Positions 1 through 64,000 of a stretch of DNA of 64,000 nucleotides are shown here, in pieces. The notes under the pieces are model-generated. The model was given only the letters and a program-made list of their open reading frames with translations, had not been told where the DNA came from and searched no databases. This DNA is from an uncultured Phycisphaeraceae bacterium (GTDB lineage Bacteria; Planctomycetota; Phycisphaerae; UBA1845). The translations under genes and the position numbers were made by a program. The stretch is taken from positions 762-64,761 of the forward strand of contig CAZYLK010000001.1 of assembly GCA_964648365.1 (NCBI GenBank), read 5' to 3'. Each line of letters opens with the position of its first letter. Within the stretch, counting starts at the first letter, position 1.

Positions 1-542
1 CGGGCGTCGGCCAGTTTGCTCTCAATCGTTCGCTGCTCGTCTTCGAGCTGTTCCTTTTCGAGTCGCAACTCCGCGACCAGGTCGCGCTCCGCCTGCAGCG
101 TCTCGTACTCCGCCGCGGTCAGCGGATCTTCCTCGCCGTGCTCGGCCAACACCTCTTCGTAACGCTGCTGCAAGACCTGCAGGACCTGCTCGGCGCTGCT
201 GTGCTTGAGCTTGACGTCGTCGTACTTTGCCTTGATTTCGGCCAGCCGGCTCTGATGGCCGGCGATCGTGCCGCGCCGCGACCGGACCAGCGCTTCCGCC
301 TCGTCCAGGCGCGCCTTGGCGGTCTCGATCTGCGCCTCCATGGCGGACGTCTGCGTCGCGACGTAGTCCAGGTAGGACAGGCCGGACTGGGCGGACATGT
401 ACTCCGACTGGTAGTCGCGCCACGGCAGGTCGTGGTCCACGGCGATGAACCAGACAAAGGACACCAGCATCACCGCGGCCGACGCCGCGAAGATGACGTT
501 CAGGCGGTCCATCCGGTAAAGCGTATCGGTTGGTACAGGCAT
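1..542 (-). CDS. Partial CDS (N-terminus in window, runs off left edge): membrane-anchored coiled-coil protein, function unknown
   Basis: Own minus-strand translation from ATG 542-540 gives MPVPTDTLYRMDRLNVIFAASAAVMLVSFVWFIAV (one TM helix). A long E/L/Q/A-rich coiled-coil-like stretch follows and stays open to position 1. It is absent from the ORF track because no stop lies in the window. It follows the cyt b genes on the same strand. Confidence 0.55.
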   Translation of the reverse strand, partial: MPVPTDTLYRMDRLNVIFAASAAVMLVSFVWFIAVDHDLPWRDYQSEYMSAQSGLSYLDYVATQTSAMEAQIETAKARLDEAEALVRSRRGTIAGHQSRLAEIKAKYDDVKLKHSSAEQVLQVLQQRYEEVLAEHGEEDPLTAAEYETLQAERDLVAELRLEKEQLEDEQRTIESKLADA

Positions 543-570
543 CAGACTCGCTCGTGGCGGCTTGCGCCGC

Positions 571-680
571 GGGAGTAAGGGAGTAAGGGAGTGTGGGAGT
601 ACGGGAAGAGGTGGTGATTCATGACCGCGGCGCCCGCTCTTCCCTTAGTCCCTTACTTCCTTACTCCCTGTTCCCTTCTT
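571..680. repeat. Inverted pair of 8-bp tandem arrays, family A (GGGAGTRA): 571-608 forward, 639-680 reverse complement
   Basis: Read directly: gggagtaagggagtaagggagtgtgggagtacgggaag ... cttcccttagtcccttacttccttactccctgttcccttcttc. The pair fills the gap between the cyt b subunit stop (681-683) and the next gene start (542). Confidence 0.9.
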
Positions 681-1784
681 CTAAATATTGAAAAAGTACT
701 CGGTCACGGCCAGGAAGTAGTGCATGTCCAGCGTCCAGCGGGCCAGCATCTTGATCGGCACCAGCGCCATCCACAGCAGCAGCATGACGGCGATCGAGTA
801 ACGGATGAAGCCGATCTGCTTGTAGATCTTCCGCATGACCGTCACCGCCAGCAGCAGCGGCAGGACGAAGAAGTAGCCGCCCATCAGCAGCACGCCGGGC
901 AGTTCACGGATCATCCAGTCGTCCGGCAGCGCCCGGCCCAGCCCGCGCACCCAGAACAGGTCGGCCACGTTGACGTTGAGCAGCGCCGCCAGCCGGTGCA
1001 TGTCCCAGAACTCGTACGGGCCGAAGAAGTTCCAGTTCGGTCCCCGCAGGAACGTCCCGAAGACGATCAGCACCACCCAGAGGATGACCCAGCCGAACAT
1101 GAACGTCGAAATGACGAACGGGCGCTCCTTGAACGTGTAGTAGCCGTTGCCGCGCGGATTGCGGTCGATGTAAGGCAGCGCGATCAGGCCGACGATGATC
1201 AGGCCCGGCAGCAGCACGCCGGCAATCCACGGGTCGAAGTAGACCAGCAGTTCCTGCAAGCCCAGGAAGTACCAGGGGGCCTTGGCCGGGTTGGGCGCGA
1301 CGGCCGGGTCGGCCGGCTGCTCCAGCGGGGCGCGGAGCAGGATGGCCCAGACGATCAGCGCGGCCGTACACAGCGTCAGGGCGATCAGCTCGGTGTAGAC
1401 CAGGTCCGGCCAGACCAGCACCTTGTCGTCCGAGCCGGCCTCGATCAACGGCTCGCCCCGCTCCATGCGTTCGTCGTTGATCGCCGCCTGCCGGAAGGCC
1501 AGCCAGGTGCAGTAGGCGACCCCGAACATCATGATGGTGATCGGGACGTTGTCCGGTTTCTTGATGATCGACGCAAAGTTCGGATCGAAGGCGCTGACGA
1601 CGTAGAACAGCGTGAAGAGAACGCCGAACGTCAGCGCCACCGCCGGTTTGGTCAGCGTACGATAGCCGACCAGGAACACGAGCAGGGCGAGGCAACTGAT
1701 CACGAAGAAGGGCGCCGGCTCGCAGAGCGTGTTGATCAGCCCCTTGATCTGGTCGATGGTTGATTCGGCCAACAGCATGTGCAT
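681..1784 (-). CDS. Cytochrome b C-terminal domain / subunit IV-like membrane protein of a split cytochrome bc complex
   Basis: From ORF 681..1886. It has a PEWY-type region (AKAPWYFLGLQELLVYF) and many TM helices, and lies directly downstream of the cyt b6-like gene. The start was moved to ATG 1784 (MHMLLAEST) because the upstream codons translate a hairpin repeat. Confidence 0.8.
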   Translation of the reverse strand: MHMLLAESTIDQIKGLINTLCEPAPFFVISCLALLVFLVGYRTLTKPAVALTFGVLFTLFYVVSAFDPNFASIIKKPDNVPITIMMFGVAYCTWLAFRQAAINDERMERGEPLIEAGSDDKVLVWPDLVYTELIALTLCTAALIVWAILLRAPLEQPADPAVAPNPAKAPWYFLGLQELLVYFDPWIAGVLLPGLIIVGLIALPYIDRNPRGNGYYTFKERPFVISTFMFGWVILWVVLIVFGTFLRGPNWNFFGPYEFWDMHRLAALLNVNVADLFWVRGLGRALPDDWMIRELPGVLLMGGYFFVLPLLLAVTVMRKIYKQIGFIRYSIAVMLLLWMALVPIKMLARWTLDMHYFLAVTEYFFNI

Positions 1785-1820
1785 GTCAGAGTCCGTTGAC
1801 TGACGCTGGAAACTCTCGTT

Positions 1821-1903
1821 GTGGCACCGGTTGTCACCCGGTGACCTCGTGTGGCACCGGCCTTCGACCGATGCTGACCCCGGCATGAATGCCGGGGCTC
1901 TGA
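1821..1903. repeat. Hairpin repeat cluster: H1-type GTGGCACCGGTT.. (1821-1843, partial 1851-1860) plus H2 hairpin CCCCGGCATGAATGCCGGGG (1878-1897)
   Basis: Read directly. The same H1+H2 combination recurs at 7255-7299. Confidence 0.85.
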
Positions 1904-2031
1904 AACTGTGGCGCCGGCTCCCGCCCGGTGCTCAAGCGCCCCGCACGAAGCCGGGCGTCCCACACAAACTCATTCAGTCTTCTCTGCGGCTTTGCAGCTT
2001 CGCGCCTTTGCGTTGACTTCCATCCGTCCGC

Positions 2032-2883
2032 CTACAGCGGCCCGCTGATCCCGCCGTCCTTGCGAATCCGCCAGAAGTGTACCGCAATCAGCACCGACAC
2101 GACGACAGGCAGGAACACGCAGTGGAGCACGTAAAACCGCAGCAGCGCATTGGGACCAACGAACGTCCCCGCCAGCAGGCCGAAACGCGCGTCCGACCCC
2201 GCATGAACCAGGGGGACGCCGTCGATCCTGACGAACGAAGCCAGCGGACCCTCGTGACCCAGCAGCGGGGTCGCGCGGGCCATGTTCGAGCCGACCGTGA
2301 TGGCCCACATCGCCAACTGATCCCACGGCAGCAGGTATCCGGTAAACGACAGCAGCAGCGTGAGCACGAGCAGAATGACCCCGACGGTCCAGTTGAACTC
2401 CCGCGGCGGCTTGTAGCTGCCGGTCAGAAACACGCGGAGCATGTGCAGCCAGATCGAGATGATCATCGCGTGCGCGCCCCAGCGGTGGATCTCCCGCATC
2501 AGGCCCATCGAGATGACCTTGGCCCGCATGTTCTGGATGTCCACGTAAGCGTATTCGACCACCGGGCGGTAGTAGAACATCAGCAGCACGCCCGTGACGA
2601 CTTCCGCCAGGAAGAGGAAGAACGTCAGCCCGCCCATGCACCATGTGAAGGACAGGCGGATGCCGCTCTTGCGGACCGCGACCGGGTGCAGGTGGAGGAA
2701 GACGTTGCTGAGCACCGCCATGGCCCGGGTGCGGCGGTCGCGCGGGATGCCGTGGCGGAAAATGCTGTTCCAGACCTGCCCCTCGCGCACCCACGTCAGG
2801 ATGCTGCCGCCGAACAGCACCAGCACCGCCGTGCCGGCGCCTCCAGCGAGCAGAATGATCACCAGCGGTAGATACGAACCCAT
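2032..2883 (-). CDS. Cytochrome b6-like N-terminal (heme-binding) subunit of cytochrome bc complex
   Basis: 283-aa ORF that is polytopic, with His-bearing helices ([45 protein letters not shown]) typical of the cytochrome b/b6 N-terminal domain. It lies between the Rieske and subunit IV-like genes. Confidence 0.85.
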
Positions 2884-3109
2884 GAAAACTGTTTCCTGAA
2901 CCTCGCGTCGATCACCGACCCTCCGCGGCCGTGCGGAAGCCGGTTTCAGTACTGTCCGACCCGCGCCGCGTCAATCCGAACGGCCGGACACGGGCCTCCG
3001 GCCCGGTTTTGCAGCCCGTGACCGCACTCAAGCCCGGTGGCGCCGGCCTGGATCCCCGGAGGAGTACCGCCCGGGCGGCTGCGCCACGCTCCGTTCAACC
3101 GGCGGCCAG

Positions 3110-4162
3110 CTAGACCGCGATGAAACTCTCCGGATTGGCCCACTGACCCAGTTCGTGCTGGAACTTCTTGCTCTTGTCGACGATCAGCGTGCCGTCCACC
3201 ACGTTGACCTTGAACCGCTCCAGCGGTCGCGGCGTCGGGCCCTGGAAGTTGATGCCGGTGTAATAGTAGCCGCTGCCGTGACAGGGGCAGAGAAACTTGC
3301 GGTCGTTCGGCAGCCAGTTCGGGATGCAGCCCAGATGGGTGCAGATGATGTTCAGCGCCGCGATCCGGTCTTCCGTGCGGATCATCCAGATGCCCTTGGG
3401 CTTGTAATCCTCGTTGACTTCGCCCGGCGCCATTTCCATGTACTTGGAGACCGGGCCGACCCGCACCCGCGGATCCGGCTCTTCCAGGGCGTTGGGCATC
3501 AGGAATCGTTGCAGCGCCAGGCCGCTGCCGGCCGCGGTCGCCGAGAACAGGCCCCATCCCAGTCCCATCGCCAGCGCTGAACTGGACATCGCCTCGCGTC
3601 GCGACATCTCGTCTTTCGACTTCTTCGCCGTGTCGAGGGTCTTGGCGAAGCGGGCGTCGGGCGGAAGTTCGTCCGGGTCTTTCGAGTCAAGCGGGGATGA
3701 GACGCCGCCGGACTTGCGGGCGATGGCCGCGTTGCCGCCGCGGGACTTGGCCGCCCGAAGCAGCGCCTGCATGGCCGGGTCGCCGATCTCTTCCGCGACC
3801 GGCGGGGCGGGCGCCTTAGCGGCCGCCGCGGTCTTGGCGTCGTCCTTGGCCGCGCCGCCCGCCGCCTTGGCGGCCTTGGGCGCCGCGGCGGGCTTCTCTT
3901 CTGCGGGTTCGGCGGCGGCCTCGGCTTCGGAGACCTCGAACGGCGCCGTGTCGAACTTGATGACATCGACGGGGCATTCTTCCGCCGCGTCGATGATGTC
4001 CTGCGTGATCGGCTTGGTGAACTCAGCGTCCAGCGCCGCCGGACGGATGATGCACGTATCCTCGAGCACCTCGAACACCGTGGGGGCGGTGTTCTCGCAG
4101 GCGTCGCAGACGATGCAGCCTTCTTCGATCCAGACCTTGGTGACGAGTTCTTTCTTCGGCAT
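3110..4162 (-). CDS. Rieske [2Fe-2S] protein with N-terminal ferredoxin-like domain and Ala/Lys/Pro-rich linker
   Basis: Rieske boxes CTHLGC and CPCHGS lie near the C-terminus. A Tat-like motif and anchor (MSRREAMSSSALAMGLGWGLF) is internal. The N-terminal part has CIVCDACENTAP...ECPVDVI (CxxCxxC...CP ferredoxin pattern). ATG 4162 is preceded by GAGG. An in-frame internal ATG at 3607 would give a canonical short Rieske. Confidence 0.8.
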   Translation of the reverse strand: MPKKELVTKVWIEEGCIVCDACENTAPTVFEVLEDTCIIRPAALDAEFTKPITQDIIDAAEECPVDVIKFDTAPFEVSEAEAAAEPAEEKPAAAPKAAKAAGGAAKDDAKTAAAAKAPAPPVAEEIGDPAMQALLRAAKSRGGNAAIARKSGGVSSPLDSKDPDELPPDARFAKTLDTAKKSKDEMSRREAMSSSALAMGLGWGLFSATAAGSGLALQRFLMPNALEEPDPRVRVGPVSKYMEMAPGEVNEDYKPKGIWMIRTEDRIAALNIICTHLGCIPNWLPNDRKFLCPCHGSGYYYTGINFQGPTPRPLERFKVNVVDGTLIVDKSKKFQHELGQWANPESFIAV

Positions 4163-4265
4163 TTCGGATACCTCGCCGCGTCGGCGGGCGCGGCGCCGGT
4201 CAGCGTCGCGGGCCGCGTTTCTTCCGCGTGCGTCTATCGTAAACACGCGGCTTTTTCAAGCGCAC

Positions 4266-5261
4266 CTAGTCGCCTTCGTCCGTTTCGCGACCGGCCATGA
4301 CCTCGCGGACCCGGTTGACCACCTGCGGCGAAGGGTCTGTTTCCAGGGCACGCACCGCAGACCACAGTTCCTCATCGTCGAGATGCGACACGGCGTCGAT
4401 CGCTGCGATCAGATGCTCGTCGATGCGCGCCGGCGGCATGGGCGACTCGACGATCTGCCCCGGGGCGCTCTCGATTCGCATCGTCACTTTCTCGGACCAG
4501 TAGCTGCGGTCCAGCATGTCGAGAAGCTCAGCCCGCCCGGCCGGGCTGCCCAGCCGCGCCAGCGACAGCGCGGCGTTCCAGATTACCTCGCGCTGGTCCT
4601 CGCTTCCCGTGCAGATCGCCGTGAGCGCCTCGACCGCTTCCGTGTCCGTCGGATCGGCGACAAACGAGAGGGCGTAGGCCGCCACGGTCCGTACCACCGG
4701 CTCCGGATCGTCCGCGGCCAGGCGGCAGATCGGCGTCAGCCCGGCGGCTCGGACGCCCGGCACCTCGTGCATGGACGCCAACGCCTGCACGGCGCTGCGG
4801 CGAATCTCCCACAGCGGGCATTCGAGGCATCGGACGACCGGTGCGACGGCCTCGGGTCGATCGGTTCGCGCCAAGGCCGCCAGGACGAATTCAAACTTCT
4901 GCACCCCGGTCTTGCCGAGTTCGCCGGCGGAGGCAAGCATCCGGTCGCACAGCGCGGTCAGGCGCTGAACGATCACATCCAGATCCGCCGGGCTGACCTC
5001 GACCTCCTTCTTGTCGAGACGCATGGCCAGTTCGCGGGCGGCCTGCCAGATTTCCTTGTCGCGCGGCATCAGGGCCACGTCGAGGAGTTTCTCGCCGTGC
5101 GGCGACTCCACCGCGGCGAGCAGCTCGGTCACGCTCTTGTCCTTCTCGGCACTGACGCGGCCGAAGAGGATGACTACGGTGATCGCCCCCCCGACGATCA
5201 GCGTGACGATCAGCAGCGGTACTCCGACCAGCTTGAGAACGACGGAACCGCCGGACGGCAT
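4266..5261 (-). CDS. HEAT-repeat protein with N-terminal TM helix
   Basis: From ORF 4266..5360. It contains repeated HEAT-like units (EIRRSAVQALASM, DPEPVVRTVAAYALSF, DPSPQVVNRVREVM). The start is uncertain: ATG 5261 gives the TM N-terminus MPSGGSVVLKLVGVPLLIV, while 5360 is a GTG. Confidence 0.6.
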   Translation of the reverse strand: MPSGGSVVLKLVGVPLLIVTLIVGGAITVVILFGRVSAEKDKSVTELLAAVESPHGEKLLDVALMPRDKEIWQAARELAMRLDKKEVEVSPADLDVIVQRLTALCDRMLASAGELGKTGVQKFEFVLAALARTDRPEAVAPVVRCLECPLWEIRRSAVQALASMHEVPGVRAAGLTPICRLAADDPEPVVRTVAAYALSFVADPTDTEAVEALTAICTGSEDQREVIWNAALSLARLGSPAGRAELLDMLDRSYWSEKVTMRIESAPGQIVESPMPPARIDEHLIAAIDAVSHLDDEELWSAVRALETDPSPQVVNRVREVMAGRETDEGD

Positions 5262-5448
5262 GTCGGTTGTTGGAGGTCTGTCGGCCACGTCGGATTTCCG
5301 CGGGGAGCGCGGAACCCCCCGGGAGGCGTCTCTGAGTCGCTGAATTATCGGTCGAGCCACCCGGCCCGGACGGTGACTTCGTGATTTTTTTCACAAAGTC
5401 GGCAGGATTGTAGGCGGCGGGTGCGCTGGCTGCAATAGTAGTGAGGAA

Positions 5449-5472
5449 AGGCACGAAGGCACGAAGGCACAG
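5449..5472. repeat. Short 8-bp tandem repeat AGGCACGA x3
   Basis: Read directly: aggcacgaaggcacgaaggcacag, upstream of the XRE gene. Confidence 0.7.
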
Positions 5473-5504
5473 AGGGAAAAGAATACGCACGGGGAGCCCT
5501 GAGT

Positions 5505-5831
5505 ATGGCCAAGAAACGCCCACCGACGACGGATGCCGTCGAAATCCTCGACCGCCGATACTTTCGGGATCATCCGGATCGCAATGGCGAGTTGGAGGTG
5601 GAGCGAGCGAACGCGGAAGTGGCACGGAAAGTCTTCGACCTGCGCAGTTCGGCAGGGCTGACGCAGGCGCAGCTTGCTCGCCGCGTCGGTACCACGGCGT
5701 CGGTGATCAGCCGGCTTGAGGACGCCGACTACGAGGGGCACTCACTGTCGATGCTTCGGCGGATTGCCGCTGCGCTGAATCGCCGCGTGGAGATTCGGTT
5801 CGTCCGGATCGGACGTGCTGTCCGAAGCTGA
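5505..5831 (+). CDS. XRE-family helix-turn-helix protein (antitoxin-like), no partner toxin visible
   Basis: 108-aa ORF with an HTH core LTQAQLARRVGTTASVISRLE. The C-terminal LSMLRRIAAALNRRVEIRF is typical of HigA/XRE antitoxin-like proteins. Confidence 0.7.
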   Translation: MAKKRPPTTDAVEILDRRYFRDHPDRNGELEVERANAEVARKVFDLRSSAGLTQAQLARRVGTTASVISRLEDADYEGHSLSMLRRIAAALNRRVEIRFVRIGRAVRS

Positions 5832-5848
5832 CGGCGTCGTCGGCGGCG

Positions 5849-7204
5849 CTACGCAGACCGATCCCCACCGATCACCGACCGTACCTGCGCGACGAGTTCC
5901 TCGGCCTGCTGCGTGGTCGCCGCTTCGGCGATCACCCGCATGATCGGCTCCGTGTTCGATGCCCGGACGTGGACCCATCGGTCGGGCCAGGCGATGCGGA
6001 TGCCGTCCACGTCGGAATAGTCTTCGTCCATGAACGCCTTCTTCACGGCCGTGATCGCGGCCGCGATACGCTCCCGGTCGCACGCGATTTTCTGCTTGAC
6101 CATGACGTAGCGGGGCATGTCGTCCACGATTGCGCTGAGCGGGCGCTTTTCGGCCGCCATCAGGTCCAGCGTCAACGCCATGGCGACCAGGCTGTCGCGC
6201 ACGCTGCCGACCCGCGGGTCGATGACGCCGCCATTGCCCTCGCCGCCGACGACGGCCTCGTGCTCCGCCATGGCGGCGACGACGTTGGCCTCGCCCACCG
6301 GCGTACGAATCACCCGGCTCCCGGACGCCGCGGTCGCGATGTCGTCCACCATGCGCGATGTCGAGAGGTTGACGACGATCGGACCCGGGTTCAGCGCGAC
6401 GATGCGGCGGGCCGCCAGCGCCAGGGTGTATTCCTCGCCGATGTAGCGACCGTTCTCGTCAATGATCGCCAGCCGGTCCGCGTCGGGATCCTGCACGAAG
6501 CCAACCGCGACCCCGGCCTCGCCGACCTTGCGGCTGACCGCAACCAGGTTCTCCTGCGTCGGCTCTGGCGATCGCGGGAAGGCGCCGGTCGGCTCGGCGT
6601 TCTGGTGCTGGACGTGGCAGCCGAGCGCGTCGAGCAGCGCCCGGCCCACGTGGCCGCCGACGCCGTTGACGCTGTCGAGATAGACGCGGAAGCGCTTCTC
6701 GCGGATGGCCGGCAGCGACACGGTGTCCAGCACGCGGGCGACGTGATGCTCGTCGGCGCCATCGTGGGTCGTGACCGCCCCGGTACGCTCCTCCGTCGCC
6801 TGTCGCGCGGCCGTGTCGTCCAGCAGTGCGAGGATAGCCTGGGCCGTGCCAGCGTCGGGTGCGGCGCCGTGGGACGTCAGGAACTTAATGCCGTTGTACT
6901 CGATGGGGTTGTGGCTGGCGGTGATGACGACGCCGCCGTCGGCGGCCAGTTCCGTCACCATGACGCCGATCGTCGGCGTGGTGGCCGGACCCAGGTCTAC
7001 GACGTCGATGCCGCCGGTGGTGAGGCCCTTCGTGACAGCCGCCTGGAAGAGCGGCCCGCTTTCGCGCGAGTCCCGCCCGACCACGACCTTGCCGCGGCCG
7101 CCGAGATAGGCCGCGAACGCGCGGCCGGCGTCCCGCGCAAGCGATTCGGTCAGCGTGTCTCCCACCACGCCGCGTATTCCGGAGACTCCCTTCATCAGAC
7201 TCAT
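5849..7204 (-). CDS. Phosphohexomutase (phosphoglucosamine/phosphomannomutase family)
   Basis: It has the active-site loop TASHNPIEYNGIKF, the metal site FVQDPDADRLAI and an N-terminus MSLMKGVSGIRGVVG. The start was set to ATG 7204 because upstream codons overlap a hairpin repeat. Confidence 0.85.
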   Translation of the reverse strand: MSLMKGVSGIRGVVGDTLTESLARDAGRAFAAYLGGRGKVVVGRDSRESGPLFQAAVTKGLTTGGIDVVDLGPATTPTIGVMVTELAADGGVVITASHNPIEYNGIKFLTSHGAAPDAGTAQAILALLDDTAARQATEERTGAVTTHDGADEHHVARVLDTVSLPAIREKRFRVYLDSVNGVGGHVGRALLDALGCHVQHQNAEPTGAFPRSPEPTQENLVAVSRKVGEAGVAVGFVQDPDADRLAIIDENGRYIGEEYTLALAARRIVALNPGPIVVNLSTSRMVDDIATAASGSRVIRTPVGEANVVAAMAEHEAVVGGEGNGGVIDPRVGSVRDSLVAMALTLDLMAAEKRPLSAIVDDMPRYVMVKQKIACDRERIAAAITAVKKAFMDEDYSDVDGIRIAWPDRWVHVRASNTEPIMRVIAEAATTQQAEELVAQVRSVIGGDRSA

Positions 7205-7254
7205 AAGCGTTCCTGTCGACCAACTCCGGCCGGCGTCCAGCCGCCGCCCCGCAT

Positions 7255-7299
7255 GTGGCACCGGTTTTCAACCGGTGGACCCCGGCATGAATGCCGGGG
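7255..7299. repeat. H1 hairpin (GTGGCACCGGTTTTCAACCGGTG, 7255-7277) + H2 hairpin (CCCCGGCATGAATGCCGGGG, 7280-7299)
   Basis: Read directly. It lies in the divergent region between the mutase gene and the PDZ-hydrolase gene. Confidence 0.9.
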
Positions 7300-7443
7300 C
7301 TCTGAGCGCCGGTGCAACCCCGCGGCCGCGACCGCTCCGTGCAGGACTATACAGCTTCGTACACGGGCGGGCGACCGGTCGGCGATAGAATGCGGCCTCC
7401 TGAACCTCGGGTCGCGCTTCCGCGCGCATTGAAAGGATCCAAG

Positions 7444-8790
7444 ATGCGGATAGGGATGACTGGCCGGTTTCACGTGCTCGCGCTCATTACGGTTCTTGCG
7501 TCCGCAGAGATGGCCGGCGCCCAGACGCTCGGCCGGCGCGGCCTCATGGGCGTACAGCTTGCCCCGCTCGATGCGGATACTGCCGCCAGGCTCAAACTGG
7601 CATCCGCCGAGGGTGTTCTGATCGGCGGCGTCGTCCCAGGAACGCCTGCGGAAGCGGCCGGCATGAAGGCCAGCGACGTGATCGTCGGCGTGGGCGACCG
7701 CAAGACGGTCGACGTCCCGGCGCTCATCGCGGTTCTGCGCAACTACTACGCGGGCGACGTGCTGCCGCTGAAGGTCATGCGCGAAGGCGAGCCGATCGAA
7801 CTGAAGCTGACGCTGGCTGAACGCCCGAAAGAGACGTCCGACGACTTCGACGTGCTCTACGAGGCGGCCTACGTCGGCGATAAACGCGTCCGTACCATCA
7901 TCACCCGTCCCAAGGGCGAAGGCGCCCGCCCGGCGGTCCTGTTCATCCAGCCGATGTCGCAGATGTCGATGGACTTCGGCAACCGGCCGCACCCGTTCAA
8001 GCGGCTGCTGGGCGACCTGACCAAGGCCGGCTACGTGGTGATGCGGGTCGAACGCGTCGGCGTCGGCGACAGCGAGGGCGAAGACGTTCGCCAGACCGAC
8101 GTGAAGACCGACGTGGCGACCTTCCGCGGTGCGCTGGAGAAGCTCGCCACATACGACTACGTGGACAAAGACAACGTCTTCGTGTTGACGCATTCGCTGG
8201 GCGCCGCCATCACGCCCCTGGTGGCGCGCGGCGCGCCGGTGCGCGGTGTCATCACCTACGGCGCCGTCGGCGAGTCATGGATCGACGCAATGGTCGCCGC
8301 CAGCGAGCGAAGCTGGAAGCTGGAGATGATCGAGGATGAGGAAGTCGCTGCGCGATCGAAGAAACTGGCCGCGTTTCTGAAGGGCGTCGTGTCCGAAGGC
8401 AAATCGCCGCGGCAGGTGCTTGAGGCGGACGCTGACTTGCAGCAGACGTTCGACTCCTTCGTGCAAGGCGACGAGTACATCGGCGGGCAGCATTACACCT
8501 ACGTTCAGGCGATGGAGAAGCTCGACGTGGCGGGCGCGTGGAAGGCCTGCGACGGTCCCGTCCTGGCGATCTGGGGCGAGGCCGATTTCGTCGCGGCACG
8601 TGAGGACAGCGCGATGATCGCTTCCGCCGCGAAGAAGGGCACGCTGCTGGCCATGCCCGGCATCGACCACAACTTCGAGCCGGCCGCGGACCAGGAAGAA
8701 AGCTATCTGGCGGGCTTTACCAATCGATTCAATGAGACGGTCATCGAGAAGGTAACGGCGTGGATGAAGGAGAATATGAAGAAGTCGTAG
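7444..8790 (+). CDS. Secreted PDZ domain + alpha/beta serine hydrolase
   Basis: Signal peptide MRIGMTGRFHVLALITVLASAEMAGAQ. PDZ-like segment GVLIGGVVPGTPAEAAGMKASDVIVGVG. Nucleophile elbow VLTHSLGA. Confidence 0.7.
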   Translation: MRIGMTGRFHVLALITVLASAEMAGAQTLGRRGLMGVQLAPLDADTAARLKLASAEGVLIGGVVPGTPAEAAGMKASDVIVGVGDRKTVDVPALIAVLRNYYAGDVLPLKVMREGEPIELKLTLAERPKETSDDFDVLYEAAYVGDKRVRTIITRPKGEGARPAVLFIQPMSQMSMDFGNRPHPFKRLLGDLTKAGYVVMRVERVGVGDSEGEDVRQTDVKTDVATFRGALEKLATYDYVDKDNVFVLTHSLGAAITPLVARGAPVRGVITYGAVGESWIDAMVAASERSWKLEMIEDEEVAARSKKLAAFLKGVVSEGKSPRQVLEADADLQQTFDSFVQGDEYIGGQHYTYVQAMEKLDVAGAWKACDGPVLAIWGEADFVAAREDSAMIASAAKKGTLLAMPGIDHNFEPAADQEESYLAGFTNRFNETVIEKVTAWMKENMKKS

Positions 8791-8794
8791 GTAG

Positions 8795-8845
8795 GGGGGA
8801 AAGGGAGTGAGGGAGTAAGGGAGTGAGGGAGTCAGGGAAGAAGGG
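8795..8845. repeat. Family A octamer array (GGGAGTRA), solo copy just after a stop codon
   Basis: ggggggaaagggagtgagggagtaagggagtgagggagtcagggaagaaggg, a few nt after stop 8788-8790. Confidence 0.9.
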
Positions 8846-8986
8846 CGCCGGCAGCGAGCCGCGTGGCTTTTGCGCGGCGGCGGCGCAGTTCTCGTTGGGC
8901 CGCCCGGGAGAGCGCGCAATCGAAACAGGCCGACCCAGTTCATTGTGGAATGAGCGCGTGCCCGCGCTGTCATCCTGGTTTGGGCC

Positions 8987-9532
8987 ATGACCTGTCCCGA
9001 CCTCATCATCGCTGGCTACTCAGAAGCCTGCATGATGCTGCGCCAGGCGAAGATCCCCGACCTGCGCGGGGTGATCGCGATTCACGGCCAGCGGGAGTAT
9101 CCGGTCGAGTGCGACGCCCTGGCATACCGGCTGGTGCTCGAGTTTGATGATACGGAGGCGCCCAGCGAGACGGACCTGATGCAGGCCGCCCGCATCGCGA
9201 TCCGGCGGCGGCAGGCGGCCGAGATCGGTTTGCGTCTGACGCCGCCAACTTTGGAGCACGCGTCGGCGATCGTCGCGTTCGCACGCTCCGTCGCCAATCT
9301 CGACGGCGCCATCCTGTGCCATTGCCACGCCGGGATCAGCCGCTCGCCGGCCGCGGCAATACTTTGCCTGGCCGCGTGGACCGCGCCGGGCGAGGAATCG
9401 GCGTGCGTCGAGCGCGTGCTCGCGCTGCGGCCCAGCGCCATGCCGCACCGCGATCTGGTCGCCTTCGGCGATGCTGTGCTGAGTCGCGGCGGCAGGCTGC
9501 TCGACGCGCTGGACCGGCTGCGGCCGTGGTGA
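8987..9532 (+). CDS. Cys-based phosphatase (CX5R, PTP/dual-specificity-like)
   Basis: 181-aa ORF with the P-loop motif CHCHAGISRS (HCxxGxxRS). Confidence 0.6.
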   Translation: MTCPDLIIAGYSEACMMLRQAKIPDLRGVIAIHGQREYPVECDALAYRLVLEFDDTEAPSETDLMQAARIAIRRRQAAEIGLRLTPPTLEHASAIVAFARSVANLDGAILCHCHAGISRSPAAAILCLAAWTAPGEESACVERVLALRPSAMPHRDLVAFGDAVLSRGGRLLDALDRLRPW

Positions 9533-9643
9533 CATGTGCGCACGTCGGCCCGTGGGTCCAGAGCCATGGCGGTGCGAGGGCGCCAACGTATACGACGCCG
9601 AGTCCTCACTTGCTTCTCCCGCGGCTCCCTCTTTCCCCTCCGG

Positions 9644-9675
9644 CATTCGTTATTCGCCATTCGCTATTCGCCATT
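9644..9675. repeat. Family B octamer array (GAATNNCG read on minus strand), 3 nt downstream of hypE stop
   Basis: The plus strand reads cattcgttattcgccattcgctattcgccatt. The minus sense reads aatggcgaatagcgaatggcgaataacgaatg. Confidence 0.9.
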
Positions 9676-9678
9676 TCC

Positions 9679-10728
9679 TCAACATATCCTCGGCAACTGC
9701 TCGCCGGCCAGCATCGCAACTACCCGCTCGCCGCCGATCAGCGACTTCAGCGTGACGATGCCGGGGTGATCGTTGACGACCTCGCCGATGTCGGCGGCGT
9801 CGCGGCCGAGCGGGTGGGAGCGCATCGCGGCCAGCACGGCCGCGGCATCGTCCGGCGGCACGATGGCAATGACCTTGCCTTCGTTGGCGACGTAGAGCGG
9901 GTCCAGCCCCAGCATCTCACAGGCGGCGCGGACTTCCGGCCGGATCGGCAGGGCCGACTCAACCAGTTTCATCCCCACCCGGGAGGCAGCGGCGATTTCG
10001 TTAAGCGCGCTGGAGACGCCGCCGCGCGTCGGATCGCGCATGCAATGAATGCGCGGCGACGCGGACAGCATCGCGCGGGTCAGTCCATTAAGAGCGGCGC
10101 TGTCGCTGAGAAGCTGCGTCTCGAACGAGATACCCTCGCGCACCGACATGATGGCGATGCCGTGATCGCCGAGTGTGCCGGAGACGAGGATGCGATCTCC
10201 GGGGCGGGCGTTTTTCGCGGAGATGGAAGGGCGATCGGTCGGGATGACGCCCAGGCCGGTGGTGGTGATGTAGACCTGATCGCCCTTGCCACGATCGACG
10301 ACCTTGGTATCCCCGGTGACCAGCGCCACGCCGGCCGTGCGGCAGGCGTCCTGCATCGACGCACAGATCCGCCGCAGATCGTCCAAGGCGAGTCCTTCTT
10401 CGAGGATGAACGCGGCCGCGATACAGATCGGCTCGGCGCCGCCGACCGCCAGGTCATTGATCGTGCCATGCACGGCCAGCGAGCCGATGTCGCCGCCGGG
10501 GAAGAAAATCGGCCGCACGACGAAGGAATCCGTCGTGATAGCAATACGCCCGCCGCGGGTGCCGAGCAGCGCAGGATCCAGCACGGCCTGATCCTCAAGT
10601 GCGTCGAGTACGGGATTACTGAAGGCCGGGAGGAACACTTTTTCCACAAGCTGCCGGCTGAGCGTCCCGCCGCTGCCGTGACCCAGCACGACAAACCGGT
10701 CCTGCGGCAACGGCGCGGGGCAGGTCAT
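9679..10728 (-). CDS. hypE: Hydrogenase maturation protein HypE
   Basis: The N-terminal part has VVLGHGSGG, the body is AIR-synthase-like, and the C-terminus is the diagnostic ...EQLPRIC. The start was set to ATG 10728; the ORF extends to 10800. Confidence 0.9.
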   Translation of the reverse strand: MTCPAPLPQDRFVVLGHGSGGTLSRQLVEKVFLPAFSNPVLDALEDQAVLDPALLGTRGGRIAITTDSFVVRPIFFPGGDIGSLAVHGTINDLAVGGAEPICIAAAFILEEGLALDDLRRICASMQDACRTAGVALVTGDTKVVDRGKGDQVYITTTGLGVIPTDRPSISAKNARPGDRILVSGTLGDHGIAIMSVREGISFETQLLSDSAALNGLTRAMLSASPRIHCMRDPTRGGVSSALNEIAAASRVGMKLVESALPIRPEVRAACEMLGLDPLYVANEGKVIAIVPPDDAAAVLAAMRSHPLGRDAADIGEVVNDHPGIVTLKSLIGGERVVAMLAGEQLPRIC

Positions 10729-10858
10729 AGATTCCAAGGGATTGGGGTCAGGCATATCAGGACTCACGGCAGAGTGTGATCCGCAGATCTCGTAGATCAA
10801 AGAAGCATAGTGGGCTCACTGATCGCGACGGTTACGCGCGGCGGCCACTGCTTCCCCT

Positions 10859-10891
10859 AATTCGTTATTCGCTATTCGCTATTCGCCATTC
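10859..10891. repeat. Family B octamer array overlapping the 3' end of hypD
   Basis: aattcgttattcgctattcgctattcgccattc. The hypD C-terminus ...GRMANSE and its TAG stop (10872-10874) are encoded by the array. Confidence 0.9.
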
Positions 10892-11972
10892 TGCCTCTAT
10901 ACTGATAATACGCCGCGCAAGCGCCCTCCGATGAAACCATCGTCGCGCCCAGCGGCGTCTGCGGCGTGCAGCGGGTTGCGAAGGCGGGGCACTCGTGTGG
11001 CTTGCGGATGCCCTGCAAGACCTGTCCGCTGATGCACTCGGCGGATTCTCGCACGGTCAGGCCGCTTACGCCGAATCGACGGCCGGCATCGTAGTCAGCG
11101 TACTCGGGGCGAAGGTGATAGCCGCTCATCGGGATCGATCCGATCCCGCGCCAGGTGCGATCGCCGATCTCGAAGACGTCGATGATCACGCGCAACGATT
11201 CGACGTTCGCCTCCCGACGCACGGCTCGGGCATACTGATTTTCGACGCCGACGCGACCCTCTTCTAACATGCACACGCATCGGTAGACCCCCTCCAGCAG
11301 GTCGAGCGGCTCGAAACCGGTCACGACGATCGGGATGTGAAACCGCTCCGCCAGCTCCTCATATTCAGTGAATCCCATAACGGTACACACGTGTCCGGCC
11401 GCCAGGAATGCCTGCACACGGTTAGTGGGAGATGAGAGGATCGCCGTGATGGCAGGCGGGACGAGCACGTGGGAGACGAGTACAGAGAAGTTCGTCAGTC
11501 CCAGCCGCTTCGCCTGCCACACGGCCATGGCATTGGCCGGTGCGGTCGTCTCGAAGCCGACGGCGAAGAATACGACGGACTTGTCCGGGTTCGTAGCCGC
11601 GATCTTCAAACAGTCCAGCGGCGAGTAGACGATGCGCACGTCGCCGCCGCCGGCCTTGACGCTGAGCAGATCGCCGCAGCTTCCCGGCACGCGCAGCATA
11701 TCGCCGTAGGAGCAGAAGATCACGTCCGGCCGGGCGGCGATGATCAGGGCCTGGTCGATCACCTCCAGCGGCGTGACGCACACCGGGCAGCCCGGCCCGT
11801 GGATGAGCGTGATCTGCCGCGGCAGCAGATCGTCGATGCCGTACTTGACGATTGTGTGCGTCTGCCCGCCGCAGACTTCCATGATCGCCCATGGCCGCGT
11901 GGTCTTGGCGTGGATCAATTCGCACAGTTGCTGCGCTGCCGCCGGGTCGCGATATTCGTCGAGATATTTCAT
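10872..11972 (-). CDS. hypD: Hydrogenase maturation protein HypD
   Basis: MKYLDEYRD..., [10 protein letters not shown] and [10 protein letters not shown] motifs are present. It has a 4-nt overlap with hypC. Confidence 0.92.
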
Positions 11973-12229
11973 GGCGCGTCCGGCTCGCCGTGGCGAAGTT
12001 CGTCGAGTTCGTTCATGGAATCAAGAAACGAAAAGACCAGCCCGGCTTCGTCCTCGTGTACACGCGACAGCGCAAAGCCGACGTGAACGATGGCGTATTC
12101 ACCGACTTCGAGGTCGGGCACGTGGGCGAGGCAGACGGACTTCGTAATCCCTCCGAAGTCCACCTTGCCCATCGGCAGGCCGTTCTCGTCGTACTTGGCC
12201 GTCAGTTTTCCGGGTATTCCGAGGCACAT
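11969..12229 (-). CDS. hypC: Hydrogenase maturation chaperone HypC
   Basis: [10 protein letters not shown]-terminus, 86 aa. The tracked ORF 11969..12589 is an artefactual 5' extension through a repeat array. Confidence 0.9.
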
Positions 12230-12242
12230 GGTTTGGCTTCGC

Positions 12243-12302
12243 GGGGAGTCAGAGAGAATAGGGAGTAAGGGAACAAGGGAGTAAGGGAGTAAGGGAAGAA
12301 GG
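12243..12302. repeat. Family A octamer array between hypF stop and hypC start
   Basis: ggggagtcagagagaatagggagtaagggaacaagggagtaagggagtaagggaagaagg. In the hyp (minus) sense it reads as TTACTCCC units ending 13 nt before the hypC ATG. Confidence 0.9.
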
Positions 12303-12585
12303 CATCGGCTTCTTTGTATGAGAAGTATGCAGTTGGGAACGCCTGGCCGTCCTGTCGTGAGTTTCCCGCAAGAAGAACAGGTCGATATAAGCGGCAATGT
12401 GCATTGCCCCGAAGGGGCTGAACATGCCAGCCCAGGGCAACGCCCTGGGTGAGCGTGGCCCGTGAGGAGCCAGCCCTGTAAGGGCGACACATCGCTGTCG
12501 CGGCCCGTTCGGGGCGGCGCGCTGCGGGGCGGGTGCAGCTCGGGGAAGCGTGTTCTTGGTTGGTACACCTCGGCGTGGTCATATC

Positions 12586-15336
12586 TCATCCCGATTGCAG
12601 GGCCACGTCCTTCGCTGCTACCGCCGCTGCAATGGCAAGCTGGCCCAGGCTCAGGCCGCCGTCGTTGGGGGGAACCTGGCGATGGCGGATGACGCGGAAT
12701 CCGTCGCGTTGAAGCCGCGCCGTCGCCCCTTCCAGCAGCAAAACGTTCATGAACACTCCCCCGCTGAGGGCCACCAGGCTAACGCCGGTCTGCGCACGCA
12801 GCCGCCCACACACGTCGACGATCAGTTCGACCAGCGTGGCGTGGAACCGGCGGGCGATCACGGCCGGGTCCACCGATGCCCGCACGGCGCACAGGACGTT
12901 GCGGATCAGCGGGCGGGTGTCGATGATCATAGGCGCGTCAGAATGATCAGGCTGTCGGTCCGCCGCCGCGGGCGTGACGGCGTACGCGTAGGCATCATCG
13001 GGCTGTTGTGCTACCGCCGATCCGCCATGTCCGCGGAGTGACACCGAGTTCGAGCCGGTGGAATCACGGGCTGGAAGCCCGTGCCACACCGCCTCGTTCG
13101 GGCTGCCGTTTAGCGGCGGTGTGGACGCCGCCCATTCCAATTCGATGGCGGCCTGTCCCTCATACGCGGCCGTCTGGCGAATGCCGGCCAGCGCCGCCAC
13201 GGCATCGAACAGGCGGCCCATGCTGGACGTAAGTGGTGCATTGATGCGCTGCCGGATCATCCGCTCGATCACGCTCAGCTTCTGTCGCGACACGTGCCGC
13301 TGGAGCGCCTCGCAAAAGCCGACCGCGTCGATCAGATGCGCGGCGGCCATGCGCCAGGGCTCATGGATCGCCTGCTCGCCGCCGGGCATGGGCACGTAGC
13401 GCAGATGCGCCGCGCGACGGAAGCTGGACAAATCGCCGACCAGAAACTCGCCGCCCCAGACCGCGCCGTCTAGGCCGTAGCCGGTTCCGTCGAAGATCAC
13501 CCCAATGGCCGTCTCGGTCGATCCGTTCTCCGCCAGGCAACTCGCGAGGTGGGCGTGATGGTGCTGCACGGCGAGCCGCCGCGGCGTGCGGTTTGCGAGC
13601 GTCGGTCCCTGCAAATCCGCGCGGGCACAAGCCCGCGGCTCGCTTGAATTGCCGGATTCGCATCGCTGCAGCGCGTATCGCGTGGTCGCGTAGTCCGGGT
13701 GCAGGTCGTGCACGAGCAGCGCCGGCTGAATGTCGAAGAACCGCTCGAAGTCGTCGATGGCCTGCGTGTAGGCTCGAAACGCAGAGAAGTCGTCCAGGTC
13801 GCCGCCGTGGTGGCTGAGCATCGCCTGATGGCCGGCGCCCAGCGCGAACGTCGCTTTTAACTGCCCGCCGACGGCCAGGATGGGGATGCGGCAGTCGCTC
13901 GGCAGCGACAGCGGCTGCGGCACGTACCCCCGCGAGCGCCGCAGGATCAGCGGCGCCCCGCCGGTGACGCGGACGATCGAGTCGTCGCAGCGGCGGTGGA
14001 TCGGCCGGTCGTGCGTCAGCAGCAGATCGGCCAGACCGGCGAAGCGTTGGCGGGCGTCGGAGTCCTCGTAGGCGATCGGCTCGTCGGACAGGTTTCCGCT
14101 GGTCATCACCAGCGGCGTGCCGTCCATCTCGGCCATGAGCAGATGGTGCAGCGGTGTATACGGCAGCATCACGCCCAGCAGCGGATTACCCGGCGCGACG
14201 GCATCGGCGATGGGGTATACAAGCGAGCCGCGGGCTTCAGCCCGCGCGGATTCCCGGCACGGAAAACCCGTCCCGTTCGCAATCGACACGCCCTTACGGA
14301 GCGCAACGTCGCCCACTGACGCCGACGCCAAATCCAGCCCCGGCCGCAGAATGCCGAGTGTGGTTGCTGGAACGAGTGGAGAGCCAAACGAGTCAGGTGA
14401 CGCGGAGTTTCGCCGAACGTCCGCGCGGGCTGAAGCCCGCGGCTCGCTTTCGCTCGTGAGTTCTTCTGCATGGCCGGATCGCCGCTTCAGCAGCACGATC
14501 GGTCGGCGCACATCCTCCAGCAGCCGCGCCTCATCGTACGACACCTCGCAGATCGCCTCGGCCGCGGCCAGATCGCGGACCATGATCGCGAACGGCTTTT
14601 CCTCGCGATGCTTGCGGCCGCGGAGCCTCTCAACGGCGGCTCCGTCCGACGCCAGGCAGGCGAGGTGATAGCCGCCCAGCCCTTTGATCGCCACGATGGC
14701 GCCGCGGCGCAGGGATTCGGCCGCGGCGCGCAGCGGGTCATCTGTGGCTGCCGCGGTACCGTCGGGGGTCTCAAGCGCCAGTCGCGGCCCGCACACCGGG
14801 CAGGCGGTCGGCTCGGCGTGAAAGCGGCGGTTGGCCGGATCCTCATATTCCCGGCGGCAGGCGTCGCACATGTCGAACCGCGACATCGTTGTCTGCGCGC
14901 GGTCGTAAGGGACGCCGGTGATGATCGTCAGCCGCGGTCCGCAATGGGTGCAATTCAAGAACGGGTAGCGATAGCGGCGGTCGGCCGGGTCGAAGAGTTC
15001 GGTCAGACATTCCGGGCACGTCGCCACGTCGGCCGGTACGGACACGCGCGACCCGCCGTCCGGTTCGCTGGCGACGATCTCAAATGCCCGGTCGTGTTGC
15101 GGCGGGCAGTCCTGCCACTCAACCCGGTCGATGCGGGCCAGCGGCGGGAGACGATCCGTCAACGCTTGTTGGAACCGGCTCAGGGTGGCGGCCGCGCCCT
15201 CGACTTGGATGAGTACGTGCGAGCCTTCGTTGCGCACGAAGCCGGTCAGGCCAAGCTGTGAGGCAACACGGTGGACGAAGGGGCGGAACCCGATCCCCTG
15301 CACCAGACCCGTGACTTTGGCACTTCGCCGGACCAT
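12586..15336 (-). CDS. hypF: Carbamoyltransferase HypF, enlarged by in-frame repeat-derived insertions
   Basis: Acylphosphatase N-terminus VTGLVQGIGFRPFV. Two zinc-finger pairs (CPECLTELFDP...CTHCGPR; CDACRREYEDP...CPVCGPR). YrdC-like and Kae1-like parts (GVMLPYTPLHHLL, VQHHHAHLAS). The start was set to ATG 15336. The product is 916 aa versus about 750 aa in E. coli HypF. Confidence 0.9.
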   Translation of the reverse strand: MVRRSAKVTGLVQGIGFRPFVHRVASQLGLTGFVRNEGSHVLIQVEGAAATLSRFQQALTDRLPPLARIDRVEWQDCPPQHDRAFEIVASEPDGGSRVSVPADVATCPECLTELFDPADRRYRYPFLNCTHCGPRLTIITGVPYDRAQTTMSRFDMCDACRREYEDPANRRFHAEPTACPVCGPRLALETPDGTAAATDDPLRAAAESLRRGAIVAIKGLGGYHLACLASDGAAVERLRGRKHREEKPFAIMVRDLAAAEAICEVSYDEARLLEDVRRPIVLLKRRSGHAEELTSESEPRASARADVRRNSASPDSFGSPLVPATTLGILRPGLDLASASVGDVALRKGVSIANGTGFPCRESARAEARGSLVYPIADAVAPGNPLLGVMLPYTPLHHLLMAEMDGTPLVMTSGNLSDEPIAYEDSDARQRFAGLADLLLTHDRPIHRRCDDSIVRVTGGAPLILRRSRGYVPQPLSLPSDCRIPILAVGGQLKATFALGAGHQAMLSHHGGDLDDFSAFRAYTQAIDDFERFFDIQPALLVHDLHPDYATTRYALQRCESGNSSEPRACARADLQGPTLANRTPRRLAVQHHHAHLASCLAENGSTETAIGVIFDGTGYGLDGAVWGGEFLVGDLSSFRRAAHLRYVPMPGGEQAIHEPWRMAAAHLIDAVGFCEALQRHVSRQKLSVIERMIRQRINAPLTSSMGRLFDAVAALAGIRQTAAYEGQAAIELEWAASTPPLNGSPNEAVWHGLPARDSTGSNSVSLRGHGGSAVAQQPDDAYAYAVTPAAADRQPDHSDAPMIIDTRPLIRNVLCAVRASVDPAVIARRFHATLVELIVDVCGRLRAQTGVSLVALSGGVFMNVLLLEGATARLQRDGFRVIRHRQVPPNDGGLSLGQLAIAAAVAAKDVALQSG
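13065..13087. repeat. H3-type hairpin (CACGGGCTGGAAGCCCGTGCCAC) inside hypF coding sequence
   Basis: Read directly. It shares the gaatcacggg...cccgtgccac frame with the intergenic copies at 15399-15421 and 15467-15489. Confidence 0.8.
13616..13641. repeat. H4-type hairpin (TCCGCGCGGGCACAAGCCCGCGGCTC) inside hypF coding sequence
   Basis: Read directly. It is translated as ...SSEPRACARAD... in HypF. Confidence 0.85.
14225..14445. repeat. MITE-like 221-bp segment bounded by inverted H4 hairpins (14225-14250 and 14420-14445) inside hypF
   Basis: gagccgcgggcttcagcccgcgcgga at the left end and its reverse complement tccgcgcgggctgaagcccgcggctc at the right end. The whole segment stays in frame in HypF. 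Confidence 0.8.
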
Positions 15337-15367
15337 CGCATCACAGTCCACCAGCAGGATGCCGGAG

Positions 15368-15489
15368 CACCGGTTGAAAACCGGTGCCACAAGAGAATCA
15401 CGGGCAAGATGCCCGTGCCACACGTGCCACACAGACGCCGGTTGCAAACCGGTGCCACAGGAGAATCACGGGCAAGATGCCCGTGCCAC
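15368..15489. repeat. Duplicated composite hairpin unit [H1 + H3] x2 between hypB stop and hypF start
   Basis: The four modules are caccggttgaaaaccggtgccac (15368-15390), cacgggcaagatgcccgtgccac (15399-15421), ccggttgcaaaccggtgccac (15438-15458) and cacgggcaagatgcccgtgccac (15467-15489). Confidence 0.9.
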
Positions 15490-15494
15490 GGGGG

Positions 15495-16193
15495 TCACCG
15501 GTGACAAGCCGGCGCCACGGTTTCGCGACCGGCGGTGACCAATTCGATCACTTCATCGACGCCGACCCCGTTGCGGACGGATGTTTCGATGACCCGCATT
15601 CCCGGTCGGACCCGCCAGATGGCGTCGAGCATCGCGCGGCTGTCGAACCCCGCGGCCGCGGCCAGATCCACTTTCGTCAGCACGCACACGTCGGCCGTGT
15701 TGAAGATCGTCGGGTACTTCAGCGGCTTGTCCTCGCCTTCGGTGGTCGACACGAGGACCAGCCGCAGATCTTCGCCGAGGTCGTAACTGGCCGGGCAGAC
15801 GAGGTTGCCGACGTTTTCGATAAACAGAAAATCAAGCTCATCCAGGCGCCACGGTTGCTCTGCTTCATCGCCACCGGCCAGCGCACGTTCGATCATTGCC
15901 GCTTCCAGATGGCAGACGGTTCCCGTGACGATCTGCCGCACGGCCGCGCCGCTGGCGGAAAGCCGCCTGGCGTCGTTGTCCGTCGCCAGATCGCCGACCA
16001 GCGCCGCGACGCGATGGGCTCTGCCCAGGCGTCGGAGCACCTCGCAGAGGAGCGACGTCTTGCCCGCGCCCGGGCTGGAGACGAGGCTGACGACGAACGT
16101 TCCCGCCTCGTGAAACCGACTCCGCAGCGCGCGTGCGACCACGTCGTTGTGCTTGAGGATCTGCCGGCGTACTTCGACCAGGCGCGTTGTCAT
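15495..16193 (-). CDS. hypB: Hydrogenase nickel-incorporation GTPase HypB
   Basis: P-loop SSPGAGKTSLL and a G3E-family layout. It has a 4-nt overlap with hypA. Confidence 0.9.
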   Translation of the reverse strand: MTTRLVEVRRQILKHNDVVARALRSRFHEAGTFVVSLVSSPGAGKTSLLCEVLRRLGRAHRVAALVGDLATDNDARRLSASGAAVRQIVTGTVCHLEAAMIERALAGGDEAEQPWRLDELDFLFIENVGNLVCPASYDLGEDLRLVLVSTTEGEDKPLKYPTIFNTADVCVLTKVDLAAAAGFDSRAMLDAIWRVRPGMRVIETSVRNGVGVDEVIELVTAGRETVAPACHR

Positions 16194-16537
16194 TCGAGCA
16201 CCTCCAGCGCGGCGATTTCCAGTTCCCGCCCGGCCACCACCTGCGTCGATGGCGTCCCACAGACGACGCAGCGAGGCTCATAGTCCGATACCGCGGCCTG
16301 TTCGCGGCCGCAGCCATCGCAGTAGATCCGCAGCGGCACCTCCTCGATGGTCAGCGCGGCGTCGGCGACGGCCGAACCCTGCCGGGCCAGCTCGAACGCG
16401 GACGTCAGAGCCTCCGCGACGACGCCGGCCAGCCGGCCCAGCCGCACGCGGATCGCCGCGACGTGCAGGCCGCCCGCCGCGGCGGCCTCCTGGCTCGCCA
16501 AGTGGACGATATTGAGCGCGATTGACAGCTCGTGCAT
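16190..16537 (-). CDS. hypA: Hydrogenase nickel insertion protein HypA
   Basis: MHELSIA N-terminus and a zinc site CDGCG...CVVCG, 115 aa. Confidence 0.9.
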   Translation of the reverse strand: MHELSIALNIVHLASQEAAAAGGLHVAAIRVRLGRLAGVVAEALTSAFELARQGSAVADAALTIEEVPLRIYCDGCGREQAAVSDYEPRCVVCGTPSTQVVAGRELEIAALEVLE

Positions 16538-16696
16538 GGCCCCGCGGCTCCAGGGGACGGTCCCATGCGGAGGTGTGGCAACACGCGTGCCAGCCTCCCG
16601 AACGGTGACCCACCTGGCTCAAAGGGCTATGCCGGTGGTAGACGTGCAGGTCAGGCCGTCGGTTGAACACCGAGGGGCTGAACCGGCCGGGGGGTG

Positions 16697-16921
16697 TTAC
16701 CGCCGGTAGATGATCCGCCCGCGATTGAGGTCGTAGGGGGAGACTTCGATCAGGACGCGGTCGCCCGGCAGGATGCGGATGTAGTGCTTCCGCATCTTGC
16801 CCGAGATGTGGCACAAGACCCGGTGCTTGTCCTGACCGACGTCCACCTCGATGGTGAACATCGCGTTCGGCAGCGCCTGGACCACCGTACCCTCCATCTC
16901 GATGACTTCAGCTTTCGCCAT
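16697..16921 (-). CDS. infA: Translation initiation factor IF-1
   Basis: [26 protein letters not shown]...[33 protein letters not shown]. The start was set to ATG 16921. Confidence 0.95.
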
Positions 16922-17244
16922 AGGCTCCCTGCTTCGCATCCACGCCCGCCGCCGCGGCCGGCGACTCCCGGACCGCACGACCCCGGCGGGGTCTCAAATC
17001 GAAGGGGGGAGTATACGGGCGCTTCCCCGCTGCCTCAACCCGGCGTCTTATCGGCGCCGCGACGGGGAGTAGCGGGGGGCGGCCGTGGACGGCGACCGCG
17101 TCGGCCGGCCCTTTCGAGGGAGCCGCGCAAAGCCTCATCGGCCTCAGAGTGTCGCGGCGGATGTAAGTGCGGGTTCCATCGGACGGTGCGTCCCTGCCGG
17201 CGCCGGGCGGTGCGAGCGCGTCGTCGCTGCCTGAGCCGTCGCCA

Positions 17245-18495
17245 TCAACCGCAGCTTTCGCGGACGCCGCGCACTTTCCTGCACGCGCCGGCGCCCCCGT
17301 CCGGGCAGTCGATCTTGCGGAGCTTCAACTTTTTGTCGCATTCCGCGATCTGCTCGCAGCGTGTGTCAGAGGCGAAACGGTCGCCGCGTGCCGGGCACGC
17401 ATCGCATCCGCCGCGGGCCTTGGATGCATGCTTGAGGGAGTAGACGCACCGGTTTCCCGGTTCGACGACTTCCGCCAGATCCGGCCGGTAGCTCTCCAGC
17501 GTGCAGCGGATGCGACGCGCCTGCTGAGCCGTGAACTCCGTCATGCACAGATCGTCGGTGTAGTCCATGTAGTTCGTGTAGGGGTCGGGCGTGGAACACG
17601 AGACGGGGTTGCGCGGGCAGTCGTAATTCGGTTCTCGCTGCGTGTTCGTGTCGCAGATCGTGTCGCCGCGGGTGAAGCACTGCCCCTCGTTGTGGCAGCC
17701 GCCGTCAAACGTGTGCCACAGGCCGAGGTAGTGGCCGACCTCGTGCGTGGCAGTGCGGCCCTGGTCGTACGGCGCCTCAGGCGCGTTGCGTCCGAAGACG
17801 CTGTGCAAAATCACCACGCGGTCGGACTTGCCGCCGACGTTGCCGTCCTGGGGCAGGAAGGGCACGTAGCCGAGGGCGCCGCGCGGCGAGTTGGTGTAGA
17901 TGTTCATGTAACGGTGCGGATCCCACGCCAGTTCGCGGTAGTAGTCGCCGTCGTCGTCGAACCAGGTGTTGTTGACGGTTCGGGTGATGCCGGTGGTGGG
18001 GTTGCCGTCGGGGTCGGTCGTGGCCAGGAAGAACTCGATCTGGATGTCCGTGCCGTCCTGGCCGTTGGTGCCCGGCAGGGCGAGGAAATCCTCGTTGAGG
18101 ATGTCGATCTGGCTGCGAACCCGTTCGTCAGGGATCGCCCCGCGGCCGTTGGTGCGCTCGATCACGTGGACGACGACGGGGATGCGGTACCGGCGGACAC
18201 CGGGGTCGTACACGTCTCTCGGGTTTGTGGACGAGTAGCCGCAATCGTCGTTGAGCGCGCCCGGCCCGGCCTCTCCGGCGGGCGGCGTGGCGCAGCGCAT
18301 TCCGTGCGTCCGAAACAGGTCGGATTCGAGGTAATCGGACCATGAGGCAAACGTCCGCCCGGCGGCGACGACGGCGCCGTCCTCGCGCTCTTCGAACGCA
18401 GGGAGGTCGGGGCGCTGGGCGAAGGCCGTCGCGACCGGCGATGCCGCGGCAACGAGGAGCGAGAGCGATAGAATCGTACGGCTGGGCGTCTTCAT
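17245..18495 (-). CDS. Secreted zinc metallopeptidase (M43/pappalysin-like HExxHxxGxxH) with C-terminal 8-Cys domain
   Basis: Signal peptide MKTPSRTILSLSLLVAAASPVATAFA. Zinc site THEVGHYLGLWHTF. C-terminal Cys-rich tail CVYSLKHASKARGGCDACP...CDKKLK...CRKVRGVRESCG. Confidence 0.8.
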   Translation of the reverse strand: MKTPSRTILSLSLLVAAASPVATAFAQRPDLPAFEEREDGAVVAAGRTFASWSDYLESDLFRTHGMRCATPPAGEAGPGALNDDCGYSSTNPRDVYDPGVRRYRIPVVVHVIERTNGRGAIPDERVRSQIDILNEDFLALPGTNGQDGTDIQIEFFLATTDPDGNPTTGITRTVNNTWFDDDGDYYRELAWDPHRYMNIYTNSPRGALGYVPFLPQDGNVGGKSDRVVILHSVFGRNAPEAPYDQGRTATHEVGHYLGLWHTFDGGCHNEGQCFTRGDTICDTNTQREPNYDCPRNPVSCSTPDPYTNYMDYTDDLCMTEFTAQQARRIRCTLESYRPDLAEVVEPGNRCVYSLKHASKARGGCDACPARGDRFASDTRCEQIAECDKKLKLRKIDCPDGGAGACRKVRGVRESCG

Positions 18496-18777
18496 GTCAT
18501 AGGCTCCGGGGCGACCACCGTCGGCCTTTCCCATTGTAGCAAACCCGAGCCCTCAAGGTGACCGAAGGCCCGGTGCGTTTCGACGTGGTCGGATCGTGAC
18601 GATGAGGCTCGACGGCGCAGCGTCCCGCTCGTGCCTCTCGGGCATGGCGGTGGGAACGCGGAAACGATGGGGGCTTCCGACGGCGCGGCCGGCGGGGTAG
18701 ACTAGGCGTATGAGTTTTCACTGGGCATTTGATGCAGGGACTCACCACGCGGGTGAATGCTCAACCGAGGCGGAATC

Positions 18778-19008
18778 ATGGACTGGCGGAAACGAATCGT
18801 AGTAGACCCGGCCATCCTCGTCGGGAAGCCGGTGATCAAGGGGACACGAATCAGCGTGGAACTGGTGGTGGACTTGCTGGCGCGCGGATACACGATACAG
18901 GATGTGCTCCGACAGTATCCGCACATAACAGCGGAGGACGTACAGGCGTGCCTTGCGTACGCCAGCTACGTGCTGCGTTCGGAACGGGTCTACGCCCACC
19001 CCGCATGA
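18778..19008 (+). CDS. DUF433-type antitoxin
   Basis: MDWRKRIVVDPAILVGKPVIKGTRISVELVVDLLARGYT is the typical DUF433 signature. A DUF5615-like gene starts 12 nt downstream. Confidence 0.8.
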   Translation: MDWRKRIVVDPAILVGKPVIKGTRISVELVVDLLARGYTIQDVLRQYPHITAEDVQACLAYASYVLRSERVYAHPA

Positions 19009-19019
19009 TGAGGTGACGA

Positions 19020-19394
19020 ATGCGGTTCCTCGCGAACGAGAACTTTCCCGGCCCGGTGGTGGAGGCGCTCCGCAGTCGTGGCGAAGACGTGAGTTGGATC
19101 GCCCAGGAATCGCCTGGCGCTCGCGACGATGTTGTCTTGGCGCGGGCTCAGATGGAACAACGAATTCTGGTGACCTTTGACAAGGATTTCGGCGAGTTGG
19201 CGTTCAGGTCGCGCCTTCCCGCCGCATCTGGAGTCGTACTGTTTCGGCTCAACGGTGCCAGTCCGTCTGAAGACAATGCGCGGGCGTTGTCGGCGCTCGC
19301 CGAGCGACTGGACTGGGCCGGTCACTTCGCCGTCGTGCATGACGATCGCATTCGCATGCGACCCCTGCCGCACCTGCAGAATGAGGATCCTTGA
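19020..19394 (+). CDS. DUF5615-type PIN-like toxin
   Basis: MRFLANENFP...VLARAQMEQRILVTFDKDFGEL matches the pattern of Mut7-C/PIN-like partners of DUF433. Confidence 0.75.
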   Translation: MRFLANENFPGPVVEALRSRGEDVSWIAQESPGARDDVVLARAQMEQRILVTFDKDFGELAFRSRLPAASGVVLFRLNGASPSEDNARALSALAERLDWAGHFAVVHDDRIRMRPLPHLQNEDP

Positions 19395-19535
19395 TCGGCG
19401 TTGGCGGTCGAAGTCGTTGCGGCGGGCGCTGATCACGTCACGCCCATCATTGGGGGCGCGACGCCCCGCGCGGCGCTCGCATACGGCGCCGCGCGGGGAT
19501 ACCCACACACATGTTTCAGACGGGGCAGGGGGCGG

Positions 19536-20927
19536 CTACGGGAAAATCCCCCGCTCCTTGTAGATCTTCTCCAGCCGGCTCAGCGCCAGCACGTACGCGG
19601 CCGTGCGCCAATCAATCGACAGTTCGCGGGCCTTGTCGCGCACGCGATCGTAGGCGAGGTTCATCTTCTTTCGCAGCTTGAAGTCCACCTCTTCCAGATC
19701 CCAGAACTCGCTCCGCTTGTTCTGCAGCCACTCGAAGTAGCTGACCACCACGCCGCCCGCGTTGCACAGGATGTCCGGGACGACGTCGATGCCTTTCTTC
19801 TGCAGGATCTCGTCCGCTTCGGGTGTGGTCGGGCCGTTGGCCGCTTCGGCCACCACCGAGACGTTCAGCCAGGGGGCCGTGGTGGCGTTGATCTGGTTCT
19901 CCATGGCCGCGGGCACGAAGATGTCGGCCGGCGTCTGCATGAACATGATGTTGTCCACGAACTCGCCGCCGGGATAGCGGGCGACGCCGCCGTGAACGCT
20001 GACGTAGCGGAGCAGGTCTTCCGGGTCGAGGCCGTTGCGGTTGCGCACGCCTCCGGTCACATCCTGAACGGCGATCAACTTGGCGCCCATGCCGGCGATG
20101 AGGCGGGCCGCCCAGGAGCCGACGTTGCCGAACCCCTGCACGGTGAACGTCGCCTCTTCCAGCGGTCGGCGATGCTCCTGCGCCCAGCGCTGCACACAGT
20201 ACGCGACGCCCTGGCCGGTGGCCTTGTCGCGCCCGGCGCTGCCGCCGGCCGCCACCGGCTTGCCCGTGACGACGTGGACGTGTCGCTGCCGTTCGTGCGG
20301 GGGCAGCGTGGACAGATACGTGTCCAGGATCCACGCCATGATCTGCGGATTCGTGTTCACGTCCGGGGCGGGGATGTCGTAGTCAGGCCCGATGTTGTCG
20401 CCCAATGCGTAGGCGAATCGCCGCGTGATGCGTTCCAACTGCGTGGCGGAGTACTTCGACGGGTCGATCTGGATGCCCCCCTTGGCCCCGCCGAACGGGA
20501 TGTCGACCAGGGCGCACTTGAAGGTCATCCACGCCGCCAGTGCCCGGGCTTCGTCGATGTCGAGTTGCGGATGAAACCGCAGCCCGCCCTTGAAGGGACC
20601 GAGCGCGTCGTTGTGCTGCACGCGATAGCCGGTGAAGACCTCGACGTCACAGCCGTTCATCTTCACCGGGAAGTTGACGACGATTTCGTTTTCGGTGCTG
20701 CCGATGATCTTCCGGATATTGGGATCGAGCCGCATGAGGTCCGCCGCCCGGTCGAGCCGCGTCATCACGTCGGCGAACAGCGACCGCGGCGCCGCGGGCG
20801 CGGCCGGGGGGGGCGGCGGCTGTGGTGCGCGCGGCCGATCGTCCCTGGGTTCCACGCGAGGCGCTTTTCGTTCCTCGAGCACGCCGGGTGACGTGCTCGA
20901 CTGTTCGATGATGGTATGCGTTGCCAT
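19536..20927 (-). CDS. gdhA: Glutamate dehydrogenase (Glu/Leu/Phe/Val dehydrogenase family)
   Basis: GPFKGGLRFHP and IPFGGAKGG motifs. The start was set to ATG 20927. About 45 aa of N-terminal Pro-rich extension remain. Confidence 0.9.
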   Translation of the reverse strand: MATHTIIEQSSTSPGVLEERKAPRVEPRDDRPRAPQPPPPPAAPAAPRSLFADVMTRLDRAADLMRLDPNIRKIIGSTENEIVVNFPVKMNGCDVEVFTGYRVQHNDALGPFKGGLRFHPQLDIDEARALAAWMTFKCALVDIPFGGAKGGIQIDPSKYSATQLERITRRFAYALGDNIGPDYDIPAPDVNTNPQIMAWILDTYLSTLPPHERQRHVHVVTGKPVAAGGSAGRDKATGQGVAYCVQRWAQEHRRPLEEATFTVQGFGNVGSWAARLIAGMGAKLIAVQDVTGGVRNRNGLDPEDLLRYVSVHGGVARYPGGEFVDNIMFMQTPADIFVPAAMENQINATTAPWLNVSVVAEAANGPTTPEADEILQKKGIDVVPDILCNAGGVVVSYFEWLQNKRSEFWDLEEVDFKLRKKMNLAYDRVRDKARELSIDWRTAAYVLALSRLEKIYKERGIFP

Positions 20928-21049
20928 GGCATCAACTGCCTTTCTGGACGGATGCAGCGGGCCGGCCACACCGGGTCGCACCGCTGCATCCGGGTTTGTG
21001 TTTTTCTTTCGGTCGGCGAACCCCGTACCGGCACGCTGCGCGGCGTGCG

Positions 21050-21469
21050 TTATTCGAACTCCTCGCAGTGCCACACGCCGCCTTCAGGACGGGGGTATGT
21101 GCAACTGTCGCGCTTGACGCAGGTGGCGCACAGCCCGCGAGCCCGCGATTCGGCGCCGAGTTCGAGCTGCGACGCCGCGATCGGCTCCGACCGCCGCATG
21201 GCGACCGGCGCCTGAATGCCGTCGAACTCGTCACAGAAGATCACCGGCCGGACGGCGCCGAGTCGATAGGTACAGGTCCGCGCCAGCGTGCAGCTTATGC
21301 ACAAGCCGCGCGGCACGTCCGGTTCGGGTCGCGTGCTACGGCGCTCCTCGGACGCGGCCGGCGACGTGGACGGGGCCGGTGCGGCGGGCGCCGTCTCCCG
21401 CGGGCGATCCGCCGGGCTGACCCGTTTCCGGTGGATGACAGTCGTTGCTTGAGTCTTCGGGTCGTACAT
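21050..21469 (-). CDS. Small protein with two copies of a 4-Cys motif (GLCxxCxxxxxCTY...C[DE]EF[DE]), function unknown
   Basis: 139-aa ORF. The two copies are RGLCISCTLARTCTYRLGAVRPVIFCDEFD and RGLCATCVKRDSCTYPRPEGGVWHCEEFE. GGAGG lies 7 nt before the ATG. Confidence 0.6.
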   Translation of the reverse strand: MYDPKTQATTVIHRKRVSPADRPRETAPAAPAPSTSPAASEERRSTRPEPDVPRGLCISCTLARTCTYRLGAVRPVIFCDEFDGIQAPVAMRRSEPIAASQLELGAESRARGLCATCVKRDSCTYPRPEGGVWHCEEFE

Positions 21470-21470
21470 C

Positions 21471-21560
21471 GCACACCTCCAGGTCGATCCTCATGGATCA
21501 TCCGACGGTCTCGAATCGCAACATCGACGGCCGTCAACGGTAAATGGGCAGGAGGTGTGC
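21471..21560 (-). promoter_or_regulatory. Possible SD-sequestering stem in the 5' leader of the Cys-rich gene
   Basis: Perfect 10-nt inverted repeat: gcacacctcc (21471-21480) and ggaggtgtgc (21551-21560). In mRNA sense the upstream arm GCACACCTCC can pair with the GGAGGTGTGC that contains the RBS. Confidence 0.3.
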
Positions 21561-21834
21561 CGGGGGAAGGGGTGATAAACGCATCCGTGCCGCGAACGGC
21601 GGCAGGCGGGTTAACGCCTTGAATTGAAGCAGGTTACGAGCGCGCGCCCGTTTGCGATGCTGCGCGAGACTGCGATGCCGAATGGCTGGGAAGGCGGGGC
21701 GAAATGTACCGGCGGGGAGTAGCGCACCGCGCGGCGTTCGCGCGATGGCTCAGCGGATCAGGTCGACTTCTAACGGCCGGCCCGTACCCGTCCTCGCGTG
21801 GAACCTCGCTACCCGTCCGCGGCCGACCGCTGCC

Positions 21835-22248
21835 TCATGACAGAGCAGACGCCGTTGGTACGAAGCTCGTCACCGCGGCGATCTCCTGCGCGATCGACTT
21901 CTGCGCCGGCTTGTCGCCGGGCCAGCCGGATACATCGGCGTGGTTCGGGTTGCCCTCGATGGGCGCCGCTCTGACAACGAGTTGATGCTTCAAGCAGACA
22001 GCGGTACGAAAGTCGCCCCGCCCATAGAGGGTCCTGCCTCTCGCCCCGGCGATTTGCTGTCCTACCGACCAAACTTCGGCGTCGGTCGCGAGGATGTGCC
22101 GGGTAACGGACAGATCCGTGTGAGGATGGGGGATGAACGCATCGGGCTTCAGGGTCTGATCGCTGCCGCGAATGTGGCTTCGCTGAAGGACGTATCGCGC
22201 CAACAACTCATCGCTTCCCACATCAGGTACGTTCGCCGGGTCGATCAT
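21835..22248 (-). CDS. Hypothetical protein, third gene of overlapping three-gene cassette
   Basis: The start ATG 22248 overlaps the upstream stop (ATGA). The 137-aa sequence runs MIDPANVPDVGSDELLARYVLQRSHIR...NPNHADVSGWPGDKPAQKSIAQEIA. I cannot name a family. Confidence 0.6.
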   Translation of the reverse strand: MIDPANVPDVGSDELLARYVLQRSHIRGSDQTLKPDAFIPHPHTDLSVTRHILATDAEVWSVGQQIAGARGRTLYGRGDFRTAVCLKHQLVVRAAPIEGNPNHADVSGWPGDKPAQKSIAQEIAAVTSFVPTASALS

Positions 22249-22697
22249 GCGGCGTAGACCCTCTGGATCAACTCGATGATCTCTGTGGGAACGTCGCCAA
22301 AGAAGACTTGTGTCCCGTAGACTCGATTGGGTCCGATCAACGCGGCGAAGTGCAGTTCGTCGTCGGGACTGACGCTCACGGACAGCGTTCGGCGGGCCGA
22401 CCGATGCCACTCAAATGTAATCTCGCCGTCCGGCTCGGCGCCGACTGAGGGAGCGGGATAGCCAAGCGGGAATGATTCGAGGAAGAGATACGCATTTCGC
22501 AACGCGCAGGGCGCGACGGGAAGCGCATCGTGGCCATCCCAGTTCGGCTCGCGACATTCCTCCCAGACGGTCCCCAACTCATCTCGGAGTGCGCTCGCGA
22601 TGCCGAACACGTTTGACGTGTGTAGTTCACGGCGACTGAGCCGCGTGGAATCCTCAACGTACTGCGCCGCGTCACTGAATCCACAAGTATATATCAT
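22245..22697 (-). CDS. Hypothetical protein, second gene of three-gene cassette
   Basis: 150-aa ORF with ATGA overlaps at both ends. It contains EPNWDGHDALPV and PDGEITFEW segments. I cannot name a family. Confidence 0.6.
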   Translation of the reverse strand: MIYTCGFSDAAQYVEDSTRLSRRELHTSNVFGIASALRDELGTVWEECREPNWDGHDALPVAPCALRNAYLFLESFPLGYPAPSVGAEPDGEITFEWHRSARRTLSVSVSPDDELHFAALIGPNRVYGTQVFFGDVPTEIIELIQRVYAA

Positions 22698-23455
22698 TGC
22701 TTCTGTCGCTTGAACGAGTTAATCGCCGCTTTGCTCATGAGGCTGAAGAACGCCTTGTTCTTGAACCATCTCATCTTGGGCAGTAGCTCCTGTAGGATAC
22801 CATCGTCCGGCGGAAATCCACGCGTCGTGAACACATCGATGTCAACGATCAGTCCGACTCCGCCACTTCCTGGAGGGACCGGTGGTTGGATCGCCTGCAC
22901 AACCTTGATTCGCAGGGGCTCATTCGGAATGTCGTGCAGACTCTGATACAAGAAACTGCTTAGCGGCAGTCCCAAGGGCTCCAGGCACTGTGGCGGCGAC
23001 GCGAGACTGCGAGCCACCGCAGGCAGCTCGATCGGGAGGACGCGATTGATGAACCTTACGCCGAGCCTCTGGATCTCGGTAGGTTGGGCCAACTCCAAGA
23101 AGACCCGCCAGACGCGCTGGCCTTCTGCGGCGAAAGCGTCCCAGCGCTCGTAGGGCGTCAGTCGGCTGAATGCCACGCCGTCCCGTGTAAACTGGACGAT
23201 CTGCCGGCCATCCTCCGAGGTCAGCCGAAGTCCGTGCCCGGTATCGCGCCGAAGAACCGTCGAAGCAGACTCGCCTTCTAGCTGTGCCTGGAACTCGAGG
23301 TAATGCTGGGGTTGGCACTTAGGATACTCCGGAAGGCGCCGAGTGAGTAGTTCCTGTAGTTCGTGCGGCTGCAGCGATCTCGCCGCCCTCGCTCGCCAGT
23401 GAATAACGGCCTCGACTATCGGCGCGGCGGTCAGATTGGGAAAGGTCTCAGCCAT
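22694..23455 (-). CDS. TIGR04255-like uncharacterised protein, first gene of three-gene cassette
   Basis: MAETFPNLTAAPIVEAVIHWRARA..., Y.RW.AF and RLGVRFINRV segments resemble the TIGR04255 family pattern. This rests on recollection, not a search. The start was set to ATG 23455. Confidence 0.55.
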   Translation of the reverse strand: MAETFPNLTAAPIVEAVIHWRARAARSLQPHELQELLTRRLPEYPKCQPQHYLEFQAQLEGESASTVLRRDTGHGLRLTSEDGRQIVQFTRDGVAFSRLTPYERWDAFAAEGQRVWRVFLELAQPTEIQRLGVRFINRVLPIELPAVARSLASPPQCLEPLGLPLSSFLYQSLHDIPNEPLRIKVVQAIQPPVPPGSGGVGLIVDIDVFTTRGFPPDDGILQELLPKMRWFKNKAFFSLMSKAAINSFKRQKQ

Positions 23456-23662
23456 GTCGAGTTTGAACTTCGGAACTCGCGAACGCGAGGTACGGCCGGC
23501 CGTGCTCGCCCCCACCGTTCGTGTCCGGCGCCTGTCCCCTGCCGCCTGTCGTGCCGGGCGCTTCCCCATCGTCGATTCTCTACTGGCCATCGTCGTATCA
23601 TAGCCTTATCGGGAACTCCGCTCCAACGCGCTGACCGCGTCATCGATCAGGCGCGCTTCCAG

Positions 23663-25009
23663 TCAGTCCCCGCCCTCCTCCACCGCCTTCAGCTTCTCCC
23701 GCAGCGTCTTGCGGTCGATGCCGAGCAGTTCGGCGGCGCGGGTCTTGTTGCCCTGCACAGCGTCGAGGACGAAGCGGATGTGGTTCATCTCGACTTCGGC
23801 CAGCGTGGTGATCTCGCGCGGCGGGCCGGCGGCGGAGAAGCGCATCAGCGCGGGCAGGTCGCTGACGTCGATCGTGTCCGAGTCGGCCATGACCACCAGC
23901 CGGTGGACGACGTTTTCCAGTTCGCGCACGTTGCCCGGCCAGTTGTGGCCGCGCAGGGCTTCGATGGCCGCGGGCGTGAACTGCGGCACGGGCTTGTCCT
24001 GCTGCCGGGCGAAGCCGGCCGCGAACCGGTGCAGCAGCGCCAGCACGTCGTCACCGCGCTCGCGCAGCGGCGGCAGTTCGAGCGTGACGATGTTGAGGCG
24101 GAAGAAGAGGTCGTCGCGGAAGAGGCCCTTTTTCACCAGGGTTGCCAGGTCTTTGTTGGTGGCGGCGATGATGCGGACGTCCACCTCGCGCGGCCGGGCG
24201 GCGCCGACCATCTGCACCTGCCGGTCCTCGATGACGCGCAGCAGCTTGGCCTGCATCGGCATGGTCAGCTCGGCGATCTCGTCGAGGAAAATCGTGCCGT
24301 GATCGGCGGTGATGAAAAAGCCCGCCCGCGTGGTGACCGCGCCGGTGAACGCGCCCTTCACGTGTCCGAACAGTTCGCTTTCGACCAATCCGTCCGGAAT
24401 GCCGGCGCAGTTGACGGGCACGAAGGGCGCGGCCGCGCGTGCGCCGTGATAGTGAATCGCCCGCGACACCAGTTCCTTGCCGGTGCCGCTCTCGCCGGTC
24501 ACCAGGACGGTCGCATCGGCCGCGGCCGCCTTGGCGATGGCGCGAAACACCTTGCGCATGACGGGCGAGTCGCCGACGATGCCGAACTGCTCGCCGAGGG
24601 CGTGGTCGAAATCAGCCAGCGCCGCCCGCCGCAGACGGACCTTCTCCAGGGCGCTGCCCACGGCCGCCAGCAACTCCTCGTCCGTAAATGGCTTGGACAG
24701 ATAATCCTCGGCGCCCTCTTTGACCGCGGACACGGCGCTGTCGATCGAGGCATAGCCGGTGATCATGATGACGGCGGTGAACTCGAAATGGGCGCGGACG
24801 TGGCGGATCAGGTCCAGCCCGGTTGCCTTCGGCATGCGCAGATCCGTGATGACCAGGTCGATCGGCATGGTCTCGAGCATGCGCACCGCTTCCGCCACGC
24901 CGCTGGTGGCAAAGACGGTGTAGCCGCGCGTCGACAGCGTCCGCTGCAAGACCTCGCGGGCGTCTGCCGAGTCATCCACCACCAGGATGCGTTCGCCGCG
25001 GTCCGTCAT
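23663..25009 (-). CDS. Sigma-54-dependent response regulator (NtrC family: REC + AAA+ + Fis-HTH)
   Basis: REC domain (ILVVDD...[10 protein letters not shown]). Walker [15 protein letters not shown] loop (HVKGAFTGA). C-terminal [22 protein letters not shown]. Confidence 0.92.
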
Positions 25010-26724
25010 GGGCTCGCCTCCTGTGCAGATCCGAACTTCGGAAAGCGGCAGGTCACCGTCGTGCCCTCGCCCGGTGTGCTCTGAACCGCGATCGTCCCGC
25101 CGTGCGCGGTGACGATCCCATGCACGACGCTCAGCCCCAGGCCCGTTCCCTCGCCGACGTCTTTGGTGGTGTAGAACGGCGTAAAGAGATTCGCCAGCGC
25201 CTGCTGGTCCATGCCGACCCCGGTATCTGCGACGGTCAGCACGACCACGTCTGCCTCGGCTTCAACGGTCACCTTCAACGCCCCGCCTCCCGGCATGGCC
25301 TGGACCGCATTGAGCGCCAGATTCAGCACGACCTGGCGAAGCTGCACGGCGTCGCCCCTGATCGTTGTGGCCGCTTCGCCTGCTGAAACCGTCAACGCGA
25401 CGCCCGCCGCCGCGCAGCGCGCCTCCACCATCGAAAGCGCCTCGCCCACGACGCGCGGCACGTCCACTTCGGCCGACTTCATCGGCTCCTGCCGGGCGAA
25501 CAGCACCAGCTTGCGCACGATCTCGCGGGCGTGCAGCGAAGCGGTGACGATCCTGTCGATGTCCTGACGCTGCCCCTCGGGGATGGCCGGCGAGCCGCGC
25601 AGAAGCTGGGCGAAGCCCAGGATGCTGCCCAGCGGCTCGTTGATCTCGTGGGCGACTCCCGCCGCAAGCTGACCGATCAGCGACAACCGGTCGGCGTGCC
25701 GCAGCCGTGCTTCAAGCTGCTGCCGCTGTTGCCGCAATTCGTTTCGTTCAACGGACTGGGCGATCTCGCGGGCGATGCCGTCGATCAGACTGCGCTCCTC
25801 GGCCAGAAAAGGGCTGCTGACGAACTCGGGGCGGTGATTGTGATACGCGACCTCGACTCGTCCGCACGTCGCCCCGCCGATGACGATGGGCGCATCGATC
25901 CGGTGCGGCGTCCCGGCGATCGAGCCGGTCTCGTATACCCGCCCGCGCAGTTCGATGCGGGCGACCGCCGCTTCCGGATACTGCCAGGCGGCCGGCAGGC
26001 GCTCCACGATGCGCTGCAGTCGTTCTTCCTCGGGCCGGTCCGTATCCGCGTTGATCTGCGAGATCTGATAAAGACAGGTCAGCTCTTTGACGCGTTCGCG
26101 CAGCGACGCCTGAGCGCGGCGATCGGCGATGGCCAGCGCCAGCGTCTGGGCGACGGATTCGAACAGTTCGATGCTCTCCGGGCTGAAGAAGTTCGCGGCC
26201 GCACTGCCCAGCGACAGCGTGCCGCGGTCGGCCGTGTTGAGGTCGAACGGGACGATCAGCAGCGAGCGCATTGACGCCCGTTCCACATCCGCCGTCGCCG
26301 TCTCGCCGCCCGGCGCTGCGCCGCCGGGTGCGGAGCCGTCGAGCGCCCGCAGCACCTGCGGCAGGTCGCCCGTCCAGAAGCTGCCGTGCCGGGTCATGCA
26401 GGGCGCCGTGCGGTCCAGTTCGCCACGCGACACGGCCTCGACCAGCCGGCCGACCACCGCGCACTCGTGAGCGCCCTGCGGATCGTAGCCGAACGATTCC
26501 GGAGGTCCGGCCTCGGCCGCCCACCGGAACGTGAAGTCCGGGTTCTTCAACCAGATGTCGAGCCGGTCGCACCGGCTGAACCGCAAGAGGATGCGCGACA
26601 CGTCGCGAAGGAACTCGAATCGCGGCGAACCCAGGTTGGCCAGATGCAGAATGGTCCGCGACAGCGCGATGAAGTCGCGCGGCGCCGGCTCGACGGCGGC
26701 TGGGTTGGCTGGAGCGGGCTTCAC
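25006..26724 (-). CDS. Sensor histidine kinase with GAF-like N-terminal regions
   Basis: H-box VAHEINEPLGSILGF and ATPase boxes DTGVGM and GTGLGLS. It has a 4-nt overlap with the regulator gene. The start is uncertain: GTG 26724 was chosen because ORF sequence up to 27072 is R/P-rich and looks non-coding. Confidence 0.75.
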   Translation of the reverse strand: MKPAPANPAAVEPAPRDFIALSRTILHLANLGSPRFEFLRDVSRILLRFSRCDRLDIWLKNPDFTFRWAAEAGPPESFGYDPQGAHECAVVGRLVEAVSRGELDRTAPCMTRHGSFWTGDLPQVLRALDGSAPGGAAPGGETATADVERASMRSLLIVPFDLNTADRGTLSLGSAAANFFSPESIELFESVAQTLALAIADRRAQASLRERVKELTCLYQISQINADTDRPEEERLQRIVERLPAAWQYPEAAVARIELRGRVYETGSIAGTPHRIDAPIVIGGATCGRVEVAYHNHRPEFVSSPFLAEERSLIDGIAREIAQSVERNELRQQRQQLEARLRHADRLSLIGQLAAGVAHEINEPLGSILGFAQLLRGSPAIPEGQRQDIDRIVTASLHAREIVRKLVLFARQEPMKSAEVDVPRVVGEALSMVEARCAAAGVALTVSAGEAATTIRGDAVQLRQVVLNLALNAVQAMPGGGALKVTVEAEADVVVLTVADTGVGMDQQALANLFTPFYTTKDVGEGTGLGLSVVHGIVTAHGGTIAVQSTPGEGTTVTCRFPKFGSAQEASP

Positions 26725-27107
26725 GATGCAGCTTCCAACACGTCGGGCGATCCGCAGACGACGGATGGCGTGCGAAGCGCCCTCCGGCCGCGGCCGTGCA
26801 AATCCACGCTGATCCGGGCGTTTCGCCCGCGGGCACGATTCGCCGGACAATCTAACGCTGGTTGATAAGGAGCGAAACGGTGTTGCCTTCGCTGGCGGCG
26901 ATACACAGATCCAGATCGCCCTCGCCACCGAGATCCCCGGTGGCGAGGGCGACGGGCGTGCGCCCGACGCCGGACGGGGTCCGGCTTCGCCGCCGCCCGC
27001 CTCCCGAAGCCTCCGACGGACGACCCGGCGCGACAGGTCGGGCGCTCCGCGGGGGGGATGAAGGCTGCGCAAAAAAACAGGCGTCTGCGGACCGGCGGTC
27101 GGTTATC

Positions 27108-30086
27108 ATGCGGCGAGTCCCGGCCCGGAGAGGTGTCTTGCCCGACCGACTGAGCGCCGAACAGATTCGTCAGCACGCCAGCAAGATGCAGGCCGAGGAG
27201 CGCGACGCCTACCTGACGCTCGCCTGCGGCGACGATCTACAACTACGACGCCGGGTTGAGTCGCTGTTGGGCCATCACCCGCCGACGGTGGCAGCGATCC
27301 AAACCGTAACGTCGCCGCCGGGGGATCCCGACGCGACGATTCCGCAGGAGGAGGCGCGCTGGCCGGGACGGCAGCACCTCGCCCCCTCAGAGCACCCCGG
27401 CCAGACCATAAGCCGCTACACGCTGCGCGAGCAGATCGGGGAAGGGGGGTTTGGCGCCGTCTGGCTCGCCGAGCAAAAGGAACCCGTCCGGCGAGACGTT
27501 GCGCTCAAGATCATCAAGCTCGGCATGGACACCCGGCAGGTCATCGCCCGTTTCGAGCAGGAGCGACAGGCGCTGGCCGTGATGGATCACGCCAGCATCG
27601 CCAAGGTGCTCGACGCCGGAACGACCGAAACCGGACGGCCCTACTTCGTGATGGAACTCGTCAGGGGCGAGCGGATCACGGACTACTGCGATCGGAACAG
27701 GCTCTCCATCGCCGCGCGGCTGGAGCTGTTCATGCAGGTGTGCCACGCGGTGCAGCACGCCCACCACAAGGGCATCATCCACCGCGACATCAAGCCGTCG
27801 AACGTGCTCGTTTCGACGCAGGACGGCCGGCCGCTGGCGAAGGTCATCGACTTCGGCATCGCGAAGGCCACGGCCGCGCGGCTGACGGACAAGACCCTTT
27901 ACACCGAGCAGCGCACGCTCATCGGCACGCCGGAGTACATGAGTCCCGAGCAGGCGGAAGGGCTCATCGACATCGACTCGCGGACCGACGTCTATTCGCT
28001 GGGAGTGCTGCTCTATGTGCTGCTGACCGGTGTGACGCCGTTCGATTCCAGGTCGTTGCGATCGGCGGTGCCGGGCGAATTGCAACGCTTCATCCGCGAA
28101 GTCGATCCGCCGAAGCCCAGCACGCGGCTCAGCCAGTCGGCCCAGACACTGGAAGGTATCGCCGCCAGCCGCCGAATCGAGCCGCGACGGCTCAGCTCTA
28201 CCATCCGCGGAGAACTTGACTGGATCGTGATGAAATCGCTGGAGAAGGACCGAGCCCGCCGTTACGAGACGGCGAATGGTCTGGCGATGGACATCCAGCG
28301 CTATCTCAGCGGAGCGCCTGTCGTCGCGGCGCCGCCCAGCACGGCCTATCTGATGAAAAAGTTCGTCCGCCGCCATCGCGGCAGCGTCACGGCGGCCGCG
28401 GCCGTGGCAATGGCGCTGGTCACAGGCATCGTCGGCTTCGCCTGGCAGGCGACCGTCGCGCGCGATCAGCGCGACCGCGCGGTCCGCGCCGAAGGCGAGG
28501 CTCGCAAGCGAGCGGAAGAACTCAAAGTCGTCTCCGAGTTTCAGGAGCGGATGCTCAGACAGGTGGACCCCACCAGCGCGGGCGTCCTGCTGTCCGACGA
28601 CGTGATCACGAAGTTTGAGCAGGCCCTGGCTGCCACGCTCCCGCCGGTGCCCGAAGCTGAACGGGCGGCGCAATTGGAGCAGTTTCGCCGCCTGTGGCAG
28701 CGCGTGAATGCCACCGACGCCGCCCGCGACCTGATCGACCAGACCATCCTCCGTCCGGCGATCATCGCGATCGACAAGCAGTTCAAGCAGCAGCCGCTGG
28801 TCGATGCGCAACTGCGTCAGGTGCTGGCCGATCGCTACGTGGATCTCGGGCTGTATGACGCCGCGCTGCCGCTGCAAACCAGCGCGCTGGCGACGCGCCG
28901 GGGCGCTTTGGCGGAAGACGATCCCTCCTTGCTTGCGTCACAGGTTGGTATGGGTCGGGTGCTGCACGCACGAGGCGACCTCGATGAGGCCGAAGGCCAT
29001 CTCCGCGACGCGTTGGAAAAGTGCGAGCGCACCCTCGGCAAGGACCACCCGGACACGCTTCATGCGATGATCGAACTGGGGGATCTTCTGCGCGACCAGG
29101 GAAAGCTGGATGAGGCCGCACCATACCTGTACGCGGCGATGGAAACGTCGCGCCGCCTGCTGGGTGACGACGATCCCGACACGATCACGGCGATCAGCAA
29201 TGTCGGCATATTGCTGCACTCGCAGCGTAAGCTCAGCGAGGCGGAACCTCTTCAGCGCGAGGTGATGGAGAAGCGCCGACGGGTACTCGGCGAGGATGAC
29301 CCGAGCACGTTAATCGCCATCGGCAACCTGGGAAATCTCCTGCGCGACCTGGGCAAACTCGACGAGGCGGAACCGTACCTGCGCGAGGCGATGGAAGGTC
29401 GCCGGCGCGTTCTGGGCGAAGAGCACATGCTCACGCTCAACTCGATCAACAACCTCGCCGTCCTGCTGCGGGCCCGGGGCAAGCTCAGTGAGGCCGAGCC
29501 CTACGTTCGCGAGACGCTGGAAAAACTACGCCGCGTGCTCGGCGATGAGCACCCGGCCACACTGGTCGTGATGAGCAATCTCGGGGGCATTCTGCGCGAC
29601 GAAGGAAAGCTCGAGGAAGCCGAGCCGTTCGTACGCGAGGCGCTGGAGAAGCGCCGGCGCCTCCTGGGCGATGCCCACCGCGGCACGCTCCTCTCCACGC
29701 TGACCATGGGCTCCCTGCTGGAGGCTCAGGGCAAGTTTGCCGACGCGGAGGAACTGCTGGCCGCCAACGAGGAGCACTTTCGGGCCGCCTTCACCGGGTC
29801 CGACGCCTGGCAGTTCGCCGGGATGCTGGTGACGCTGTCCAAGGTGCGGATGGCGCAGGGCGAGTACGCCGCCGCGGAGGCAAACCTGCTCGAAGCCCAC
29901 GGGCTGTTCGCCCAGACCCCGGGCCCTTTCCCAGGCCGGCAGCTCGACTGCGTCCGAAAACTCGTGGACCTCTACGCCGCGTGGCACGAGGCTGACCCCG
30001 GCGCAGGCCACGACGCGGCGGGAGCGGAGTGGCGGGAGCAATTGGACGCCGCCGCGGGGGACGAGCCGCTGGCGGAGGGCGAGTAG
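27108..30086 (+). CDS. Hanks-type Ser/Thr protein kinase with TM segment and long C-terminal TPR array
   Basis: GEGGFGAVWLA, VALKII, HRDIKPSNVL, DFGIAK and GTPEYMSPEQ motifs. These are followed by repeated LGxDHPDTL / LxEAEPxxREAL TPR units. Confidence 0.9.
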   Translation: MRRVPARRGVLPDRLSAEQIRQHASKMQAEERDAYLTLACGDDLQLRRRVESLLGHHPPTVAAIQTVTSPPGDPDATIPQEEARWPGRQHLAPSEHPGQTISRYTLREQIGEGGFGAVWLAEQKEPVRRDVALKIIKLGMDTRQVIARFEQERQALAVMDHASIAKVLDAGTTETGRPYFVMELVRGERITDYCDRNRLSIAARLELFMQVCHAVQHAHHKGIIHRDIKPSNVLVSTQDGRPLAKVIDFGIAKATAARLTDKTLYTEQRTLIGTPEYMSPEQAEGLIDIDSRTDVYSLGVLLYVLLTGVTPFDSRSLRSAVPGELQRFIREVDPPKPSTRLSQSAQTLEGIAASRRIEPRRLSSTIRGELDWIVMKSLEKDRARRYETANGLAMDIQRYLSGAPVVAAPPSTAYLMKKFVRRHRGSVTAAAAVAMALVTGIVGFAWQATVARDQRDRAVRAEGEARKRAEELKVVSEFQERMLRQVDPTSAGVLLSDDVITKFEQALAATLPPVPEAERAAQLEQFRRLWQRVNATDAARDLIDQTILRPAIIAIDKQFKQQPLVDAQLRQVLADRYVDLGLYDAALPLQTSALATRRGALAEDDPSLLASQVGMGRVLHARGDLDEAEGHLRDALEKCERTLGKDHPDTLHAMIELGDLLRDQGKLDEAAPYLYAAMETSRRLLGDDDPDTITAISNVGILLHSQRKLSEAEPLQREVMEKRRRVLGEDDPSTLIAIGNLGNLLRDLGKLDEAEPYLREAMEGRRRVLGEEHMLTLNSINNLAVLLRARGKLSEAEPYVRETLEKLRRVLGDEHPATLVVMSNLGGILRDEGKLEEAEPFVREALEKRRRLLGDAHRGTLLSTLTMGSLLEAQGKFADAEELLAANEEHFRAAFTGSDAWQFAGMLVTLSKVRMAQGEYAAAEANLLEAHGLFAQTPGPFPGRQLDCVRKLVDLYAAWHEADPGAGHDAAGAEWREQLDAAAGDEPLAEGE

Positions 30087-30232
30087 TGCAGGAGACTCCG
30101 CATCCGCCGGGCCTCGGCGCGATCCCGTGCTGCCACGCGATCCGCCGGAGGTACCACTCTGACGGCCAAGATGTACTAATTCGTCGAATTAGCGCAAGTA
30201 TACTTTACTTGGCGCCGATCAATAGGTAGTTT

Positions 30233-31693
30233 ATGCCTATGATCGCCTCACGAGCCGAGCTCTTCGCGGTGCTGCGCCAGTTCAACCCCTGGTGGCGGGG
30301 GCGGCGATTCCCGGACCTCCCGGACTGGCACCGGGCGGCGCTTCGGCAGATTTTAGCGTGGGCCGACGAACCGCCGGGTGGGCGTGCGCTCCTGCTCTCC
30401 GGTGCCCGCCAGGTCGGCAAGACGACGCTTTTCCTCCAAGCGATCGACCACCTGCTCGAGCATGACGTCCCACCCGCGAACGTGCTCTATGCCACGTTTG
30501 ATCATCCTCTGTTGAAGCTGGCCGGGTTGGAGGCCGTGATGCGGCTTTGGCGTGAGTATGAGCCGGCGCAGCCGGGCGCGGAATTCCTGTTCCTGGACGA
30601 GATCCAGATGACCAAGGACTGGCAGACCTGGATCAAGCACCAGGTTGACTTTGCCAAGGGACGTCGCGTCGCCGTGACCGGCTCGGCGACGCCGCTGGTT
30701 CGCGAGGGCCAGGAGTCGGGCGTCGGGCGATGGCAGACGATTCGTCTGGCAACGCTTTCGTTCTACGAGTATCTCCAACTGAATAAGCTACAGATCCCCG
30801 AACTGCCCGAGGGTCGATCACTACGCGAGATGTTCGGATGGAGTCCGCCGCAATTGGCTCAGCTTGCCGAAGACGCCCGGCCGCTGACCGCCCACTTCCA
30901 TGAATACCTCCTTCGCGGCGGCTTCCCGCAGACGGCGCTCAAGCGGAGCATCCCGGAGGCTCAGAAGCTGATGCGTGAGGACATCGTCGACAAGGTGCTC
31001 AAGCGCGACATGACTGCCCTGTTCGGCGTGCGGCGTATTCTCGAACTGGAGCAATTGTTTCTGTACCTGTGCCTGCATGACGGGGGTCAGCTTGACGTCG
31101 CCGAACTTTGCTCCGCGCTGGAGATGAAGCGCCCCACCGTCAACAGCTTTCTCGACCTTCTTGAGGCAACGCACCTCGTGTATCGCCTGAGGCCGTTCGG
31201 TTACGGCAAGCAGGTGCTGCGCGGGCGTCCGAAGTTCTACCTGGCGGACGCCGCCATCGCGCCGGGGGTGATGCTGAAAGGCAAGAGTCTTCTTGAGGAC
31301 GCGCCCGCACTCGGACGCGCCGTGGAGACGGCCTTCTTCAAGCACGTCTTCACTCGCTACTACACGCAGAGCATCGGCTTCTCCTATTGGCGTGGAAAGC
31401 ATGGCCACGAGGTAGACATCATCGCCGATGTCGAGGGTGAGCTGGTTCCGTTTGAGATCAAGTACAGAGAGCGTACGCACACGGGCACCGCCGAACTGAA
31501 GGGGATCGTCGAGTTCTGCCAAGCCCGCGGCGTCGAACGCGGCTACGTGATCACGCGCGACCCGACCGATTTTTCAGTTCACGACGTTGACCACGATGCT
31601 GGTCGCACAAGGCTGCTGACGATCCCCGCGCCGCTGGCGTGCTTCTGGTTGGGGCGATCGGAGTTGTCGGGGCCGGCAGTTGACAGTGCGTGA
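30233..31693 (+). CDS. AAA ATPase of the DUF4143 / COG1373 type
   Basis: FNPWWRG N-terminal motif, Walker A GARQVGKTT and Walker B FLFLDEIQ. The C-terminal GHEVDII...FEIKY is a restriction-endonuclease-like segment. Confidence 0.8.
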   Translation: MPMIASRAELFAVLRQFNPWWRGRRFPDLPDWHRAALRQILAWADEPPGGRALLLSGARQVGKTTLFLQAIDHLLEHDVPPANVLYATFDHPLLKLAGLEAVMRLWREYEPAQPGAEFLFLDEIQMTKDWQTWIKHQVDFAKGRRVAVTGSATPLVREGQESGVGRWQTIRLATLSFYEYLQLNKLQIPELPEGRSLREMFGWSPPQLAQLAEDARPLTAHFHEYLLRGGFPQTALKRSIPEAQKLMREDIVDKVLKRDMTALFGVRRILELEQLFLYLCLHDGGQLDVAELCSALEMKRPTVNSFLDLLEATHLVYRLRPFGYGKQVLRGRPKFYLADAAIAPGVMLKGKSLLEDAPALGRAVETAFFKHVFTRYYTQSIGFSYWRGKHGHEVDIIADVEGELVPFEIKYRERTHTGTAELKGIVEFCQARGVERGYVITRDPTDFSVHDVDHDAGRTRLLTIPAPLACFWLGRSELSGPAVDSA

Positions 31694-31707
31694 CGTGAGT
31701 TCGCTGC

Positions 31708-32973
31708 TCAACTCCGGACCGCCATCGATCGCGCCGCGCGCAGGTCGTCGTGCTCGAACGCAGTTGCCATACGTTCGATCTGACTGGCCGTAAGACCGAG
31801 TCCGGCAGCTACTTCGCGCCAGCGCCCGACGGCGTGCCCGACTTCGCCGGTGACCGACCGAGCCTCGACCGGCGGCAGCTCGAAGTACGATGCAACACTC
31901 AACGCGAGCTCCAACGAGGCCGTGCAGTCTTCCGTGTCAATGGCGGTCGTCAGAATGCGCGGCTTGACGTCGACCGGCACCGGATTCAGATCATAAGCGG
32001 GGGACAGTTTCCAGCCGTTCTGTCCCTCGTACAGGAAGCCATGATTGCGAAGATGATCGTCACAGTTGGAGATCAGCACGCTGAACACGATCCGCCGCCA
32101 GACGGCCTGCATGTCCTCTCTGGGTGTCGCGCCGTACTGCCGCAGTGCATCGGCGAACTCCAGGTAACTCCGTGTTTCTCCATCGGCCGCGCCAAGCATG
32201 CTCATCGCGGACAGGAACGGGATCCTTCCCTGTCCGGAGCGGTCAAACCGGGTGAGCAGCAGCACGACCCTGCCCGCGGCCACTTCGATGCGCCAATCCG
32301 GAACCCAAATGCCTGCCATTCCCGCCAGGCTCAGGGCTACCGCTTCCCATCGCACCGTGTCATAGTCGTCGTCCTTGTGCGGGAATTTGGCGATCGCCAG
32401 TCGGCCGTCTTTGTCACGCACGGACGCCTTCGGCCGTGCGCCGCCCAGCGACGACCCCGGAGCGAGCAGGAGGCGCAGATCCTCGTCAGTGTCCGACTCT
32501 GCGCCGACCCGCTCGGCAGCAGACAGCAACTTCGGCAGATCGACGAGCGGCGGAATGGGGGTTGCATCACCCGCCGCGAGGGACGGGCCACCGGGCTCCA
32601 GCGCGAAGCGCAGGGCGCCCTGTCGCGCCGCGTCACTGACCATCAGGAGGTAGTCGATCTCCCGCAACGACCGTGGCGTCGTCCCGGTACGTTCCGCACG
32701 GCGTCGCTCAGCGCGCCGCATCAGCACGCGTCCCCACCGATCCGGCGCAGAATCTCCGAGCGCGCCGAACATGACCCTGTCGGCCGCAGTGTGAAACGGA
32801 CCGGGGCCGAGCTGCAGAGCAGGCTCCAGCGCGAAGCGTTCCGGATGCTTCAGCCACGCTGCGTCGTACTCGAAGCTCGCGCTTTCACGGCCCTTACGCG
32901 TGCGCGCCCACAGACGGCCCACCGGCACCGCCTCCCCGCCCAGATCAACGTAAACAAGGGCTTCCGTGTCCAT
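31708..32973 (-). CDS. hipA: HipA-family toxin kinase
   Basis: 421-aa ORF with the N-terminal coupling domain (LVYVDLGGEAVPVGRLW) and kinase core (GGARPKASV..., DDHLRNHGFL). It is preceded by an XRE gene. Confidence 0.85.
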   Translation of the reverse strand: MDTEALVYVDLGGEAVPVGRLWARTRKGRESASFEYDAAWLKHPERFALEPALQLGPGPFHTAADRVMFGALGDSAPDRWGRVLMRRAERRRAERTGTTPRSLREIDYLLMVSDAARQGALRFALEPGGPSLAAGDATPIPPLVDLPKLLSAAERVGAESDTDEDLRLLLAPGSSLGGARPKASVRDKDGRLAIAKFPHKDDDYDTVRWEAVALSLAGMAGIWVPDWRIEVAAGRVVLLLTRFDRSGQGRIPFLSAMSMLGAADGETRSYLEFADALRQYGATPREDMQAVWRRIVFSVLISNCDDHLRNHGFLYEGQNGWKLSPAYDLNPVPVDVKPRILTTAIDTEDCTASLELALSVASYFELPPVEARSVTGEVGHAVGRWREVAAGLGLTASQIERMATAFEHDDLRAARSMAVRS

Positions 32974-32981
32974 CAGCGTCC

Positions 32982-33311
32982 CTAGGTCTCGCCGGAAGGG
33001 CCGGACGTGCGTTTCGTCCGCCGACGAATCCGCTGCGGCAGGCGCTCCTCGTCCAGTTCCAGCCCGACCGAATCGGTCGTCACGTCGGCAAGTGTGGCCA
33101 GTCGATCCGACAGACCCAGGACGAACAGCACCGTGGCGTAATTGCCCAGCGAAACGCCGGGATGGCCCTTTTCAATCTTGCTGAGCGTCGTCCGGCTGAT
33201 CGACGCACGCTCCGCCATCACCGACGTGGCGATCCGCCGTCGCAGCCGAGCGTCGCGGATATCCCGGCCCAGCCTGTGGAGGGCTTGCTTGACCGGGATG
33301 GGCAGCTTCAT
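32982..33311 (-). CDS. hipB: HipB-like XRE antitoxin/repressor
   Basis: HTH MAERASISRTTLSKIEKG. It lies 9 nt upstream of hipA. The start was set to ATG 33311. Confidence 0.8.
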   Translation of the reverse strand: MKLPIPVKQALHRLGRDIRDARLRRRIATSVMAERASISRTTLSKIEKGHPGVSLGNYATVLFVLGLSDRLATLADVTTDSVGLELDEERLPQRIRRRTKRTSGPSGET

Positions 33312-33368
33312 GTCGCGTCGGTGTGCGTCCATTCTGTAGCGTCCATGAATGCGCTCGTAATTGGTTGT

Positions 33369-33397
33369 AATGTATGCTATAATGGACGTAAAGTCAA
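33369..33397 (-). promoter_or_regulatory. Candidate sigma-70-type promoter for hipBA (TTGACT-17 nt-TACATT on minus strand) with flanking GCGTCCAT repeats
   Basis: agtcaa at 33392-33397 and aatgta at 33369-33374 on the plus strand. GCGTCCAT or its complement occurs at about 33326, 33339 and 33382, making these possible HipB operators. Confidence 0.3.
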
Positions 33398-33607
33398 GAC
33401 GCTCGCGTCCGGCGCGTTCGACGAGTTATCGGGCCAGCCAGCTTCGCGCGCGATAGCCAGCCCTATTCCAGCTCTGGTTCAGTGTTCAGTCGGGTGCCGT
33501 TGACGCGCCCTGCAGCAGTCCCGCACGGTTGAGGATCGCCGGCTCCCGTACGGCTCGACACGCCGATTCGGAGGACTCGTGCCGGACTTTCTTGAGGTGA
33601 TTCCGCG

Positions 33608-33850
33608 CTACGTTGGCTTCCGCCGCTCGGAGGGCTTCCCGTTGCCAACCCCGATCGACGCGACGAGCAACAGGTCGATGACCTTCGCAGACTCGTCGGA
33701 CACCGCGACGTAGATGGTCCGACTGGCTCTGGGCGGATACCAGAGGAACTCTGGATGCGGCACGCTTACCTCATCGCCGTTGGCCAACTGCAGCTTGAAC
33801 GGCTGAAACGGCTCCGCCCGGTGAACTTCGCGCAGTTGGTCGATTGTCAC
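33608..33850 (-). CDS. Small hypothetical protein (80 aa)
   Basis: ORF with a GTG start. The sequence MTIDQLREVHRAEPFQPFKLQLANGDEVSVPHPEFL has protein-like composition. I cannot name a family. Confidence 0.45.
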   Translation of the reverse strand: MTIDQLREVHRAEPFQPFKLQLANGDEVSVPHPEFLWYPPRASRTIYVAVSDESAKVIDLLLVASIGVGNGKPSERRKPT

Positions 33851-33896
33851 GCGTGCCTCCGTCCCGGCTCAGACGCGCACACATGGCGCCCTCTGT

Positions 33897-33937
33897 CATT
33901 CGACATTCGCCATTCGCCATTCGCCATTCGCCATTCA
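33897..33937. repeat. Family B octamer array 2 nt downstream of rpoD stop
   Basis: The plus strand reads cattcgacattcgccattcgccattcgccattcgccattca. The minus sense reads GAATGGCG units. Confidence 0.9.
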
Positions 33938-33939
33938 AC

Positions 33940-35655
33940 CTACACCGCCTGCGGCTCATCCGGGCTGAGCGTGTCCAGGAAGCCCTCCAGCTTCCGCGCG
34001 CGGACCGGGTGCTGGAGCTTGCGGATGGCTTTGGCTTCGACCTGCCGCACGCGCTCGCGGGTGACCTTGAAGATTTTGCCGACCTCTTCCAGTGTGTAGG
34101 TGTAGCCGTCGCCGATGCCGTAGCGGAGCTTGATGATCTCGCGCTCGCGGTAGGTGAGCGTCTTGAGCACCTCTTCGATCCGGTCGCGGAGCATCTCGCT
34201 GCCGGCCGTGGTGATGGGCGACTCGGCCGCGTCGTCTTCGACGAAATCGCCGAAGTAGGAGTCCTCGCTCTCACCGACCGGGCGGTCCAGCGAGATGGGC
34301 TGGCGCGAAATCTTCAGCACGCGCCGCACTTCCGACAGCGGCATCTTGGCCTTCTTGGCGATCTCGTCGATGGTCGGCTCGCGGCCCAGATCCTGGAGCA
34401 ACTCGCGGTGCATGTTGCGCAGCCGGCTCATCGTCTCGATCATGTGGACCGGGATGCGGATGGTGCGGGCATGATCGGCGATGGCGCGGGTGATGGCCTG
34501 ACGAATCCACCACGTCGCATACGTGCTGAACTTGTAGCCGCGCTTGTACTCGTACTTGTCGACGGCGCGCATCAGTCCCGTGTTGCCCTCCTGGATGATG
34601 TCGAGGAAGGACAGGCCGCGGTTGCGGTATTTCTTGGCGATGCTGACCACCAGGCGCAGGTTGCCGCCGGAGAGTTGCCGCTTGGCGTGCTCGTACTCGC
34701 CGAAGACTCGCTGGATCGACTTGAGTGATTCGCCCAGATCCTTCGGCTTGGCCAGGCACAGCGACTGGATCCCCGCCAGTTCCTCCTTCATGGCGACCAG
34801 GTCTTCGTACGGAATCGACTGCCGCTTGGACTGGCCCGAGAGCCGGCGTTCAAGCTGAAGCATCTTGGAGTGCAGGCCGCGGGCCCGCTTCATCAGGGGC
34901 TGGATGCGACTGGTCCGCAGCGAAAGCTCTTCCAGCAGCTTGGCGACCCGGCGGCACCGCTGCTTCATGGCTTTCTGGATTTCCTTCTTCTTCGCGGCCG
35001 CCACGCGCGGCGCGTTCAGCTCCTCCCAGGCTTCCTCGTTCTTGTCGAGCATGGCTCGGACGCTGGCGAGGTTGCCGGGCATGCGGGTGAGGATGCGGGT
35101 CTTGGCGGCGTGCTCCGACGTGGAGATTTTCATCGTCCGGTCGAACGGCAGCCGGCTGTCCTGCACCTGTTCGAGGATGTCGACGGCCAGGCGCGAGGCG
35201 TAGTGAATTTCGAGCACTTTCTGGCGGAACGCCATGCGGGTCAGCTCGATCTTCTTGGCGAGGCGGATTTCCTCGTCCCGCGTCAGCAGCGGGATCTCGC
35301 CCATCTGGGTGAGGTACATCCGGACCGGGTCGTCGATGCGCTTGCCCGACGACTCGGCGGCCGGCGCCGACTCCTCGTGGGAGGACTCGTCCGTGCCGTC
35401 GCCCTCGCCACGGCCCTTGCCCTTGTTGGGCCGGCGACGGCGTTCGAAGGCGATGGCATCGAGTTCGTCAAGAACCTCGATTTTCGCCTCTTCAAATCGC
35501 GCAAGAAGCTGCTCGACCACGTCCCGGTCGATCGCGTCGTCCGGGAGGACGTTGTTCATGTCGTCCCAGGTGACGTACCCGCGCTGCGCTCCCCGCTCCA
35601 TCAGCGTCCCGATCGCAGCTTCGATCGGATCCGCGATGACTGCCGTTTCGCTCAT
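33940..35655 (-). CDS. rpoD: Primary sigma factor RpoD (sigma-70)
   Basis: Region 2 [27 protein letters not shown] and region 4 [27 protein letters not shown]. The ATG at 35655 was chosen over the GTG at 35670. Confidence 0.95.
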
Positions 35656-35851
35656 TGAAGAAGACTCCACTCTCTCTCGCCGCCCTGTCTTAATGAAATC
35701 TTAATGTCCTTGATACGCCGCCGTGCCCCGGTTGCACAATGGTGATTATGCCGCAAATTGCCAGGTCAGAAGCGATCTGTTCCACCACCGTTGCCGCTGT
35801 CTCGATACCCTCGAGCCCTGCCGTTGCTTCCGCCGATCGGATGCCGTCGCG

Positions 35852-37672
35852 CTACGGCGACGGCGGCGGACCGGGCTCCGCACCCGTCCCGGAAAGCGTC
35901 CGGATCACGCGAGACTTCCTTGCCCCCAGAAACCTCGATCCCCGTCGCGCGTGTTCTCCCACGAGCGCCAGGTCGCTACGGTTATCATCCACGAGGCGTC
36001 GCCTCGCAATTTCCTCCAGCCGGAAGCGGGCTGCTTCGATCAGGCCGGCAAAGTCGCTGTCCGCCGGACGCCGCGTCGCCAGGTCGGTGACCCGCGCGGC
36101 CAGATCCGGCTCTTCACACAGCGAGAGCACCTCCGAGAGGTGAAACTCGCCGAAGTCATCTGCCATGCGGCGGACCATCTGTCCGATACGCCGGTCGCGC
36201 GCATCCGCCAGCCGGTCGGGCTCAAACACTTCCCGACACGTCTCCAGAAGCGCAGGTTCATTCAGAAGGACTTCCAGAATCTGGGTCAGTCCCGCCTGTT
36301 CCGCGTCGGTCGGCCGGGTATCGCGCGACGAAGCCCCCTCCGGAGCCGTCCGCCCCGACGGACGGCGGCGTCGAAGGTGCTCCCTCAGGAGCTTCTCCGC
36401 CTCGTCCGGCGTCATGTGGACGATCCGTGCGACCGGATCCAGGAGCGTGCCTCGGTCGACATCAGGCACGGCGCCCGAAATCAACGCGTCGGCGACCAGC
36501 TCGAAGACCTCGTCAACAGCCTCCCGCCTGCGGCGACCGTCCGCCTCTTCCCCGAAGCGCTGGCGCGTCCGCCGCCACTTGAATTCTAGCGCGTCCTCGG
36601 CCGAATTCAAAACGCCCATAAACTTCTCAGCCGACTGCGTTTGGAAGAACTCAGCCGGGTCTTTGCCGTCCGGAATCCGGGTCAGCTTGACTGTCAGGTG
36701 CCGGGGCATGGCCACGCGGATGGCCCGTTCCGCGGCCGCGTCCCCGGCGGCGTCCGCGTCGAACAGGACGACCACCGTTTCGGCATAGCGCCGGAGCAGG
36801 TCGACCTGCTGGTCGGTCAGGGCCGTCCCCAGCGTGGCGACCGTCTCCGTGAAACCGGCCTGGTGCGCCGCCAAGCAATCCGTGTACCCCTCGACCAGGA
36901 TTGACCGCTTCCGCTCGCCGATCGGCCCGCGGGCCAGGTGGATCCCATAGAGGTTGCGACCCTTGTCAAACAGGGCATTCTGGCGCGTGTTGAGATACTT
37001 GGCCGGGTCATCGGCCAGCGTCCGGCCGCCGAAACCGATCGTGCGGTTCATCACGTCGTGAATCGGGAACATGAGCCGGTTGCGAAAGGTGCAGTACAGG
37101 CCGCGCTCGTTGGTACGCACGAGGTCGGCCGCCTCCAGCGCCTTGGGGACGAAGCCGGCCTGCTGGGCGGCGCCGAGCAGGGGCTCGAGTTCACCCGCCG
37201 CGAAACCCAGACCGAAGCGTTCCGCGGTCTGGCCGCTGATGTTCCGACCCGCCACGTACTGCCGTGCGTGGGCGGCGGCCGGCGACGAGGCCAACTCCCG
37301 CCGGAAGAACGTCAACGCCCACGCGCAGACTTTGGCGACGTCTGCGCGGCCGGGTTCACCCGCGGGCCGCGGGCGGCCGGTCAGGTGCATCTCGACACCG
37401 GCGCGGTCGGCCAGGATGCGCAGCGCCTCCTTGAAGTCCACGTTCTCAGCCAGTTGGATAAACGTGAAAGCGTCGCCGCCGCGGCCGCAGCCGAAGCACT
37501 TGAAGAAGCCCTTGTCGGCGATCACGTGGAACGACGGCGTCTTCTCGGAGTGGAAGGGGCACAGGCCGATCCAGCGCCCGCCCCGCTGGCGCAGGGACAC
37601 GCGATCGCGGACGACATCCACGATGGTGATCCGTGAGAGGATCTCCGCCTTGATGGACTCAAGACTCGACAA
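35852..37672 (-). CDS. dnaG: DNA primase DnaG
   Basis: Zinc finger CPFHSEKTPSFHV...CFGCG and Toprim motif VEGYTDCL. The apparent start is a TTG at 37672. Confidence 0.92.
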   Translation of the reverse strand: MSSLESIKAEILSRITIVDVVRDRVSLRQRGGRWIGLCPFHSEKTPSFHVIADKGFFKCFGCGRGGDAFTFIQLAENVDFKEALRILADRAGVEMHLTGRPRPAGEPGRADVAKVCAWALTFFRRELASSPAAAHARQYVAGRNISGQTAERFGLGFAAGELEPLLGAAQQAGFVPKALEAADLVRTNERGLYCTFRNRLMFPIHDVMNRTIGFGGRTLADDPAKYLNTRQNALFDKGRNLYGIHLARGPIGERKRSILVEGYTDCLAAHQAGFTETVATLGTALTDQQVDLLRRYAETVVVLFDADAAGDAAAERAIRVAMPRHLTVKLTRIPDGKDPAEFFQTQSAEKFMGVLNSAEDALEFKWRRTRQRFGEEADGRRRREAVDEVFELVADALISGAVPDVDRGTLLDPVARIVHMTPDEAEKLLREHLRRRRPSGRTAPEGASSRDTRPTDAEQAGLTQILEVLLNEPALLETCREVFEPDRLADARDRRIGQMVRRMADDFGEFHLSEVLSLCEEPDLAARVTDLATRRPADSDFAGLIEAARFRLEEIARRRLVDDNRSDLALVGEHARRGSRFLGARKSRVIRTLSGTGAEPGPPPSP

Positions 37673-38046
37673 CGGGGGGAGATTCTAAAGTCTTGGGCAA
37701 TCTCGGCTCGACGGCGACCGCAGATCCTCGCGTCGGCCGGAAAAGAAAAACCGGAAGTACCGATGTCTGCCGTCGCTCCTGACGCAGACCGGGAAGTATA
37801 CACCGACATTAAGAATGCGTCAAACCGGCGCGAAGATTCCGGCAAATCTCCGGATGCTCGCGGGTGGAGCGCCGCAGCCCGGCCGAGCCGCGCACCGGCA
37901 CGTCCGCGCGGGTCGCCTGTTGAATCGCGGACACCGTTTCAAGTACGATGCTGGCACGGTTCTTGCTGGCGCGGGCGCCGCGATCTGAGCGTGTCAGCCG
38001 TCGGCGTCTGCGGCGTATCATCCGTCTGCTTGGGAGGATCACTGAA

Positions 38047-38880
38047 ATGAGAAACTGGGTTAAGTCGTGCGCGGCCCTCGTGGTGGCCGCGGGTCTGGTT
38101 CAGGTCGCGCTGGCCGGAGGCTCGACGCAGGTGCCCGCCGGATATCCCGGATCGGACTACGTGGGCTTCGAGTCCGTCCAGGGCCCGCAGGCGTCGGGCT
38201 GTCTTGAACTGGACATGAACCTGGGCCGCGGGGCCTACTCGAACATCGGCGAGACGGACCGCAGCGTCGCGGTGGACATCAACAGCCAGGTCAGCGTCAA
38301 CGCGATGGGAATCGTGTACCAGTCGGGCGCCGATCACGATCTCCTCTGCATCATCCGCGAGGTGAACGGCAACGTCCGCGGGAACGAACTGGCCCGTGAG
38401 CAGATCTTCGTGCCGGCCGGCGGGGGGATGGAGTATCACGACGTGCCGATCAACTTCACCTTTCAGCCCGGCACCCGCTACGACATCGCCTTCCAGGCTG
38501 TGCCCGACTGGGGCTTCAATGTTCACAGCATGGAGCTTCTGAACTTCAACAACCCGAACCTGGACCCGAACCAGGGGTTTGACGTGGGTCCGTTCAAGGT
38601 GCTGGACGGCGGCGCCGACCGGGCGAGCGGCTACTCGAACTTTCTGATGCCTCGAGTGCAGGTCTGCGAAGGCGGCGCCGGCTGCGTCTACACGATCAAG
38701 AAGAGCGCCGGCAAGAAGGGCTGCCAGACCTGTCCGGAGCGGGGCGCGGATCTGCGTACGCAGATCGAGTGCGAGGACGTCAACGACTGCGACAAGAAGG
38801 TTAAGACCCGCCTGTCCTGCCCGGGCGGCGGGAACGGATTCTGCAAGGTGAAGGGCAAGCGCTCGTCCTGCGGCGGGTGA
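38047..38880 (+). CDS. Secreted protein of unknown function with C-terminal 8-Cys domain
   Basis: Signal peptide MRNWVKSCAALVVAAGLVQVALA. C-terminal tail CVYTIKKSAGKKGCQTCP...CDKKVK...CKVKGKRSSCGG, paralogous to the tails at 17245-17451 and 63759-63960. Confidence 0.7.
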   Translation: MRNWVKSCAALVVAAGLVQVALAGGSTQVPAGYPGSDYVGFESVQGPQASGCLELDMNLGRGAYSNIGETDRSVAVDINSQVSVNAMGIVYQSGADHDLLCIIREVNGNVRGNELAREQIFVPAGGGMEYHDVPINFTFQPGTRYDIAFQAVPDWGFNVHSMELLNFNNPNLDPNQGFDVGPFKVLDGGADRASGYSNFLMPRVQVCEGGAGCVYTIKKSAGKKGCQTCPERGADLRTQIECEDVNDCDKKVKTRLSCPGGGNGFCKVKGKRSSCGG

Positions 38881-39442
38881 TCCGCGACGCGGATGAGCGT
38901 GCGCGCTCACATGTTCGATGCACGCGACCGGCCCGGCGGACCACCCGTCGGGCCGGTTGGCTGTTTGCAGTTGCACGACGAGCCGGCTGGGCCGTCGGCT
39001 TACGACCCATTGCCCTGCGCGACCCGCCGCTGGTCTGGAGATCAGACGGGCCGAGCAGTCGCTCGACTTCGGTTTCGTGCACGCCGATGCGTACCGGACC
39101 GAAGTGGCCGGGGCGCAGGAACGTCTCCAAACTCACGTGTACCACCGGTCGCCTCCCCGGTCTCTGCGCGGCCGCGACCCTGCCCCTGCGATTACGAGCG
39201 GACGGTCGCCGGAACTGCCTTGTCGAGACCATCGCCGGAAACCCGCGTCCGGCATCATGGCCCCGTCAGCACGGAGGCTCCAGGTCGCCGTGATAATCGC
39301 ACCGCCGACGGTGTAATTGACGGAATCGGTCGAATGCCGCATAACCCCGGCATCAGGTCGCGCCGGGGGGCGGTCAACCCGGCGGCGGCTCGTGTCGCGG
39401 GGCCACCGTCTGGTGGCCTCCATCCCGAAAGGCGGTCGGACC

Positions 39443-40201
39443 ATGATTCTCGGCAAGTTCTGGCATGTGGTGATGGCGCAGATCAACAAACTGGCCAACA
39501 TTTTCTGGACGGCCGATCCCATCGCTCAGATGCAATACGAGTACGACCAGGCAGTCGCCCAGATGAAGGAAGGCCGCGAGGGATTAGAGCAGTACCGCGC
39601 CCTGGTGGAACGGGTCAGCCGTCAGGTCGCGACGACGAAGCGGCACGTCGCCAACCTGGAGGCCAAGGTCAAAGCCTACCTGCAAGCCGGCGATCGCGAG
39701 ACGGCCGCCAAGTTCGCGCTGGAACTTCAGAAGGCCCGGGCGGAACTCGTCGAGAACGAAGAGCAGCTCACGCTGCACGAGACGGCCTACAACAACAACC
39801 TGACCAAGATCAAGCACGCTACCGGCAAGCTGGCCAAGGTACGTGAGAAGATCCAGAAGTACGACGCCGAACTGAAGATGAGCAAGGCCGAGGGTGAGAT
39901 GGCCAAGCTGGCTCAGTCGTTCAACTTCGACGTGACGACGGACTTCGGCGCCATCGAATCGGTCATTCAGGACAAGATCAGCCTCAACCGGGCCAAGGCG
40001 CGGGTCGCATCGGATCTTTCCAGCGAAGGCATTGTGGACGTGCAGCGCGAGCAGGCGATGGAACAGGCCATGGCCGATCAGGCCCTGCGCGAGTTCGAGA
40101 TGGACCTCGGGCTGGTGACGCCGGAGACGTCGTCTGTTGCCGATGAGACAAAGCAGCTTGGACCGGCCGTGACCGAGGCGAATACGCAGACGCAGGGGTG
40201 A
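39443..40201 (+). CDS. pspA: PspA/IM30 (Vipp1) family protein
   Basis: 252 aa, MILGKFWHVVMAQINKLANIFWTADPIAQMQYEYDQAV... with long coiled coil typical of PspA/IM30. The start was set to ATG 39443. Confidence 0.85.
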   Translation: MILGKFWHVVMAQINKLANIFWTADPIAQMQYEYDQAVAQMKEGREGLEQYRALVERVSRQVATTKRHVANLEAKVKAYLQAGDRETAAKFALELQKARAELVENEEQLTLHETAYNNNLTKIKHATGKLAKVREKIQKYDAELKMSKAEGEMAKLAQSFNFDVTTDFGAIESVIQDKISLNRAKARVASDLSSEGIVDVQREQAMEQAMADQALREFEMDLGLVTPETSSVADETKQLGPAVTEANTQTQG

Positions 40202-40560
40202 GGAAGAAGGGAGTAAGGGAGTGAGGGAGTAAGGGAGTAAGGGAAGAGGAACGATGCAACATTGTTCTACATCGCGCGGTTCTGCCGGCTCGCGAATCGC
40301 TTCCCCATCGCACCTGAAACAGCGTGCGCGATCACGCGCCAGCGCCGAGCCGCGGGCTTCAGCCCGCGCGATCCCCCCGGAAGTGAAGCGGCTACGAATC
40401 GCGCACTGTGATTTAGAAGAAGGCACCTCGGAAAAAGGACTGAGTCGGATGCGGAAACGTCGGGATGTCAGATTCGACGTGCCATCCGCTCTTCCCTTAC
40501 TCCCTCACTCCCTTACTCCCTCACTCCCTTCTTCGGGAACTCCCTCACTCCCTCCTTCCG
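40201..40560. repeat. Intergenic repeat complex: family A array forward (about 40209-40250), H4 hairpin (40347-40371), family A array reverse complement (40490-40560)
   Basis: The forward array reads gggagtaagggagtgagggagtaagggagtaagggaag. The hairpin reads gagccgcgggcttcagcccgcgcga. The reverse array reads cttcccttactccctcactcccttactccctcactcccttcttcgggaactccctcactccctccttcc. Confidence 0.9.
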
Positions 40561-40571
40561 AGGAGTCCTAA

Positions 40572-42473
40572 GTGGAACGCTCTACGACGCCGGTCGCACC
40601 CAGCACGCTGCCCGACTGGTATCCCGCCTGGGCGCGGGAGCTGGCGAATCTTTATTTCTCCGGCACGACCTGCGTCTTTCTGCTGCACGGCAATGTACAC
40701 GATCTGGTTCGGGTCGAGGCCGGCGGGCGCATTGAGCATACGAACGTACTCGATTTTCTCGCGTCGCAGATCTTCGGCTCTTGGGACGTGGTGCTGCAAT
40801 ACGACCTGGCGGCCGGCACGCGGCCCAAGGCCGGCAGCGACCAGAAGCGCCTCCGAGATATGGTTGCGTATCTGACTGCCCGGCTGGGCGACATGGGGCA
40901 GTGGACGCGCGAAGCGGGCAAAAACCTGCTGCTCTTTGACAAGCTGCTGGAACGCAACCTGGTCGAAGACAAGCCGGCCGAGCGGCGCAGCATCGCGCTG
41001 CTGTTCGATTACGCCCAATATCTGGTTCCGGCGGGGGGGGCCGGGATGATGAGCGCCGCGGCCGGGGCAAACCTCGTGCGGCTGCTGAGTTGGGCGCAAA
41101 GTCCCTACCTGAAGAAGGTCAACGTCGCCATCTGCCTGGTGGCCGACAAACTGGCCGAGATCAACGATCGGCTCGTGCAAAGCCCGCACGTGGCGACGGT
41201 CGAGATTCCGATGCCCGATACCGAGGCGCGGCGGCGGTTTATCGAGTCGGAGCACGTCGAGATCGCCGCCGGGCGATGCGGATTGTGCGGAGCGACCGCC
41301 GAAGGCAGCGGTCCAGACCGCGCGGCAGAGGGCGGCGCCGCCGCCGGGGGGGGCGGTGCGGAGGCCGCCGGGCGTCACGCTGGCGATCACGGTCAGGGCG
41401 GCCATGACCATGACGGCCACGACGCCGCGGAACTGGCCGAAATGTCGAACGGCCTCAGCCTGATAAACCTGAACGTGATCCTCTCCCGCGCACGTCAGAA
41501 GGGTGGCCCGATCGACGCGTCCGGCTTCCGCCGGGCCAAGAAGGATCTGATCGAGCGGCAATGCGAGGGGCTGCTCGAGTTCATCACGCCCAAGCACACG
41601 CTGGACATGGTGGTCGGGCTGGAGGCCGCCAAGAGCCGGCTGCGGGCCGATGGCGACCTGCTGACCCGCGGCCACCTCGACGCCGCCCCCATGGGATACC
41701 TGGTCAGCGGACCGGTCGGCACCGGCAAGACGTTTCTGGCTGAGTGCTACGCCGGCTCGATCGGCGTGCCGTGCGTCAAGCTGCGGAACTTCCGCTCCAA
41801 GTACGTGGGCGAAACCGAAGGGAATCTCGAGCACGTGCTGACCGTGCTGCGGTCGCTGGGTCCGGTGGTGGTCATCATCGACGAGGCGGACGCGGCCCTC
41901 GGTGATCGCGATAACTCCGGCGATTCCGGCACGTCGAGCCGCGTCTTCTCGATGATCGCCAGCCAGATGGGCGACACGCGCTACCGCGGACGGATCGTGT
42001 GGATGTTGCTGACCTGCCGACCCGACCTGCTGCCGATCGACCTGAAGCGCCAGGGGCGGGCGGAGGTTCACATTCCGCTGTTCTATCCGCAGAGCGACGC
42101 AGAACTGGCGGAAATGATCCAGGTCATGGCCCGCAAGAACCGCATCGGGTTCGAACGGCCCATCGAAGCCGCGGCCATGCCCCACCGCGAGATGAGCGGG
42201 GCGGACATCGAGAGCGTGCTGGTGCTGGCGCGGCGGTGTGCACTGACCGACGGCCGCGAGAAAGTTCGGCCGGAAGACGTGGAGGCGGCCCTGGCGGATT
42301 TCATCCCGTCGGTGCAGGGGCTGGAAAAGGAGATGCAGGAACTCGCGGCCGTGCTGGAGTGTACGCAACTGAGTTTCCTGACGCCGGCCTGGCGTGAGAA
42401 GGTGGAAAAACCAGACGGCCGCACCCGCTTGCAGGAGCGGATGGTCGCGATCCGACAGTTGATTGAGCAGTGA
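40572..42473 (+). CDS. AAA+ ATPase, classical clade C-terminal module with large N-terminal region (possibly a degenerate AAA-like domain)
   Basis: The GTG start is preceded by AGGAG. Walker A GPVGTGKTF, Walker B VVIIDEAD, and SRH-like TCRPDLLPIDLKRQGRAEVHIPLFYP. There is an internal Gly/His/Asp-rich insertion. Confidence 0.8.
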   Translation: MERSTTPVAPSTLPDWYPAWARELANLYFSGTTCVFLLHGNVHDLVRVEAGGRIEHTNVLDFLASQIFGSWDVVLQYDLAAGTRPKAGSDQKRLRDMVAYLTARLGDMGQWTREAGKNLLLFDKLLERNLVEDKPAERRSIALLFDYAQYLVPAGGAGMMSAAAGANLVRLLSWAQSPYLKKVNVAICLVADKLAEINDRLVQSPHVATVEIPMPDTEARRRFIESEHVEIAAGRCGLCGATAEGSGPDRAAEGGAAAGGGGAEAAGRHAGDHGQGGHDHDGHDAAELAEMSNGLSLINLNVILSRARQKGGPIDASGFRRAKKDLIERQCEGLLEFITPKHTLDMVVGLEAAKSRLRADGDLLTRGHLDAAPMGYLVSGPVGTGKTFLAECYAGSIGVPCVKLRNFRSKYVGETEGNLEHVLTVLRSLGPVVVIIDEADAALGDRDNSGDSGTSSRVFSMIASQMGDTRYRGRIVWMLLTCRPDLLPIDLKRQGRAEVHIPLFYPQSDAELAEMIQVMARKNRIGFERPIEAAAMPHREMSGADIESVLVLARRCALTDGREKVRPEDVEAALADFIPSVQGLEKEMQELAAVLECTQLSFLTPAWREKVEKPDGRTRLQERMVAIRQLIEQ

Positions 42474-42489
42474 TCTGGTGTGGCACCAT

Positions 42490-42512
42490 GTGGCACCGGT
42501 TTTCAACCGGTG
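42490..42512. repeat. H1 hairpin just downstream of AAA ATPase stop
   Basis: gtggcaccggttttcaaccggtg, preceded by a partial gtggcacc. Confidence 0.9.
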
Positions 42513-42693
42513 AGCTCTGGAGCCGGTCTGAGGCCGGCGCCACGCGATCAGCACCGTCCGCGCCGGGCGGATCGGGGAGCGGCCGCACCGGAGTACCTGG
42601 TTCGGCGCAGCCAGCACAGTGATCCCAGCGACGACCGCGTCCGGTCGCCGCGGCCGAAATATCGACCGACTCGAAACACGAAGGATTTTTCGC

Positions 42694-43290
42694 ATGGCCA
42701 GAAAGAAAAAAGTCGCGAAAAAGAAGGCAAGCAAGAAGCGAGCCGCCGGTGGCTCCGGGAAGAAGGCCGCCAGGCGCCCGGCCGCAAAGAAGCGCGGCTC
42801 TGCGAAGAAGAAAGGCGCCGCCCGGAAAACTGCCGGCAGCGGCAAGAAGGCAGCCGGCAAGAAGAAGAGCACGGGCAAAAAGGCCGCCGCGCGGGGGACG
42901 GCCGGCGCTGGCGGGAAGAAGTCGAAGCGCGGCGCGAAGCCCGCATCTCGAAAGGGAACATCCACGCGGCGGGCGGCTGCTCCCGGCCGCAGCTTCCACG
43001 ACCGCCCGTCAAGCTGGCTCGACGCCAACGCGGACGTGCCCGTGATCGAACAGGCGGCCCGAACCATGACGACGTTCATGGAGGCGATGGCCGACGGCGT
43101 CATCGACGATGGCGAAGTGCAGGCGCAGGAGCGGCGGCTGGTGGCGCTGATGAAGGAGATCGAGCCGCAACTTGACGACGAACTGCACGCATCGGTCACG
43201 AAACTGCTGGCCGAACTGACCGCGTACGACCTGATGCAGGTGCTGTGCGCCATGCACAAGGCCCGCGGTCAGACGACGTTTCAGGGGTGA
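42694..43290 (+). CDS. Histone H1-like Lys/Ala/Gly-rich protein with helical acidic C-terminal domain
   Basis: MARKKKVAKKKASKKRAAGGSGKKAARRPAAKKRG... continues for about 110 aa. Next comes EAMADGVIDDGEVQAQERRLVALMKEIEPQLDDEL, a TerB-like ADG..D..E pattern that is tentative. Confidence 0.65.
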   Translation: MARKKKVAKKKASKKRAAGGSGKKAARRPAAKKRGSAKKKGAARKTAGSGKKAAGKKKSTGKKAAARGTAGAGGKKSKRGAKPASRKGTSTRRAAAPGRSFHDRPSSWLDANADVPVIEQAARTMTTFMEAMADGVIDDGEVQAQERRLVALMKEIEPQLDDELHASVTKLLAELTAYDLMQVLCAMHKARGQTTFQG

Positions 43291-43472
43291 CGTGGGGCGG
43301 TGGCCGCGGTCGCGCGGGTTTGGCGCTGCCTGCTTCGGAAGGGCTCTGTGCGGCCGTCGGTGCAGCGCCATCCTTCCCCAGAGATGGGCGCCGCGGAGTG
43401 CCAGGAGGCGAGCGAAGGAGCAGACCGGGCGACGCGCCTGCCGTCGACTCGCGAGGACAGGAGGTGACTTGA

Positions 43473-44279
43473 ATGAGGTCGGCGACCGGACAATCTCGAC
43501 AACTCGCACGGCTGTGTTCGCTGGGCGTCGTCTCGATCGCGGCGCTCATCATGTTCTTTCCAAGTTGCGACCGTGACTCGTCGTCATCGACCGGAGGTCG
43601 GTCCCCGTCGCGCCAGTCGGGCAAGCGCGTCAGCGCCGGCCCAATCGACCTGCCCCAGGCGGACCAGCGGCTGTGCACGGGTGTCGTGCTGCTGGTGGAC
43701 ACGTCGGGCAGCATGAACCAGAAGGTGCGCGATCGCGGCGGCGCGGAACAGCCCAAGCACGTGATCGCTCGAGCGGCGATCGACCGGATCGTGGCGTATA
43801 CCGATCAGTGGCAAACGCAGCATCCCGACCGCGTGCTGCACCTCGGCGTGCTCAATTTCAGCAGCTCCGCCCATACGGTCATGCCGCTGGCGGCGTTTGA
43901 CGCTGCCACGGCCGCGGAGGCCGCGACGCGCATACCGGCGCCGGGCGGAGGAACCGCCATCGGCTCAGCCCTGCAGGAAGGCTTCAAGGCGCTCTATGCC
44001 TCCGGCTGCGTGCGGAAGTACGTCGTCTGCATCACCGACGGCGAGAACACGTCCGGCCCGCCGCCCGACCGGGTCGCCCGCGCGCTGCACGGCCAGACGG
44101 AAGGCGACGTCGAGATCCACTTTGTTGCATTCGACACGTCGCCCGCTAAGTTCGCATTCCTGTCGAAGGTCAACGGCTACGTCGTCGAGGCGGCGGACGG
44201 GGCGCAGCTCGACGCGCGGCTGGCCGATATCTATGAGAAACGGATCCTGGCGGAGGCGATGACGCTCGAAAAGGAATAG
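43473..44279 (+). CDS. von Willebrand factor A (vWA) domain lipoprotein
   Basis: RBS AGGAGGTG. Lipobox-like MFFPSC. MIDAS motif LVDTSGSM. GGGTAIGSAL and ITDGENTSG segments. Confidence 0.85.
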   Translation: MRSATGQSRQLARLCSLGVVSIAALIMFFPSCDRDSSSSTGGRSPSRQSGKRVSAGPIDLPQADQRLCTGVVLLVDTSGSMNQKVRDRGGAEQPKHVIARAAIDRIVAYTDQWQTQHPDRVLHLGVLNFSSSAHTVMPLAAFDAATAAEAATRIPAPGGGTAIGSALQEGFKALYASGCVRKYVVCITDGENTSGPPPDRVARALHGQTEGDVEIHFVAFDTSPAKFAFLSKVNGYVVEAADGAQLDARLADIYEKRILAEAMTLEKE

Positions 44280-44563
44280 CGAATGTCGAATAGCGAATAA
44301 CGAATGAAGCTCGCGCCGGTGCAGCGATCCTTCAGAACGGGGAGCGTAAACGACCGGCTGCGGAGGAATGTCGAATGTCGAATGAAGAGCAAATCGGAGC
44401 GGAGCGGCGCTATCCGGGCCGGAGCCGGAGACCACTGACAGAGGAAATGGGGATCGAGAATGGAGCCGTCTGACGCTGGAGCAGCATGTTCGTCTTCTCT
44501 GCATTCGACATTCGACATTCGCCATTCGACATTGAACCTTAGCCATTCGCCATTCGACATTCC
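44275..44563. repeat. Family B octamer arrays: forward 44275-44309 and 44366-44387, reverse complement 44502-44562
   Basis: The forward arrays read aatagcgaatgtcgaatagcgaataacgaatgaag and gaatgtcgaatgtcgaatgaag. The reverse array reads cattcgacattcgacattcgccattcgacatt..agccattcgccattcgacattcc. The vWA stop TAG (44277-44279) lies in the first unit. Confidence 0.9.
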
Positions 44564-44603
44564 CAACGCTGGTAGCGTTGGATAGTTAGACAGGAGATAC
44601 ACT

Positions 44604-46376
44604 ATGGCAGGAAAGCCGAAAGCATCTTTTTTCGTGGTTATGGCCATCGTTGTGATTGGCCTTGTGGGCTTCGCGGGGTATCGGCTGATGAGTTCCGGCG
44701 ACGACGCCGGGGACGGAGCGCGCACCGCCGCAACGCAGCCGCCCGCGTCCGACTCGTCGCCGTCGACGACGCCACCGGCCCAGCCCGCGGATGGCGCGGC
44801 CGAGGCGCCCGACGCCGCCGGCGTCACCACCGTCAAGGAATACAAGTTCGTTCCCAGCGAGCGGCTGCCGGAAGTTCGTGGCATCTCGGGATATGAGCTT
44901 GAAGACAACACGGTCCGCTTCGCGCTGAACGTGTGGGCCGGGTGGGGGCCGATTATCTTCGCCAACGATGGCTTCCGCGCCGGCAAGGAGTGGAAAACGC
45001 CGGACGGCCAGACCTTCAAGGTGGAACTGGTCTTGATCGACAACCCGGTCGCCATGCGCGACGCCTACGCGGCCGGGAGCGTGCAGATCGGCTGGGCGAC
45101 GCTGGACATGGTGCCGCTGTTTATGGAGGGGTTTGTCGATACCAACGGCCGGCCGCGCGACTCGCGGGTCATGCCGCGCATCTATCAACAGGTCGACTGG
45201 TCGAACGGCGGCGACGGCATCGTCGTCCGGGAGAACATCAAGACGGTCGCCGACCTGCGCGGCAAGACGATTGCACTGGCACAGAACTCGCCCTCGCAGT
45301 ATTTCGCGCTGAACATGCTGATCGCCGGGGGCATTCAGCCGTCAGAGGTGCAGTTCGTTTACACCGAGGACGCCTTCCAGGCGGCGGCGGCGTTTAATGC
45401 TCAGCAGTCGATCGCGGGCGCCGTTTCCTGGGCGCCGGACATCTACAACCTTGAAAGCGTGCGCGGCAACCGGATGCTGGTGACTACGGCGACCGCGAAC
45501 AAGCTGATCGCCGACGTGTGGTTTGCCCGTGCGGACTTCGCCAAGGACCATCCCGGCATCGTCGAGGGACTGGTGCGCGGCATTTTCGACGCCATGATCG
45601 ACCTGAAGGACGAGTCGAACCGCAAGCACTGCGCGGAACTGATGGCGACCGGTTACAACCTGCCGCCCAGCGACACCCTCGCCATGTTCGGCGACGCCCA
45701 CAGCACGAACTGGGCCGAGAACTATCAGTTCTTCGTCAATCAGAACAACCCGGCCAACTTCGAGCGGGTCTGGAACCAGGCCTATTACCTCTATCGCCGG
45801 ATCGGCGCGATCACGCATCAGCCGGTGCCGTTCGATCAGGTGATGGATTACTCGATCATCGACAAGCTGGGCAAAGAGCCGAAGTACTCGAGCCAGAAGG
45901 ACGAGTACAAGATGCAGTTCACGCCGACGACGGTGGGCGAAATCCGGGCCGAGGAAGAGATTCTTACCAACACGGTCTTTATCCACTTCTTCCCCAACAG
46001 TTGGGATCTTCACAAGAAGGTCACCAAGAAGGTGGACGGCAAAGATGTCGAGGAAATGTATGATCCGAACGTTGATTTCGTACTGGAGGATATCGCCAAG
46101 CTGGTCGGGCAGTTCGGCGCGGCTCGCATCGTCATCGAAGGGCACACCGACAGCTCGATGAAAGGGAAAGTCCCGCCCAGCTTGGTGAAAGAGTTGTCCT
46201 TGCATCGCGCCAAGTCGGTCATGGAGCAGCTTGTACAAAAGTACAGCCTTGATCCCAACCAGTTCGGCGTCGAGGGTATGGGCTGGGACCGGCCGGCGGA
46301 TTCCAACGACCCGGAGAACCACGCCAAGAACCGCCGCGTCGAGGTGAAAGTCTACCCGGCCGAGGCGGGGGGGTAG
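44604..46376 (+). CDS. NitT/TauT-type ABC substrate-binding protein fused to a C-terminal OmpA-like domain
   Basis: The N-terminus is a TM/signal anchor. The SBP body is NrtA/SsuA-like (GKTIALAQNSPSQYFALNML). The C-terminal part GHTDSS...LSLHRAKSV...NRRVEVKV is the OmpA/MotB peptidoglycan-binding signature. AGGAG lies 7 nt before the ATG. Confidence 0.8.
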   Translation: MAGKPKASFFVVMAIVVIGLVGFAGYRLMSSGDDAGDGARTAATQPPASDSSPSTTPPAQPADGAAEAPDAAGVTTVKEYKFVPSERLPEVRGISGYELEDNTVRFALNVWAGWGPIIFANDGFRAGKEWKTPDGQTFKVELVLIDNPVAMRDAYAAGSVQIGWATLDMVPLFMEGFVDTNGRPRDSRVMPRIYQQVDWSNGGDGIVVRENIKTVADLRGKTIALAQNSPSQYFALNMLIAGGIQPSEVQFVYTEDAFQAAAAFNAQQSIAGAVSWAPDIYNLESVRGNRMLVTTATANKLIADVWFARADFAKDHPGIVEGLVRGIFDAMIDLKDESNRKHCAELMATGYNLPPSDTLAMFGDAHSTNWAENYQFFVNQNNPANFERVWNQAYYLYRRIGAITHQPVPFDQVMDYSIIDKLGKEPKYSSQKDEYKMQFTPTTVGEIRAEEEILTNTVFIHFFPNSWDLHKKVTKKVDGKDVEEMYDPNVDFVLEDIAKLVGQFGAARIVIEGHTDSSMKGKVPPSLVKELSLHRAKSVMEQLVQKYSLDPNQFGVEGMGWDRPADSNDPENHAKNRRVEVKVYPAEAGG

Positions 46377-46385
46377 ACCTCTGGC

Positions 46386-46576
46386 GTGGCACCGGTTCCG
46401 GTGTGGCACCGGTTTCCAACCGGTGAGTCCGGTGTGGCACCGGTTTGCAACCGGTGAGTCTGATGTGGCACCGGTTTGCAACCGGTGGATCACCTTCCGG
46501 GGTCTGATGCAGGGTTACGCGCACTGGTTGCAAACCAGTGCCACAATTGAAGACACCGGTTGAAAACCGGTGCCAC
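46386..46576. repeat. H1 hairpin array (one partial and three full forward copies, two reverse copies) between SBP gene and permease gene
   Basis: Forward copies gtggcaccggtttSCaaccggtg lie at 46403, 46434 and 46465 with a 31-bp period. Reverse copies are cactggttgcaaaccagtgccac at 46522 and caccggttgaaaaccggtgccac at 46554. Confidence 0.9.
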
Positions 46577-46608
46577 ATAAGAGGGTGCATCGCAGCACTC
46601 GGACGGAC

Positions 46609-47712
46609 ATGGACCAACCACCGGACAATCCACCGCAGGCATCCAAGGCTCCAAGCGCGCGGAAGCCCGAAGACGACCTGGCCGCGGCCGTCGATCATCG
46701 CCCGCTGACGCCCAAGGCGGGGACATCCGGCGGCGCTTCGAGTCACGGCGCCGCGGGCGCCCAAAGCGCCCGCTGGTTCGGCCTGCGCAAGCCCGCCGGC
46801 CGGGTCCAGATCATTCTTCTGGGCATCGCCTGCATCGTCTGCGTCTTCGGCGCCTGGTCGATCCTGACCTCCGGCGTGCCGGAAGAGCGCATCTGGGGGC
46901 CGACCGTCCTGCCCAGCCCGTCCGAGACCTTTAACGCATTCCCGACCCTGTGGACCGACCGCGAACTGATGCGCAATACCGGCGTCACGCTCAAGCGGGT
47001 GGTGCTGGGATTCGCCCTCGCCTGCATCGTCGGCGTTCCCATCGGCGTCGCGTGCGGCTGCTTTGGCCCGATCGGGGCATTCATGGCGCCATTGACGCTG
47101 GTGGGGCGAAACATCCCCATCGCCGCGCTGATTCCGCTGACGTTTTCGCTGTTCGGCATTGGCGAGCAGCAGAAAATCATGTTCATCTTCATCGCATGCG
47201 TCGCCTTCATCATCGCCGACACGGCCGGGGCCATTGCGGACGTGGAGGAGCGATACGTCGATACGGCCTTTACACTCGGCGCGAGGACGCGGCAGATCAT
47301 CATGAAGGTGCTCGTGCCGCTGGCGATCCCATCGGTGTTCAACTCGCTGCGAGTGCTGTTCGGCCTGGCGTTCGGCTACATCATGCTGGCGGAACTGGTC
47401 AAGTTCGGCGGCGAGGCGGGCGGACTCGGCGACATCATCATCATGTCCCAGCGCCGCGGCCAGCGCGAGCACATCCTGCTCGTCCTGATGATCATCCCGC
47501 TGATCGCCCTGGGGCTGGACCGCATCCTGTTTCTCATCCAACGCAGCCTCTTCCCGCATCGCTACGGCGGGCGCGGAATGCTCAATCGCGGGTTCGCTGT
47601 CGTGGTGCATCGCTGGGAGGACTTCAAGGGGCTGTTCTGGACATCCGGCGCAGGGGCATCGGCTGACGGTCCGGGTGCGAGCTCCGACAACGCGCGAGGG
47701 ACCGGCGCATGA
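46609..47712 (+). CDS. ABC transporter permease (NitT/TauT family)
   Basis: Polytopic, with an EAA-like loop region (TLGARTRQIIMKVLVPLAIPS). Its stop overlaps the ATPase start (ATGA). The start was set to ATG 46609. Confidence 0.85.
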   Translation: MDQPPDNPPQASKAPSARKPEDDLAAAVDHRPLTPKAGTSGGASSHGAAGAQSARWFGLRKPAGRVQIILLGIACIVCVFGAWSILTSGVPEERIWGPTVLPSPSETFNAFPTLWTDRELMRNTGVTLKRVVLGFALACIVGVPIGVACGCFGPIGAFMAPLTLVGRNIPIAALIPLTFSLFGIGEQQKIMFIFIACVAFIIADTAGAIADVEERYVDTAFTLGARTRQIIMKVLVPLAIPSVFNSLRVLFGLAFGYIMLAELVKFGGEAGGLGDIIIMSQRRGQREHILLVLMIIPLIALGLDRILFLIQRSLFPHRYGGRGMLNRGFAVVVHRWEDFKGLFWTSGAGASADGPGASSDNARGTGA

Positions 47713-48611
47713 GCGGCGCAACTCCGCATCGCAATACCGGCGACTCCGGCGCGAGAAGCGTGACCGATTCCACGGCCACGGTTGACCGGCCCCGTGCCGC
47801 GCCGGCATCGCCCCTCCCCCCCGTCGTCGAGTTTCGCAACGTCACCAAGACCTACGCCGCCGGTACGCCCAAGGCCTACACCGCCATCAAGGACGTGACC
47901 TTCACCGTCGAAGACCTTGTCGATCATGGCGAGTTCATCACCGTCCTCGGCCCCAGCGGCTGCGGCAAAAGCACGATCCTTCGACTGATCGCCGGGCTGG
48001 CCCCCCAGCACCCGCCGACGACCGGCGACGTACTCGTCCTGGGCAGCCCCGTGACCGGCCCCGGCGCCGACCGCGGCATGGTTTTCCAGGACTACACCAG
48101 CTTCGACCACCGGACCGTGCTCGACAACGTCACCTTCGGCCTGGAGTGCCGCGGCGTGCCGCGCGATGAGCGCTATGCCATCGGCCGCGAGTGGATCCGC
48201 CGCGTCGGCCTGGCGGAGGCCGATGAGCACAAATACCCGCACCAGCTTTCCGGCGGGATGCGGCAGCGCGTCGCCATCGCCCGCACGCTGGTCCTGCGGC
48301 CGCGGATCATCCTGATGGACGAGCCGTTCGGAGCCCTCGACCCACAGACTAGGATGCACATGCAGGATCTGCTCGTGTCTTTGTGGCGGAACGTCCAAGC
48401 CACGGTGTTTTTCGTGACCCACTCGATCGAGGAGGCGGTCTACCTGGGCGACCGGGTGTACGTCCTCAGCAGCGCCCCCGGCCGGCTGGTCGAGGAGCGA
48501 AAAGTCCCCCCGCCCGACCGCCCCGCCCTGGCGATGCGCAAGGAGCGTGAATTTCAGGAGACGGTGGCGTACATTCGCGACCTTGTGACCCGACTGGACG
48601 AGGGAAGCTGA
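47709..48611 (+). CDS. ABC transporter ATP-binding protein (NitT/TauT family)
   Basis: Walker A GPSGCGKST, signature LSGGMRQRVAIARTL and Walker B ILMDEPFGALD. Confidence 0.92.
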   Translation: MSGATPHRNTGDSGARSVTDSTATVDRPRAAPASPLPPVVEFRNVTKTYAAGTPKAYTAIKDVTFTVEDLVDHGEFITVLGPSGCGKSTILRLIAGLAPQHPPTTGDVLVLGSPVTGPGADRGMVFQDYTSFDHRTVLDNVTFGLECRGVPRDERYAIGREWIRRVGLAEADEHKYPHQLSGGMRQRVAIARTLVLRPRIILMDEPFGALDPQTRMHMQDLLVSLWRNVQATVFFVTHSIEEAVYLGDRVYVLSSAPGRLVEERKVPPPDRPALAMRKEREFQETVAYIRDLVTRLDEGS

Positions 48612-48616
48612 CGCGC

Positions 48617-49504
48617 ATGCGCCGCCCGGCCGGAAAACTCGGCACCTATCTGAAGGCAGCGTTCACCCACCACTGGAACCTGCTGGCCTTTTTCGGTGCG
48701 CTGGGTTTTTCCCTGCTCAGCGGCATGCCGGACGTGCTGATCCCTCTGGTGGTGGCCGGCGAGATGGTCTATGTGGGCGGGCTGGCCGCGCATCCGAAGT
48801 TCCAGGCCTACATCGACGCCCAGGCGGCCAAGGCGGTCCGGCAGGACGGCTCGTCCCGCTCGCAGCAGATGCTCAATACCATGCTGCGCCGGCTCCCGCC
48901 GCGCACGATTGACCGGTTCGAGACGCTGCGCAACCGCTGCCTGGAACTGCGACAACTCGCCCTGGAACTGAAAGACCCCGGCCACACCGGCGGCGCGCGC
49001 CCGCTCGACGACATGCAGATGTCCGGCCTGGACCGGCTGCTGTGGATCTACCTGCGGTTGCTGTTTACCGAGCATTCGCTGGAGCGCTTCCAGGAGCGCA
49101 CCCACCCGTCGCAGGTCGAAGCGGACATCGAGGCGCTGGAGGCCCAGCTTTCCGACAGCGCGTCGATCGCCGACGACATTCAGCGGCAGAAGGTTCAGCG
49201 CACCCTTCAGGACAACCTCCAGACCTGCCGCGACCGGCTCGCCAACCTGCAGAAAGCCCGTGACAACCTCACGGTGGTCAAGCTCGAACTCGACCGGCTG
49301 GAAAACAAAATCCGCGCCTTAAGCGAACTGCCCCTCAACCGCCAGGAGCCCGACTACATCACTGCCCAGGTGGACGCGGTGGCATCGAGCATGGTGCAGA
49401 CCGAGCAGACGATGAACGAACTGCAATTCGCCACCGGCCTGGAAACGGCCGACGAAGCCGTGCCGCCGCTGATGAGCCGGCCGGTGGCGATGATGCAGGA
49501 ATAG
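48617..49504 (+). CDS. Hypothetical membrane protein with two N-terminal TM helices and long coiled coil
   Basis: 295-aa ORF 6 nt after the ABC ATPase gene. It has WNLLAFFGALGFSLLSGMPDVLIPLVVAGEMVYVGGL followed by Q/L/E-rich heptads. Confidence 0.6.
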   Translation: MRRPAGKLGTYLKAAFTHHWNLLAFFGALGFSLLSGMPDVLIPLVVAGEMVYVGGLAAHPKFQAYIDAQAAKAVRQDGSSRSQQMLNTMLRRLPPRTIDRFETLRNRCLELRQLALELKDPGHTGGARPLDDMQMSGLDRLLWIYLRLLFTEHSLERFQERTHPSQVEADIEALEAQLSDSASIADDIQRQKVQRTLQDNLQTCRDRLANLQKARDNLTVVKLELDRLENKIRALSELPLNRQEPDYITAQVDAVASSMVQTEQTMNELQFATGLETADEAVPPLMSRPVAMMQE

Positions 49505-49534
49505 CGAATAGCGAATGGCGAATAACGAATGAAG
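49500..49534. repeat. Family B octamer array spanning a stop codon and the argH start codon
   Basis: aatagcgaatagcgaatggcgaataacgaatgaag. The TAG at 49502-49504 ends the upstream gene, and the ATG at 49529-49531 (unit GAATGAAG) starts argH. Confidence 0.9.
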
Positions 49535-50890
49535 AAAGGCGATTCCCAACCCACTCCGTCGCGCCTCTGGGACAAGGGCGACGCGCTCGATCGGTTGATC
49601 CATGCATTTACCGTCGGTGACGATCCGCAGGTGGACCTTCACCTGGTGTACTGGGACTGCCTCGGCTCGGCCGCACATGCGCGGACGCTGGAGAAGGCCG
49701 GCGTGCTCACGAGCGAGGAGTGCGCCGGGCTGATCGCCGGGCTTGCCGAAATCGCACGGCTTGCGTCGGAGGGCCGATTCGAGATTCCGCTCGAACTGGA
49801 AGATTGTCACACGGCCATCGAGGCGCACCTCACGACAACCGCAGGCGAGGCGGGGCAGAAGATTCACACGGGGCGCTCGCGCAACGACCAGGTCGCGACC
49901 GCGATGCGGCTCTACATGCGCCATCACGCGCTGCGGTGGATGGAACTGCTCGACCGGTTTGCGTGTGCCTGCCTGGAGCGGGCGCGGCGCGACGGCGACG
50001 TGCCGATGCCGGGGTATACGCATCTGCAACCGGCGATGCCGTCGAGCGTCGGGTTGTGGCTGGCGGCGTGGGCAGAGGCTGCCGTCGAGCACATGGCATC
50101 CGGGCTGGATCTGCTCCATCGCCTCGACCGCTGCCCGCTGGGGACCGGGGCCGGCTTCGGGATATCGCTGCCGCTGGATCGCCAATGGACGGCGGAGTTG
50201 CTCGGCTTTTCGAAGATTCAGCGCAATCCGATCGACGTGCAAAACAGCCGCGGGCGGTTCGAGACGTATTTCCTGCGCGTTGGCGTGGACGTTGCGGGAA
50301 TGCTAGAGAAGCTGGCCGTGGATCTGGTGCTGTTTGCGACGCGCGAGTTCGGTTTCGTCAAGCTGCCGGTCGAGATGACCACCGGTTCGTCCATCATGCC
50401 GCAGAAGCGCAATCCGGACGTGGTGGAACTGGTCCGCGGCCACGCGGGCGTGGTTCGCGGGCGGCTGGCGCAGCTCGAATGGGTCTGCGCGAAGTTGCCG
50501 TCGAGCTATCACCGCGACCTGCAATTGACCAAGGCGCCGGTCGTGGCTGGGGTGCAAGACGTGGATGCCATGCTGACCGTCATGACGCGCGTCGTGGACG
50601 GCCTCGCTTTTGACGCACAGCGGCTGCGTGCCGCGATGTCCGACGAACTGTACGCGGCAGATGCGGCCTACGCCCTGGTGCGCCAGGGCGTGCCGTTTCG
50701 CGAGGCGTATCGCCGCGTCGGCGCCGACATCGCTGGTGGCGCGTTTTCGGCCCCGGATGGGGCGGGCCATTCAGCCGGAAGCGTTCAGCCGCAGGCGCTG
50801 GGAGATCTCAACGAAGAACGCGCACGGCTGCTGGCCGCCGCGGAGGCGTTCCGCGGGCGGGAGCGGACGTGCAGTGCGTTGTTGAAATAG
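49529..50890 (+). CDS. argH: Argininosuccinate lyase
   Basis: Fumarate-lyase signature TGSSIMPQKRNPDVVEL and an N-terminus LWDKG...FTVGDD typical of ArgH. Confidence 0.92.
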   Translation: MKKGDSQPTPSRLWDKGDALDRLIHAFTVGDDPQVDLHLVYWDCLGSAAHARTLEKAGVLTSEECAGLIAGLAEIARLASEGRFEIPLELEDCHTAIEAHLTTTAGEAGQKIHTGRSRNDQVATAMRLYMRHHALRWMELLDRFACACLERARRDGDVPMPGYTHLQPAMPSSVGLWLAAWAEAAVEHMASGLDLLHRLDRCPLGTGAGFGISLPLDRQWTAELLGFSKIQRNPIDVQNSRGRFETYFLRVGVDVAGMLEKLAVDLVLFATREFGFVKLPVEMTTGSSIMPQKRNPDVVELVRGHAGVVRGRLAQLEWVCAKLPSSYHRDLQLTKAPVVAGVQDVDAMLTVMTRVVDGLAFDAQRLRAAMSDELYAADAAYALVRQGVPFREAYRRVGADIAGGAFSAPDGAGHSAGSVQPQALGDLNEERARLLAAAEAFRGRERTCSALLK

Positions 50891-51069
50891 CGAGCACGAC
50901 GGATGGCCGGCGACCGCTTCGCGACGACCGCCCCACACGTCACCGGCTGCGTCGCGGCGATCCAACAGTACGCCGATCACGCTGGGCAAATCGCAGCCGG
51001 ATTCGACCGTCAAGCGCCGCCCGGGCTGACGCCCACGGCTCGCGGCCGGCGCGTGTTCATGCACAATGA

Positions 51070-51420
51070 TCAGGCTGAACTTGCGGCCTTGACGCCTTTG
51101 TCGAGCGATCGGAACCAGTTCACCGCGTCCCGCCCGTAAAGGGGCACGACGTAGTCGTTGTGGTGTTTGTAATCGCGGCCCGGGGTCAGGCCCACCTCGC
51201 GCAACGCCTTCTTGACTTCGGTGACCTCCTTCTTGGTGGATACGCCAAGCCGAACCTCGTAGCCCTTCTTGTAGGCCGTGCCCATTGACTCGCGCCGCTG
51301 GGGATCCGGTGCGCGCACGTAGCCTCGTTCGGCGAAGACGCGCTGAAGGACGCGCCGGGCCGACGACTTTCCTGCACGCGCACCTCCATTTCTGGACGCC
51401 CGTGACTTGCTGGTCGCCAT
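51070..51420 (-). CDS. Small basic hypothetical protein (116 aa)
   Basis: Only the last 116 codons of tracked ORF 51070..54228 look protein-like (MATSKSRASRNGG...YKKGYEVRLGVSTKKEVTEVKKALREVGLTPGRDYKHHNDYVVPLYGRDAVNWF). The rest is antisense to the helicase gene. Confidence 0.5.
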   Translation of the reverse strand: MATSKSRASRNGGARAGKSSARRVLQRVFAERGYVRAPDPQRRESMGTAYKKGYEVRLGVSTKKEVTEVKKALREVGLTPGRDYKHHNDYVVPLYGRDAVNWFRSLDKGVKAASSA

Positions 51421-51528
51421 TCCGTCTCTCCCTGTGTACTCGCGGCGCGGGTGTGACGGACCACGCCCCAAGCCGCGGAACTCCCTTTTTGGCTCCGGTC
51501 CGTCTCCTATGTTAGGATCGCTCCACCG

Positions 51529-54500
51529 ATGTCGGCAATAGCGCCCACGCCCCAACAGCGCCAGGCGATCGAAACCGCCGGGTGTGAAGTGATCGTTTCC
51601 GCGGCCGCGGGATCGGGCAAAACCTCCGTACTGGCCGGACGTTGCGCGTATCTGGTCTCCGAGGCGCCGGCGCCGTGGCGCTGTGATGCGGATGCACTGC
51701 TGGTGCTCACTTTTACCGAGGCCGCGGCGGCGCAGATGCGCTCGCGGATCGTGGATCGGCTGCGGGAGCGGGTTCGCCAGCGCCCGGAGGATGCACGGCT
51801 CCGACGGCAGTTGTCGCTGATCGACCTCGCAGAGATCGGCACGCTCCACGCGTTCTGCCTGTCGCTTGTGCGGCGCTATTTTTCGACACTGGGCGTCGAC
51901 CCGGACGTCCGCGTCCTGGATGCGGACGAGGCGGCGCTGATCGAGCGTGACGCCATGGACGGCTTGTTCGAGCGCCTCTACGCGCGTCAAGCCGTCGGTG
52001 TGACAGGCGCGTCGGGGGGGGGGAACGCGGGCGCCGACGCCGGCAGGGGGGTGGCGGACGTTCTGGCCGGTCGGTTTGTCGAGCTGGTTGAGGTCTACGG
52101 ACTGGGGCGCGACGCTGCGATCGCGGAGGCGGTGCTGCGCCTGAGTCGTTTTCTCGACAGCCTGCCCGACCCCGAGGGATGGCTGCACACACATGTCCAC
52201 GCCGCGGCTGCCAACCCCGCCGGCCTGGTGGATCGCAAACTGGCTCAACTTCGTGACGAGCTGGCGCGGCAACTCGAACATCTGCGGGCGCAGTGGGCGG
52301 CGATCGACGGGCAGGAGAGCCGATGCCGTCTGGTCAAAGATGCGCTGCGGGCGTACGGCGTCCAACTGAACGAATGGGCGGCGATGGCCGCCGCGCCCGC
52401 CGAAGGGGCCGATGCCGCCAGCGCCGGCGCCTGCCTGGATCGCCTGCGCGGCGCGATGGCGGCCTTCGAGTTCAAAAAACCGCACGGTGTCCGGCGCCGG
52501 CCGGGCGAAGAATTGCCGCCGCATGTGCGGTATGCGGTGGAGACGTTCGACGAGGTGCAGAAGGGCCTTTTCAGCGGACGGCTGATGAAAGCGTTCGGGC
52601 GGTTCAGCACGGCCGAGTGGATCGCGGGGGCGGGGGCCGTCGTGCCGCACGCCGCCGCGCTCGCGGACCTGGCGATCGAGTTTCGTGCGGAGTACCTGGC
52701 CCGCAAGCGGGCGCTGGGCGCGATCGACTTTTCCGATCTTGAGCGGCTGGCGTATACGCTGCTGTCGGCGGACGGAGAGGGCGGGGGCCAGGTCGCCGAG
52801 GAGCTTCGTGCTCGATTCGCGCACGTCTGCGTCGACGAGTTTCAGGACATCAACCCGCTGCAGGCGGCGATCATCCGTGCGGTGAGCCGGACCGGCGACG
52901 GGGCGAACCTCTTCGTCGTCGGCGATGTGAAGCAGAGCATCTATCGCTTCCGCCTCGCCGAGCCGGAGCTTTTTCTCGAGGCGTGGCGGCAGGGCCGCCA
53001 AACCGATCGAGGGGGGGCGATCCCGCTGCAGAGCAACTTCCGCAGCCGCAGCGAGGTGATCGGTTTTGCCAATCTGCTCTTCGAACAGTTGATGCGGCCG
53101 GGCGCGGGGGCGGTCGTGTACGATGATCACGCCCGGCTGGTCGCCGGCCGCGCCGACGCCGCTGCGCCGCCGCCGCAACTCGTCGAACTCCACCTGCTGG
53201 CTCGACGTCTGGACGCTGCGCCCGGCTCGGAAAATGCGGACGAATCGGGCGAGCACGCCGTCGACTCGCCCCCCCCCGACGGCGACGACGCGGTTCGCGC
53301 CTTTGATCCCACCGACCCGGCCGAGTGGAACCCGATCGAGCGCGAGGCGTTCCTGATCGGCCGCCGCATCGGGCAACTGATGACCGACGGATCCGTGACG
53401 CCCGATGGAAAGCGCCTCCAGTATCGCGACATCGCGATCCTGCTGCGGTCGACGAAGGTGAACGCCGCACAGGTCGCGGCCATGCTGACGTCGATGGGCA
53501 TCCCCGTCCACAGCGACGCCGCCGTGCCCTTCCTGTCGTCGCAGGAAGTTCGCGAGATGCTCGATGCACTGCGCGTGCTCGACAACCCGCGTCAGGACAT
53601 TCCCCTGGCCGGGGTCATGCGAACCGGCGTCCTGGGCGAGTCGTTTACGGAAGACGAACTCGTTGAGATTCGCGCGATGGATCGTTCCGTGGCGTTCCAC
53701 CAGGCGGTGCATCGATTCGGGCAGTCGGGTCCGGCCGGTGCGACGCAGCGGAAGCTGTCCCGCCTGCTGGCGACGATTGATCAGTATCGGCACGAGGCCG
53801 GCACGCGCCCGCTGGCCGACGTCGTCTGGGACATCTACGACCGCGGCGGCTATCTGGCGCACGTCGGCGGGTTGCCGCGCGGGCTTCATCGCCGTGCCAA
53901 CCTGATTCACCTGCACGAGCGCGCCCGCCGGTTCGGTACGTTCCGCCGGCAGGGGCTGCACTACTTCCTGCGTTACATCGAGCTGCTGGAATCGCGCGAC
54001 GCCGATCTGAGCGACTCCGCGCCGTCGCCCGGCGCGGAGGACGCGGTGCGGATCATGTCCATCCACATGGCCAAGGGTCTGGAGTTTCCCGTCGTGTTCC
54101 TGGCGGGCACCGGAACGCGGTTCAACATGCAGGACAGCCGCGGCATGATCCTGTTCAGCCGCCGGAGCGGCATCGGTCTGCGCGTCGTCGATCGAGACAA
54201 GTACGTTCACTATCCGGGGCTGGCGCATTCACTGGTCGTCGATGAGGTCGAGCGGGACGCCCGCGAAGAAGAGCTGCGCGTGATGTACGTCGCGCTCACT
54301 CGGGCGCGCGAGAAGCTCATCGTCATCGGAACGCCCGTCTGCAAGGACATCGATGAGTGGGTCGCCGCCGCCCGGGGTACGGGTCGGCCGCCCACGCTCT
54401 ACGCCGTGGACCGCGCCGGCTGCATGTTGGACTGGATCGTGCCGTGCATGGCGTCCGCGCCGGTCGGCGATGTCGCGTGGCCGGAGGGCGCCTCTTCAAC

Positions 54501-55497
54501 GACAGTCGGGGCGCAGCCGGCGCGGGTGGGCCGCCTCGCCAATGTCCATGTTCATTCCGCCGACGATATGCGGGCCTGGCGCGTCGAGTCCAATGGGAAC
54601 CGGCAGGAGGAGGCCGTCCGCCATGCCGCGGCGGTGCTGGCGCCGCTGCCGCCGGCCGAACCTGTTGCGGCCGCCCATCCGCGCGTCGAAGCCGTGGTGC
54701 GCCGACTGGACGCGCGCTACCCGTCGCTTGCAGTCACGTCCGTCCGTGCCGTCGTCGGCGCCAGCGAGGTCAAGCGTACGGCCGACGCCAGTGGAGATTC
54801 CGAGCGAGCCGCGGGCCTCAGCCCGCGCGGACGCACCGGTCAGACATCGGCGGCGGCGGCGCAGGCGCCCGCAACGAAGCAGACCGCCCAGTCGGCGGGG
54901 CAGGCCCGGCCCGATCTGGAGGCGCCTTCCGCGCGCGCGGTTGCATCGGCTCGCGGGGAAGACGCCCGCCGTCGTGGCATCCTGACGCATCTCGTCTTGC
55001 AGCACGTGGATCTGTCCGCGGCGCGCGATCGCCCCGGCGTGGAGGCCGAAGTCGCCCGACTGGTTGACGCCGGGACGCTAGCGGCGGAGGACGTGGAGCA
55101 CGTCGATGCAGACGGCATCGGCTGGTTTGTGACCACCGACCTGGCCGATCGCCTGCGCAGCGCGGGCGGCGCCTATCGCCGCGAGTTCCCCTACATCGCC
55201 CGCGAGGATCCGGCGTTCTTCGACCCGCAGGTGCGGGCGGAGGATGACGAGGATCAGGTGCTCGTGCGCGGCATTATCGACGGCGTCCTGGAATCGCCCG
55301 ACGGGGTGGCCGTGGTCGACTTCAAGACCGACCGGGTCGAACCGGGTGCTGTCGTGGAACGCGCTTTGCAATATCATGGGCAGATGGCGCTGTACGCGCG
55401 GGCGCTGGAGCGACTCCTGCGCAAACCGGTCGCGGCCGCCCACCTGGTGTTCCTGTCGCCCCGGGTGATTCACAGGATCGATGCGCCCGGTCGCTGA
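51529..55497 (+). CDS. UvrD/PcrA-family helicase with C-terminal PD-(D/E)xK nuclease (AddA-like)
   Basis: Walker A AAAGSGKTSVL, VDEFQDINPLQ, SIHMAKGLEFPVVF and VALTRAREKL motifs. The C-terminal nuclease motif is RGIIDGVL...VVDFKTD. No AddB-like gene is in the window. Confidence 0.85.
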   Translation: MSAIAPTPQQRQAIETAGCEVIVSAAAGSGKTSVLAGRCAYLVSEAPAPWRCDADALLVLTFTEAAAAQMRSRIVDRLRERVRQRPEDARLRRQLSLIDLAEIGTLHAFCLSLVRRYFSTLGVDPDVRVLDADEAALIERDAMDGLFERLYARQAVGVTGASGGGNAGADAGRGVADVLAGRFVELVEVYGLGRDAAIAEAVLRLSRFLDSLPDPEGWLHTHVHAAAANPAGLVDRKLAQLRDELARQLEHLRAQWAAIDGQESRCRLVKDALRAYGVQLNEWAAMAAAPAEGADAASAGACLDRLRGAMAAFEFKKPHGVRRRPGEELPPHVRYAVETFDEVQKGLFSGRLMKAFGRFSTAEWIAGAGAVVPHAAALADLAIEFRAEYLARKRALGAIDFSDLERLAYTLLSADGEGGGQVAEELRARFAHVCVDEFQDINPLQAAIIRAVSRTGDGANLFVVGDVKQSIYRFRLAEPELFLEAWRQGRQTDRGGAIPLQSNFRSRSEVIGFANLLFEQLMRPGAGAVVYDDHARLVAGRADAAAPPPQLVELHLLARRLDAAPGSENADESGEHAVDSPPPDGDDAVRAFDPTDPAEWNPIEREAFLIGRRIGQLMTDGSVTPDGKRLQYRDIAILLRSTKVNAAQVAAMLTSMGIPVHSDAAVPFLSSQEVREMLDALRVLDNPRQDIPLAGVMRTGVLGESFTEDELVEIRAMDRSVAFHQAVHRFGQSGPAGATQRKLSRLLATIDQYRHEAGTRPLADVVWDIYDRGGYLAHVGGLPRGLHRRANLIHLHERARRFGTFRRQGLHYFLRYIELLESRDADLSDSAPSPGAEDAVRIMSIHMAKGLEFPVVFLAGTGTRFNMQDSRGMILFSRRSGIGLRVVDRDKYVHYPGLAHSLVVDEVERDAREEELRVMYVALTRAREKLIVIGTPVCKDIDEWVAAARGTGRPPTLYAVDRAGCMLDWIVPCMASAPVGDVAWPEGASSTTVGAQPARVGRLANVHVHSADDMRAWRVESNGNRQEEAVRHAAAVLAPLPPAEPVAAAHPRVEAVVRRLDARYPSLAVTSVRAVVGASEVKRTADASGDSERAAGLSPRGRTGQTSAAAAQAPATKQTAQSAGQARPDLEAPSARAVASARGEDARRRGILTHLVLQHVDLSAARDRPGVEAEVARLVDAGTLAAEDVEHVDADGIGWFVTTDLADRLRSAGGAYRREFPYIAREDPAFFDPQVRAEDDEDQVLVRGIIDGVLESPDGVAVVDFKTDRVEPGAVVERALQYHGQMALYARALERLLRKPVAAAHLVFLSPRVIHRIDAPGR
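54806..54831. repeat. H4 hairpin inside the AddA-like coding sequence
   Basis: gagccgcgggcctcagcccgcgcgga, translated in frame as SERAAGLSPRGR. Confidence 0.85.
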
Positions 55498-55516
55498 CCG
55501 GGGGATGGAATGCTGT

Positions 55517-58500
55517 ATGCGAGTGCTTGGCGGCTACGACGCGCAACTGGATGCACGGGTGCGGGAACTCGGCCGTGAGATCTTCGAGCGGGCGGCCGAC
55601 GCGACCCCGCGGTTCGGGCAGCGCGCCTGGGCGCTGGAGAAGCTGACCTCCTGGGTGGACAGCGACCCGAAGCTCAAGGCGGCGGCCTTCGAGTTCGTGG
55701 CGACGCTGCCGTCGCTGCGGGATGACCATGACATCGCCCGCCACCTGGCGGAGTTCATGGCACAGCGCGAGGTTGATCTGCCGCTGCCGGCGCGGTGGGC
55801 GCTGGGGCTGGGTTCAGACCACCGGTTGCAAACCGGTGCCACATCGGATCACCGGTTGCAAACCGGTGCCACATCGGATCACCGGTTGCAAACCGGTGCC
55901 ACACCGGATCACCGGTTACAAACCGGTGCCACACCGGATCACCAACTGGAGACCGGTGCCACAGGGGACCACCGGTTGCAAACCGGTGCCACAGGTGACG
56001 GCAATGCGACGTTGCTCTCGTCGCTGATCGGCGTGATGGCCCGTCGCGGGGCGTCCGCGATGGCGGAGCGCTTCATCACCGGGCACGACGAGGCCAGCGT
56101 CACGGCGACCCTGGAGCGATTCCGCTCGCAGGGCATGACGTTCACGCTCGACGTGCTGGGCGAGTCTACGACCAGCGATGCCGTAGCGGAACGATATCTC
56201 AACACCTACCTCGAACTGATCGAGCACCTGTGCCCACGCGCGGCCACGTGGTCGAACGCGCCGACGATTGACCGGACCGATCGCGGACAGCAGCCGCGGG
56301 TCAACATTTCCATCAAGCTGACCGGCCTCGATCCGCACTTCGACCCCGTCGATCCGCAGCGTTCCATTGACGAAGTCTGCGCCCGCATCACGCCGCTCCT
56401 GCGCCGGTCGCGGGAACTCGGCGCGTTCGTCAACGTGGACATGGAGGCCTTCCGCTATCGCGACCTGACGCTCGACCTGTTTGAGCATCTGATGATGCGA
56501 CCGGAATTCCGGGATTGGGAAGATGTCGGCATCGTGGTTCAGGCCTACCTTGCGGACGGCGAGCGTGACCTGGCCCGTCTGCTCGACTGGGGTCGCAATC
56601 GCGGTTCGCGGTTCGCGGTGCGACTCGTCAAGGGCGCTTATTGGGACACAGAGGTCGCGCTGGCGGCGGAGGCGGGTCTGCCTCCGCCGGTGTGGACGCA
56701 GAAGTGGCAGTCCGACGCCTGCTACGAGCGCATGACGCGCGTCATGCTCGCCCATACGGATGTCATTCGACCGTGCTTCGCCAGCCACAACGTCCGCTCG
56801 CTGGCTCACGTGCTGGGCACGGCCGAGCGATACGGACTGACGCCGCGGTCGTATGAAGTCCAGATGCTCTACGGCATGGGCGACCCTCTCAAGGATGCGA
56901 TGGTTCGCATGGGCCAGTGCCTGCGCGTCTACTCGCCCTACGGCGACATGATCCGCGGCATGGCCTACCTGATCCGCCGGCTTATCGAGAACACGTCGAA
57001 CGACTCGTTCCTGAAGCAGGGCTTCACGCATCGTGCGGGCTACGACCGTCTGCTCGCCGATCCCGCGATCGCCGGGCCGGCGAGGAACGGGCGGGGCGGC
57101 AGCGGCAATGGCGCGGATTCAGGTGCGCCCGAGGCATCGACGCCCGGAGTCGCGCAATCCGACTTCGGCCGTCGCGAAACCCGCGACGCCATGACCGCCG
57201 CGCTGAAGCGCCGGGGCGACGTTCCGACGTTCATGCCCTACGTCGCCGGTCGGTTTATCACCGCGACGGCGACGGAGGATGCCGCGGATGCGTCGCGCCC
57301 GGGCGTCGCCATCGCCAGGATCGGTCTGGCCCGGCCGGCGGACGTGGACGATGCCGTCGCCGCGGCCCGAACCGCCGCTGCCGCGTGGTCTGCACGCAGC
57401 GATGCGGAGCGCCGGGAGGCGGTGGCAGCGCTGACGGAACGCATGATCACCCGGCGGATGGAACTGGCGGCGTGGCTGATCCGCGACGCTGGGATGACAT
57501 GGCGTGCGGCGGACATCGAAGTGGCGGCCGCGATCCGTGCCTGTCGCCGGTGGGGGGCGACCCTGCCTGCCGCGACTCGCCCGGGCGGCAGGGTCTGGGC
57601 AGCGTTACTGCCCTGGAACGCGCCGCTGTCGGTGGCTGCGGAAGTGCTGGCCTGCGGGTTGGCCGCCGGACGGGCCGTCATACTCAAGCCGGATCTGCGC
57701 GCCGCTTGCGCCGCCTGCGTGCTGGCGACGCTCGTCGACGAGTTGGAGCTGCCCGCGGGTCTTGCAGCGATTGTTGCCGGGCCTGATCCCGCTACGGCTG
57801 GACGCCTGACGCGGCATACCGGCGTCGACCGCCTGATTCGTATCGGCCCGCCCGATCCCGACCTGGACGCCGCATCCGGCGAGGGGGCCGGGCGTGCCTT
57901 CGGCCGGACGTTTGTGCCCGATTCGGTGGTTGTCGTCGGGCACACGGCCAATCTCGACGCAGCCGTGTGGGGTGCGGTCCAGTCGGCGTACGACTTCGCC
58001 GGGCAGTCGTTCTCCGCCGCCAAGCGGATTATCGTCGATGCGGCGGTCCACGACGCGTTCGTCGAGCGGCTGAAGGAGGCGGTCGAAAGCCTGATGATCG
58101 GGCCGGCCGATGCCCCGCTGACGCTGGTCGGGCCGATGATCGACGAGGCGGCGAGGGAGCGGTTTCGGCGATCCGTCGCAGCCGTGGCCTCGATCTCTCG
58201 GATCGTCGTCGATCGCACCGCTGCCGCTGACGCGGCGTCCGGCTGCGTCGGTCCACTGCTTCTGACGGGGGCGCAGCTCGCGCCCGCGGCGATCGGCCCC
58301 GTGGCCTGCGTCTACAGAGCCGCCAGTTTCGAGCAGGCGTTGCGGATGGCGAACGCACGCCCCGCACCCGCGGCGGCGGTCTACACCCGCACGCCGTCGC
58401 AGCTTCGCGCCGCTCGCATCGCCCTGGCGGAATCGGAGGTTACGATAAACACGCCGGTGGCTGGCGGAGGCTGGGGCGGCCTGGGGCAGTTGGTTCTATC

Positions 58501-58606
58501 GGAGTCCGGCGCCGAATCCGGCATCGTGGCTTCCGCGGCAGGCCCGGTGACGGCCGCAAGCGGGACAGGTCGGGATCGCGCCCCGACGGGCGCAGGCGCG
58601 CATTGA
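55517..58606 (+). CDS. putA: PutA-like fusion: proline dehydrogenase domain + aldehyde-dehydrogenase-like domain (the latter apparently lacking catalytic residues)
   Basis: N-terminal arm KAAAFEFVATLPSL. ProDH barrel motifs VRLVKGAYWD and RVYSPYGD...YLIRRLIENTSNDSFL. ALDH fold markers LLPWNAPL and VILKPD, but GQSFSA stands where GQxCxA is expected. Start alternatives are 55481, 55505 and 55517. Confidence 0.8.
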   Translation: MRVLGGYDAQLDARVRELGREIFERAADATPRFGQRAWALEKLTSWVDSDPKLKAAAFEFVATLPSLRDDHDIARHLAEFMAQREVDLPLPARWALGLGSDHRLQTGATSDHRLQTGATSDHRLQTGATPDHRLQTGATPDHQLETGATGDHRLQTGATGDGNATLLSSLIGVMARRGASAMAERFITGHDEASVTATLERFRSQGMTFTLDVLGESTTSDAVAERYLNTYLELIEHLCPRAATWSNAPTIDRTDRGQQPRVNISIKLTGLDPHFDPVDPQRSIDEVCARITPLLRRSRELGAFVNVDMEAFRYRDLTLDLFEHLMMRPEFRDWEDVGIVVQAYLADGERDLARLLDWGRNRGSRFAVRLVKGAYWDTEVALAAEAGLPPPVWTQKWQSDACYERMTRVMLAHTDVIRPCFASHNVRSLAHVLGTAERYGLTPRSYEVQMLYGMGDPLKDAMVRMGQCLRVYSPYGDMIRGMAYLIRRLIENTSNDSFLKQGFTHRAGYDRLLADPAIAGPARNGRGGSGNGADSGAPEASTPGVAQSDFGRRETRDAMTAALKRRGDVPTFMPYVAGRFITATATEDAADASRPGVAIARIGLARPADVDDAVAAARTAAAAWSARSDAERREAVAALTERMITRRMELAAWLIRDAGMTWRAADIEVAAAIRACRRWGATLPAATRPGGRVWAALLPWNAPLSVAAEVLACGLAAGRAVILKPDLRAACAACVLATLVDELELPAGLAAIVAGPDPATAGRLTRHTGVDRLIRIGPPDPDLDAASGEGAGRAFGRTFVPDSVVVVGHTANLDAAVWGAVQSAYDFAGQSFSAAKRIIVDAAVHDAFVERLKEAVESLMIGPADAPLTLVGPMIDEAARERFRRSVAAVASISRIVVDRTAAADAASGCVGPLLLTGAQLAPAAIGPVACVYRAASFEQALRMANARPAPAAAVYTRTPSQLRAARIALAESEVTINTPVAGGGWGGLGQLVLSESGAESGIVASAAGPVTAASGTGRDRAPTGAGAH
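55820..55993. repeat. Six tandem 30-bp copies of the H1 hairpin inside putA, in frame
   Basis: caccggttgcaaaccggtgccaca + 6 nt, with copies starting at 55820, 55850, 55880, 55910, 55940 (degenerate) and 55970. They are translated as DHRLQTGAT[SPG] x6. Confidence 0.95.
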
Positions 58607-58686
58607 GCGGGGGTGCGACGGCGGAGCCGCAAGGGGTTATAATTCAGGAGTTGATCCCGGTAGCCGCTGCGAGCGATGAGACTGTC

Positions 58687-59076
58687 ATGGATGCAGCCCA
58701 GAATAAGCCTTTCCGACTCACCTGCGCGGCCGTCGGTGTCACCGTGCTCCTTCTGGTCGTCACCGGCTGTCACGGCCCGAACTACGACGCCACCCGCGCG
58801 AGGCGGGACGCGAACATTCGGTACGCGATCGGCGTTCACGAGACGCGCGAGGCCCGCAGCGATCAGAACCGCAGCGAAGTCGCCGCGTTCTGCGATGCAC
58901 GGGAAGCCTATCACGCCCGCCGCCTGGTCCGGACGCAGGGCTACCTCGCGTCTGAAGTGGAGCGGCGCGACCGCCAGTGGCACGAGCGGCAGCCCATGTA
59001 CCGGCGGTGGATCGACAAGGCCTTCGAGGGCGACGAGGACACCGCCCGCCGGGCCTTCTTCAAGATCGTCGAGTGA
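58687..59076 (+). CDS. Small lipoprotein, function unknown
   Basis: MDAAQNKPFRLTCAAVGVTVLLLVVTGC (lipobox VTGC) followed by an R/E-rich helical sequence. The start was set to ATG 58687. Confidence 0.55.
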   Translation: MDAAQNKPFRLTCAAVGVTVLLLVVTGCHGPNYDATRARRDANIRYAIGVHETREARSDQNRSEVAAFCDAREAYHARRLVRTQGYLASEVERRDRQWHERQPMYRRWIDKAFEGDEDTARRAFFKIVE

Positions 59077-59310
59077 TCGCTTGCGTTGATTGTCCCGCGG
59101 CCAACCGCTAGATTGCCCGTGGCGGCGTCGGCGGCGCGGTGTGGACGCCCCACAAGCGGGGCGTTCTGCGTTGTTCCCCGCCCCAAGGCGAAGCGTGTTC
59201 GGCGGACGATCGGGGCTGCCGCTGTCGGCGCGGCACGCGGTGTGCTTCCCGTCTCGCCGGTTCCGCGGGCGACGGCCCGCGCTGCTTCAACCGTGACGGA
59301 GATCGGGGCA

Positions 59311-60099
59311 TTGAGAATCGCGACAATCATCAAACAGGTGCCGGACTCAAACGCGGCCATCCGCGTCACCGGCGCCGGCGACGGCATCGAGACCGCGGGT
59401 CTGAAAATGGTGGTGGACCCGTTCGACGAGTTCGGCGTGGAACTGGCCGTCCAGTTGCGCGAGAAGCGCTCCGACGTCGAGGAAATCGTTGTTTTCACGC
59501 TCGGTCCGGAGAAGGCGTCCGAAGCGCTTCGCACCGCGCTGGCGATGGGTGCGGATCGGGCCGTTCACGTCAATGACGAGTCGCTGGTGAGCTGCGATGA
59601 GGTCTATTCCGCGGCGGTACTGGCGGCTGCCATCCGCGCCGAGGGAGACTTCAACCTCGTCCTCTGCGGCAAGTACAACATCGACCTCGACGCCGGCGCC
59701 GTCGGCCCGGCCGTGGCGGAGTTCCTTGGCATCCCGCACATCGGCGCCGTCACGGGACTCGATATCGAGTCCGATGGCCGCTCGTTCGTGGCCCGGCGTC
59801 GCATCGAAGGTGCGGAAGAGGTGCTGGCCGGCGGCACTCCGGTCGTTCTGACCATTGAGAAGGGCCTCGTCGAGCCGCGCTACCCGTCGCTGCCGAACCT
59901 GATGAAAGCCAAGAAGAAGCCCGTGGCTGCAAAGAAGGCCGGCGACCTGCCCGGCGTGGCTGGGCTCAAGCCGACGCTTACGCTTGAGTCGATGAGCCCG
60001 CCGCCGCCGCGTCCGGAGTGCAAGTTCATCGAGGGCGAACCCGCCGACATGGCGCGGGAACTGGTGCGGCTGTTGCGGGAAGAGGCCAAGGCGATCTGA
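59311..60099 (+). CDS. etfB: Electron transfer flavoprotein beta subunit
   Basis: The N-terminus is (L)RIATIIKQVPDSNA. The body is ETF-beta-like (VLCGKYNIDLDAGAVGPAVAEFLGIPH). A probable TTG start lies at 59311, in frame with ORF 59086..60099. Confidence 0.85.
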   Translation: MRIATIIKQVPDSNAAIRVTGAGDGIETAGLKMVVDPFDEFGVELAVQLREKRSDVEEIVVFTLGPEKASEALRTALAMGADRAVHVNDESLVSCDEVYSAAVLAAAIRAEGDFNLVLCGKYNIDLDAGAVGPAVAEFLGIPHIGAVTGLDIESDGRSFVARRRIEGAEEVLAGGTPVVLTIEKGLVEPRYPSLPNLMKAKKKPVAAKKAGDLPGVAGLKPTLTLESMSPPPPRPECKFIEGEPADMARELVRLLREEAKAI

Positions 60100-60116
60100 A
60101 GCGAGTGACCGAAGCC

Positions 60117-61109
60117 ATGAGCAAGAACATTCTCGTCGTCGTCGAGCAGCGTGAGGGAAAGGTTCTCCCCGCGTCGTTGCAGTTGTTCACCGTTGCCCGG
60201 TCGCTCGCGGGTTCGATGGGCGGCAGCGTTGATGCCTGCCTCCTCGGCCCCGACGCCGCCGGATTGACCGGCGCCGTCTCGGCGTATCAGCCGGCGCGCA
60301 TCTTCACCGTTGCCAGCGCGGAACTGCGCCACTATCGCGCGATGCCGTTTACCGGCGCGATCTGTGCCGCCATCGACGCGGCCGGCGCGGGGCTCGTACT
60401 GATGACCAACAGCGCGCTGGGTCGCGACGTGGCCGCGCGGGTGGCGGCGCGGAAGCGGGCGGCTCTGGCGATGGACTGCACGGAACTGGCTGATCAGGGC
60501 GGACGGCTGATCGCCGCCACGAGCAACTATGCCGGCAAAACGCTGGCGAAGTATGCGCTGGCGACCGATGGTCTGAGGGTCGCCACGATTCGGGCCAACG
60601 CCTTCACTGCGCCCGACCCCAACCCGGGCCACACCGCGGAGGTGCAGGCGCTGGCCTTCGAGCCTGCCGACACTGACAAGCGCCTCACCGTCAAGGAGGT
60701 CGTGCAGACCGGCTCCGGCATCAAGGACGTGACCGAGGCGGACATCGTCGTTTCGGGCGGACGCTCGCTGAAGAGCCAGGAGGCCTTCGAAAAGGTGATT
60801 TTCCCGCTGGCCCAAGCGCTGGACGGCGCCGTGGGCGCATCGCGTGCGGCGTGCGACGCGGGCTATCAGCCGCATTCGCGCCAGGTGGGCCTGACCGGCA
60901 AGGTGGTCACGCCGGTGCTGTACGTCGCCTGCGGCATCGACGGCGCGATCCAGCATCTGGCGGGCATGCGGGGCAGCAAGGTGATCGTCGCGATCAACAC
61001 CAAGAAGGAGGCGCCGATCTTCGGCGTCGCCACCTACGGCTGCGTGGCGGACCTGTTTGCGGTGGTGCCGGCGTTGACGGAGGAAGTGCGCAAGCTGCGC
61101 GCGGGGTAA
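60117..61109 (+). CDS. etfA: Electron transfer flavoprotein alpha subunit
   Basis: MSKNILVVVEQREGKV N-terminus and the C-terminal FAD-binding signature GASRAACDAGYQPHSRQVGLTGKVVTPVLYVACGIDGAIQHLAGM. Confidence 0.9.
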   Translation: MSKNILVVVEQREGKVLPASLQLFTVARSLAGSMGGSVDACLLGPDAAGLTGAVSAYQPARIFTVASAELRHYRAMPFTGAICAAIDAAGAGLVLMTNSALGRDVAARVAARKRAALAMDCTELADQGGRLIAATSNYAGKTLAKYALATDGLRVATIRANAFTAPDPNPGHTAEVQALAFEPADTDKRLTVKEVVQTGSGIKDVTEADIVVSGGRSLKSQEAFEKVIFPLAQALDGAVGASRAACDAGYQPHSRQVGLTGKVVTPVLYVACGIDGAIQHLAGMRGSKVIVAINTKKEAPIFGVATYGCVADLFAVVPALTEEVRKLRAG

Positions 61110-61124
61110 CGGGCGAACGGCGAC

Positions 61125-61772
61125 ATGGCGAACGGGTTTCGGATCACTATTACGGCCGGGGCGGGGCTGGTCGGTTCGACCGTTCCGCTGAAGCCGGACG
61201 ATTCCACGACGATCGGCACGCGATCTACCTGCTCACTGGTCACGCCGTCGGACCGGGTGGCCCCCGTCCATTGTCGCATCAGGCGTGAGGGCGCCGACTG
61301 GATGCTGCGCTGCGAGGTCGATCCGCGCACCGGCAAGCCGTGCAGCGTGATCGTCAACGACGGCCGGTGCTCCGAGACGCCGCTGCGGCAGGGCGATCGC
61401 ATCGAGATCGGCTGCTACCGGCTCCGTTTCGATGAACCCGACGCCCCTCCCGATCCGTTCGAGGCGCTGGCGCCTCCCGTTACGCTGTCGGTGGTTCCGC
61501 CGCCCCAGGCGCCGACGCCGCGCGTCACCGCGCTCGCCGGGGAGCGCGTCTTGATCGGCAGCAGCCAGACGGCCCTCTGGCGCCTGCCGGACCGAACGGT
61601 TTCACGTCACCACTGCCGCGTCGAGTTTGACGGCAAAGCCTGGCAGGTCCGCGACCTCCAGAGCCGTAACGGAACCTACGTCGACGGCTACCGCGTGGCG
61701 TCCGGTGCGCTCGAGCACGGATCGCGGGTACTAGTCGGGCGGTATCGGATCGACGTGGCGATCGAGGCGTAA
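61125..61772 (+). CDS. Protein with two FHA domains
   Basis: There are two copies of the FHA pattern: TIGTRSTCSLV...VHCRI...VNDGR, and LIGSSQTALWRLPDRTVSRHHCRVEFDGKAWQVRDLQSRNGTYVDG. Confidence 0.8.
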   Translation: MANGFRITITAGAGLVGSTVPLKPDDSTTIGTRSTCSLVTPSDRVAPVHCRIRREGADWMLRCEVDPRTGKPCSVIVNDGRCSETPLRQGDRIEIGCYRLRFDEPDAPPDPFEALAPPVTLSVVPPPQAPTPRVTALAGERVLIGSSQTALWRLPDRTVSRHHCRVEFDGKAWQVRDLQSRNGTYVDGYRVASGALEHGSRVLVGRYRIDVAIEA

Positions 61773-61797
61773 GCACGGTGCATTGCGCGCCGCCCGC

Positions 61798-62262
61798 TCA
61801 GCGAGATGTTGCGGGCGGTCTGCGCCGCCGACTACAGTGCTTCGCGATAAGCCGCCGGTGCGAAGCATTCTGGTACACGCTCCCTTTCGGAGACAGTATC
61901 CGGGGGTTCGTGAAGTCGGCGTGGAGGTCGGTGTCGTTGGAACACAACAGGCGGACCCCCGACACGCGGGCAACTGCGAGAATGTGCTCGTCGTCGGAGC
62001 GGCAGAGTCCTTCCCGCGTCAGATGCATGGCCTCGCCATCGACGGCGCCGTCATCGAGCTGTCGGCAACGGCCGGCCCGGTCCAACTCGAGAATGATCGG
62101 CTGGATGCTCCGCAGACGCTCGTATTCGAAGCGCATTCGCGTCCCGCCGATCACGGCGACAGCCCGGCCGCGCTTCAGCGCGTCGTAAACAGCGCGAAAT
62201 GGACCGGTGGCGGGCGCTGCGAAGACGTCCGGAGCGACGTTCGTATCAACGACCAGACACAT
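61798..62262 (-). CDS. PIN-like domain protein (putative nuclease), translationally coupled to upstream ATPase gene
   Basis: MCLVVDTNV (first acidic motif), SDDEHILAVA and LLCSNDTDL (PIN-like acidic residues). Its ATG shares one base with the ATPase stop (TGATG at 62260-62264). Confidence 0.65.
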   Translation of the reverse strand: MCLVVDTNVAPDVFAAPATGPFRAVYDALKRGRAVAVIGGTRMRFEYERLRSIQPIILELDRAGRCRQLDDGAVDGEAMHLTREGLCRSDDEHILAVARVSGVRLLCSNDTDLHADFTNPRILSPKGSVYQNASHRRLIAKHCSRRRRPPATSR

Positions 62263-63557
62263 CAGCCGCGGGTCCGGTGAAGGAGGCTTGCCGTTTCATC
62301 GAGGAAAAACTGGCGATAGGCCGGAGGCGCATCCACCACGTTCCCCAACGGATCAAGTGTGATGGGGTAGACGGTGGTTTCGGACCGCGGCCGGTAAAAG
62401 AAGAGTATCATGACCTCGTCCGCGCCGATGGTTCCCGCCGCCACCTCCCGCCGCACCCGATCCACCAGATGATCGCTGTGCGTCTCGATCACCGCCATCC
62501 GATTTTTCGCGCCTGCGACAAGACGGGCGAAGAACGTCCCCAACGCCGCCTGTGCGCGGGGATGGAGATGAACCTCCGGTTGCTGCATAAGAAGGGTTGC
62601 GTCTTCGTCATGCAGCACGCTCTGCACGACGATGGGCAGGGCCTGACTCACGCCGTAGCCGACGTCGGTCAGGTTGACAGCGGCACCGCCGACCCGTACG
62701 CGCAACTGGAACGGGTCGGATGCCTGCTTGCCGAGCCGCTTGACATCTACCTGCCTAAAAAGCCCCGACTCGCCCCCGAACGCTCGAAGCGCGCTCAGCA
62801 CGCGCTGGCCGGCGGGGGATGATTCCTCGCGGTCCAGCAGGCGGGCCAGCAACGTCGGGACATGGTCGCCCTCCGGGCTGTATTCTTCACTGAATTCATC
62901 GTATGTCCGGCGTGGCTTGGAACGGATAGGCGCGGTGGAGCGGGCCTGCGCGCCTGGCGCCAGCATTTGGGCGATCATCCGGTCCGCCAGACGCAGGCTC
63001 TCTGTTGTCCAATGACTGCCGTTGTCCTTTGTCCACCGTTGCACGATGTCGTACACGAGCAGCATCAACGGAATTCCGCTTCGCAATCGCTCGGCATCGA
63101 AGGGCGCGTCCAGTTCGGCCGCCGGCGCCGCAAGGCCGTGGGGCGTCAGCGATATCCGGATGGATGCGTCGCCGATCGACAGATCGATCGTGCCTGACGC
63201 GCCTGTTCCTCGAAAACCTCGAAGCAACGTGTTGCCGGAGTCGCTGCCATAGCGCGCCAGAACCTCGTGGTCGGTTTGCCCGGCGGCCTCTGCGATCGCG
63301 TATCCGAGGCTGAAGTGGTCGGCGTGCCGGTTCCCGCTGCCAAGCGAGGTTGCAATGGTGTCGTACGTGCCCAGATTGTAGGGTGGATCATTGAACCCGG
63401 GGCTGAGCGGGAAACCGATGCCGTCCATGACGCCGTTCAGCGCGGCCAGCATCGTGGTCTTGCCGGAACTGTTCTCGCCGACCAGAAAGGTCAGCGGGCG
63501 GAGCGGAATCCGATGCATCCCCGCGAAACTGCGGACGTTTTCGAGTATTAGTTCCAT
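62262..63557 (-). CDS. ABC/AAA15-type ATPase with DUF3696-like C-terminus
   Basis: MELILENVRSFAG...FLVGENSSGKTT (Walker A), LLMQQPEVHLHP (Walker B) and IETHSDHLVDRVRREV (H-loop plus DUF3696-like tail; family name from recollection). The ATG at 63557 was chosen over the GTG at 63575. Confidence 0.75.
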   Translation of the reverse strand: MELILENVRSFAGMHRIPLRPLTFLVGENSSGKTTMLAALNGVMDGIGFPLSPGFNDPPYNLGTYDTIATSLGSGNRHADHFSLGYAIAEAAGQTDHEVLARYGSDSGNTLLRGFRGTGASGTIDLSIGDASIRISLTPHGLAAPAAELDAPFDAERLRSGIPLMLLVYDIVQRWTKDNGSHWTTESLRLADRMIAQMLAPGAQARSTAPIRSKPRRTYDEFSEEYSPEGDHVPTLLARLLDREESSPAGQRVLSALRAFGGESGLFRQVDVKRLGKQASDPFQLRVRVGGAAVNLTDVGYGVSQALPIVVQSVLHDEDATLLMQQPEVHLHPRAQAALGTFFARLVAGAKNRMAVIETHSDHLVDRVRREVAAGTIGADEVMILFFYRPRSETTVYPITLDPLGNVVDAPPAYRQFFLDETASLLHRTRG

Positions 63558-63649
63558 GCCGGGCTTCGGCTCCACCGTGTCCCGCAGCCAACGAGGTTAT
63601 TGGGATTCCGCACCACTCTAGGCGCAAGACGCCCCCGCGTCGAGCGCGG

Positions 63650-63691
63650 CCGAAACCAAAGCAGGCCGGCACCGGATGTCCGGCGCCGGCC
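63650..63691 (-). terminator. Intrinsic terminator-like hairpin downstream of the right-edge gene
   Basis: The minus sense reads GGCCGGCGCCGG-ACAT-CCGGTGCCGGCC followed by TGCTTTGGTTTCG. It lies about 70 nt after the stop at 63759-63761. Confidence 0.6.
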
Positions 63692-63758
63692 TGAACGTGC
63701 TCTGACCGTCGTCACTGGGCGGTCGGCCCTCGCGAACTCGACCTCCGATACCGACCAA

Positions 63759-64000
63759 TCAGCAATCCGACCGCTTGCCCTTGATCTTGCAGGTGCCGTT
63801 GCCCTGCGGGCAGCCGATGGTCGTCTTAATCTTCTTGTCGCAGTCCTTGACGTCTTCGCAGCGTGCTTCGCTCCGGTAGGCGCCGCCCTTCGGCGGGCAC
63901 AGGTCGCAGCCGCCCTTGGCCTTGCTCTTCTTGATGGTATAGGTGCAGCGTGAGCCGCCCAGCGTTACGTAGGCAAGACCGTCGTGGGCGCCGAGGCCGC
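63759..64000 (-). CDS. Partial CDS (C-terminus only): third protein carrying the 8-Cys C-terminal domain
   Basis: Own minus-strand translation gives ...GLGAHDGLAYVTLGGSRCTYTIKKSKAKGGCDLCPPKGGAYRSEARCEDVKDCDKKIKTTIGCPQGNGTCKIKGKRSDC, with the stop at 63761-63759. It is not in the ORF track because its start lies beyond the window. Confidence 0.75.
   Translation of the reverse strand, partial: GLGAHDGLAYVTLGGSRCTYTIKKSKAKGGCDLCPPKGGAYRSEARCEDVKDCDKKIKTTIGCPQGNGTCKIKGKRSDC

Follow-up and report, generated by a model that had tools for sequence, protein, structure and literature searches.

What does a tandem array of palindromic hairpins represent when it lies inside the open reading frame (ORF) of a metabolic enzyme, and how does the encoded protein accommodate it? 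In the 64-kb stretch of DNA analysed here (the window), an initial annotation had described six tandem units with an exact 30-bp period, in frame inside a PutA-like ORF. Tandem Repeats Finder, the ORF and the Pfam assignments all bore this description out. The repeat was called at 55820-55993 (period 30, 5.8 copies, 88% matches, score 271), with units starting at 55820, 55850, 55880, 55910, 55940, and 55970, and with the spacer-like flanks TCAGAC and GGTGAC it spans 55814-55999, a length of 186 bp. The array is composed as follows.

55814-55999, plus strand: six 30-bp units arrayed head to tail, each a 6-bp spacer and a 24-bp REP, followed by a spacer-like GGTGAC
55820-55843, plus strand: REP copy 1, consensus exact; 8-bp stem CACCGGTT/AACCGGTG, loop GCA, tail CCACA
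55850-55873, plus strand: REP copy 2, exact; its 30-mer is fully identical to that of copy 1
55880-55903, plus strand: REP copy 3, exact; spacer CCGGAT
55910-55933, plus strand: REP copy 4, with a single synonymous loop change, TTG to TTA
55940-55963, plus strand: REP copy 5, decayed CACCAACTGGAGACCGGTGCCACA; stem broken by five substitutions, peptide DHQLETGAT
55970-55993, plus strand: REP copy 6, exact

Copies 1-3 and 6 match CACCGGTTGCAAACCGGTGCCACA exactly, and the hairpin is intact in five of the six units; the decayed copy 5 has a predicted RNA folding energy of -4.2 kcal/mol, compared with -10.9 kcal/mol for an intact unit. The perfection of five hairpins would fit a recent event, and also homogenisation or selection on the hairpin. 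Read in the putA frame, the array encodes six repeats of (S/P/G)DHRLQTGAT, and the ORF stays open because the period is divisible by three and no stop codon interrupts the frame that reads HRLQTGAT. The element itself was said to lack stop codons in all six frames. This is true of the 24-mer but trivial at the G+C content of the window (66%), where 46.5% of all 24-mers share the property, and stops do occur in reverse frames of the array context.

No intrinsic terminator or promoter was found in the array, and Rfam, at gathering thresholds, returned no match in the whole 64-kb window. A CRISPR array was rejected because the spacers are 6 bp long and near-identical (those of CRISPR arrays are about 26-72 bp and unique) and because the array lies within a conserved ORF. 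We also rejected a sigma-54 promoter reading of TGGCACCGGTTTGCA, which has one base too few between GG and GC for the consensus and places the GC in the variable loop (TTTTCA and TTTCCA variants).

The label given at first, "REP-like", was strengthened by comparison with other genomes. In the 24-nt unit, a perfect, G+C-rich stem of 8 bp closes a loop of 3 nt; the unpaired tail, CCACA, supplies a GTGG tag on the other strand. Of the 163 perfect cores, 161 have this tag on one side and not on the other; it reads GTGG/CCAC, where the described super-families read GTAG or CGTC. Planctomycetota/Phycisphaerae genomes contain the exact 24-mer in more than 100 stretches, and in 733 kb of sequence about 7 of the 167 oriented copies lie inside ORFs with coding signal. 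In a related genome (L067), inverted copies at 2173-2195 (plus strand) and at 1649-1671 and 1577-1599 (minus strand) abut an ORF that scores 83 bits on the NCBIfam model for REP-associated tyrosine transposases (RAYT; NF047646, cut-off 80, E 1.9e-23) and also matches E. coli TnpA-REP (4er8). Homologues of this ORF number more than 1400, most of them 150-200 aa long and annotated RayT; among five longer-than-usual ORFs that we inspected, several carry REP-derived N-terminal peptides. Two weaker RAYT-like matches were set aside: the one in L092 belongs to a different, classic GTAG-tagged REP, with the nearby family-A copy incidental, and the one in L077 has no family-A copy nearby. L067, a genome other than the source, provides the one clear REPtron with this REP family; a tblastn search found no RAYT in the 64-kb window. 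Judged by its sequence, as a short palindromic unit with many dispersed, mostly extragenic copies and with inverted copies flanking a RAYT, the array element is a true REP.

Allowing up to three mismatches, we counted 15 matches to the 24-mer in the window, whereas shuffles give an expectation of none. Ten copies lie outside putA, between genes or at 5' ends.

46402-46487, minus strand: three REP copies in an intergenic head-to-tail array with period 31 and spacer CCGGA; the unit is almost identical to that of putA
46522-46577, plus strand: two REP copies in the orientation opposite to 46402-46487, upstream of a gene starting at about 46609
15368-15459, plus strand: two REP copies (15368, 15436) between hypB and the real start of hypF, with interleaved family-B hairpins CACGGGCAAGATGCCCGTGCCAC
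42489-42512, minus strand: single intergenic REP copy directly past a stop codon
7254-7277, minus strand: single REP copy between divergent genes, beside a family-D hairpin CCCCGGCATGAATGCCGGGG
1820-1843, minus strand: diverged REP copy with three mismatches, upstream of a minus-strand gene and beside a family-D hairpin

With its opposed orientations, 46402-46577 forms a BIME/REPIN-like cluster. The copies annotated as intergenic (7255, 15368, 15438, 42490, and 46403-46576) were indeed found between genes or just upstream of starts; for those at 5' ends we infer this status, because mechanically called longest ORFs reach into some of them.

We then considered the gene that hosts the array.

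55481-58606, plus strand: PutA-like host ORF of 1041 aa in one continuous frame
55550-55834, plus strand: PutA_N (arm) domain, residues 24-118 (Pfam, E 4.7e-23), in the same frame as the barrel
56102-57019, plus strand: Pro_dh barrel, residues 208-513 (Pfam, E 1.6e-92), with active-site motifs kept
57305-58462, plus strand: Aldedh domain, residues 609-994 (Pfam, E 1.1e-51), with catalytic Cys and Glu motifs lost

Homologue N-termini make the ATG at 55517 (MRVLGG...) the probable start of putA. The ORF has a coding G+C pattern (GC3 0.81), and its closest PutA match in the databases searched is 47% identical. Among columns that are at least 90% conserved in homologues, the fraction matched is 0.81 in the arm and 0.82-0.89 in the barrel; the motifs YLIRRLxENTSN, VKGAYWD, and SIKLT are among the positions retained in these two parts. 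The PRODH part matches the structures 5ur2 and 4nm9.

The array had been read as an internal, in-frame insertion and not as the result of a mis-called start, and homologue alignment, the solved PutA structure, conservation of the arm and the single frame all agree with this reading. In an alignment with the best 40 of the 120 homologues retrieved, the query shows a 62-residue insertion between the segments GPGxxxxxR and xxxGxxARxGAxxMAGRF, where about 60 residues in a surface loop had been anticipated. The inserted residues are absent from all 40 homologues aligned over this segment, and no peptide derived from this REP was found in the 120. Solved PutA 5ur2 aligns to query residues 12-100 and 170-517 and bridges the gap with about four residues of its own. 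An AlphaFold2 model (pLDDT 82 and pTM 0.85 overall) gives residues 115-171 a pLDDT below 50 and no secondary structure, between a helix at 102-107 and another at 173-198. The insert is thus predicted to be a disordered, hydrophilic loop of about 60 residues that connects the last arm helix to the long helix leading into the PRODH barrel. This loop measures 26 aa in 72 of 77 homologues and is expanded in the other five, two of which hold other palindromic repeats in frame: a family-C-like hairpin in L131 and 5.8 hairpin units of 36 bp in L132, both unrelated in sequence to the array. Going by these alignments, the PutA arm-to-barrel loop is permissive to insertion.

Singletons and inverted pairs are typical of this REP family, as are head-to-tail arrays, which are common and mostly non-coding, with periods of 26-45 and 72 bp. 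Besides putA, we found one coding array, of 12.8 copies (about 13), in a SpoU/TrmH-like methylase gene of an independent assembly (L101); both coding arrays have the exact 30-bp period and use the identical frame. In-frame insertions of hairpin elements are common in this genome and its relatives. Within the same window, hypF holds three and an addA-like gene one, and in other genomes gatB, purH, and an activase-like gene also hold them. In putA, hypF, the addA-like gene, gatB, purH, the activase-like gene and the TrmH-like gene alike, the insertion is in frame and domains are intact on both sides. Forward intragenic copies, representing six separate insertions, are all read in the frame HRLQTGAT. 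This frame is free of Cys and hydrophilic, and arrays of up to 13 units would form linkers in frame within housekeeping enzymes. In L067 the whole REPtron (REP-RAYT-REP, without a stop codon) lies in frame within purH, and in L002 the equivalent purH site holds REP remnants only. That the Planctomycetota REP/RAYT system routinely resides inside genes, beyond being extragenic with accidents, seems to us unlikely.

Searches for further coding arrays returned little. A word-indexed protein search with the 66-aa insert gave no candidate, and an exhaustive HMMER search with the insert gave 161 matches, nearly all of them unrelated decapeptide-repeat proteins or short spurious ORFs of intergenic arrays; P0121 was the only real enzyme among them. 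A scan of metagenomes for pairs of neighbouring copies, with the gap left variable, recovered 28 loci, with periods of 26-33 and no convincing coding array. The open frames across these loci were rejected as coding, as they appear to be out-of-frame junk.

We consider it likely that the array is made up of clustered members of a REP family native to Planctomycetota/Phycisphaerae and represents a tolerated selfish-DNA insertion in a permissive PutA loop. In this scenario, a 30-bp unit would have landed in the DNA encoding the surface loop between the last arm helix and the helix that leads into PRODH, and six copies would have been reached either by insertion of a cluster or by later amplification, through slippage or unequal recombination. 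Only stop-free insertion events of 3n length would survive in such a loop. PutA protein carrying the insert would be made, and the insertion would most likely be carried as a passenger, neutral or slightly deleterious in effect; the array would persist through where and how it landed, not through any activity.

One alternative is that putA is turning into a pseudogene and that the array is one more lesion in it. The initial annotation had taken the sequence on both sides of the array as genuine PutA, which is correct for the arm and PRODH half but not for the C-terminal ALDH half. There, only 26-56% of the columns with at least 90% conservation are matched, the catalytic Cys is gone (GQKCS has become GQSFS), the EMGGKN segment with the catalytic Glu motif is deleted, and FTGS is also missing. 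As a bifunctional PutA, the protein thus has a PRODH barrel with its active-site motifs and lacks the catalytic Cys and Glu of a GSALDH; the ALDH domain appears catalytically dead in this PutA lineage. This loss places part of putA under altered constraint and weakens the argument that a fully functional enzyme tolerates the insert. The last 50 residues, modelled with low confidence, would also suit a decaying gene. However, the ORF remains open for 1041 codons with a coding GC3 pattern, in the arm and PRODH half 81-89% of the highly conserved positions are intact, motifs included, and the ALDH fold is still modelled with a pLDDT of about 90. The retained fold argues for a long-lived PRODH with an inactive scaffold domain and not for random decay. 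Comparable insertions also sit in hypF, gatB, purH, and trmH-like genes whose domains are intact. Decay of the gene is therefore clearly improbable, and a tolerated insertion in a permissive loop remains the better reading.

Still less probable is a selected function for the array, be it as a flexible linker affecting arm-barrel or oligomer contacts, as six hairpins in the mRNA that delay ribosomes or make the transcript more stable, or as a DNA site for a REP-binding protein. The five perfect stems would fit such selection, the array region folds better than shuffles (z = -3.4), the frame HRLQTGAT is shared by the forward copies of six separate insertions, and the arm-to-barrel loop is expanded in other lineages too. 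Yet the insert is predicted to be disordered and is absent from all 120 homologues, and the array offers no terminator-like or promoter-like site. The loop inserts of other lineages are unrelated to it in sequence, so that what is common is the site and not a function. Moreover, the proteins hosting REP inserts are unrelated to one another, which argues against a common function of the inserts, an argument also made in PMC3733652.

A mis-assembled short repeat is extremely improbable: identical 30-mers in units 1-2 and identical 24-mers in units 1-3 could let a short-read assembly err by one or two copies, but the units can be told apart by their four types of spacer, a loop variant and a decayed copy, differences that an assembler would not create, the array is only 186 bp long, whole-unit errors would preserve the frame, and the independent L101 assembly contains a 12.8-copy array of the same REP family, period and frame in another gene. 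We therefore retain the REP cluster as a tolerated insertion, and compare it with known systems.

Di Nocera, De Gregorio and Rocco (2013, BMC Genomics 14:522; PMC3733652) described GTAG/CGTC REPs as short tagged palindromes that are mostly extragenic and occur as singletons, as head-head, tail-tail or head-tail dimers and as clusters, with GTAG families linked to RAYT genes (REPtrons). According to the same paper, a minority of these REPs are contained entirely within known genes, and more than half of this minority are dimers or groups encoding 20-30 aa; in Thauera and R. conorii, intragenic clusters encode 43-82 aa; the hosts are often DNA-repair helicases; and the authors regard the intragenic inserts as lying in flexible linkers and as probably neutral. 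Rickettsia palindromic elements (RPEs) were likewise found in frame in many unrelated genes whose proteins are likely functional (Ogata and colleagues, via PMC3733652). The putA array is a fresh example of a published phenomenon, of which the intragenic REP clusters and the RPEs are earlier cases.

The likeness to GTAG/CGTC REPs extends to the DNA-repair helicases among the hosts, represented in this window by an addA-like gene. Unlike the arrangements in that paper, the arrays here are purely head-to-tail with an exact 30-bp period and 6 (putA) or 13 (L101) copies; the tag is GTGG, and the hosts are Phycisphaerae-like Planctomycetota. The passages of PMC3733652 considered here do not describe one loop of one enzyme being struck in three lineages, as we found here. 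With RPEs the array shares in-frame insertion in diverse conserved genes with flanking domains intact. The inserts of RPEs are located at the protein surface; RPE-1, of roughly 100-150 bp, inserts as a single unit, and we know of no transposase linked to RPEs. The array unit, in contrast, is 24-30 bp, its host belongs to a different phylum, and RPEs occupy a reduced intracellular genome; RPEs serve here as functional analogues. The tagged hairpin and the inverted copies flanking a RAYT recall the REP-BIME-REPIN elements of E. coli and Pseudomonas, with 46402-46577 resembling a BIME or REPIN, but the present family differs in having a shorter, perfect stem of 8 bp, a GTGG tag, and frequent long head-to-tail arrays and coding insertions. 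Finally, as in intragenic tandem repeats and contingency loci, tandem units lie within an ORF and their number could shift by slippage, whereas the putA unit is a genome-wide dispersed palindrome and not a locus-specific repeat. Since its length is 3n, copy changes alter the length of the loop and do not switch the gene on and off as at contingency loci.

Together, these results indicate that REP elements can join proteins as multi-unit in-frame arrays and that one PutA loop has been hit repeatedly. For annotation, such inserts should not be taken for frameshifts, split genes or new domains. The case records a GTGG-tagged REP family with its RAYT in a poorly studied phylum, marks the PutA arm-to-barrel loop as freely expandable, and flags a lineage with an apparently dead ALDH. 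It suggests that REP-rich genomes keep probing protein loops for their tolerance of insertion. Were gene-resident REP/RAYT elements to prove general, they would amount to a non-splicing, intein-like form of persistence, in which a transposase and its miniature derivatives are sheltered in essential genes, and would provide a steady supply of new disordered linkers.

In the window's putA, TRF reported a tandem array at 55820-55993 (period 30, 5.8 copies, score 271), and direct reading confirmed the six units of the initial annotation, in each of which a 6-nt spacer accompanies a 24-nt element. Counting the spacer-like TCAGAC before it and GGTGAC after it, the array spans 55814-55999. Four of the six units match CACCGGTTGCAAACCGGTGCCACA exactly; unit 4 has a single, synonymous loop change, and five substitutions destroy the stem of unit 5. 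The spacers are TCGGAT twice, CCGGAT twice, then GGGGAC and GGTGAC. An intact unit was computed to form an 8-bp stem with a 3-nt loop (-10.9 kcal/mol), and the region folded more strongly than 200 of 200 shuffles (z = -3.4). With up to three mismatches allowed, the window has 15 occurrences of this 24-mer (family A), where none is expected. The array lies in frame, as originally claimed, within one ORF that likely starts at the ATG at 55517 and carries three Pfam domains in the same frame:

55481..58606 (+), single 1041-aa putA ORF containing the array
Residues 24-118, PutA_N
Residues 208-513, Pro_dh (E 1.6e-92)
Residues 609-994, window 57305-58462 (+), Aldedh

Alignment with PutA homologues and a structural model of the insert, both proposed in the initial annotation, supported its view of an internal insertion rather than a mis-called start. 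In alignment with 40 homologues, the window protein had 62 inserted residues, placed precisely where the array lies. The top homologues, from Phycisphaerae/Planctomycetota metagenome-assembled genomes (MAGs), are only 41-47% identical and mostly ~1003-1010 aa long; element-derived peptides were found in 0 of 120 homologues. The solved PutA 5ur2 matches residues 12-100 and 170-517, bridging them with ~4 residues of its own. In the AlphaFold2 model (78 sequences in the alignment; pLDDT 82, pTM 0.85), residues 115-171 had a pLDDT of 26-37 and no secondary structure, between helices 102-107 and 173-198. Where homologues share a position at 90% conservation or more, the arm upstream of the array agrees in 81% of cases and the barrel in 82-89%. 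Together with the alignment and the model, this conservation argues against the arm being a separate, decayed ORF and against a start downstream of the array.

The claim that genuine PutA flanks the array on both sides thus held for arm and barrel, but not for the ALDH half, where agreement with highly conserved homologue columns was only 26-56%. Here GQSFS replaces GQKCS, with loss of the catalytic Cys, RIGP replaces FTGS, and the EMGGKN glutamate motif is absent; the fold is still confidently modelled by AlphaFold2. Given the established functions of Cys and Glu in ALDH, the domain is probably inactive, the protein probably being an intact PRODH with an attached inactive scaffold domain. These losses do not in themselves make putA a pseudogene, but they weaken the case for the insert being tolerated in an intact bifunctional enzyme.

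Planctomycetota and Phycisphaerae genomes contained the exact family-A 24-mer in more than 100 stretches, counted as a minimum. Its hairpin core is itself palindromic, and a CCAC(A) tail lies on exactly one side of 161 of 163 perfect cores, ~100 of which were retrieved with the tail in the search pattern, leaving roughly 60 unbiased. In a Phycisphaeraceae MAG (locus L067), family-A copies at 2173-2195 (+), 1649-1671 (-) and 1577-1599 (-) directly adjoin one ORF that passes NCBIfam NF047646 (REP-associated tyrosine transposase, RAYT; 83 bits, cut-off 80, E 1.9e-23) and also resembles E. coli TnpA-REP (4er8). Its more than 1400 homologues are mostly free-standing, 150-200 aa long and annotated RayT; several of five inspected longer-than-usual homologue ORFs carry REP-derived N-terminal peptides, GTG(F/V)(Q/S)PV, immediately ahead of the RRNLPHW motif. 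Together, these structural and genetic traits mark family A as a repetitive extragenic palindrome (REP), with a GTGG tag as against the described GTAG or CGTC. No RAYT was found in the 64-kb window.

The remaining family-A copies in the window are found in the gaps between genes or a short way upstream of gene starts, in line with the intergenic placement first noted. They include:

46402-46487, three-copy head-to-tail array, period 31, its unit with spacer almost the putA unit
46522-46577, two copies inverted relative to that array

Head-to-tail arrays in other genomes had periods of 26-45 and 72 bp, and a metagenome scan added 28 with periods of 26-33. All those inspected were non-coding: one (L045) lies upstream of a ubiD-like gene, another (L027) contains stops, and the open frames at the metagenome loci look like junk. 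A fourth hairpin family (D), CCCCGGCATGAATGCCGGGG followed by CTCTGA, directly adjoins family-A copies at both 1878-1897 and 7280-7299, which suggests composite units. Many short tandem runs of 7-/8-nt units are also present in the window; they are of CATTCGC/GAATAGC type or, on either strand, of GGGAGTAA/AGGGAGTG type, and occupy mostly intergenic gaps, often just upstream of starts:

571-606, 8802-8838, 9644-9675, 10860-10891, 12256-12302, 33897-33936
40194-40251, 40493-40561, 44266-44306, 44502-44562, 49499-49542

No Rfam family, tRNA included, reached its gathering score anywhere in 1-64000.

An exhaustive protein search with the putA insert matched P0121, a 396-aa SpoU/TrmH-like methylase whose substrate-binding and catalytic domains are separated by 13 copies of (G/D)DRLETGATR. 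A survey of 733 kb from related genomes put 7 of 167 oriented family-A copies in ORFs with coding signal on both sides. Across both searches, the in-frame cases were:

L101 3353-3735 (GCA_016235815.1, JACRIM010000041.1), methylase array, 12.8 family-A copies, exact 30-bp period, same frame as putA
L002 and L067, purH, family-A copies at the same site in both
L046 6613-7998 (-), gatB, two insertions, one a lone HRLQTGAT copy, the other a doublet in inverted arrangement, WHRFATGE...HRLETGAT
L071 2-3181 (+), BadF/BcrA-type activase fusion, one copy in an inter-domain linker

The purH, gatB and activase-like hosts have intact Pfam domains on both sides, the element sitting in a loop or between domains. 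Every intragenic copy seen in forward orientation is read in the HRLQTGAT frame; the chance of such agreement is ~0.01 over five separate insertions, a small sample that leaves out the methylase, which was retrieved with that frame's own peptide.

The L067 purH (766-3090, -) holds a complete REP-RAYT-REP in frame at one loop, ~240 aa without a stop codon, and the RAYT inside passes NF047646. At the same site, purH of another MAG (L002 4325-6055, -) has REP remnants only (LWHRFATGE...KQTGAT). On a 1-kb JGI contig (L130), a fragment of a recG-like helicase contains an in-frame RAYT with direct repeats of a different hairpin on either side; the recG frame then meets a TAA stop, so a pseudogene or a sequencing error is possible for this copy. 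Two further window genes contain other hairpin families (B and C). HypF (12589-15339, -) is 917 aa long, against 761 aa in the solved 3vth, and has three in-frame insertions (residues 289-377, 558-587 and 737-803), each with palindromic elements:

14420-14445 (-) and 14225-14250 (+), family-C inverted pair, GAGCCGCGGGCTTCAGCCCGCGCGGA, bounding an 86-aa MITE-like insert
13616-13641, single family-C copy
13065-13087, family-B copy, CACGGGCTGGAAGCCCGTGCCAC

The addA-like gene immediately upstream of putA (51529..55497) carries an in-frame family-C hairpin at 54806-54831 (+); its peptide, ERAAGLSPRGR, lies near residue 1092 and separates the UvrD_C domain from the PD-(D/E)XK nuclease domain.

The PutA segment corresponding to P101-G190 of the window protein has 26 residues in 72 of 77 homologues and is longer in five. 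P0095, whose locus is syntenic with the window (an addA-like gene upstream of putA), carries an in-frame hairpin close to family C plus a C8/G8 hairpin (L131, about 1790-1870). In P0094 (L132 1793-1999) a 36-bp unit, based on the hairpin GCAAAGA-GAA-TCTTTGC, is repeated 5.8 times. In three lineages, then, the same loop has taken in palindromic repeats unrelated to one another, each of frame-preserving length.

In their account of intragenic elements, Di Nocera et al. (2013, PMC3733652) describe GTAG and CGTC REPs wholly within known genes, more than half as dimers or groups, coding for 20-30 aa and, in Thauera and R. conorii, clusters coding for 43-82 aa. Among the frequent hosts they give are repair helicases, the type of the addA-like host; insertions in flexible linkers are described as possibly neutral, and Rickettsia RPEs are cited as in-frame palindromic inserts. 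The putA array is the same phenomenon, and differs from the elements described there in its GTGG-tag family, phylum-level host group and pure head-to-tail arrays.

The best-supported reading is selection filtering a prolific selfish repeat. REP units or clusters would insert or amplify at many sites and, within genes, only 3n-long, stop-free events in permissive loops would survive. Such a filter would explain why both coding arrays keep an exact 30-bp period while periods elsewhere vary, and would also account for the loop or linker positions, unrelated hosts and predicted disorder. The six putA copies may have inserted together, as one cluster, or have multiplied through slippage; stepwise local duplication fits the paired identical spacers. 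We infer that the insert is neutral. Together, these results confirm the original observation and support its interpretation: the array is a good, well-anchored example of already described intragenic REPs, not a new category. The most unusual by-products lie outside the window, namely purH with its in-frame REPtron (a RAYT flanked by REPs) and a single PutA loop that is hit repeatedly.

Follow-up and report, generated by a model that had tools for sequence, protein, structure and literature searches.

A translationally coupled ABC-type ATPase and PIN-fold protein in a planctomycete genome: a probable phage-defence gene pair related to HEC-03

Introduction

What is the role of a gene pair in which an ABC-type ATPase is followed, with one shared base, by a small PIN-like protein, and is the pair of a kind already known? 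Such a pair lies on the minus strand of the window, the whole stretch of 64,000 nucleotides analysed here, from an uncultured Phycisphaeraceae bacterium. A first-pass annotation proposed that it is a two-gene defence or abortive-infection module.

Dyads of an OLD-type ABC ATPase and a PIN protein have already been reported (PMC12839542). In HEC-03 (Hma-embedded candidate 03), an ABC ATPase that ends in a DUF3696 tail is paired with a VapC-like PIN protein. HEC-03 of Pseudomonas cichorii defends E. coli against phage, both genes are needed, and the system is toxic when induced (bioRxiv 10.1101/2024.01.29.577857). In Menshen (Millman et al. 2022; Li et al. 2025, PMC12065111), the DUF3696 tails of the ATPase NsnB are predicted to clamp the PIN-like domain with which NsnC begins, and sporadic loss of domains has been reported (PMC12065111).

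Results

Layout of the gene pair and its flanks

61125-61772: FHA gene, convergent to the pair (Pfam FHA 2.1e-27).
61798..62262, minus strand: stand-alone PIN gene, putative RNase effector; 154 aa, ATG at 62262-62260, stop at 61800-61798.
62260..62264, minus strand: TGATG stop/start overlap indicating translational coupling; one base common to both genes, read directly.
62262..63557, minus strand: ABC-type ATPase gene of the NsnB/HEC-03 clade; 431 aa, ATG at 63557, stop TGA at 62264-62262.
63662..63693, minus strand: terminator-like GC hairpin of the upstream gene; 14-bp stem with 12 GC pairs.

On re-reading, the statements of the first-pass annotation about the sequence of the pair were all correct, including the single base shared by stop and start. 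The two flanking genes that it described, the convergent FHA gene and an upstream eight-cysteine gene, were both found. The latter is a gene fragment with an 8-Cys tail whose stop lies at about 63760, and the hairpin is positioned between this stop and the ATPase start. To judge from the sequence, the hairpin marks the 5′ boundary of the two-gene unit. A promoter scan, whose consensus is uninformative for a high-GC host, found no sigma-70-like promoter upstream of the ATPase gene. The GC content of the pair is about 0.64, against 0.67-0.72 in the flanks. No NCBI protein names are recorded for the window proteins.

The two genes are conserved as a unit

Patterns derived from a 12-sequence subset of the PIN alignment gave 7 matches among ~185,000 species genomes. 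The ATPase gene lies directly upstream of the PIN gene in 7 of the 7 genome loci with upstream DNA, from at least five phyla (Planctomycetota, Bacillota, Terriglobia, Acidimicrobiia, Ca. Palauibacter). Five more paired loci were reached via ATPase or PIN homologues, and all 20 metagenome loci having upstream DNA carry both genes. Whether the pair recurs elsewhere had been left as a point to check; it is kept as a unit in every locus with upstream sequence. A 1-nt overlap (TGATG, TAATG or TAGTG) is present at 23 of 39 homologous junctions, and at the remaining two-gene junctions the genes are no more than 15 nt apart or overlap by no more than 17 nt. One further entry, contig L049, carries the ATPase and the PIN protein fused as a single frame. 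Pairwise identities of the two proteins correlate (r 0.79, Mantel 0/2000), and both genes are under clear purifying selection. The pair is a real, widely conserved two-gene cassette.

The first protein has an ABC head with a degenerate Walker B motif

63453..63479, minus strand: Walker A (P-loop) GENSSGKTT, residues 27-35.
62958..63197, minus strand: hypervariable insert, residues 121-200; candidate trigger-recognition surface.
62559..62597, minus strand: degenerate Walker B TLLMQQPEVHLHP, residues 321-333; Q325 and Q326 in place of both acids.
62268..62411, minus strand: C-terminal tail, probable DUF3696 equivalent, residues ~383-430; two strands and helix 412-430 in the AF2 model.

The assignment of the first protein to the ABC-type ATPases was upheld: the Walker A, a signature-type motif, an H-loop and the ABC head fold are all found, and Pfam matches are AAA_15 (4.9e-17) and AAA_21 (3.1e-13). 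Walker A residues G27, E28, N29, S30, G32 and K33 are invariant across 26 homologues. In the homologue alignment GENSSGKT, DVGYGVSQ and ETHSD are invariant; the IETHSDHLVDRVRR motif is also present in the ATPase. In a Foldseek search with the AF2 model (pLDDT 83), the top matches, at E 1e-10 to 1e-12, were Rad50/SMC heads together with the PtuA ATPases from Septu and retron I-A.

Rad50 and SMC heads being among the best structural matches, the pair could be imagined as a housekeeping complex for nucleic-acid processing or repair, like Rad50-Mre11 or a RecF-type ATPase with a nuclease, whose substrate would be RNA or DNA of the cell itself. The other neighbours in the window, which are metabolic genes (ETF and a PutA-like gene), together with the FHA protein, would suit such a role. 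The AF2 model, however, has neither coiled coil nor zinc hook, its insert being short and hypervariable, and the nearest sequence relatives are defence ATPases. Moreover, the family is sporadic, with only the 7 genome matches given above for the patterns used; at the cellular loci examined, where neighbours vary, no housekeeping gene is kept in synteny with the pair, and relatives occur in phages and within an Hma system. A housekeeping role is thus very improbable.

The Walker B segment departs from the ABC pattern. The first-pass annotation had read MQQPEVHLHP as a Walker B; its position and shape hold, but the acidic residues do not, both being Gln. The Walker B acid and catalytic Glu of the ABC type (hhhhDE / hhhhEE) are absent from the window ATPase. 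In a HMMER alignment, Q325/Q326 match the EE of Thermus OLD 6p74 (VIIEEPEMYLHP), and strand 321-325 of the AF2 model terminates at Q325. The QQ is invariant in ATPase alignment A3 and is found in all PIN-family-linked loci except L006. Because both Walker B acids are Gln, the ATPase may be a switch that binds ATP but hydrolyses little or none of it.

Residues 121-200 are the least conserved, with top-residue frequencies of 0.23-0.34 compared to 0.6-0.9 in the rest of the ATPase. This insert may serve as a sensor of a phage trigger.

Pfam DUF3696 (PF12476) gave no match at E<=1 in the window ATPase and none in the homologues listed, whereas it is detected in the HEC-03 ATPase at residues 399-440 (3.5e-9). 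Tail residues ~383-427 nevertheless align position for position with that DUF3696 region (hhalign; HEC-03 residues ~399-442). The DUF3696-like tail proposed earlier therefore stands as an alignment to the HEC-03 segment, with a predicted C-terminal helix 412-430, but not as a Pfam match. By analogy with AF3 models of another system, Menshen NsnB-NsnC (PMC12065111), the tail is a candidate docking site for the PIN protein.

The second protein is a PIN protein with an intact acidic tetrad

62236..62253, minus strand: PIN motif VVDTNV; first catalytic Asp, D6, at 62245-62247.
62125..62127, minus strand: codon of E46, second catalytic acid; invariant, in helix 41-48 after strand 2.
61969..61998, minus strand: PIN motif SDDEHILAVA; third catalytic acid, D91, at 61990-61992.
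61924..61941, minus strand: PIN motif SNDTDL ([ST]-x-D); fourth catalytic acid, D110, at 61933-61935.

The three PIN motifs picked out in the first-pass annotation are all present in the 154-aa protein, and the protein models as a PIN fold, the other point it had left to be checked. The AF2 model (pLDDT 90.6) has strands and helices in the same order as VapC. Its best Foldseek matches in the PDB are VapC toxins (6a7v, 7by2, 3h87, 5ecw; prob 0.99-1.0, TM 0.45-0.57). The top nine matches are all PIN/VapC proteins (prob 0.95-1.0, TM 0.43-0.57, E 4e-3 to 2e-2), and the top PDB matches include VapC11, VapC and PAE2754. The window protein alone falls below the Pfam gathering cut-offs (PIN_3, 15.8 bits against 27, E 0.025; PIN, 15.3 bits against 23.6, E 0.031). 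Across the family, at E<=0.1, PIN is matched in 17 of 32 members (best 6e-5) and PIN_3 in 11 of 32 (best 7.4e-7). Despite the weak Pfam scores of the window protein, the PIN assignment is secure because of these family-level matches and the fold. A profile search of PDB sequences returned nothing at E<=10, and no PADLOC model matched the window PIN at E<=1.

D6, E46, D91, D110 and D116 are invariant among 32 PIN homologues, as are S89 and H93; S108 is nearly invariant. The D-E-D-D positions D6, E46, D91 and D110 fit the predicted PIN secondary structure, D110 coming after strand 105-107. The aligned counterparts of D6 are D7 in Shigella VapC and D/E6 in the HEC-03 PIN family; E46 pairs with E52 of the latter. 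The hhalign alignment to Shigella VapC was limited to the first motif and mapped only D6 directly, so that the mapping of E46, D91 and D110 rests on secondary-structure position and on the HEC-03 PIN alignment.

The PIN family comprises 1978 clusters at E<=1e-3 and 432 at <=1e-30 (clusters at 50% identity), with lengths of ~140-170 aa in almost all of the best 150 of the 1978 representatives. The PIN gene is frequently uncalled in annotations.

The pair compared with HEC-03

The HEC-03 reference proteins were WP_025259138.1 and WP_025259137.1 of Pseudomonas cichorii, with the full ATPase gene taken from locus L019. Profile comparison of the window ATPase family with the HEC-03 ATPase (hhalign) gave a probability of 99.5% and E 2.3e-23 over 218 columns, DUF3696 tail included, and BLASTP gave 29% identity over 174 aa (E 2e-18). 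Both ATPases (~430-460 aa) have a GxNSSGK P-loop, a DVG[YF]GVSQ signature, an xQPE[VI]HLHP Walker B and an E[ST]HS H-loop, the Walker B pair being EQ in HEC-03 and QQ in the window ATPase; both probably end in a tail of DUF3696 type. The gene order is the same, ATPase and then a PIN protein of ~155 aa in overlapping frames; the HEC-03 genes (322707-324092 and 324079-324552) overlap by 14 nt, compared to 1 nt in the window.

Among PADLOC models, the window ATPase matches Menshen NsnB better (PDLC03878, 4.1e-38, residues 3-413 to model positions 5-330 of 345) than PDC-M55A (2.6e-31) or the HEC-03 ATPase model HEC-03B (PDLC04148, 3.4e-27), on which a genuine HEC-03 ATPase scores 5.4e-231. The genuine HEC-03 ATPase has the same secondary PADLOC matches as the window ATPase.

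The two PIN proteins belong to different sequence families. The HEC-03 PIN model HEC-03A (PDLC04147) did not match the window PIN at E<=1, while a genuine HEC-03 PIN gives 9.4e-86. Compared directly, the two are marginally alike (41% over 29 aa by BLASTP; E 0.004 and prob 8.5% between profiles), the best-conserved common stretch being SDDEHILAVA. Both have 6a7v, which Payne et al. used for HEC-03, as best structural match. As PIN sequence similarity is marginal, homology of the effector to that of HEC-03 rests on fold and position. Hosts also differ: the window type is found mainly in Planctomycetota, Acidobacteriota and other environmental phyla, and HEC-03 in Proteobacteria. HEC-03 is Hma-embedded, and one relative of the window pair (L007) is likewise within an Hma system. 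The ATPase homology and the common layout indicate that the window pair is a divergent relative of HEC-03.

The pair compared with Menshen, PARIS, Septu and Gabija

NsnB and the window ATPase both have a GxG-type signature and lack the canonical catalytic Glu. In NsnC the PIN is inactive and is followed in the same chain by a C-terminal nuclease; the window partner, in contrast, is a stand-alone PIN with D-E-D-D. Menshen ATPase and PIN partners shuffle, whereas those of the window family co-vary.

The third Menshen gene, NsnA (ParB-DUF262), was found at none of the 17 cellular and phage loci with flanks checked. DUF262 is not listed among the neighbours of L008, L010, L012, L017 and L018, and NsnA is not among the 25 PADLOC families listed (of 69 matched) for 84 neighbour ORFs. 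In the window, upstream of the ATPase there is the terminator-like hairpin and beyond it the Cys-rich fragment, with no NsnA before the window ends at 64000. A degenerate Menshen was rejected, as its partner genes are absent at the loci checked.

The match to NsnB, the best in PADLOC, together with an NsnC that opens with a PIN-like domain binding the NsnB tail and the reported loss of domains (PMC12065111), would agree with a decayed Menshen: a non-functional remnant of NsnB and an NsnC truncated of its C-terminal nuclease, with NsnA lost. Such a remnant is extremely improbable. Besides the missing NsnA, the PIN family is large and uniform in length among the best 150 listed, the four catalytic acids are invariant here while Menshen PIN-like domains lack them, and both genes are under purifying selection with pairwise identities that covary.

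PARIS, Septu and Gabija, with which the first-pass annotation had drawn its parallel, share with the pair the logic of an OLD/SMC-like ABC ATPase regulating a paired nuclease effector. That much of the parallel holds, but they are not the closest relatives, which are HEC-03 and Menshen NsnB. The ATPase has partial HMM matches to AriA (9.8e-19) and GajA (~1e-8); those to AriA models cover only its C-terminal ~90-115 residues. PtuA is represented by structural matches 8eea and 9n69. Effectors of these systems are Toprim or HNH as against PIN here, and the likeness is limited to ABC core motifs. The Toprim partner of PARIS, AriB (DUF4435), is absent, its place being taken by the PIN protein. Membership in PARIS, Septu or Gabija was rejected because the partner genes are absent.

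Genomic context of relatives, and the question of an addiction cassette

Housekeeping genes, and not defence islands, surround the pair in the window and at most cellular loci. At L007 the pair lies between HmaB (5.9e-114) and HmaC (7.8e-71), with AbiJ and PDC-S32 nearby, and at L010 it adjoins a type II restriction-modification pair. On four IMG/VR phage contigs (L021-L024) it is found beside portal, terminase, tail-fibre, endolysin and repressor genes. The prophage- and Hma-located pairs are more distant relatives of the window pair.

VapC tRNA/rRNA endonucleases resemble the window effector in fold and catalytic residues, with VapC sequence similarity below Pfam thresholds. In VapBC the toxin is paired with VapB; here there is no VapB-type antitoxin and the partner is the ATPase. 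A plain VapBC module was rejected as no VapB is present. A broader reading is that of a selfish toxin-antitoxin or addiction cassette, in which a VapC-like toxin and a neutralising ATPase owe their persistence to post-segregational killing or to growth arrest triggered by stress, and have no anti-phage role. The VapC-like fold, the tight translational coupling, the patchy occurrence across unrelated phyla, the insertion among housekeeping genes that differ each time, the GC content slightly below that of the flanks and the toxicity of HEC-03 on induction are all consistent with it. However, the large protein comes first and the toxin second, and a 431-aa ATPase with a hypervariable insert is unlike VapB. 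The homologous HEC-03 architecture gives phage defence with both genes required, and relatives lie within prophages and inside an Hma system. We consider an addiction cassette unlikely. The addiction and defence readings are not exclusive, since abortive-infection systems are often toxin-antitoxin-like.

Discussion

As a divergent relative of the validated HEC-03, the pair is a probable phage-defence module of known architecture and not of a new type. The defence module suggested in the first-pass annotation thus gains support from the ATPase homology to HEC-03, the Hma-embedded relative and the relatives in prophages. We favour the view that the two genes form a conflict module of HEC-03 type, complete in itself, probably with the ABC ATPase as sensor and regulator and the PIN protein as RNase effector.

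In such a module, the PIN protein would be translated from the same mRNA as the ATPase. The ATPase would oligomerise via its ABC head and, by means of its DUF3696-like C-terminal tail, hold the PIN protein in an inactive state. A phage-derived trigger, sensed by insert 121-200, would shift the nucleotide-dependent conformation of the ATPase, and the PIN nuclease would be released or unmasked. The freed PIN may cut cellular and/or phage RNA, and infection would be stopped (abortive infection). Since the QQ Walker B may mean that ATP is not hydrolysed, any ATP-driven step in this scheme is uncertain.

Given that Gln is fixed at both Walker B acid positions in loci of at least five phyla and in phages, it is conceivable, with a small chance of being right, that the clade is a naturally 'EQ-trapped' ABC ATPase, a hydrolysis-independent latch or nucleotide-pool sensor for an active PIN RNase. 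The pair would, on the same tentative terms, represent the simple active-PIN state ancestral to the Menshen arrangement of an inactive-PIN adaptor and a separate nuclease. An EQ-trapped ATPase would bind ATP and close, yet hardly hydrolyse it.

The window pair does not alter what is known about the construction of such systems. What is added to the class of ABC ATPase and PIN anti-phage systems is a large unannotated family (~2000 PIN clusters at 50% identity), with members in Planctomycetota, Acidobacteriota, Actinomycetota, Gemmatimonadota, Bacillota and temperate phages. It is probably overlooked by present-day defence annotation, because the PIN partner is not covered by any model of PADLOC-DB 2.0. 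The family offers a minimal comparison point for how DUF3696-tailed ATPases, such as those of HEC-03 and Menshen NsnB, control PIN-fold partners, and its QQ Walker B bears on whether such ATPases need hydrolysis at all.

Organisation of the locus

Both genes of the pair are encoded on the minus strand and have one base in common, within TGATG, in agreement with the first-pass annotation. The flanks are also as it described, a convergent FHA gene and an upstream eight-cysteine gene, and all the motifs it quoted are present in the sequence. Features of the region are:

61125-61772, convergent to the pair: double-FHA gene
61798-62262, minus: PIN open reading frame, ATG at 62262-62260, stop at 61800-61798, 154 aa
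62262-63557, minus: ATPase open reading frame, ATG at 63557 to TGA at 62264-62262, 431 aa
63693-63662, minus: 14-bp GC hairpin, between the upstream fragment and the pair
63662-64000, minus: upstream gene fragment with 8-Cys tail, and the hairpin after it

NCBI annotates the ATPase as a 418-aa protein with its start at M14 (window 63519-63557). The 431-aa form, which begins at 63557, is supported by the Logan call and by conservation of the N-terminus, where R9 is invariant. A GTG six codons upstream is a less likely start, because the homologues begin at MEIILEH. The pair has a GC content of about 0.64, lower than the 0.67-0.72 of the surrounding DNA. The tail of the upstream fragment is Lys-rich and has 8 cysteines within about 65 residues; the hairpin is strong and its T-tract weak. 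Elsewhere in the window, a PutA-like open reading frame (55481-58606, plus strand, 1041 aa) carries near its N-terminus about six tandem 10-residue units, SDHRLQTGAT and variants; such a low-complexity insertion is unusual for a metabolic enzyme.

The ATPase and PIN genes form a conserved unit

In the PIN-based search, the ATPase gene preceded the PIN gene and ended within a few bases of its start in 7/7 genome loci (three from Planctomycetota and the others from Bacillota, Terriglobia, Acidimicrobiia and Ca. Palauibacter). It likewise adjoined PIN in all 20 metagenome loci containing upstream DNA. When the search was based on the ATPase, a PIN gene was found downstream in 3/3 homologues from large contigs, even where the gene caller had overlooked it. 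The commonest junction is a 1-nt overlap (23/39 entries), and the remaining two-gene junctions have gaps of at most 15 nt or overlaps of at most 17 nt. Pairwise identities of the two proteins are correlated (r 0.79; Mantel 0/2000). ATPase and PIN thus constitute a conserved unit.

On one metagenome contig (L049:3-968, WNFJ01740851.1) the ATPase C-terminus and PIN lie in a single open reading frame; the C-terminal helix of the ATPase is absent and '...DAPPQSDTRL' is joined directly to 'MCLIIDAN...'. Either the fusion is natural or it arose from an error in assembly or sequencing. The PIN downstream of the ATPase is uncalled, or a spurious opposite-strand frame is called, in several large assemblies (L008:5281-5706, L010:5311-5733, L012:5230-5722). 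In locus L012 it is split by a frameshift, and the same ATPase in L013 is followed by an intact PIN. Protein databases therefore list too few members of the family.

The second protein has a PIN fold

The window protein alone matches Pfam weakly (PIN_3, E 0.025; PIN, E 0.031). Among 32 homologues, 17 match PIN and 11 match PIN_3, the best at 7e-7, and D6, E46, S89, D91, H93, D110 and D116 are invariant. AF2 models the protein with confidence (pLDDT 90.6), and VapC or PIN proteins account for all nine top PDB matches, VapC11 (6a7v) being the first. Family conservation, family-level Pfam matches and the predicted fold together settle the assignment. The acids are placed like PIN catalytic residues (end of strand 1, helix past strand 2, helix N-cap, and S-x-D after strand 4), as mapped from secondary structure and alignment to the PIN family of HEC-03 (Hma-embedded candidate 03); direct sequence alignment to VapC recovered the first motif only.

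When 1.84 billion cluster representatives were scanned in full with HMMER, 1978 relatives emerged, 432 of them at E<=1e-30; the best 150 of the 1978 are almost all 140-170 aa long. The family is a large one of stand-alone proteins, nearly all without Pfam assignment. In the window protein (61801-62262), C2, C107, H135 and C143 are near-invariant, besides the invariant H93; these residues may form a structural metal site, atypical for VapC. The HEC-03 PIN family has invariant cysteines of its own (C23, C27, C150).

The ATPase is related to defence ATPases

The ATPase matches AAA_15 (4.9e-17) and AAA_21 (3.1e-13). Its top defence-model match is NsnB of the Menshen system (NsnA-NsnB-NsnC), at 4.1e-38 over nearly the full length, followed by PDC-M55A (2.6e-31) and a model labelled HEC-03B (3.4e-27). 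AriA, GajA and Old models scored far lower, on core motifs only. AF2 predicts an ABC head (pLDDT 83); among solved structures the model is closest to the heads of Rad50 and SMC and to PtuA ATPases from Septu and retron I-A.

Across 26 homologues at 45-56% identity, GENSSGK[ST], DVGYGVSQ, LLxQQPEVHLHP and ETHSD are invariant. The two glutamines of the QQ motif stand at the positions of the Walker B acid and catalytic Glu, which are EE in Thermus OLD (HMMER alignment); the predicted strand 321-325 terminates at Q325. Every ATPase linked to this PIN family has QQ except one, which has EQ. HEC-03 also differs here, with EQ, and NsnB is reported to have EN (PMC12065111). Residues 121-200 are hypervariable and the remainder is strongly conserved. 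The segment PIRSKPRRTYDEFSEEYSPEGDH (residues ~205-235, window 62853-62945) is among the most conserved of the family, despite a pLDDT below 50 in the monomer model; an interface loop, ordered only in the complex, is a possible explanation.

Comparison with Menshen and HEC-03

In Menshen, the sensor role is proposed for NsnA, the ABC ATPase NsnB carries a DUF3696 helix, and NsnC joins an inactive PIN-like domain to a nuclease; from AF3 models, the PIN-like domain is predicted to be clamped by the tails of an NsnB dimer (Li et al., PMC12065111). Pairs of OLD-type ABC ATPases and PIN endoRNases have also been noted (PMC12839542). The window pair is not Menshen, because NsnA and a two-domain NsnC are absent. 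A decayed Menshen system, for all the NsnB-like ATPase, is less well supported; the catalytic tetrad of the window PIN family is intact, in contrast to the inactive Menshen PIN.

HEC-03, embedded in Hma systems, comprises an ABC ATPase and a VapC-like PIN protein. In E. coli it reduced plaquing of several phages, required both genes and was toxic upon induction (Payne et al., bioRxiv 10.1101/2024.01.29.577857). The Pseudomonas cichorii system encodes a 461-aa 'DUF3696 domain-containing protein' and then a 157-aa protein, with a 14-nt overlap (same reference, supplement). PADLOC labels the two genes in reverse of Payne et al. The HEC-03 ATPase aligns to the window family (probability 99.5%, E 2.3e-23), and its Pfam DUF3696 segment is part of the alignment. 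The 'DUF3696-like tail' of the first-pass annotation is therefore supported by homology, although Pfam detects no DUF3696 in the window ATPase. Similarity between the PIN families is only marginal: BLASTP gave 41% over 29 aa, and profile-profile comparison E 0.004 over 114 columns, with catalytic positions in register. PADLOC would not call the window pair HEC-03, since the partner model does not match. Of two genomes with genuine HEC-03 pairs, one (L020:370-6146, Pseudomonas, CP142185.1) has AlpA-like and DUF927 primase-like genes alongside, which places the pair on a satellite or integrative element; in the other (L019) it lies amid ordinary chromosomal genes.

Genomic context of relatives

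In the window and at most cellular loci the pair is surrounded by unrelated housekeeping genes, different in each genome, as fits a mobile cassette of two genes. The checked flanks of 17 cellular and phage loci contained no ParB-DUF262 gene near the pair. Three kinds of context among relatives point to defence. The Ca. Palauibacter pair has HmaB (5.9e-114) on one side and HmaC (7.8e-71) on the other, with AbiJ and PDC-S32 alongside; this locus (L007:312-11496, NZ_CBDBNY010000004.1) is a compact island with PDC-S32-like, HmaB, ATPase-PIN pair, HmaC and AbiJ-like genes in that order. One Planctomycete locus adjoins a type II restriction-modification pair. Phage contigs of IMG/VR carry more distant pairs, with ATPases ~29% identical and PIN profile E of 1e-20 to 1e-24, beside portal, terminase, tail-fibre and repressor genes. 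On a fourth phage contig the ATPase is next to an endolysin gene, and the contig ends at the ATPase, before any PIN position. A housekeeping repair or RNA-processing complex and a purely selfish toxin-antitoxin cassette are both less well supported readings of the pair.

Interpretation

The folds, motifs and strict pairing of the two genes, the homology of the ATPase to validated or characterised defence ATPases, and the defence or prophage contexts of relatives support the candidate defence module proposed in the first-pass annotation. The locus is best read as a HEC-03-like two-gene module, with the ATPase as predicted sensor or regulator and the PIN protein as a predicted active RNase effector. 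The two proteins would form a complex through the ATPase tail, sensing might take place through the hypervariable insert, RNA would be the PIN target, and the pair would have an anti-phage phenotype. The pair is a divergent, unannotated member of an already known architecture. What distinguishes it is the QQ Walker B, a separate and large PIN family, and a PIN catalytic tetrad that, in contrast to Menshen, is intact.
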